Counted from the stretch's first letter, positions 1-24,000 are shown. The stretch: 24,000 bases of DNA from Pseudomonadota bacterium (GCA_020161475.1 JAIUNQ010000003.1:40818-64817); one strand, 5' to 3'. The notes: generated from the sequence alone by a model not told the origin. Numbers and translations: made by a program.

Positions 1-674
1 GCTCTGACACCTGCCTTGAGATCAGCGTCCAGAGCGCCAATCTGAACACCCATGCCGTCGATCTTGGGGGATCAACATTGGCAATGCGCATGGATGCACG
101 CCAGACCCGTTGGGCCGAGATCCTTCCCAAGGTGCCGCATGAGCTCTGGGATGTGCTTGTCGCCTATGACGCGGACAGCCTTGCGGGGCTTTTCGCATTC
201 TGTGTGGCCCAGACGCTGAACGCGCTGGAGGTTCCACATGTGCGCCGCTCGCGAGAACTCGCCCATGCGGATGCTCTGGCGGGATTGGTTGAACTCGACA
301 TGCATCCCCATTGGCAGCCGACCGCGAAAGCCTTCTTCAACAAGGTGACCAAGGCCCAGATCCTGGCGACGATCCGCGAGGTGAAGGGCGAAAGCGCGGC
401 ACAGATGATCGATCACCTCAAGAAGGCGGATATGGCGATCGAGGCCGAGCGACTGATCACGGGCAGCGGGTGGCTGCCCTCCCCGCTTCAATCGGCCATT
501 GAGCGCGCTGGGCCGGGAATTTCCGCGGGGTCCGAGTTGAAGACTCATCACGCAGACTTCGCGGAGCCGGATGATCAGTTGGTTTCTGAGAACGATGAGG
601 TGGCAGCCCCACTGCCGGCCTTCCTCGTGGCCGCCCTTGATGGGGCGGCTCCAGCGCTGCACGCAGCCGAATAA
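1..674 (+). CDS. ParB-like conjugative-element backbone protein, C-terminal part (5' end lies beyond the window)
   Basis: The frame is open from base 3 to the TAA at 672-674, with no stop upstream of the TTG where the ORF track begins, so the gene runs off the left edge. The segment HELWDVLVAYDADSLAGLFAFCVAQTLNAL resembles, from memory, the C-terminal region of large ParB/Srx-fold proteins of alphaproteobacterial ICE/plasmid backbones. No catalytic motif is visible in this fragment. A strong terminator follows. Confidence 0.55.
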   Translation, partial: SDTCLEISVQSANLNTHAVDLGGSTLAMRMDARQTRWAEILPKVPHELWDVLVAYDADSLAGLFAFCVAQTLNALEVPHVRRSRELAHADALAGLVELDMHPHWQPTAKAFFNKVTKAQILATIREVKGESAAQMIDHLKKADMAIEAERLITGSGWLPSPLQSAIERAGPGISAGSELKTHHADFAEPDDQLVSENDEVAAPLPAFLVAALDGAAPALHAAE

Positions 675-700
675 GCCTTTCCCCTTTTTGCAAGTCCCCT

Positions 701-738
701 GCCCGGCCGAGCCCCTCGTGCCGGGCTTTTCCTGTTTT
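701..738 (+). terminator. Rho-independent terminator after the ParB-like gene
   Basis: GCCCGGC (701-707) pairs with GCCGGGC (720-726). The stem extends inward through CGAG/CTCG with a one-nt bulge and is followed by TTTTCCTGTTTT. Confidence 0.7.
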
Positions 739-748
739 GGAGAGACCC

Positions 749-1264
749 ATGAACCCTGAAGCAAATGCCCCTGCCCAGACCCCTGAGGCTTCCGAGAAGA
801 ACCTCGTCATCCTTCCTGTTACGATGTCCGACATCGTCGCTCAGATCGAAGCGGAAAAACTGCAGCGCGCCACACTGCGCCCTGCCAACAAATCTGCAGT
901 CTTTGCCGCCCTTGCTGGCGCCGGTATCGCAAACGTCACAATCCCCTTCGATGGCTACGGCGACAGCGGCCAGATCGAGAACATCGAGGCGCGTGATCGC
1001 ACCAACCGGACGGTGATATTGCCAGACGCGACGATATCCATCGTCACAATTGTGTGGGGCCAGCATGAGCCCGAAGCCCGGACCATGACGGTGGGCGAGG
1101 CGATCGAGCACCTTGTCTACGACGCCTTGAGCGAAACCCACGGCGGTTGGGAGAACAATGAAGGCGCCTACGGCGAGTTCATCTTCGACGTCGCCGCTAG
1201 CGAAATCCGGCTCGACTACAACGAGCGGATCACCGCCACCGAATTCTATTCCCACACGTTTTGA
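749..1264 (+). CDS. Conserved hypothetical backbone protein (171 aa)
   Basis: ATG at 749 is preceded by GGAGAG (739-744); the track start at 737 is a TTG. High GC3 and a protein-like sequence (VTIPFDGYGDSGQIENIEA...THGGWENNEGAYGEFIFDV). I recognise no named catalytic motif. Confidence 0.7.
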   Translation: MNPEANAPAQTPEASEKNLVILPVTMSDIVAQIEAEKLQRATLRPANKSAVFAALAGAGIANVTIPFDGYGDSGQIENIEARDRTNRTVILPDATISIVTIVWGQHEPEARTMTVGEAIEHLVYDALSETHGGWENNEGAYGEFIFDVAASEIRLDYNERITATEFYSHTF

Positions 1265-1276
1265 GAGGAAGCGGAT

Positions 1277-1654
1277 ATGGCTCATCCCTATCACCACGCC
1301 CTCTCCTCCCAGAAGAAATGGGGCGGTTCTGTCGAGGACTATCTCGCCATCCATGCCTGGTTCGATGCGTCCAAGGAGATCATCGCGGATTTCCGGCACC
1401 GAGCGCTCCGGCATCATGCCGAGGGTATCTTCATGGCGGAGACGATCTTTGGCGTGACGACAACCTTGTCATCCGGCCGGATCATCCCCACCCGCTGGAT
1501 CGGCGAACAGCATGTCACCGAGGATCTCGGCTTCATTCCGAGCTTTGCCGATTGGGCACGTGCCATCCAGCCGACACCTTGGATGGGCCGGGCCCAGAAG
1601 ATCGAGGCCGATCTCGATCCGCATGTGATGGTACGGGAGGTCACCCATGCCTGA
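1277..1654 (+). CDS. Conserved hypothetical backbone protein (125 aa)
   Basis: ATG at 1277 is preceded by GAGGAAG, 12 nt after the upstream stop. The 3' end overlaps the next gene by 8 nt, which suggests operon coupling. Function unknown. Confidence 0.7.
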   Translation: MAHPYHHALSSQKKWGGSVEDYLAIHAWFDASKEIIADFRHRALRHHAEGIFMAETIFGVTTTLSSGRIIPTRWIGEQHVTEDLGFIPSFADWARAIQPTPWMGRAQKIEADLDPHVMVREVTHA

Positions 1655-2291
1655 GGTGTTCGAAACGCTCGTTTACACCTTCGATGAACTCGACGAGTGC
1701 GCCAGGGAGCGCGCTCGTGACTGGTATCGCCAAACACTTCTCCATGATGACTGGCACCACGTCGTTTTCGAGGATTTCGAGCGTGTCTGCGAGATCCTTG
1801 GCGTTGAGCTCGCAACACGACCCGTTCGCCTCCATGGCGGCGGGTTCAGACATCGGGCCTGTATCTGGTTTTCGGGGTTCGCATCTCAGGGAGACGGCGC
1901 CTGCTTTGAGGGACAATACAGCTACCGGAAGGGTGCCACTCGCGAAATCCGGGCCTATGCACCCAAGGACCAACAACTCATCGCGATCGCTGATCAACTT
2001 CAGCGCATCCAGCGGCAAAACCTCTATGCGCTCGAAGCGCGCATTACCCATCGCGGGCGGTATTTTCACGAACACAGCATGGAGATCAGTGTTGAACGGG
2101 CGAGCCAAACCTGGCAACCGCCGACTGATGGTGCGGAGGAAACGCTCTGCGAAGCCCTTCGCTACCTTGCCCAATGGCTCTACCGCCAGCTTGAACGCGA
2201 ACACGAGTTCCAGATGTCCAGCGGGATTGTCGATGAGGGGCTGCGAGCCAACGGCCATACCTTCACCGAGGATGGGCAGAAGTTCGGCTAG
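1647..2291 (+). CDS. Conserved hypothetical backbone protein (214 aa); from memory, relatives are often auto-annotated as antitoxin of a toxin-antitoxin stability system
   Basis: The ATG at 1647 overlaps the upstream stop. The N-terminus TLVYTFDELDECARERARDWYR resembles a family common next to ParB-like genes on alphaproteobacterial mobile elements. The functional label comes from memory and is weak. Confidence 0.6.
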   Translation: MPEVFETLVYTFDELDECARERARDWYRQTLLHDDWHHVVFEDFERVCEILGVELATRPVRLHGGGFRHRACIWFSGFASQGDGACFEGQYSYRKGATREIRAYAPKDQQLIAIADQLQRIQRQNLYALEARITHRGRYFHEHSMEISVERASQTWQPPTDGAEETLCEALRYLAQWLYRQLEREHEFQMSSGIVDEGLRANGHTFTEDGQKFG

Positions 2292-2438
2292 GCGCCCCCT
2301 TGCGGCTGCTCAGGAGGTCGCAGAGAAGCACTGAAACCGGCCATTCGCCGCGACGAGGAAATTCGGATCCGATCAGGAGTCGTTCGCGCAGACCTCGTCA
2401 GTCGCGGTAATGCCTGGCTGCTGCCGCATCGTTGGCGC

Positions 2439-3557
2439 TCAGTTGCGCATCGGCAAATTGGTGCCGGCCAGCAAGGCAACCAAATCCGATTGTCGATGAA
2501 CTCCAGTCTTGGCAAAAAGGCGTTTGAGGGTCGTTCGGGCTGTTTCGGTCGTCACGTTCAAATGTGCGGCAGCTTCTTTCGGGCGATGACCAGCGGCGAC
2601 CAGCGCCGCCAGTTTCGCCTCCGAAGGGGTAAGGTCAAAAAGGCCTTGCACGACACTGGCCGTCGGAACGTCTCGCGGTACAACGGGCGTCGCGATCAGG
2701 ATTGCTATGGCTTGGGAGAATATATCCTGAGCGGCCCCCTTGACCGGTGAAAGATGAAAAATGATCGGCGGGTTATCGCCTGCCGCCGGGGTAGGGATCG
2801 AGCGTACCAAGCCATCACAACCGGCTTGGATCTCGGCAAGGGCATTAGCCAACAATTTGTCAGCGGAAGCCGTGGCAAGAGAGAGCCGCGACGGCCGATC
2901 TTGAACCAGGGATGGTGTGAGTTGCGCCATCCGGTCATTCATCGCCATTGTCCGTCCGTTCCGCCCGATCACCGCGGCCGGGAGACCGATGTGCTCCAGC
3001 GCCCAGACAGCGTTCCGCGCTTTTTCAATTTCCAGGCGACCTGAGATGAAAGCGGCGCGCGCAAAATGTGGCCGCAGAGCATCAAGTGCAGCGACGACCT
3101 TGGGCGCAAAGGGGCCATCCTCATAGGGCTTTTCAAGGTTCAAAATGATGAAATCTCCGCTCGGCACAGAAACGGCAGTCGCCAGGCCAGAGCCAAACCC
3201 ACGCGGGATGAGAATATCGCGATAAAGGGGCAATTGCGCTGCTTCCGCCTTATCGAAGACATCACCATCGGTAATGAAGCCAGCAGACCCCACCTTCACA
3301 AGACGGCGGGTCCGTTCGTTGGCACTGCCACCATGGTCGCGCACGATCTCTTCCCATGTTTCCTTGAAAAGCGCGTGGGGGCTAATGAAGTCCATCTTGC
3401 CGCGACACAGGCGCGCACAGACCGCCGCCGTAGCGCCGTAGCGCTTCACCATCTTGTCGAGAACAGCAGGCCATCTTTCCCCGATGATCGCAGCTTCATA
3501 GATTTCGTCGACGAGGTCATTGCTCAAATGATTTAAGCCTCCCACCAACATGAGCAT
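2439..3557 (-). CDS. LuxR/GerE-family helix-turn-helix transcriptional regulator with a non-AHL N-terminal sensor-like domain
   Basis: The C-terminus LTPSEAKLAALVAAGHRPKEAAAHLNVTTETARTTLKRLFAKTGVHRQSDLVALL is a typical GerE/LuxR-type HTH. The N-terminal region (LVDEIYEAAIIGERWPAVLDKM...) lacks the AHL-binding W-x3-Y-x8-DP signature. The start is uncertain: TTG at 3569, or ATG at 3557 or 3551. Confidence 0.75.
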   Translation of the reverse strand: MLMLVGGLNHLSNDLVDEIYEAAIIGERWPAVLDKMVKRYGATAAVCARLCRGKMDFISPHALFKETWEEIVRDHGGSANERTRRLVKVGSAGFITDGDVFDKAEAAQLPLYRDILIPRGFGSGLATAVSVPSGDFIILNLEKPYEDGPFAPKVVAALDALRPHFARAAFISGRLEIEKARNAVWALEHIGLPAAVIGRNGRTMAMNDRMAQLTPSLVQDRPSRLSLATASADKLLANALAEIQAGCDGLVRSIPTPAAGDNPPIIFHLSPVKGAAQDIFSQAIAILIATPVVPRDVPTASVVQGLFDLTPSEAKLAALVAAGHRPKEAAAHLNVTTETARTTLKRLFAKTGVHRQSDLVALLAGTNLPMRN

Positions 3558-3724
3558 TCCAGTATGCAAGAAATTTCCGGTAGTTGGGAACAGTTTCTGA
3601 CCTCTGTCCCTCCATGTGATGATCTAGTAGGAATGGCGTCGCACGGGCGTGGATGTCGCATGTCGATTCACCCCAAATGGGGGGTTCAGCAAAGGTTCGT
3701 TATGTCACGATGTGCGGCGCATCA

Positions 3725-3777
3725 GTCTTCTTGGTGAAGAAGTCAGATGCCGTCTGAAACGATGAAGAAGACTTCAT
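3725..3777. promoter_or_regulatory. Cluster of GAAGAAG-type repeats in the divergent regulator/hydrolase promoter region
   Basis: GTCTTCTT (3725-3732) is the exact inverted partner of AAGAAGAC (3765-3772). TGAAGAAG occurs as direct copies at 3735-3742 and 3763-3770. ATGAAG-aaga-CTTCAT (3762-3777) is a small palindrome about 25 nt upstream of the hydrolase ATG. Confidence 0.35.
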
Positions 3778-3802
3778 GACGGAATGCGAACGGGAGGTAT
3801 CC

Positions 3803-4552
3803 ATGAACAGGCTCAAGATTTGGTTTTCTGCACTTGTTGTTACCCTCGTCGGGTTGATAACCCCGCAGGGTGTCTCCGCACAGGGGTTGAGCGGTGTGGG
3901 CGTCGTGCTCATTCACGGCAAGGGCGGCGGGCAGGGGCCACTCCAGCCACTGGCGCAGGCGCTGCGCAAACAGGGGGCCATCATCCTTATGCCCCATATG
4001 TCATGGAAATCAGGTTATCGCCCCTATGAGCAGACGGTGCAGGAGGTTGCAGCCGCGGTGGCGCGCATTCGGCAGATGGGTGCGCGCAAGGTTTATCTGG
4101 CTGGCCATTCGATGGGGGCGAATATCTCGATAGGCTATGCCGCCGCCGGCGGCGATGTCGATGGCATCATCGCGCTTGCACCGGGGCACCGGCCTGATTT
4201 CATTGCTACGGTGACAGGCGACAGCCTTGATCGCGCCAGAGCAATGGTGGCGGCGGGGCGCGGCAACGAGCGCGCGCAGTTCATGGATTTCAACCAAGGG
4301 CGCACCATGCCTGTGACCACAACGGCCGCGGCCTATGTCAGCTTCTTTGACCCCGATGGCCCCGCCGGGCAGGCGGCGCGAGGCCGTGGCGCAGGGCGTT
4401 CGACTCTTTGGGTGATTGGTCGGGGGGATCGACCGGCCATGCGCGACAGCGCACCGCATTCAAGCGGCACGCGCATCGAGGTGGATGCCAACCACCAGAC
4501 CACGCCCGTCGCCGCCGTTCCCTATGTTCTGGAATGGCTGGCCGCGCGCTGA
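3803..4552 (+). CDS. Secreted alpha/beta-fold hydrolase
   Basis: ATG at 3803 lies 5 nt after GGGAGG (3792-3797). A signal-peptide-like N-terminus is present (MNRLKIWFSALVVTLVGLITPQGVSA-QG). HGKGGG is an oxyanion-type motif, GHSMGAN is a G-x-S-x-G nucleophile elbow, and there is a late Asp/His (GRGDRP ... VDANH). Confidence 0.8.
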   Translation: MNRLKIWFSALVVTLVGLITPQGVSAQGLSGVGVVLIHGKGGGQGPLQPLAQALRKQGAIILMPHMSWKSGYRPYEQTVQEVAAAVARIRQMGARKVYLAGHSMGANISIGYAAAGGDVDGIIALAPGHRPDFIATVTGDSLDRARAMVAAGRGNERAQFMDFNQGRTMPVTTTAAAYVSFFDPDGPAGQAARGRGAGRSTLWVIGRGDRPAMRDSAPHSSGTRIEVDANHQTTPVAAVPYVLEWLAAR

Positions 4553-4555
4553 ACC

Positions 4556-6364
4556 ATGGTAAAGGTGCCGGAAGAAGACGCGATCGATGACGCGGAGCCG
4601 GTGCGGCGCAGGCCGTACCGGCGGCCCTTTGTCGTCACTTCGCTGGACGATCTGCGCTCGATGTTCTGGAACACCTTCGCGATCCTGGCGTTGGCCGTCA
4701 GCGTGCCGCTGGCCTATGCTCTGGTCACGCGCGACACGCTGGTGATTGAGGAAATCTCGACCCCCACAAGCCTTGAGGAGAAGGGCTATTTCGGCAAGGT
4801 GGTGGCTCAGCGCATCTTCGATGAAATGCGCTCGATCAGCCAATACACCATGAGCGAGGTTAAGCGGCTGGAGGTTTCATCCTCTCCGCTCGAGAACCAG
4901 CTTCCCCCTATCGAATTGCCGCTGGGTCAGCTCGATCTCCAGACGGTGATCCGACAGGCCCGCTTATGGCTCGGACTGCCGGATAAGACCATCACGGGAG
5001 AGATCATCGTCCATTCCCGCAAGGTCGGCACGGGTGAGGAAGCAGAGGAGCAACTCTCTTATTCCATGGCCCTGCGTTCCGCGCGCGACGGGTTGATCCA
5101 TCGCTCCAGCCGTGAATATCCGGATATGGAGAGTCTGACACGTGCGACTGCTGTTGCACTGGTGGAGCGTTTCGACCCTCTTTTTGCGGGGTATTACCAC
5201 TTCATGCGCCGCAACTACACGGAAGCGAAGCGCATTGTGGAAACAATGGAAGCTCAGGCCCCGCGCACCAAGCCTGCTGACGCTCCACTTGGCCCGGACA
5301 CAGCGGCAGCTAACCGTCTTCATTTGCGCGGGTTGATCGAGCGCGGCCAGAACAACTGGCGCGAGGCGGCGGATTGGTTCGGAAAGGCCCATGCCGTTAA
5401 CCCGGACAACTTGGTCATCGCCTCGGACTATACAGGTGCCCTGCGGCGGTTTGACCCAAAGCGAGCCGAAGAATTGGCACATGGGCTCGTTGAGCGTTTT
5501 CCCAAGGCCTGGAACGGCTACATGAACCTTGCCTTTGCGCGGGCGCAGCAGCGCCGCAACGGCGATGCACTCGCGTTGGTGAAACAGGCGATGGAGCTCG
5601 CGCCCGACTCTCCGGGGATGCTCTATCAGGCAAGCCTGATCCAGCGCGGCTCGGGGCGCATGGAGGATGCGGCAGCGTCACTCGAACGCACGCTGGCCCT
5701 TGACGCCACGGCTTTCCATGCGGCCCGCGAATTGGTGCGGGTCTATCGGGATCTCGAGCAATGGCCAAGAGCGCGGGTGGCTGCGGAAACAATGATCCGT
5801 ATAGACCCCACCCATGCTCTCGCCCATATCCACCTTGCGCGCGTGTTGATCGAAACGAAGGATCTGGCGGGCGCGGAAGCCGCGATGAAGGTGGCCCTGC
5901 AACTGGACCCTAAATCTGCTGTTGTGCTGGCAGAGCAAGGGCGCCTGCTCCTGATAAAGAACAACCTGACGCGCGCTCGCAAGGTGCTGGAAGAGGCGGT
6001 GGCGCTGGAGAATAGACTGCCCGAGGCACAGGAGTATCTTGGCGATGCGCTGGTGCGCGCGGGCAAGCGCACGGAAGCCATCGCCGCGTATCGCAATGCT
6101 ATTGACAGCACCATCTTCGCTCGTTGGCGTGCTGCCGATGCGCAGGCCAAGTTGGGGGAACTACTGGAAAAGGAAAAGGATGCAGCCGGGGCTGCTGCGG
6201 CTTATCGCGCCGCGCGAAACATGAATGCCTATCGCTACAAGGTTCTGGAGCAGAAGATCGCCGCTCTTGAAGCTGGCGCCGGCATGGATCAACGGGCTCT
6301 GACGGAGCGGGCAAAACCCAGCACCGCGCCGACCATGCGGCCTTCGACCCCCGCGAATCCATGA
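4556..6364 (+). CDS. Membrane-anchored tetratricopeptide-repeat (TPR) protein
   Basis: The ATG lies 3 nt after the hydrolase stop, suggesting an operon. There is one N-terminal hydrophobic helix (FWNTFAILALAVSVPLAYALV) and an unassigned domain of about 170 aa. These are followed by repeated 34-aa Ala/Leu/Tyr-patterned TPR-like units (e.g. NWREAADWFGKAHAVNPDN, EAQEYLGDALVRAGKRTEAIAAYRNAI). Confidence 0.75.
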   Translation: MVKVPEEDAIDDAEPVRRRPYRRPFVVTSLDDLRSMFWNTFAILALAVSVPLAYALVTRDTLVIEEISTPTSLEEKGYFGKVVAQRIFDEMRSISQYTMSEVKRLEVSSSPLENQLPPIELPLGQLDLQTVIRQARLWLGLPDKTITGEIIVHSRKVGTGEEAEEQLSYSMALRSARDGLIHRSSREYPDMESLTRATAVALVERFDPLFAGYYHFMRRNYTEAKRIVETMEAQAPRTKPADAPLGPDTAAANRLHLRGLIERGQNNWREAADWFGKAHAVNPDNLVIASDYTGALRRFDPKRAEELAHGLVERFPKAWNGYMNLAFARAQQRRNGDALALVKQAMELAPDSPGMLYQASLIQRGSGRMEDAAASLERTLALDATAFHAARELVRVYRDLEQWPRARVAAETMIRIDPTHALAHIHLARVLIETKDLAGAEAAMKVALQLDPKSAVVLAEQGRLLLIKNNLTRARKVLEEAVALENRLPEAQEYLGDALVRAGKRTEAIAAYRNAIDSTIFARWRAADAQAKLGELLEKEKDAAGAAAAYRAARNMNAYRYKVLEQKIAALEAGAGMDQRALTERAKPSTAPTMRPSTPANP

Positions 6365-7086
6365 TGCCCGCGCGCCTGACAGGGATCGCCCTCGTCGCGC
6401 CCGCCGTCCACCCAGACCACACGCGCCCGCCCGGCGGCCCAGTTGATGAAGGGGGCCACAAGCTCGGGCGAGGTGACGCGGCATCCATCCTTGCGGTGGT
6501 GCACGATCAGGGTCGGTGGCAAACTCCCGCTGGAGCCGACGTTGGACTGAAATTCGTCCAAAATGCCTGAGGTGATGACCAGGCCGTCCGCTTCCAATGC
6601 TCGATGCATGCGCGTTGCGGCGCGGCTGGTGCCAACCACGATAACCGGTCGGGCGATCTTGCTCATGGCCTCGATTGCGCGCGACGGGCTACCGGAGGAA
6701 GAGAGAGCCAATGTGGCAAAGCCGCCTGACACAAAGCTGCGGCGCGTGCGGATGAGCGAATTGCCCATCAGATCCGTGATCTGGCCATCAGTGGTGATAC
6801 CGAGGTTGCCGTGCCCGCCAGCCATCAGGATGATGCTGCCCCTTGGCTTGCCACTGGGACGCTCAAGCACCGCATCCGTACCCAGATCAGGCAAAAGCTC
6901 CGCGCGGGCAGGCCCCGCTCCAAGGCCAAGGAGTAGGATCAGGCTCACCACAAGTCGATATTTCATTGGCACCATGGCGAGCCCCAACACCCCCGGGAAG
7001 ATGGCCAAGACCTTAGCACGAATGTCCGCTCCGGCCAGGCTGCCGCCGTAAAACTGCCATTCCGCAATCGGCCCCTTCTTTGACAT
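6289..7086 (-). CDS. Alpha/beta-hydrolase-like protein, probably exported
   Basis: Motifs ILMAGGHGN, VVGTSRAA (a variant nucleophile elbow) and C-terminal RGHHGF. The internal MKYRLVVSLILLLGLGAGPARA-E (ATG at 6966) is a textbook signal peptide. However, the 40 codons upstream also have high GC3, so the start is ambiguous (7086, 6975 or 6966). The 3' end overlaps the convergent TPR gene by 76 nt. Confidence 0.6.
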   Translation of the reverse strand: MSKKGPIAEWQFYGGSLAGADIRAKVLAIFPGVLGLAMVPMKYRLVVSLILLLGLGAGPARAELLPDLGTDAVLERPSGKPRGSIILMAGGHGNLGITTDGQITDLMGNSLIRTRRSFVSGGFATLALSSSGSPSRAIEAMSKIARPVIVVGTSRAATRMHRALEADGLVITSGILDEFQSNVGSSGSLPPTLIVHHRKDGCRVTSPELVAPFINWAAGRARVVWVDGGRDEGDPCQARGHHGFAGVEGRMVGAVLGFARSVRAR

Positions 7087-7125
7087 TGGTGCAACTGTGA
7101 TGTGCGACGGTTACTAATCAGTCAA

Positions 7126-7554
7126 TTAATGGTATTTTTGAATGACGCTGCTTGTGACGCTGCTCCATTTCACGCCGTTTAAACTCAAATTCGCGTGAAA
7201 TTTATCTTGATCGAGGCGAAGTCGACCTGTCGAATCCTCATAAAGTGGGCTATCGGCCAAAGCCGATGCCAATATTTCTAAGTTGTCTCCGCCATAGGAA
7301 TCGTCGCCTAGATGCAGCGGATTCTTCCCGTCTGCCTCCATAAGTTCCATAAGAGCACCAACACGTCGAAGGACCTGAAACAAGACTTGTGATTTTGTAT
7401 GAGCGACCAATTGGTACTGTTCCAACGCGTCTATCGCAGCCAAATCATAAACCGGCCATTCCGAAAGTACCCGGTGAAGTACCTTGGCGACAAAGTCGCG
7501 ATGCGTAGCGTCATTCATGCGCGACAATAGCGCTTGCTTTGTCATATTCGGCAT
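7126..7554 (-). CDS. Hypothetical protein (142 aa), last gene of the lower-GC quorum-sensing module
   Basis: Same strand as luxI/P450. The sequence is protein-like and predicted helical (MPNMTKQALLSRMNDATHRDFVAKVLHRVL...). I recognise no motif, and the SD is weak (GGAAG). Confidence 0.55.
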   Translation of the reverse strand: MPNMTKQALLSRMNDATHRDFVAKVLHRVLSEWPVYDLAAIDALEQYQLVAHTKSQVLFQVLRRVGALMELMEADGKNPLHLGDDSYGGDNLEILASALADSPLYEDSTGRLRLDQDKFHANLSLNGVKWSSVTSSVIQKYH

Positions 7555-7590
7555 CTTGAACTTCCAGATCGTAGCTTCTTACTTCGTTTA

Positions 7591-7616
7591 TATCCCCGCC
7601 CCACTAGGCGGGGATA
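7591..7616 (-). promoter_or_regulatory. Intercistronic perfect 10-bp stem-loop between the 75-aa ORF and the 142-aa ORF
   Basis: TATCCCCGCC (7591-7600) and GGCGGGGATA (7607-7616) are exact reverse complements separated by a 6-nt loop. There is no U-run on either strand, so it is not a classical terminator. Confidence 0.5.
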
Positions 7617-7630
7617 ACTTGGAATGAGAC

Positions 7631-7858
7631 TTATGAGTCCTGGAGGGCGCTTCGTTCCAAATCATGCGCCGTGAGCGCCAAAACAATCGAATTTGCGCTC
7701 CGGTATCGATCAAAGTAGCTGGCCATAGCCAAGGCTTCAGCCAAGAGTCCGCTGATCCTCGAGTCGATCACCGACAATGCCTCGACATCGTTTGAAGGCT
7801 GAAAATTCGCATGCACCAAATTGCGCGGATCAGCGTAATCATCATCATCGCAAGACAT
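7631..7858 (-). CDS. Small acidic protein (75 aa), function unknown; a carrier-protein-like role is only a hypothesis
   Basis: The ATG at 7858 lies 10 nt after the P450 TAG (7869-7871), with GAGGAAG in between. The track start at 7912 would overlap P450 by 44 nt. The protein is Asp/Glu-rich and contains VIDSRISGLLAEALA around residue 33. Confidence 0.55.
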   Translation of the reverse strand: MSCDDDDYADPRNLVHANFQPSNDVEALSVIDSRISGLLAEALAMASYFDRYRSANSIVLALTAHDLERSALQDS

Positions 7859-7868
7859 CACTTCCTCG

Positions 7869-9158
7869 CTATGCGGCCGCTCGCGTTTGGGGGATGTTTT
7901 CGGCGAGTGCAACCTGTAGCTCGATTGGAGGCGGCAGTAGCGTGATTGCCGATTTTGGTTGGGGTGCAGGAACCTGGCTCAGAACCCGAATCTCCGTTGC
8001 GACGGAGAATTCAATGGCCATCAACTGCAGTTCGAGTATTGCTAGCCCCATACCGGTACAGGCACGTGCGCCAGCCCCAAATGGCAGAAATGCCTTCGAG
8101 GTGAAGTCGCGGCTCAGATCGAACTCGTTCGGCCGGTCCCAGTAGGCGGGCGAGCGATGATATAGCCAGGTCGGGATGAGCACGGTGTCGCCCTTGCTGA
8201 CTTTCTGTCCTCCGATTTCTTGGTCGCATTTGGCATCACGGGCAAACCAGTGAGCAGACGGATACAGTCGAAGCGTCTCCTTAACCGCCGCCAAGCTCAC
8301 TGAAGCTTGGGGAAGCTTATAAGCGCTGATTTCACCGCTTTCGTCCTGCAATGCCATGGCTTCTGCGGCGATCTTGTCCTTGAGGCCTGGGACGACAGAA
8401 AGGTGATAGAGTAGCCAAGCACTTGCATTTCCCGTCGTATGATGGCCTGCGACAATCATTGTCAGGATTTCGTCGGAAAGGTCCTCGTCCGATAAATTCA
8501 GGGCTTCGAGCGATTTTACGACGCTACCTTCAGGTGATCGACCGCGCACTCGTTGAACCACAGCACCCATTACGGCGCGAGCTGCTTTCCGCTCTCGAGC
8601 GCGGCGCAATTGTTCCCAAGGCATCAAAGGCAGTACGCGGAACATTTCATCGGACAAGTCGTCTTCAACACGTGCAACAGCCTGAACGATAACTTCTTCG
8701 TCTGCCTCTTGAAGGACGTCCTTGCCGAACATGACAGCAGAGACGAGGCGAAGGGACAGACGCGACGTCATCTCGTGTGCATCGAACGATTTCAGCTGCA
8801 TCAACTGCAAGATGAAACGACGAACGATGGCGGTCATTTCGGGTACGTACTGATTGGCAACGCCGCGGGCAAAGGCGCTGTGCAGGACACCGCGTCGGCG
8901 GCGGTGTTCTTCGCCACTCAGAGATAGTGAGCTGATCCCGAGCACCTTTCGGAGCTTATAAACCAAGCGTCCCTTGTCGATCTCCTCTTCCGGTGCCTTG
9001 AGCACGGACTTGACGAGTTCAGGGTCAGTCACCATCCAGATTGGCGTTGGACCAAGATAAGTCCGCTCAACGGGGCCTTTGGCTCGCTTCCCGACGGCGA
9101 GCATAAAGTTGAGCGGATCACGCCGAAACGGCAACATGTCGGAAAGCCAGTGTTTCAT
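7869..9158 (-). CDS. Cytochrome P450 monooxygenase
   Basis: I-helix AGHHTTGN, K-helix ETLRLYP, and the heme Cys-ligand loop FLPFGAGARACTGMGLA (F-x-x-G-x-R-x-C-x-G). The ATG at 9158 is preceded by GGAGG. The track start at 9236 would add an implausible N-terminus. This start lies 41 nt inside the 3' end of luxI. Confidence 0.9.
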   Translation of the reverse strand: MKHWLSDMLPFRRDPLNFMLAVGKRAKGPVERTYLGPTPIWMVTDPELVKSVLKAPEEEIDKGRLVYKLRKVLGISSLSLSGEEHRRRRGVLHSAFARGVANQYVPEMTAIVRRFILQLMQLKSFDAHEMTSRLSLRLVSAVMFGKDVLQEADEEVIVQAVARVEDDLSDEMFRVLPLMPWEQLRRARERKAARAVMGAVVQRVRGRSPEGSVVKSLEALNLSDEDLSDEILTMIVAGHHTTGNASAWLLYHLSVVPGLKDKIAAEAMALQDESGEISAYKLPQASVSLAAVKETLRLYPSAHWFARDAKCDQEIGGQKVSKGDTVLIPTWLYHRSPAYWDRPNEFDLSRDFTSKAFLPFGAGARACTGMGLAILELQLMAIEFSVATEIRVLSQVPAPQPKSAITLLPPPIELQVALAENIPQTRAAA

Positions 9159-9768
9159 CGGAAACCTCCATTGCATTGATCGAAGACACGAGACGTCGAA
9201 AGCGGGCACCATCCTGACCGCAAATCGGGATTTCACCGGCTAGGATTGCTAGGGGCTCTGACGTGCCGTTAAGGGGGATTTCGGTCGGTGGACCGTATCG
9301 CTTGGTCCGGATCCCGACAGTAGCCAGGTAGCGCTCGTACGTGAGGTCTGCGATTGCGACCAGTGCGCGCGCCTGCTGATAGAAGGCAAACCGGAACATT
9401 AGCCCATAGTTGATTTGAGCTAGCCGTCGCTGGTCGGCGCCCGGCTCAACACCAAATCTGGAGATTTCCCAAACATCGATCGACTTTGGATAAGGCCGAT
9501 CAACTGCGAGCTGCGGAAAAATGTGCTCGGCAAGGTAGGGGCCGTCTGTCCGAAGAGCTCGAAAGCCGCCGACGATCTTCTGTCCCCGAACAATCAGCGC
9601 GTAAACAGCCCTCGAAGTATCAAACTGATCGCGCTCTTCGTCTGCACTGACTTCCAACTGCCAACCTAGCTGATCGACAAAAAGTGACTTCCTAAAGCGA
9701 AAAAACTCGCTCGCCCTGTTAGGGTTTGAGTTGGAGTGGGTTATGATCGCACGGAGCCGTTCTGTCAT
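9118..9768 (-). CDS. LuxI-family acyl-homoserine-lactone synthase
   Basis: The N-terminal signature R26-x3-F30-x5-W36-x8-E45-x-D47-x2-D50 (FRFRKSLFVDQLGWQLEVSADEERDQFD) matches the conserved LuxI residue pattern with a 2-residue offset. WEISRF is also present. AGGAGG lies 6 nt upstream of the ATG at 9768. Confidence 0.9.
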   Translation of the reverse strand: MTERLRAIITHSNSNPNRASEFFRFRKSLFVDQLGWQLEVSADEERDQFDTSRAVYALIVRGQKIVGGFRALRTDGPYLAEHIFPQLAVDRPYPKSIDVWEISRFGVEPGADQRRLAQINYGLMFRFAFYQQARALVAIADLTYERYLATVGIRTKRYGPPTEIPLNGTSEPLAILAGEIPICGQDGARFRRLVSSINAMEVSDETLAFRHVAVSA

Positions 9769-9844
9769 CCGTCGCCTCCTATTTTGGAGAGCTACGATGG
9801 CAGGGCAGTGGAGCCGGAAGAATACCGGTTTTTGGGGGGTATTT

Positions 9845-10618
9845 ATGGATCTCGGAGAATGGATTGATCAGATCCAGCTGACAACCGATTTGGACTCACT
9901 GACTAAAGTTATGCAGCGCATCATTGAGCACTTTGGCTTCACTTCATGGTGCATGGTCGACGCTGGGCGTGCTTATGCAGATGTTCCATTTAATTTCGGG
10001 ACAACCGGCGCCACCTGGGTCAATCACTACAAGAGTAACGGGTTTGTGCACATTGACCCCTATATAGCGAAAGCACGTCGAGAAAATACTCCATTCGATT
10101 GGAGCTCAATTCCAAACCCGTTAACAAAGCGAGGACCAAAGTCAAAATTTAAATTCCTGATGGAATCAGCTTACGATAACGGATTTAAGGAAGGTCTAAT
10201 TTTTCCGTGTCATTTTAATGACAGGATAGGTCGAAGACATTCTGTTGTTTGTGTATTCTATTGGACCAGCGAAGAAAGTGAATTTCGAACCAAAATACCA
10301 GAAATTCGTATTTATCTTCATATGATTGTTATATATTTTATTACTCACTCTATGGAATTGTTGGCGCTGTCTGTCCGAGACAATGTTTCCCTCTTCAAGA
10401 CACCATCCGATGTTTTCGAACGCCGCTTAACTGATCGCGAGAGAGACGTGATTTCGTGGGCTGCTCGCGGAAAGACCGCATTCGAAACCGCAGAAATTTT
10501 GGGGCTTTCCAAAGATACGGTCGAGAAGCACATTTCAAATGTTGTCAGTAAGATCGACGCAAGGAATCGTACGCATGCAGTTGCGAAGTGTATACACCTG
10601 TCATTGATCGACTTATAA
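9845..10618 (+). CDS. LuxR-family AHL-responsive transcriptional regulator
   Basis: Autoinducer-domain signature W-x3-Y-x8-D-P (TWVNHYKSNGFVHIDPYI) and PFDW. The C-terminal GerE HTH is LTDRERDVISWAARGKTAFETAEILGLSKDTVEKHISNVVSKIDARNRTHAV. The ATG at 9845 follows a G-run; the track start at 9731 would overlap luxI. The coding sequence is strikingly AT-rich compared with the backbone. Confidence 0.88.
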   Translation: MDLGEWIDQIQLTTDLDSLTKVMQRIIEHFGFTSWCMVDAGRAYADVPFNFGTTGATWVNHYKSNGFVHIDPYIAKARRENTPFDWSSIPNPLTKRGPKSKFKFLMESAYDNGFKEGLIFPCHFNDRIGRRHSVVCVFYWTSEESEFRTKIPEIRIYLHMIVIYFITHSMELLALSVRDNVSLFKTPSDVFERRLTDRERDVISWAARGKTAFETAEILGLSKDTVEKHISNVVSKIDARNRTHAVAKCIHLSLIDL

Positions 10619-10964
10619 TACCATAAATAGACAGCGTCTAAAATGAATATTGTTTTGGTGTCATTTCAATGGCGCTGCCGAGAGCGCCGGTGACGCCGTC
10701 GGCGCGAAAAATGGTGCGCACCCACCCAGCCTCAGAAGCGCCGCTCGCGCCTCGGCTAGCGCGGCCTGCGTGGCATCGCTAGTCGGTTGGGCGCACCCTA
10801 TGGCAACCACTGACGTTCAAAGTGCCGGGATGGGCTCTAGCTTTACTTGGAGAAAGGATAAAGGGGGCGGACATAACGACTGCGTCTGCAAGACCCAAGA
10901 ATGTCAAAAATGACCGACGTGTCTGCATGTGATGTCCTTTAGCTTGATGCCTTGGTTTTTTTGG

Positions 10965-11750
10965 TCAGTTTTTCGCACGCTGACATCCGACGGCTATGGC
11001 CTCATCTTCAGAGCAGAACCATCGCCGCTTAGGTCCCTCCATGGACAACTTGCCATAATGGCGGCCGCCGGGAAGGTGGTAGATGCAGGCCCTAGGCTTG
11101 AGGTTGCCTTTGATCGAACATTTGGTTGAGGGCGGTTGGGCGGGGGAGCCGCAAAGGCGCCAATGGGCCTCGATCGAGATCGGAGCCAGGGAATGCAGTT
11201 GCGTATCGCAGTTTCTGTGGCGCCAGTCCCATGGCGCAATAAAGGAACCCGCCCAGAGGCCCTTCTTCTTGGCTTTGGCGTAGTCTTCCTCATAAGCGTA
11301 GGTTCTTGCGTAATGACGAAATGCGAGGGCCCATCCTTCGCTAACCAGCCACCGATTGATGTTCCAGCCCTCGACGAAACAGGTGCCTAGCGCGCGCCCG
11401 TAAGCATCGCTTCCCCGAAGCTGACACCGCCAGATTTCCTTGCCCGCTCTGTGAATGAGGGCGTCGCGGGCTGAAATGCCACAATTCCAATCGCTTCCTT
11501 CATGATCTAGACAGATCTGGTCGGTTTCCGGGGCGTCGACCCCCTGAAGACGGATTTTGGTGTCGGCAACAATGACGGTATCGCCATCCGTGATGACGGG
11601 GCTTCCAGCAACCTCGCGCACCCTGTTGCCGTACGGCTGAGCCAAAGCGGAGGTTATGCCCCATGTGAGGGATGCGACCATGACTAGGAGAAGAACCACG
11701 ACTATAACAGACCGACGTAGAGCGTGAAACGGGAAGCTTAAAGGGTCCAA
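10965..11750 (-). CDS. Exported thermonuclease (staphylococcal-nuclease fold) with a C-terminal Cys-flanked module
   Basis: SNase-like motifs DGDTVIV...IRLQGVDAPE, YGRALGTC and GLWAG...PWDWRH. The C-terminal CSIKGNL...IYHLPGGRHYGKL...RWFCSEDEAIAVGCQRA resembles, from memory, what is annotated as a sunset domain. The 332-aa track ORF has an Arg/Gly/Pro-rich junk-like N-terminus. A TTG at 11750 would give M-DPLSFPFHALRRSVIVVVLLLVMVASLTWGITSALA-QP, a classical signal peptide. Start uncertain. Confidence 0.75.
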   Translation of the reverse strand: MDPLSFPFHALRRSVIVVVLLLVMVASLTWGITSALAQPYGNRVREVAGSPVITDGDTVIVADTKIRLQGVDAPETDQICLDHEGSDWNCGISARDALIHRAGKEIWRCQLRGSDAYGRALGTCFVEGWNINRWLVSEGWALAFRHYARTYAYEEDYAKAKKKGLWAGSFIAPWDWRHRNCDTQLHSLAPISIEAHWRLCGSPAQPPSTKCSIKGNLKPRACIYHLPGGRHYGKLSMEGPKRRWFCSEDEAIAVGCQRAKN

Positions 11751-11989
11751 AAGAACGCGCGCCAGAGAAAGTTGCCGACGCCCCACCAGTACAGCATCCC
11801 CAGTGCGATTGCGGGTGCCCATATCCAGTCGAGGCGGCGCCACAACGGGCGCGCGCGGTCCTTTTCTCGGTGTGCCTCGTTGTCCTGCGCGATTGGTTCC
11901 CAGTAGCCCAAGTCTGCGTCCTTCGAGCGGTTCGTCTCGTGCACTCTTGTGCCCAGCGAGCATAGAATGAATGCCGGAGATACCAGCAT
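11738..11989 (-). CDS. Small membrane protein (83 aa), hypothetical
   Basis: This reading frame has strongly G/C-biased third positions, unlike the overlapping N-terminal extension of the nuclease ORF. There is one C-terminal hydrophobic, Trp-rich helix (LDWIWAPAIALGMLYWWGVGNFLW). Its TAA (11738-11740) sits just past the proposed nuclease TTG, suggesting coupling. Confidence 0.5.
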   Translation of the reverse strand: MLVSPAFILCSLGTRVHETNRSKDADLGYWEPIAQDNEAHREKDRARPLWRRLDWIWAPAIALGMLYWWGVGNFLWRAFFWTL

Positions 11990-12006
11990 CTCATATGGAA
12001 ACCGCG

Positions 12007-12018
12007 CTGCCAATCCGG
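12007..12018. repeat. 12-bp direct repeat CTGCCAATCCGG, copy 1
   Basis: An exact copy of 12105-12116. It lies in the 5' region of the small membrane ORF, left of the 18-bp palindrome. Confidence 0.6.
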
Positions 12019-12030
12019 TCCTACGTCCCC

Positions 12031-12048
12031 ACCCTAGAGCTCTAGGGT
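12031..12048. promoter_or_regulatory. Perfect 18-bp palindrome ACCCTAGAGCTCTAGGGT (candidate operator) in the divergent intergenic region
   Basis: The reverse complement equals the sequence itself. It sits between the minus-strand nuclease operon and the plus-strand methylase/helicase gene. Confidence 0.55.
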
Positions 12049-12104
12049 CTTATTCCCGGTTTTTGAAGCCCGGGAGGTGAAGAGAGAGTTTTCCGGGCTG
12101 GTTC

Positions 12105-12116
12105 CTGCCAATCCGG
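12105..12116. repeat. 12-bp direct repeat CTGCCAATCCGG, copy 2
   Basis: An exact copy of 12007-12018, ending 9 nt before the ATG of the methylase/helicase gene and overlapping its GGAG SD region. Confidence 0.6.
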
Positions 12117-12125
12117 AGACTTGCG

Positions 12126-15100
12126 ATGACCCCTCCTGCTGCCTTGGCGCTTGCTGCGCCGCTTTCCGTTCGCCCCCACCTCCCCTCTGTTTCTGGTGGC
12201 TGCCTTCTTGAGGCTGCGCGCTTGTTGCTGCGCTCCTTGTCCTCGGGCCGCCGCATTGACGCCGACGTTATGCGTTTGGCGATGGAGGAGGCTTTCGGCG
12301 GCTCAGACGCTGAGGGCGCCTGGTCCTGGAAGGATGCCTACGAGGCCATTGAGGCCGCGCAGATCCTCTTTCTTCGCCAGTTTGGCGCTTCCATTCTCGG
12401 GGGCGGTCGCTCCCCTGTGGCAATCCTCGGCATTCTCGAAACCCTAGGCGCCTTGCTCCCGACGCAGACACGTCGCTCGGAGGCTTCGCAGGCGCTGCAG
12501 CAGTTCTCCACGCCTGTGGAACTGGCATTTCTTGCAGCACAAGCTGCTCGTCTCTCGTCTTCAGACCTTGTGCTCGAGCCTTCGGCCGGGACCGGGATGC
12601 TGGCCATCTACGCCGAAATCGCGGGTGCCAGCCTCGTTCTCAATGAATGGGCAGAAGAGCGGCATGGCCTTTTAGCGGGACTGTTCCCGAAGGCACGGCT
12701 GACGCAGTTTGATGGGGCCCAGATCCATGATCGACTGGATCCGACGATCCGGCCCAGCGTGGTGCTCATGAACCCGCCGTTTTCGGCATCGCCCTTGGTT
12801 GCTGGGCGGTATGCGAATGCGACCTTCGAGCACATCCGCTCGGCGCTCGCGCGTCTGGAACCCAACGGTCGCCTCGTGGCCATCACTGGGGAAAGCTTGT
12901 CGCCTTACGGTCGGACTTGGCGCCCCGCATTCGAAAAGCTGCAGGCGTCATCGAGTGTCCGGGTGAGCTTTGCCTTATGTCGGGGGTTCTTCCGTCGCCA
13001 TGGAACCGATGTCGAGAGCCGCTTGACGGTCATCGACAAGCTGCCGGCTTCGAACGCATCGACCTTTCCGGCTCCGGCGGCACCGGCAGCGAATTTGCGC
13101 GATCTGCTCGCACTCATCGAAGAACATGTCCCGCCACGGGTGACGTCGCAGATCACCAGTCCCCCTACTCCGAGTGTGGCTTCGCCTGCACCCGTCGTCA
13201 CCTCCATTTCCACGTCTCGCCTTTCTGCCTTCGGCCGGTTGAAGCGTCCTGTTGCCTTGCCTTCGGCCCCAGAAACGATGGAGCGTCCATCCCAGTTGGA
13301 GGCGAAGTCCCCTCCCCTCTTGGCGTCTGCCGCGAGCGTCGACCCTCTCGTGGTTGATCAGCAGCCGCTGGACCTCTTCTCGATTGAAGAGCGGAAGGTT
13401 GGTGAGGCGTTCTCGGCGCAGCACCAGCCCCCGGAATCTAACGGCTCAGCCCCCTCCCCTGCTGTGGGCGCGGTTATCGAGTTGCAGTATACGCCGCAGG
13501 ATTGGGTGGCTTCGCCCACGGGGGGCCTCGATGCAGGTCTCTATGAAGCCTACCTCGTCCAGTCGATGGTGATCGAGGGTGCCAAGCCCCATCCGAGTGT
13601 GCTGGTCCAGTCCGCCGCCATGGCATCTGTTGCTCCGCCCAAGCCGAGCTATCGCCCTCATCTGCCGGAAGCGATTGTCTCAAGCGGTCTTCTCTCGGAT
13701 GCCCAGCTGGAGACCATCGTCTACGCCGGTGAAGCGCATGGCCAGCGGCTGGGCGGCTCGTGGGTCGTGAACGAGACCTTCGATGCACTCGAAGCCGCCG
13801 CAGAGGGCGCCGAAGATGCCGTGACCTTCCGACGCGGGTTCTACTTGGGCGATGGTACAGGGGCGGGCAAGGGCCGCCAGGTTGCAGGCGTGGTGCTCGA
13901 TAACTGGCTCAAGGGGCGCAAGAAGGCGCTCTGGATTTCCAAATCGGACAAGCTGCTCGAAGACGCCCAACGCGATTGGGCTGCGCTTGGGCAAGAAAAA
14001 CTCCAGATTGTCCCCCTCTCGCGCTTCAAACAGGGCACGCCCGTGACCTTGAGCGAGGGGATCCTGTTCACCACCTACGCCACCTTGCGCTCGGATGAGC
14101 GTCAGGGGCCGGGCGGAGAGATCAAGGCCTCGCGCCTCAAGCAGGTCATCGATTGGCTTGGCAAGGATGCCGGTGCTGGCGCAGCGGCCGACTTCGACGG
14201 CGTCATCGTCTTCGATGAGGCCCATGCCATGGCTAATGCGGCCGGCGAGAAGGGGGCGCGGGGCGACAAATCCGCGTCCCAGCAGGGTCGTGCCGGGGTG
14301 CGTCTTCAGAATGCCCTGCCTCAGGCCCGCGTGCTCTATGTCTCGGCCACAGGCGCGACGACGGTGTCGAACCTCGCCTATGCCTCGCGTCTTGGTCTCT
14401 GGGGTTCAACCGATATGCCCTTTGCCACGCGCGAGGCTTTCGTCGAGGCGATGGAAGCGGGTGGCATTGCCGCGATGGAGGTTCTCGCGCGCGATCTCAA
14501 AGCGCTAGGGCTCTACACGGCGCGCGCCCTCTCCTACGCCGGTGTCGAGGTTGAGATGCTCGAGCACCAGCTCAGTGCCGAGCAGATCCGTATATATGAC
14601 GCATACGCTTCCGCCTTCGAGATCATCCATAACAATCTCAATGCGGCGCTCGAAGCTTCGAACATCACTGGCGAGGGCGGTAAATCGTATAACAAGAACG
14701 CCAAATCCGCCGCGCGCTCCGCGTTTGAATCGAACAAGCAGCGCTTCTTCGCCCATCTCATCACCGCGATGAAGGCACCGAGCCTGATCAAGGCGATCGA
14801 GGCGGATATGGAGGCAGGCCATGCTGCCGTTATCCAGATCGTCTCAACCAATGAAGCGCTGCTTGAGCGTCGCCTAGCCGAGATCCCGACCTCGGAATGG
14901 AACGATCTATCGGTCGATATCACCCCGCGCGAATATGTCCTCGATTACCTCGCTCATTCCTTTCCGACAGGGCTCTTCGAGGTCTATTCGGATGATGACG
15001 GGAACCTGCAATCGCGACCAGCGATGGATGAGGATGGAAACCCGGTTCAGTCCCGCGAGGCGGTGGAGCGGCGAGATCGACTGATCGAGCATCTGGCGTC

Positions 15101-16751
15101 CCTTCCGGCGGTGCAGGGGGCCCTCGATCAGATCATCCAGCGCTTCGGCACCGATATGGTTGCGGAGGTCACCGGGCGTTCAAGGCGTATCGTGGCAAAG
15201 ACCAATGCCGATGGTTCACAGCGTCTTTGCGTCGAGAACCGGGCGGCCTCGGCAAACCTCGGCGAAACGCGTGCGTTTCAGGGAGATCAGAAGCGCATTC
15301 TGGTGTTTTCTGATGCGGGTGGTACGGGGCGGAGCTATCACGCCGAGCGATCCGCGAAGAACCAGCGCCTGCGCGTTCACTACCTTCTTGAGCCGGGCTG
15401 GAAGGCCGATAACGCCATCCAAGGCTTGGGGCGCACCAATCGCACCAATCAGGCGCAGCCGCCGCTCTTTCGGCCCGTGGCGAGTGATGTGAAAGGCGAG
15501 AAGAGGTTTCTGTCCACCATTGCCCGGCGCCTCGATACCTTGGGTGCCATTACGAGGGGGCAGCGTCAGACCGGTGGTCAGGGCATGTTCCGGGCGGAGG
15601 ACAATCTCGAATCCAGTTACGGTCGGCTCGCACTGCGCCAGCTCTACATGCTGATCTACATGGGCAAGGTCGAGGCCTGCTCGCTGGAACGCTTCGAGGC
15701 GGTGACGGGTCTGCCCCTGACGGATCGGGATGGCAGCCTGCTTGAAGACCTCCCCCCGATCACGACCTTTCTCAATCGCATCCTCGCGCTCCCGATTGCA
15801 CTGCAAAACCGACTGTTCGAGGTGTTCGAAAGCCTGATGGAAGCGGCGATTGAGGGGGCGATGCAGGCTGGAACCTTTGATATCGGTGTCGAGACGGTGA
15901 GCGCCGAGAGTATCGCGATAGAGGATCGTCAGGTGACTGCGACCCATGCGGGGAGCGGCGCCACCACGTCGTTGCTCACGCTCGAACGAAAGGATCGAGC
16001 GGAGATCACCCCGATTGAAGATATCTTCGCCCAGCTGAGCACAAACCCTAGGGCGCGGCTGATGCATAACCGGCAGTCCGACCGGGCCGCGCTCGTGATG
16101 CCGACGACGAGCCTGATGCAGGATGACGGGAGGGTTTGCCCGCGCGTTCGCCTCATCCGGCCCAATGCGCGCGAGGTGATGCCGGTTGAAGCGTTCGAGA
16201 AATCCCAATGGCGGGATACGGATGAGAGCGCCTTCCGTTTTGCTTGGGAGGAGGAGGTCCGGGGCATCCCGCCCTTCACCCAGACGCGCTTTCACATGGT
16301 GGTGGGGCTGCTGCTGCCGGTGTGGAGGCAGTTTCCGGAGGAGAACACGCGTGTCTATCGCCTCCAGAGCGATTGCGGACAGCGGCTCATCGGGCGTCTG
16401 GTCTCTCCCGCAACTGTTGCTGCACTGAGGGAGGCGCTGCTCAGCAAGCCCCCTGCCCTTTCATCTCAGGATGCCGTGGCAACGATCCTGAAGGACAACA
16501 CGGGGCTTCTGCTGCGCGATGGGCTTGCTCTGAAGCGTTCTCTCGTCATGACGCGTCAGCGCATCGAGATGACCGGCTTCTCGGATCGGGATGTTCCGCG
16601 CCTCAAAGCGCTGGGGCTCATGTCCGAAATCATCACCTGGAAACTCCGGCTCTTCGTTCCTGTGGGCGATGAGGCCGCCGCCATTCTGGCGCGCTTGTTC
16701 GAGCTCTACCCAATCCAGCGCATCGTTCGTTCCACTCGCGTCGGCAGTTAA
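12126..16751 (+). CDS. Fusion of an N6-adenine/N4-cytosine-type SAM methyltransferase with a strawberry-notch (Sno) family helicase/NTPase (1541 aa)
   Basis: MTase motif I VLEPSAGTGMLA and motif IV LMNPPF. A Pro/Ser-rich linker of about 140 aa follows. Sno-type P-loop GDGTGAGKGRQ, DEAH box VIVFDEAHAMAN, and C-terminal helicase motifs FSDAGGTGRSYHA and GLGRTNRTNQ. Confidence 0.9.
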   Translation: MTPPAALALAAPLSVRPHLPSVSGGCLLEAARLLLRSLSSGRRIDADVMRLAMEEAFGGSDAEGAWSWKDAYEAIEAAQILFLRQFGASILGGGRSPVAILGILETLGALLPTQTRRSEASQALQQFSTPVELAFLAAQAARLSSSDLVLEPSAGTGMLAIYAEIAGASLVLNEWAEERHGLLAGLFPKARLTQFDGAQIHDRLDPTIRPSVVLMNPPFSASPLVAGRYANATFEHIRSALARLEPNGRLVAITGESLSPYGRTWRPAFEKLQASSSVRVSFALCRGFFRRHGTDVESRLTVIDKLPASNASTFPAPAAPAANLRDLLALIEEHVPPRVTSQITSPPTPSVASPAPVVTSISTSRLSAFGRLKRPVALPSAPETMERPSQLEAKSPPLLASAASVDPLVVDQQPLDLFSIEERKVGEAFSAQHQPPESNGSAPSPAVGAVIELQYTPQDWVASPTGGLDAGLYEAYLVQSMVIEGAKPHPSVLVQSAAMASVAPPKPSYRPHLPEAIVSSGLLSDAQLETIVYAGEAHGQRLGGSWVVNETFDALEAAAEGAEDAVTFRRGFYLGDGTGAGKGRQVAGVVLDNWLKGRKKALWISKSDKLLEDAQRDWAALGQEKLQIVPLSRFKQGTPVTLSEGILFTTYATLRSDERQGPGGEIKASRLKQVIDWLGKDAGAGAAADFDGVIVFDEAHAMANAAGEKGARGDKSASQQGRAGVRLQNALPQARVLYVSATGATTVSNLAYASRLGLWGSTDMPFATREAFVEAMEAGGIAAMEVLARDLKALGLYTARALSYAGVEVEMLEHQLSAEQIRIYDAYASAFEIIHNNLNAALEASNITGEGGKSYNKNAKSAARSAFESNKQRFFAHLITAMKAPSLIKAIEADMEAGHAAVIQIVSTNEALLERRLAEIPTSEWNDLSVDITPREYVLDYLAHSFPTGLFEVYSDDDGNLQSRPAMDEDGNPVQSREAVERRDRLIEHLASLPAVQGALDQIIQRFGTDMVAEVTGRSRRIVAKTNADGSQRLCVENRAASANLGETRAFQGDQKRILVFSDAGGTGRSYHAERSAKNQRLRVHYLLEPGWKADNAIQGLGRTNRTNQAQPPLFRPVASDVKGEKRFLSTIARRLDTLGAITRGQRQTGGQGMFRAEDNLESSYGRLALRQLYMLIYMGKVEACSLERFEAVTGLPLTDRDGSLLEDLPPITTFLNRILALPIALQNRLFEVFESLMEAAIEGAMQAGTFDIGVETVSAESIAIEDRQVTATHAGSGATTSLLTLERKDRAEITPIEDIFAQLSTNPRARLMHNRQSDRAALVMPTTSLMQDDGRVCPRVRLIRPNAREVMPVEAFEKSQWRDTDESAFRFAWEEEVRGIPPFTQTRFHMVVGLLLPVWRQFPEENTRVYRLQSDCGQRLIGRLVSPATVAALREALLSKPPALSSQDAVATILKDNTGLLLRDGLALKRSLVMTRQRIEMTGFSDRDVPRLKALGLMSEIITWKLRLFVPVGDEAAAILARLFELYPIQRIVRSTRVGS

Positions 16752-16761
16752 GGCGGAAGCG

Positions 16762-17805
16762 ATGGCTGCGCCTGCAAGGGAACTCTCACAACAGCTGGCA
16801 GAGCGCGCGGAAGCGGTCTGCCGCCATTATCTTTCGAATGGATATCGCTCAGGAGCCTATTGGCTTGTGGGCGATCTAGGGAATGCCAAGGGCCGCTCGC
16901 TCTTCGTGCGTCTCAATGGTGGCCCGGCAGGTCGATCGAACCGAGGCAAATGGCAGGATGCAGCCACAGGAGAACACGGTGATCTTCTCGATCTGATTGC
17001 CGCACGGGAGGGCCACACCCGCTTCGCAGATACCCTGGCGGAGGCGCGACGTTTTCTTGGACAACCGGACCTCGCTCCCGAACATGGCTTCGCCCGCGAC
17101 CTCAAGGAAACGTATAGAGCCACTTCTGACACCACCCTGCTCGCCAAGCGCATCTGGGGGGAATGCCGCCCCATCTGCGGCACAGCGGGGGAGGCCTATC
17201 TGAAGGGGCGCGGGGTCTGCCTCGACGGGATATCGTCAATCCGCTTTCATCCCGCCCTCCCCTATCGGGCCGATGATCGCGCCGGGCCTGTTAGGCTCCC
17301 CGCCTATGTGGTTGCGGTCACCGATTCTGCTGGGCGCTTGACCGGTATCCAGCGTCGGTGGCTTCGCCATGGCGATCGAACTGGTGGCATCATCGCGCCC
17401 CGCAAGTCGCTCGGACATCTTCACGGCAACGGCGTCTGGCTTCGCCATGGACGGCACTTTCAGGAGAGCGGTGTCATCGTGGCCGGTGAAGGTGTTGAGA
17501 CGGTGCTCTCGGTGGCTGAAGTGTTGCGAACCCCAACCCTGATCGCCTGCCTTTCCGCGAGCCATCTTGCGGCCTTCTGTTGGCCTGAATGGTGCAAGCG
17601 GCTTCTCATCCTCCAGGACAATGACCCGGCGGGTATCAGGGCCTCACGGCGCTTGGCAGCCCGTGCGCGTGAAGCGGGTATCTCCAGCGCGATCTTTCGC
17701 CCCGTCCTTAAGGACTTCAACGCCGATCTGCGCCTGCTGGGGTGGGCCGCCTTGGCCGATCACCTCTCGCGGCAGGTGCCGGATCTTGTGATCGTTGACG
17801 GGTAA
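16762..17805 (+). CDS. Toprim-domain protein (primase-like, 347 aa)
   Basis: The ATG at 16762 lies 10 nt after the upstream TAA; the track start at 16591 lies inside the previous gene. Toprim glutamate VAGEGVETVLS and DxD-type motif LQDNDPAG. The N-terminal AVCRHYLSNG...GDLLDLI resembles the N-terminus of P4-alpha/TraC-like primase-associated domains. Confidence 0.8.
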   Translation: MAAPARELSQQLAERAEAVCRHYLSNGYRSGAYWLVGDLGNAKGRSLFVRLNGGPAGRSNRGKWQDAATGEHGDLLDLIAAREGHTRFADTLAEARRFLGQPDLAPEHGFARDLKETYRATSDTTLLAKRIWGECRPICGTAGEAYLKGRGVCLDGISSIRFHPALPYRADDRAGPVRLPAYVVAVTDSAGRLTGIQRRWLRHGDRTGGIIAPRKSLGHLHGNGVWLRHGRHFQESGVIVAGEGVETVLSVAEVLRTPTLIACLSASHLAAFCWPEWCKRLLILQDNDPAGIRASRRLAARAREAGISSAIFRPVLKDFNADLRLLGWAALADHLSRQVPDLVIVDG

Positions 17806-18072
17806 GGTTTTGTTAACCTGCCCGCTGGCGGCTGATCGGTGAAGGCTCCTGACTCCCCGTGAGAGATCCGCAGCCCGGGGCCTTGGAAGAGACGGTCGAT
17901 CGGGCCACAGGCGCTGCCCCTGCTGCAACGGCGGTGCCGTCCTCCTCTTCGTTCCGGTCCCTGCCGGGGGCTTGATGCCCCCTTGGGGATGCAGCGTTGC
18001 CGCCCCTGCGCCCGTTTATCGCCCGTCAAGGCCCGCGATGGTGCGGGTGATCCTTCAGGAGGCGAGCGAGCC

Positions 18073-19005
18073 ATGTATCACGATCAGGAATTCCACCAGA
18101 GCGAGGCGATTGGCGCTTCACCCTCTCCCCATCTTCTCGATGAGCTCCAGCTCCACGGCTATCGCCCGCTCGAGGAAGAAGGGGATCCGCGCCCCCTCCC
18201 CTCGCCCAAGGCCGCAGAGCAATCGCTTGGCGCCATGTTCGAGGCAGCCTCGACCCTCTTCATGGAAACGCGGCTCGAGAATGACCTGCCCGATCTTCTC
18301 TGGAGCTTCGTGAACCTCTTTCATCGCCAGACCGAACGCATGGGGCGGCTTCTGGATGAGAACGAGACCGCTCAGCGCAATGCCCAGGCTCAGCAGGATG
18401 GTTCGGAGGTTCGCTCGGTCGAGCTTGAGCGCCTGACCGCTCTGGGTCTTTCGCTGATCGAGCGGCGCAATGCCTTCGAGTTCTTTCGCGAAACCGCCGC
18501 GCAGTTCTTTGCCGCGGAGACGGGCTCTCTCTGGCGTCCCCGTTCGGGTTCGCTCGTCAATCATCGCGCGCTGACCTCGGCGCTGGTCGACAGTCGCGAC
18601 TTCATCAACGCGCGCAAGATTTCTGAGACGAGCGTGCTGGTGCCTGCGGGGCATCGCATCGGCTTCGCCGGAGGCACGGATTACAATGATCATACGAAGG
18701 TCTGGGACATCCTCGACAAGACCCGCTCAAAGCACCCCGATATGGTGCTCCTGCATGGGGGTGGCGCCCGCGGTGCCGAGCGCATCGCGTCCTGCTGGGC
18801 CGAGAACCGCAAGGTGCCGCAGGTGATCTTCAAACCTGACTGGGCCAAGCACCGCAATGCCGCTCCCTTCAAGCGCAATGACCAATTGCTCGAAGCCTTG
18901 CCGATCGGCTTGATCCTGTTCCCGGGCTCGGGAATTGTCGAAAACCTCGGTGACAAGGCTCGCAAGCTTGGCATTCCGGTTTGGCGATGCGGGCAGGGGG
19001 CGTAA
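18073..19005 (+). CDS. DUF2493 (SLOG-fold) domain protein with an N-terminal extension of about 190 aa
   Basis: The ATG at 18073 follows AGGAGG (18055-18060). The C-terminus DMVLLHGGGARGAERIASCWAENRKVPQVIFKPDWAKHRNAAPFKRNDQLLE matches my recollection of DUF2493. Confidence 0.75.
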   Translation: MYHDQEFHQSEAIGASPSPHLLDELQLHGYRPLEEEGDPRPLPSPKAAEQSLGAMFEAASTLFMETRLENDLPDLLWSFVNLFHRQTERMGRLLDENETAQRNAQAQQDGSEVRSVELERLTALGLSLIERRNAFEFFRETAAQFFAAETGSLWRPRSGSLVNHRALTSALVDSRDFINARKISETSVLVPAGHRIGFAGGTDYNDHTKVWDILDKTRSKHPDMVLLHGGGARGAERIASCWAENRKVPQVIFKPDWAKHRNAAPFKRNDQLLEALPIGLILFPGSGIVENLGDKARKLGIPVWRCGQGA

Positions 19006-19045
19006 GCCCCCGTTTCTCTTCAAGCGGTATCCGCAATTAAAAGAG

Positions 19046-19076
19046 CCGCGTGCGTCATGAGATCGCGCGCGGTTTG
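19046..19076 (+). terminator. Possible weak terminator after the DUF2493 gene
   Basis: CCGCGTGCG (19046-19054) pairs with CGCGCGCGG (19064-19072) as a 9-bp stem with one G-U pair and a 9-nt loop. It is followed only by TTT, which makes it weak. Confidence 0.3.
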
Positions 19077-19854
19077 GCGGCTGCCTGCTCGAACTCTGAC
19101 TGTAGTTCTCATCCTGCCCACGCCGTGCGCTACCCCGCGCGTGACAAATCTCCCCGTCGATGTCGATTGTGACTGGCCGGTTCAACATGGCGCATCGATC
19201 GTAGCGTTGTGACCTCCAGCCGCCGCCTTCCTGCAAGCGGACCCGGCTCTCATGCGTCATGGGGCGGGAAGGTAGGGGCAGGAGCGTTCCGCATGAGAAG
19301 GGCTGCCCGCGACTGTGAACCAGATCAGGATGTGACTGCTCCGGCATCCATCTCGTGACGCGCGGGGGGTGATCCAAAGCAACGGAACTCCGGGACTTGA
19401 GCCTTGGACCGACGCCAGCGTCGCTACTCCATGCCCGAAGCCAAAGAGGCGCGCTTATTCTTTGTGCCACCAAATGTTGTCATGGCCGGAAGAAGGGCGG
19501 GGCCCGACCACCATGAGCACTGCCCCCTTGAAGGGAGGAAGACCGATCCGCATCCATCGTTCTCGCCTCCGTTGCGCGTCCGTGATCTCGTCAGCTGCGT
19601 GTCCAGATGGGCTGATCTGACCGGAGGGCGGATGCCTCGGGGCATCCTCGCATCGATCCGCCAACAGGCCTCCCCTGAAAATTTCCGCCGGCGGGAAATC
19701 CGCCTTTGCATCGCGAGACAAATTTTAAGGTGAGCCCCGTCCTCCACATTCGTTCCGGCCCGGTGGGTGTCGGTCGCTGCGCCTCCGGTCTTTCGATCGC
19801 CATCAGGCACGCATCAGACGTGACCTGAAACGCCAAACAAACGGAGATACGACA

Positions 19855-20184
19855 ATGGCTACGATCGGCACTTTCTCTCTCGCCAAGGACGGCTTCCTCG
19901 CAGGCTCCATCAAGACCCTCACCCTCGATACTCAGGCCACCTTCGAGCCGGTGGAAAGCGAAAGCAAAGGCGCTCCCTCCTTCCGTCTCTATGCGGGCGA
20001 CGTCGAGCTCGGTGCCGCCTGGCCCAAGACCGCCCAGAAGTCCGGACGCGAGTATCACCAGGTGCGCATCGACGATCCGAGCCTGCCCAAGCCGATCTTC
20101 GCCAATCTGGTGGTGAACCGTGACGGCGGCTTCGATCTCCTCTGGAACCGCCCGCGCAGTACCAACAGCCGCACCCGGCACTGA
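19855..20184 (+). CDS. DUF736 domain protein
   Basis: MATIGTFSLAKDGFLAGSIKTLTLD...APSFRLYAGDVELGAAWPKT...GREYHQVRIDDPSLPKPIFANLV is the characteristic DUF736 pattern seen on alphaproteobacterial plasmids and ICEs. GGAGA lies upstream of the ATG. Confidence 0.85.
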   Translation: MATIGTFSLAKDGFLAGSIKTLTLDTQATFEPVESESKGAPSFRLYAGDVELGAAWPKTAQKSGREYHQVRIDDPSLPKPIFANLVVNRDGGFDLLWNRPRSTNSRTRH

Positions 20185-20199
20185 TGACGGCATGTGCAG

Positions 20200-20230
20200 G
20201 CCGCTCGCCGAAAGGCGGGCGGCTTTTGTT
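20200..20230 (+). terminator. Rho-independent terminator after DUF736
   Basis: GCCGCTCGCC (20200-20209), loop GAAA, GGCGGGCGGC (20214-20223, one G-U pair), then TTTTGTT. Confidence 0.8.
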
Positions 20231-20232
20231 GA

Positions 20233-20248
20233 GTTGGCCGCGGCCAAC
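20233..20248. promoter_or_regulatory. parS-type centromere palindrome GTTGGCCGCGGCCAAC, copy 1 (upstream of repA)
   Basis: A perfect 16-bp palindrome that fits the published repABC parS consensus GTTNNCNGCNGNNAAC at every constrained position. Confidence 0.75.
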
Positions 20249-20332
20249 TTTCTCTGCGGGGCTACCCCAGAATCGGGTTAAACTTGCTTAACGATAAAGT
20301 TCTTGCCGGTTCCAAGGAATCGTGTCTTTCCT

Positions 20333-20371
20333 GATACGGAATATTGGGTGCATCGCCCTGAAATCCGTATC
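20333..20371. promoter_or_regulatory. Inverted repeat in the repA leader/promoter region (candidate RepA/RepB operator or leader hairpin)
   Basis: GATACGGA (20333-20340) and TCCGTATC (20364-20371) are exact inverted partners; the exact match extends by 1 bp (TGATACGGA, 20332-20340 / TCCGTATCA, 20364-20372). CAAGGAAT also occurs twice in direct orientation (20313-20320 and 20371-20378). Confidence 0.4.
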
Positions 20372-20385
20372 AAGGAATTAAATTC

Positions 20386-21600
20386 GTGGACACGGCTTCG
20401 CTTCGTTCCGGCCAAGTTGCATCAGACGCTAAAATTGCGGCGCATGCGAAGCTTTTGTCTGGCCAGTTGCAGTCGCTTGGCTCGCGACTATTCCCACCAG
20501 ACAGCAGGAAATTTCTGAGGTCGTTCACCTCAGGTGAGGCTGCGCGGTTGCTCAATGTGTCTGACGGGTATCTCCGCCAGCTCTCTATTGATGGAATTGG
20601 ACCGACGCCGGAGGTTTCTCAGACTGGCCGCCGCTCCTACACCCTAGCTCAGATCAACGAGCTTCGGCGCTATATCGCCAATGCTAAGCCTCGTGATGCT
20701 GACACTATTCTGCCTCACCGCAAGCCCGGTGAGCGGCTTCAGACGATCGCCTGCGTGAATTTCAAGGGCGGCTCAGCCAAAACAACAACTGCGCTTTATC
20801 TGGCACAATTTCTAGCATTGAGCGGATACCGTGTTTTGGCTCTGGACCTCGATCCTCAGGCGTCGATGACGGCAATGCTTGGCCTTCAGCCGGAATTCGA
20901 TCTGGGGGAAGGGGACACTCTTTATGGCGCTATCCGCTATGACGAGTCCCGCCGTTCTGCAAAGGCGTGCATTCGCAAGACCTACTTCGACGGCCTCGAC
21001 CTTATCCCCGGCAATCTCGAGTTGATGGAATTCGAGCATGATACGCCGCGGGCACTTCATCAGGGCGGGCGCCCAGCCGGCGGATTATTCTTCCAACGCG
21101 TCGGCAAGGCGCTGAACGAAGTGGAGGCTGATTATGACGTGGTCATCATCGATTGCCCGCCCCAGCTCGGCTACCTGACGCTCGGAGCGCTTTGTGCCGC
21201 GACCTCGCTTCTCGTGACAATTCATCCGCAAATGGTCGACGTCGCTTCGATGTCGCAGTTTCTGTTGATGACGGCCGACTTGATGTCTGTTGTCCGAAAT
21301 GCAGGCGGTGATCTGCACCATGATTTCATCCGCTACGTTGTCACGCGACACGAACCCCATGATGGGCCGCAGTCGCAGGTCGTGGCGTTGCTGCGCGGGC
21401 TCTTCGGAGATGACGTGCTCGCAGCGACGGTGTGGAAATCCACCGCTATCGCCGACGCCGGGCTCACTAAACAGTCGCTCTATGAACTTGATCGGGGCAC
21501 CGTAGGCCGCGCAACTTATGATCGGGCCATTGAATCGCTTGACGCAGTGAATGGTGAGATCCTTGGACTCATCCGCAGAGCTTGGGGGAGGGACGCATGA
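20386..21600 (+). CDS. repA: RepA, ParA-family partition ATPase of a repABC operon
   Basis: GTG start at 20386. Deviant Walker A NFKGGSAKTTTALYLAQ, then LALDLDPQAS. The N-terminal HTH-like region FTSGEAARLLNVSDGYLRQL is present. Size and position upstream of repB/repC are typical. Confidence 0.92.
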   Translation: MDTASLRSGQVASDAKIAAHAKLLSGQLQSLGSRLFPPDSRKFLRSFTSGEAARLLNVSDGYLRQLSIDGIGPTPEVSQTGRRSYTLAQINELRRYIANAKPRDADTILPHRKPGERLQTIACVNFKGGSAKTTTALYLAQFLALSGYRVLALDLDPQASMTAMLGLQPEFDLGEGDTLYGAIRYDESRRSAKACIRKTYFDGLDLIPGNLELMEFEHDTPRALHQGGRPAGGLFFQRVGKALNEVEADYDVVIIDCPPQLGYLTLGALCAATSLLVTIHPQMVDVASMSQFLLMTADLMSVVRNAGGDLHHDFIRYVVTRHEPHDGPQSQVVALLRGLFGDDVLAATVWKSTAIADAGLTKQSLYELDRGTVGRATYDRAIESLDAVNGEILGLIRRAWGRDA

Positions 21601-22604
21601 CGCGCCGCAATCTCATCAAATCCCTGATCGAGGAACAGTTGGCCGCGGCCAACTCAGCGCCTGCGCTCGAGGCTCCAACTGAGCCGCTTTTGCCTACGCC
21701 GCAAACGCAACGCACCCTTGCAGGTCCCGTGCGAACGATGGGACTGACGCTGGACAAGATTGAAGATGAAGCGCGGGCCTTGAAAGAGGCGCTGGCGAAG
21801 GGGCAGAGCGTCGTTGATATTGACCCTTCGAGGGTCGAGCCGTCCTTCGTTCTAGATCGTTTCGACCACGTGGATGACGAGGCGTTTGAGCAACTGAAAG
21901 CGTCCTTCCGCGAGCACGGACAAGAAGTTCCGGTCTTGGTGCGCCCGCATCCGATCCGCGATGGACATTTTCAGCTTGCCTATGGGCATCGCCGGTGGCG
22001 AGCTGCGAGGGAACTGGGGCTGCCGTTAAAGGCCGTAGTTCGCGCATTCAATGATGAGGCTCTGGTTCTAGCGCAGGGGTTAGAAAACTCCGCTCGGAAA
22101 GATTTATCCTTCATTGAGAAGGCGATGTTCGCAAAATCTCTCGAGGATCGAGGAACCGACCGCCAGCTGATCATGGCGGCATTATCGACGGATAAGACAG
22201 AGCTCTCTAAGCTGATTTCTGTTGCCAGAGCGGTGCCCGAGCAGATCGCGCGAGCTATTGGCCCCGCGCCGAAGGCAGGCCGACGTCGTTGGATGGATCT
22301 CTCGGATCGCCTCAACCAGGACAATGCGTTGGCCGCAGTTCAGCGTATTCTTGCCGATCCCGATCTCAGCCGAGATTCAGATACTCGGTTCTTGAGGGTT
22401 CTGGCCGCTCTCACGAAGTCAGCAACACCTATTCCGTCACAACCGATTTGGTCGAACGGTGAGGGGCGGGGGCTGGCCTTCCTAGCGGAAGACGGCGGCC
22501 GAACCATTTTGCGTTTCGACGCGGTCGTCCCAAAAGACTTCGCCGCATTTCTTGGCACACGCCTCGCCTCGCTTTTCGAAGAGTACGAGAGGGTGAGCAA
22601 GTGA
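21597..22604 (+). CDS. repB: RepB, ParB-family centromere-binding protein of a repABC operon
   Basis: The ATG overlaps the repA TGA (ATGA at 21597-21600) and is preceded by GGGGGAGGGA. ParB-box motifs QEVPVLVRP and AYGHRRWRAARELGL are present. Confidence 0.9.
   Translation: MTRRNLIKSLIEEQLAAANSAPALEAPTEPLLPTPQTQRTLAGPVRTMGLTLDKIEDEARALKEALAKGQSVVDIDPSRVEPSFVLDRFDHVDDEAFEQLKASFREHGQEVPVLVRPHPIRDGHFQLAYGHRRWRAARELGLPLKAVVRAFNDEALVLAQGLENSARKDLSFIEKAMFAKSLEDRGTDRQLIMAALSTDKTELSKLISVARAVPEQIARAIGPAPKAGRRRWMDLSDRLNQDNALAAVQRILADPDLSRDSDTRFLRVLAALTKSATPIPSQPIWSNGEGRGLAFLAEDGGRTILRFDAVVPKDFAAFLGTRLASLFEEYERVSK
21638..21653. promoter_or_regulatory. parS-type palindrome GTTGGCCGCGGCCAAC, copy 2 (inside the 5' end of repB)
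   Basis: Identical to the 20233-20248 copy. It is embedded in codons for QLAAAN of RepB. Confidence 0.7.
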
Positions 22605-22642
22605 ATCAGAGCTACTGACCTAACCAGGAAAGGACAATTCGA

Positions 22643-22693
22643 CAAAAGAAAAAGGCCCCCGATGTTTCCACCGGAAGCCCTCTCTTGTTCGCA
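22643..22693 (-). ncRNA. Predicted antisense counter-transcribed RNA (ctRNA, incompatibility/copy-number regulator) of the repB-repC spacer
   Basis: On the minus strand, GGCTTCCGGTG-GAAA-CATCGGGGGCC (22679-22654, an 11-bp stem with three G-U pairs) is followed by TTTTTCTTTTG. A perfect TTGACA -35 lies about 85 nt upstream. Predicted length is about 50 nt. Position and orientation match the known repABC ctRNA. The 5' end is inferred. Confidence 0.7.
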
Positions 22694-22698
22694 CCTTG

Positions 22699-22727
22699 AG
22701 AATCCCACTTCCGCGAATCGCTGTCAA
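22699..22727 (-). promoter_or_regulatory. Candidate ctRNA promoter
   Basis: Reading the minus strand: TTGACA (22727-22722), a 17-nt spacer, then GATTCT (22704-22699), which is a weak -10. Confidence 0.5.
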
Positions 22728-22770
22728 GAGTCCTGAAAGGGAAACTGCCATTTCGGCGGGCGGATTTCTT

Positions 22771-22788
22771 TTGCCTGATTGCAGGCAA
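22771..22788 (+). promoter_or_regulatory. Stem-loop immediately upstream of the repC start that buries the only purine-rich SD-like element
   Basis: TTGCCTG-attg-CAGGCAA is a 7-bp perfect stem ending 5 nt before the repC ATG. The AGG of the putative SD lies in the 3' arm. Confidence 0.5.
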
Positions 22789-22793
22789 AAACG

Positions 22794-24000
22794 ATGAAAC
22801 ACGGACTTGCAACGACGCCCTTCGGGCGGCGCACTATGTCGCTTGGCCTATTAGCAACGCAGGCACAGGCGCAAGCGATCAAACCGGGCGCCACCGTCCA
22901 CAAGTGGAAGGTGGTTCAGGCTCTCACCGAAGCGAAGGACAGGCTCGGCCTGCCGGACAGGGCACTCGCGGTGCTCAACGCGCTGCTGTCCTTCCATCAG
23001 GAGACGACGCTCACCGCCGGTGACGCGCTGGTGGTGTTTCCCTCCAATGCCAAGCTCGCGGCGCGGGCGCATGGCGTGGCGCCCACCACCTTGCGGCGGC
23101 ATCTGGCCATTCTGGTCGATGCCGGCATCGTCATCCGGCGAGATAGCCCCAACGGCAAGCGTTACGCGCGGCGAGGGGAGGGGGGCGAGATCAGCGAGGC
23201 CTTCGGGTTCGATCTCACCCCGCTGGTGGCGCGTGCTGAGGAGTTCGAGCAACTGGCCTCCGAGGTTGCGGCCGAGAAGAAGGCGCTTCGGCTTGCCCGT
23301 GAGCGTGTCACGTTGGCGCGCCGCGACATCACCAAGCTGATCGCTTTGGGGATCGACGAGGGTATTCCGGGCGATTGGGCGGGGCTTCATGCCGCTTATT
23401 TGGCGCTAGTGAGCGGCCTGAAACGCTCTGCAACAACGCCAGCCCTGCTTCAGGTGGCCAGTGACCTCGAAGACCTTGCCCGAGAAATCGCCAACCATCT
23501 GGAACTTTTCGTCAATTCTCAAAAATCAGATGGCAATGAGTCCCGTAATGGCCATCACAAACAGAATTCAAATACTGAATCTTACGAACTTGAACCTGCT
23601 TTCGAAAAAGACAGGGGCGCGGCACCGTCCTGCGATCTGACAACCACCAATGAAGCCGGTTTGCCCGGCGAGAAGCCAACCCTTGCGCGCTCCGACCTTG
23701 GAACGCCCCTCGGCATGGTGCTTCAGGCCTGCCCGGACATCGTCGAATATTCCAGCGACAGGGCAGGGGAGGGGATCGCGGCGCAGCCTGCCATCGCCAA
23801 TTGGACCGCTTTCCTGAAAACCGCCGCGCTGGTGCGAGCCATGCTGGGGATTTCGCCAGACGCCTGGCGCGATGCTGTAGAGACTATGGGCATGGTCGAT
23901 GCCTCGATCGTCATCGCCGCAATTCTGCAGAAGGGCGATGAGGTACGCTTCCCCGGCGGTTACCTGCGCGCCCTGACCGAGAAAAAGCGTGCAGGGGAGT
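22794..24000 (+). CDS. repC: RepC replication initiator, 3' end beyond the window (not in the supplied ORF track)
   Basis: My hand translation from the ATG at 22794 is open to base 24000. It reads MKHGLATTPFGRR...VHKWKVVQAL...LGLPDRALAVLNALLSFHQE...VVFPSNAKLAARAHGVAPTTLRRHLAILVDAGIVIRRDSPNGKRYARRGEGGEISEAFGFDLTPL...HHKQNSNTESYELEP...PGGYLRALTEKKRAGE. This matches the conserved RepC pattern. The antisense track ORF 22851-23390 is a shadow. Confidence 0.92.
   Translation, partial: MKHGLATTPFGRRTMSLGLLATQAQAQAIKPGATVHKWKVVQALTEAKDRLGLPDRALAVLNALLSFHQETTLTAGDALVVFPSNAKLAARAHGVAPTTLRRHLAILVDAGIVIRRDSPNGKRYARRGEGGEISEAFGFDLTPLVARAEEFEQLASEVAAEKKALRLARERVTLARRDITKLIALGIDEGIPGDWAGLHAAYLALVSGLKRSATTPALLQVASDLEDLAREIANHLELFVNSQKSDGNESRNGHHKQNSNTESYELEPAFEKDRGAAPSCDLTTTNEAGLPGEKPTLARSDLGTPLGMVLQACPDIVEYSSDRAGEGIAAQPAIANWTAFLKTAALVRAMLGISPDAWRDAVETMGMVDASIVIAAILQKGDEVRFPGGYLRALTEKKRAGE
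23511..23620. other. AT-rich tract inside repC, candidate oriV
   Basis: This is a locally AT-rich stretch (ggaacttttcgtcaattctcaaaaatcagatggcaatgag...acagaattcaaatactgaatcttacgaacttgaacctgctttcgaaaaag) inside an otherwise GC-rich gene. In characterised repABC plasmids the origin maps to an AT-rich region within repC. Confidence 0.5.

Follow-up and report, generated by a model that had tools for sequence, protein, structure and literature searches.

A recurrent luxR/luxI-P450 gene unit of Alphaproteobacteria suggests an undescribed, chemically oxidized quorum-sensing signal

Genes for a LuxR-type receptor, a LuxI-type acyl-homoserine lactone (AHL) synthase, and a cytochrome P450 form a three-gene unit that recurs in more than 120 independent alphaproteobacterial loci from soil and water, and this recurrence suggests an undescribed, chemically oxidized signal. 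We propose, with a probability that we place at about 0.52, that the unit is a self-contained mobile circuit in which the P450 would oxidize the acyl chain and LuxR would sense the product. The unit was analyzed in a window of 24,000 nucleotides (the whole stretch of DNA under study), in which the sequence places luxR and luxI in divergent orientation, with the following features:

9845..10618, plus strand: luxR, AHL-receptor transcription factor, 257 aa
9822..9842, no strand assigned: lux-box-like imperfect dyad ATACCCC-N7-CCGGTAT, adjoining the luxR start and ~54 nt 5' of the luxI ATG
9118..9768, minus strand: luxI, predicted acyl-homoserine-lactone synthase, 216 aa
9118..9158, minus strand: dual-coding overlap of the luxI 3' end and the P450 5' end, 41 nt
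7869..9158, minus strand: cytochrome P450, 429 aa, soluble, without a fused reductase
7631..7858, minus strand: orf75, small acidic protein, lineage-specific, function unknown
7591..7616, minus strand: hairpin, 11 bp, G+C-rich, no U-tract, between orf75 and orf142
7126..7554, minus strand: orf142, conserved protein, lineage-specific, function unknown

All five open reading frames lie where the initial annotation had placed them, and the luxR, luxI, and P450 identities that it had given are borne out by matches to Pfam Autoind_bind and GerE, PF00765, and PF00067, respectively. Its placement of the P450 start inside luxI and of orf75 close behind the P450 likewise holds: the P450 ATG is at 9158, preceded by the Shine-Dalgarno sequence GGAGG (9169-9165) within luxI, whose TGA ends at 9118, giving the 41 nt, and the P450 TAG (7871-7869) is separated from the orf75 ATG (7858) by a 10-nt gap containing GAGGAAG (7867-7861). 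The start at 9158 is preferred over a longer GTG open reading frame because homologues are ~429 aa long and share the same start methionine. The luxR start at 9845 is backed by homologue N termini; gene callers also offer a 273-aa LuxR starting further upstream.

Recurrence and coupling of luxI and the P450

A search anchored on the P450 yielded 65 related genomic loci that extend far enough upstream for a neighboring gene to be seen, and 64 of them have this luxI immediately before the P450. Conversely, the P450 lies downstream in 58 of the 60 metagenomic loci with room downstream that were recovered by a LuxI-anchored search, for which a 10-sequence alignment was used, the 29-sequence alignment being too diverse. 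The adjacency for which the initial annotation had asked in related loci is thus present in both sets, and the counts rule out chance adjacency. They show a pairing that is near-obligate and ancient. The loci are spread over many genera of Hyphomicrobiales, among them Hyphomicrobium, Xanthobacter, Bradyrhizobium, Nitrobacter, Methylocystis, Microvirga, Aureimonas, and Methyloligella. Several of the bacteria that carry the unit are type strains in culture; Hyphomicrobium facile DSM 1565 and Aureimonas ureilytica DSM 18598 are examples of culturable carriers. A second luxI-P450 pairing, 30% identical and with a 14-nt gap between the genes, is found in Nitrospirillum. In L142 and L148, fragmentation affects luxI and the P450 jointly. 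A few loci (L089 and L140) retain luxI although the P450 is lost or truncated, and in one genome (L053) paralogues of the P450 lie next to sulfotransferase and methyltransferase genes, with no luxI.

LuxI, LuxR, and the P450 co-diverge, their pairwise identities being correlated with r = 0.83-0.84. The conserved content of the loci is confined to these three genes and the flanking genes vary, so the P450 substrate must be either supplied by the cassette or universal. No ferredoxin or reductase gene is conserved beside the cassette (67 loci), a redox partner is not encoded in any locus, and nothing else in the loci points to a pathway; the neighboring open reading frames scanned in the window are likewise devoid of ferredoxin or reductase domains, as the initial annotation had stated. 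The cassette is horizontally mobile: in 45 of 50 loci its GC content is below that of the flanks, and in some carriers it is plasmid-borne, with two plasmids only being recovered in a protein-level plasmid search. Positions 7000-10700 gave no match to PLSDB plasmids by DNA similarity. Viral contigs scanned with the alignment of the P450 likewise gave no match, and there is thus no evident carriage of the cassette by phages.

In 58 of the 65 loci, luxI and the P450 overlap by precisely 41 nt, and GGAG is found ~8-12 nt 5' of the P450 ATG in most of the 65. Codon 13 of the P450 is CGT or CAT in the 58 loci with the 41-nt overlap, is CGG only in the 7 loci with a longer overlap, and is never CGC or CGA in any of the 65, whereby luxI retains its stop codon (T-GA or T-AA). 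This codon usage indicates that the 41-nt overlap is maintained by selection for T at the synonymous site of P450 codon 13. Retention of the overlap and the internal Shine-Dalgarno sequence through this T in 58 of 65 loci in turn implies selection for coupled expression, and we infer that luxI and the P450 are co-transcribed and coupled. The earlier description of the two genes as one coupled unit is hence supported both by the overlap and by the near-obligate pairing in either search direction.

Conserved features of the synthase, receptor, and P450

LuxI matches PF00765 (4.8e-19; 69 bits versus a cutoff of 24), which places it in the AHL synthase class with a predicted acyl-HSL output, and is 100% identical to an NCBI protein from a metagenome-assembled genome that is labeled “hypothetical.” Across 29 orthologues, the residues tested, i.e., the N-terminal SAM and catalytic residues of the LuxI family, are invariant at R26, F30, W36, D47, D50, R70, and R104 and at least 90% conserved at E101 and S103. 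The C-terminal tail is also conserved (..E-I-x-D-E-T-L-V-x-G-x-x-x-x-S-A). The nearest solved structures are those of TofI and LasI, with which the LuxI profile aligns over residues 16-172, covering both halves of the protein. Their profile scores (6e-31 and 2e-28) are ahead of those of BjaI (9e-23) and RpaI (3e-19), and, judged solely by these relative scores, LuxI is probably of the ACP type. Against the NCBIfam TraI model it reaches 67 bits, with a cutoff of 250, and therefore belongs to a separate clade. Nitrobacter NwiI, which makes an unusual C10:1-HSL, was considered as a characterized relative and rejected, as it resembles BjaI and by itself produces its signal in Escherichia coli.

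LuxR combines the Autoind_bind (PF03472; 1.2e-15) and GerE (PF00196; 1.7e-14) domains of Pfam. The TraR residues W57, Y61, D70, P71, and W85 correspond to W58, Y62, D71, P72, and W86, of which Y62, D71, and W86 are present in all 62 orthologues and P72 is present in 53 of 62, while at position 58, 51 orthologues have W and 11 have F; the residues that contact the homoserine lactone and amide are retained. Orthologous loci have an 18- to 20-bp dyad at the same site as in the window, and its arms covary (e.g., ATCACGGTTTACCGTGAT, CTCCCGATTTTTCGGGAT, and CTTGGGAAAATTCCCAAT), with at least six of the seven outer positions pairing in 38 of 61 loci versus 16% of shuffles. The window's own dyad is weak, with 5/7 positions paired and a longer spacer.

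The P450 consists of a single PF00067 domain (6.9e-55; 187 bits) with no diflavin reductase fusion, and the homologues listed are 419-462 aa long. In 23 sequences, the Cys-ligand loop FxxGxRxCxG (F360, G361, G363, R365, and C367), the EXXR motif (E294 and R297), and G238, H240, and T241 of the I-helix AGHHTTG are invariant. A histidine takes the place of the I-helix acid, as it likewise does in CYP51. A dN/dS of 0.05 versus the relative in L084 points to strong purifying selection. The best sequence matches are to CYP3A, CYP97, CYP184, CYP170, CYP51, and CYP102, and the best fold matches of the AF2 model (pLDDT 88) are to CYP184A1, including its oleic acid complex, CYP3A, and CYP102. At only 21-24% identity, which cannot assign a substrate, the modeled fold is closest to those of fatty-acyl-binding P450s, namely, CYP184A1 with oleic acid and CYP102 with AHL complexes. 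The top structural match, CYP184A1 of Streptomyces avermitilis (7wzl and 7wzm; TM 0.85), has oleic acid bound but, at 24% identity, belongs to a different P450 family and has no link to quorum sensing. Heme-domain structures of P450 BM3 (CYP102A1) with N-decanoyl-HSL are also among the fold matches (TM ~0.80-0.82). CYP102A1 resembles the present P450 in its broad fold group and in its acyl-chain substrate class, as predicted for the latter; however, it is a reductase-fused quencher, unlinked to luxI, of a Gram-positive bacterium that produces no AHL, whereas the P450 here (429 aa) is without a reductase, is 21% identical to it, and lies inside a predicted luxI operon. CYP127A3 of Mesorhizobium japonicum, assigned to an “hserlactone” cluster in one survey, did not come up in the family-specific scans and is treated as unrelated.

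Role of the P450 in the proposed circuit

In the proposed circuit, LuxI would make a straight-chain acyl-homoserine lactone, probably from acyl-ACP, and the co-made P450 would oxidize the acyl chain away from C3, by hydroxylation, epoxidation, or desaturation. Its target would be the finished AHL or, less likely, the acyl donor, and electrons would come from a housekeeping ferredoxin and reductase. The cognate LuxR would then sense the oxidized product and switch on the luxI-P450 operon via the dyad 5' of luxI. The substrate, the reaction, and the LuxR preference for an oxidized signal are all inferred from the following: near-obligate pairing, conservation confined to the three genes, co-divergence, selection on the overlap, strong purifying selection on the P450, intact catalytic and AHL-binding residues, the acyl-binding-like P450 fold, the ACP-type LuxI profile, the covarying dyad, the joint fragmentation of luxI and P450, the Nitrospirillum pairing, and the precedent of a circuit with a crotonase (see below). 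The proposal is weakened by the missing redox partner, the low identity behind the fold similarity, the dependence of the ACP assignment on relative profile scores, the weak dyad of the window, the loci that lost the P450, and the paralogues without luxI. It is also weakened by the fact that the action of CYP102A1 on AHLs lowers signal activity, which fits turnover of the signal equally well.

Such built-in turnover, in which the P450 would convert the cell's AHL by oxidation into a form with less or no activity and so provide negative feedback, sharpening, or a reset, is unlikely in our estimate. The fold is related to that of CYP102, which is known both to form complexes with AHLs and to oxidize them. 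P450 action on AHLs is documented for CYP102A1 alone, and reviews count P450 oxidation among the quorum-quenching routes. A P450 under the same autoinduced promoter as the synthase would, moreover, act as a delayed negative feedback. However, it is difficult to see how a net signal would result if a synthase and its antagonist were produced from coupled, overlapping frames, as they would be in nearly all of the more than 120 loci, and co-divergence with LuxR fits a receptor that recognizes the P450 product better than an indifferent one. To our knowledge, none of the known self-quenching enzymes is coupled to luxI. The comparative evidence favors tailoring over turnover.

Genes that immediately follow luxI are often targets of quorum regulation, and the P450 might be one of them: an oxygenase that rides in the luxI operon as the payload of the circuit and has no part in making the signal. 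Its substrate would then be external or unrelated, for example the AHLs of competitors, lipids of a host or plant, or a general metabolite. The mobility of the cassette, with its lower GC content and plasmid carriage, and the L053 paralogues outside quorum-sensing loci would agree with this. Yet such an enzyme would have no need of a dual-coding overlap under synonymous-site selection, its co-divergence with LuxI and LuxR would not be expected to be as tight as theirs with each other, and the rest of the loci suggest no pathway for it; we regard this alternative as improbable.

Finally, the P450 might act before LuxI, turning acyl-ACP or acyl-CoA by oxidation or cleavage into an unusual acyl donor for LuxI, much as P450 BioI (CYP107H1) acts on acyl-ACP. 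This would parallel the crotonase of M. japonicum, the proposed maker of a CoA substrate (PMC10470506), and coupled expression would suit substrate hand-over. We judge it very doubtful: LuxI resembles ordinary ACP-type synthases, and no BioI/CYP107 relative is present among the best 60 sequence or best 50 fold matches. The analogy with BioI drawn in the initial annotation thus finds no sequence support, the P450 falling instead in a CYP3/CYP102/CYP184-like group. By outcome, action before LuxI is a subcase of the proposed circuit, since both yield an oxidized signal.

Extending the proposed circuit, we tentatively suggest, at somewhat less than even odds, that the LuxI-P450 pair makes an undescribed class of AHL, with the acyl chain oxidized where fatty-acid synthesis cannot reach. 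It would serve as the private language of a large and mobile circuit family whose Hyphomicrobiales hosts live in soil and freshwater, with a sister family in Nitrospirillum, and would probably escape standard biosensors. The LuxI tail and coupled translation could also reflect a physical synthase-P450 complex that hands over the product.

The closest published analogue is the R1-I1-crotonase circuit of M. japonicum (Suo et al. 2023, mBio; PMC10470506), in which a crotonase gene 8 bp after luxI is needed for the signal, the three-gene unit is conserved in Alphaproteobacteria, and the receptor is highly selective for the cognate signal. As there, a third enzyme gene directly 3' of luxI on the same strand is conserved with the R-I pair. 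Unlike there, the third gene encodes a P450 and overlaps luxI by 41 nt, LuxI scores nearest to ACP-type rather than CoA-type synthases, and the chemistry would be oxidation rather than enoyl isomerization/dehydration. The divergent luxR and luxI, the dyad 5' of luxI, and the plasmid carriage recall the TraR/TraI and LasR/LasI circuits, and AHL-binding and synthase residues are conserved as in canonical LuxR-LuxI circuits, from which the present one differs in the additional conserved LuxI C-terminal tail and its obligate P450 partner. We found no paper on a luxI-P450 unit in the literature searched, in line with the initial annotation, which knew of no characterized operon of this kind; one paper goes no further than speculation, proposing that AHLs are modified by an unlinked P450 in a Rhodobacteraceae strain.

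The notion that a basic circuit may include a third linked enzyme entered the literature only in 2023, with the one crotonase case, and a P450 is a different enzyme class. About 35 AHL structures are known, and of the more than 6,000 luxR-luxI pairs that have been catalogued, the majority have undefined products (PMC12160550). If the P450 shapes the signal, AHL chemistry would be widened, and the system would offer synthetic biology a highly selective, orthogonal signal-receptor pair. It could also account for luxI carriers that are negative in biosensor assays, of which Azospirillum amazonense Y2 is a reported example (PMC3169532), though not a known P450-linked case.

Lineage-specific genes downstream of the P450

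The initial annotation had included two unknown small genes in the unit. Both are real genes but are accessory to this lineage: they are limited to near-identical copies of the element and one 92%-identical relative and are not present in the more than 120 other loci, and hence lie outside the conserved system. orf75 has no Pfam, NCBIfam, or PADLOC match and only one full-length homologue (66% identity) among 1.84 billion representatives; this homologue is located equivalently, behind a P450 of 92% identity. The dN/dS of orf75 is 0.37. orf142 has no Pfam match and two homologues only (99% and 73% identity), with a dN/dS of 0.09 versus L084; its AF2 model (pLDDT 72) is mainly helical and has no fold match in the PDB (best E = 1.8).

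orf142 is set apart from orf75 by the strong hairpin at 7616-7591, which is an addition to the initial annotation. An Rfam search over the whole 24,000-nt window gave no matches, and a simple terminator scan did not call the hairpin because it has no T-run. The 86-nt spacer containing it has a minimum free energy of -28.8 kcal/mol (z = -3.4), and the hairpin persists in L084 despite sequence changes in stem and loop; it is a probable operon end or mRNA-stabilizing element.

Gene layout and the luxI-P450 overlap

The quorum-sensing genes of the window and the features that follow them are as follows.

Quorum-sensing genes and adjoining features in the window
9845-10618, + strand: luxR (Pfam Autoind_bind plus GerE)
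9768-9118, - strand: luxI (Pfam PF00765, 4.8e-19)
9158-7869, - strand: P450 gene (Pfam PF00067, 6.9e-55)
7858-7631, - strand: orf75, a 75-aa ORF starting 10 nt past the P450 stop, behind GAGGAAG
7616-7591: G+C-rich 11-bp hairpin between orf75 and orf142
7554-7126, - strand: orf142, a 142-aa ORF

All ORF coordinates of the initial annotation match the ORF list and the sequence, and both junctions that it described are seen in the latter: the orf75 start behind its GAGGAAG, and the P450 ATG (9158), which has GGAGG before it (9169-9165) and the end of the luxI stop codon 41 nt downstream. The hairpin, absent from that annotation, was found here; the orf75-orf142 spacer that contains it has a fold energy of -28.8 kcal/mol (z = -3.4).

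Of 65 loci, 58 have an overlap of exactly 41 nt; it extends to 140 nt in six loci of Hyphomicrobium and to 71 nt in the remaining one. In most, a GGAG precedes the P450 ATG by about 8-12 nt. The third base of P450 codon 13 (Arg/His) and the first two bases of codon 14 (Asp/Asn) together make up the luxI stop codon. Among the 58 loci with the 41-nt overlap, codon 13 is CGT in 46 and CAT in 12; CGG occurs only in the seven loci with a longer overlap, and CGC and CGA never, despite the G+C-rich genomes. Hence, a synonymous site is held such that the LuxI end stays where it is, and this codon usage argues that the overlap itself is under selection. Two protein segments are conserved here, the C-terminal tail of LuxI (..EIxDETLVxGxxxxSA) and the start of the P450 (MKHWFSDLxAFRRDP). 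Further, when LuxI, LuxR, and P450 are each compared pairwise over 62 loci, their identities are correlated (r = 0.83-0.84; similar mean divergence, at 44%, 46%, and 50%, respectively), indicating that the three evolve as one unit. The proposal that luxI and the P450 gene are coupled thus gains support from an overlap that is conserved and, to judge from its codons, selected.

The luxR-luxI spacer of most loci also contains an 18-20 bp dyad that adjoins the luxR start and precedes the luxI ATG by about 50-65 nt; its arms vary among loci yet remain complementary (e.g., ATCACGGTTTACCGTGAT, CTCCCGATTTTTCGGGAT, and CTTGGGAAAATTCCCAAT). In 38/61 loci, 6 or more of its 7 outer positions are paired, versus 16% of shuffles. 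The copy in the window (9822-9842) is weak. Since the dyad has the appearance of a lux box, luxI and the P450 gene are probably autoinduced together.

Conservation and spread of the three-gene cassette

The P450 family recovered by protein search is large, comprising proteins of about 429 aa from Hyphomicrobiales that are 44-66% identical. That search (best match 66%) missed the window's own protein, and the LuxI search did recover a 100% match belonging to the same element, a recall or display gap that bears on how such "best hit" identities are to be read. An alignment of 23 family P450s (A1), scanned against one genome per species, yielded 80 loci, 66 of them orthologous; luxI is directly upstream on the same strand in 64 of the 65 orthologous loci with upstream room, and luxR is divergent beyond it wherever the contig extends far enough. 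Conversely, a LuxI alignment (A3) scanned against metagenome contigs gave 65 loci, and in 58 of the 60 with downstream room the P450 gene is present there. Anchored on either gene, therefore, the adjacency goes beyond chance. The two LuxI-anchored misses are a deletion junction (L140) and an out-of-clade LuxI, 27% identical (L150), and in two further loci (L142 and L148) luxI and the P450 gene are fragmented together. The exception on the P450 side is a Phyllobacterium phragmitis locus (L053, 4534-7368) with two tandem P450 paralogues, flanked by sulfotransferase and SAM-methyltransferase genes, that lack luxI and luxR, implying a use of the family outside quorum sensing.

All-against-all ORF clustering of 67 loci found only luxR, luxI, and the P450 gene to be conserved, with differing flanks and no recurring ferredoxin or reductase beside the cassette. 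In the window, positions 7000-11000 form a low-GC islet (luxR 43%, luxI 55%, P450 56%, orf75 51%, orf142 48%) within a backbone whose flanking genes have 59-64% GC; elsewhere, cassette GC is below that of the flanks in 45/50 loci (mean -3.6 points, p = 6e-12), an indication that the three-gene unit has spread horizontally. Hyphomicrobium facile DSM 1565, Methylocystis rosea SV97, Aureimonas ureilytica DSM 18598, Aquabacter cavernae, and B. japonicum S06B-BJ are among the culturable hosts of the cassette. Carriers include both plasmids and chromosomes; on the Bradyrhizobium japonicum plasmid p1S06B, the overlapping pair is annotated by PGAP under generic names only. Taking the three conserved genes, variable flanks, lower GC, and dual carriage together, we regard the unit as a mobile three-gene cassette.

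The initial annotation had placed the small genes in the same unit as luxI and P450; the luxI-P450 coupling stands, and the small ORFs do not belong to the conserved cassette. Both have zero Pfam matches and no match in family, defence-system, or fold searches. For orf142, two homologues were found among 5.8 billion clusters; a search of 1.84 billion representatives gave a single full-length homologue of orf75. A 1.9-kb contig (L084) encodes a 92%-identical P450 followed by orf75 (67%) and orf142 (79%) in the same order, with the hairpin kept. With dN/dS of 0.09 (orf142) and 0.37 (orf75), they look like real genes; they are a lineage-specific add-on, missing from more than 120 other cassettes and peripheral to the unit.

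A second luxR-luxI-P450 clade (L067-L072, L076, and L077) is found in Nitrospirillum, Azospirillum sp. B4, and an alphaproteobacterial MAG. Its P450 is 30% identical, and a 14-nt gap after luxI takes the place of the overlap; at least two clades with the pairing are thus seen. In one of these loci (L070), a cyclopropane-fatty-acid-synthase-like gene lies convergent, just downstream.

Predicted role of the P450

LuxR retains W58, Y62, D71, P72, and W86, three of the five being invariant, at positions that make lactone/amide contacts in solved LuxR-type receptors; its ligand is hence very probably still an acyl-HSL. LuxI possesses the conserved family residues. Its profile scores are 6e-31 (TofI) and 2e-28 (LasI) for acyl-ACP enzymes and 9e-23 (BjaI) and 3e-19 (RpaI) for acyl-CoA enzymes, and the predicted donor leans towards an ordinary fatty acyl-ACP. 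Against NCBIfam TraI it scores 67 bits (cut-off 250), and it forms a separate clade. The P450 (dN/dS 0.05) shows no variation in its Cys-ligand loop, EXXR, or I-helix Thr. The nearest structure to its confidently predicted model (pLDDT 88) is CYP184A1 (TM 0.85), whose solved structures include an oleic-acid complex, followed by CYP3A and CYP102, among the latter BM3 variants in complex with N-decanoyl-HSL; at 21-24% identity, these matches suggest an acyl-chain substrate, no more. No BioI-like P450 is among the sequence and fold matches listed.

Because the cassette passes between hosts and encodes only a receptor, a synthase, and a P450, whatever the P450 acts on must either be universal or come from the cassette itself. 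Four observations, namely selectively maintained coupled expression, divergence in step with the receptor, the decay of luxI and the P450 gene together, and a fatty-acyl-type fold, lead us to propose, at roughly even odds (about 0.5), that the P450 acts either on what LuxI makes or on the precursor of that product, so that the cognate signal would be an oxidised acyl-HSL. Built-in turnover of the signal by the P450 would agree with known CYP102 chemistry; the obligate coupling to luxI does not fit it, and we consider it unlikely. Similarly improbable is that the P450 is a quorum-controlled payload acting on some other substrate. Action on the acyl donor, ahead of LuxI, would lead to the same outcome as oxidation of the LuxI product or precursor and appears more doubtful still.

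The nearest published system is the R1-I1-crotonase circuit of M. japonicum, where production of 2E,4E-C12:2-HSL requires a gene located 8 bp beyond a CoA-type luxI; its authors describe it as a variant, with three genes, of the canonical two-gene circuit (PMC10470506). The cassette shares this three-gene logic but differs in enzyme class, LuxI type, and its much wider distribution. The initial annotation named no characterised luxI-P450 operon, and no description of such a unit was found in the full-text literature searched, which takes in only a minority of subscription journals. The interpretation of the cassette is overall partly supported, with coupling and novelty holding. In A. amazonense Y2, which has luxI and luxR genes, AHL bioassays were negative (PMC3169532); this is at most weak evidence, compatible with a non-standard signal.

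Plasmid setting and neighbouring genes

The backbone of the window (12126-22604) looks plasmid-like and encodes the following.

Backbone genes in the window
12126-16751: Strawberry-notch-type helicase, 1541 aa, its N-terminal ~490 aa without a Pfam match
16591-17805: Toprim/DUF7146 protein
17983-19005: SLOG YspA-like protein
20386-21600: RepA/ParA-like gene
21582-22604: RepB gene

Several metagenome assemblies (L081, L082, and L151-L155) contain near-identical copies of the element, and an NCBI MAG protein labelled only "hypothetical" matches the window LuxI at 100% identity.

A staphylococcal-nuclease-like (SNase) gene adjoins the cassette in the window (10965-11963), and others lie at most 1-2 kb from it in three unrelated loci (L028, 7762-8241; L056, 7935-8357; L060, 1763-2353); this recurrent neighbour may mark a common mobile-element backbone. 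A small XRE-type helix-turn-helix gene, possibly an accessory regulator, is found on either side of the cassette in 11/67 loci (e.g., L009, 7529-7777; L012, 3997-4509). In the closest metagenomic relative (L083, 1-6500; P450 66% identical), a series of short genes read in one direction (DNA methylase, DHFR_2, HD_4, and NUDIX) precedes the cassette and resembles a phage or ICE accessory region; a viral contig scan found no copy of the P450. One MAG chromosome (OY969085.1) bears two cassettes, at 0.66 Mb (L005) and 1.65 Mb (L006), with identical luxI-luxR spacers and nearly identical scores, suggesting that the cassette was recently duplicated or is part of a repeated mobile element. Another locus (L104, 197-2119) has a single luxI-P450 pair with two tandem luxR homologues upstream. 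Finally, a 265-aa ORF after orf142 in the window (6289-7086, - strand), whose N-terminus resembles a signal peptide and which lacks a family match, overlaps by 76 nt at its 3' end the 3' end of a convergent gene for a 602-aa TPR protein (4556-6364, + strand); its GC of 64% is backbone-like, unlike that of the islet.
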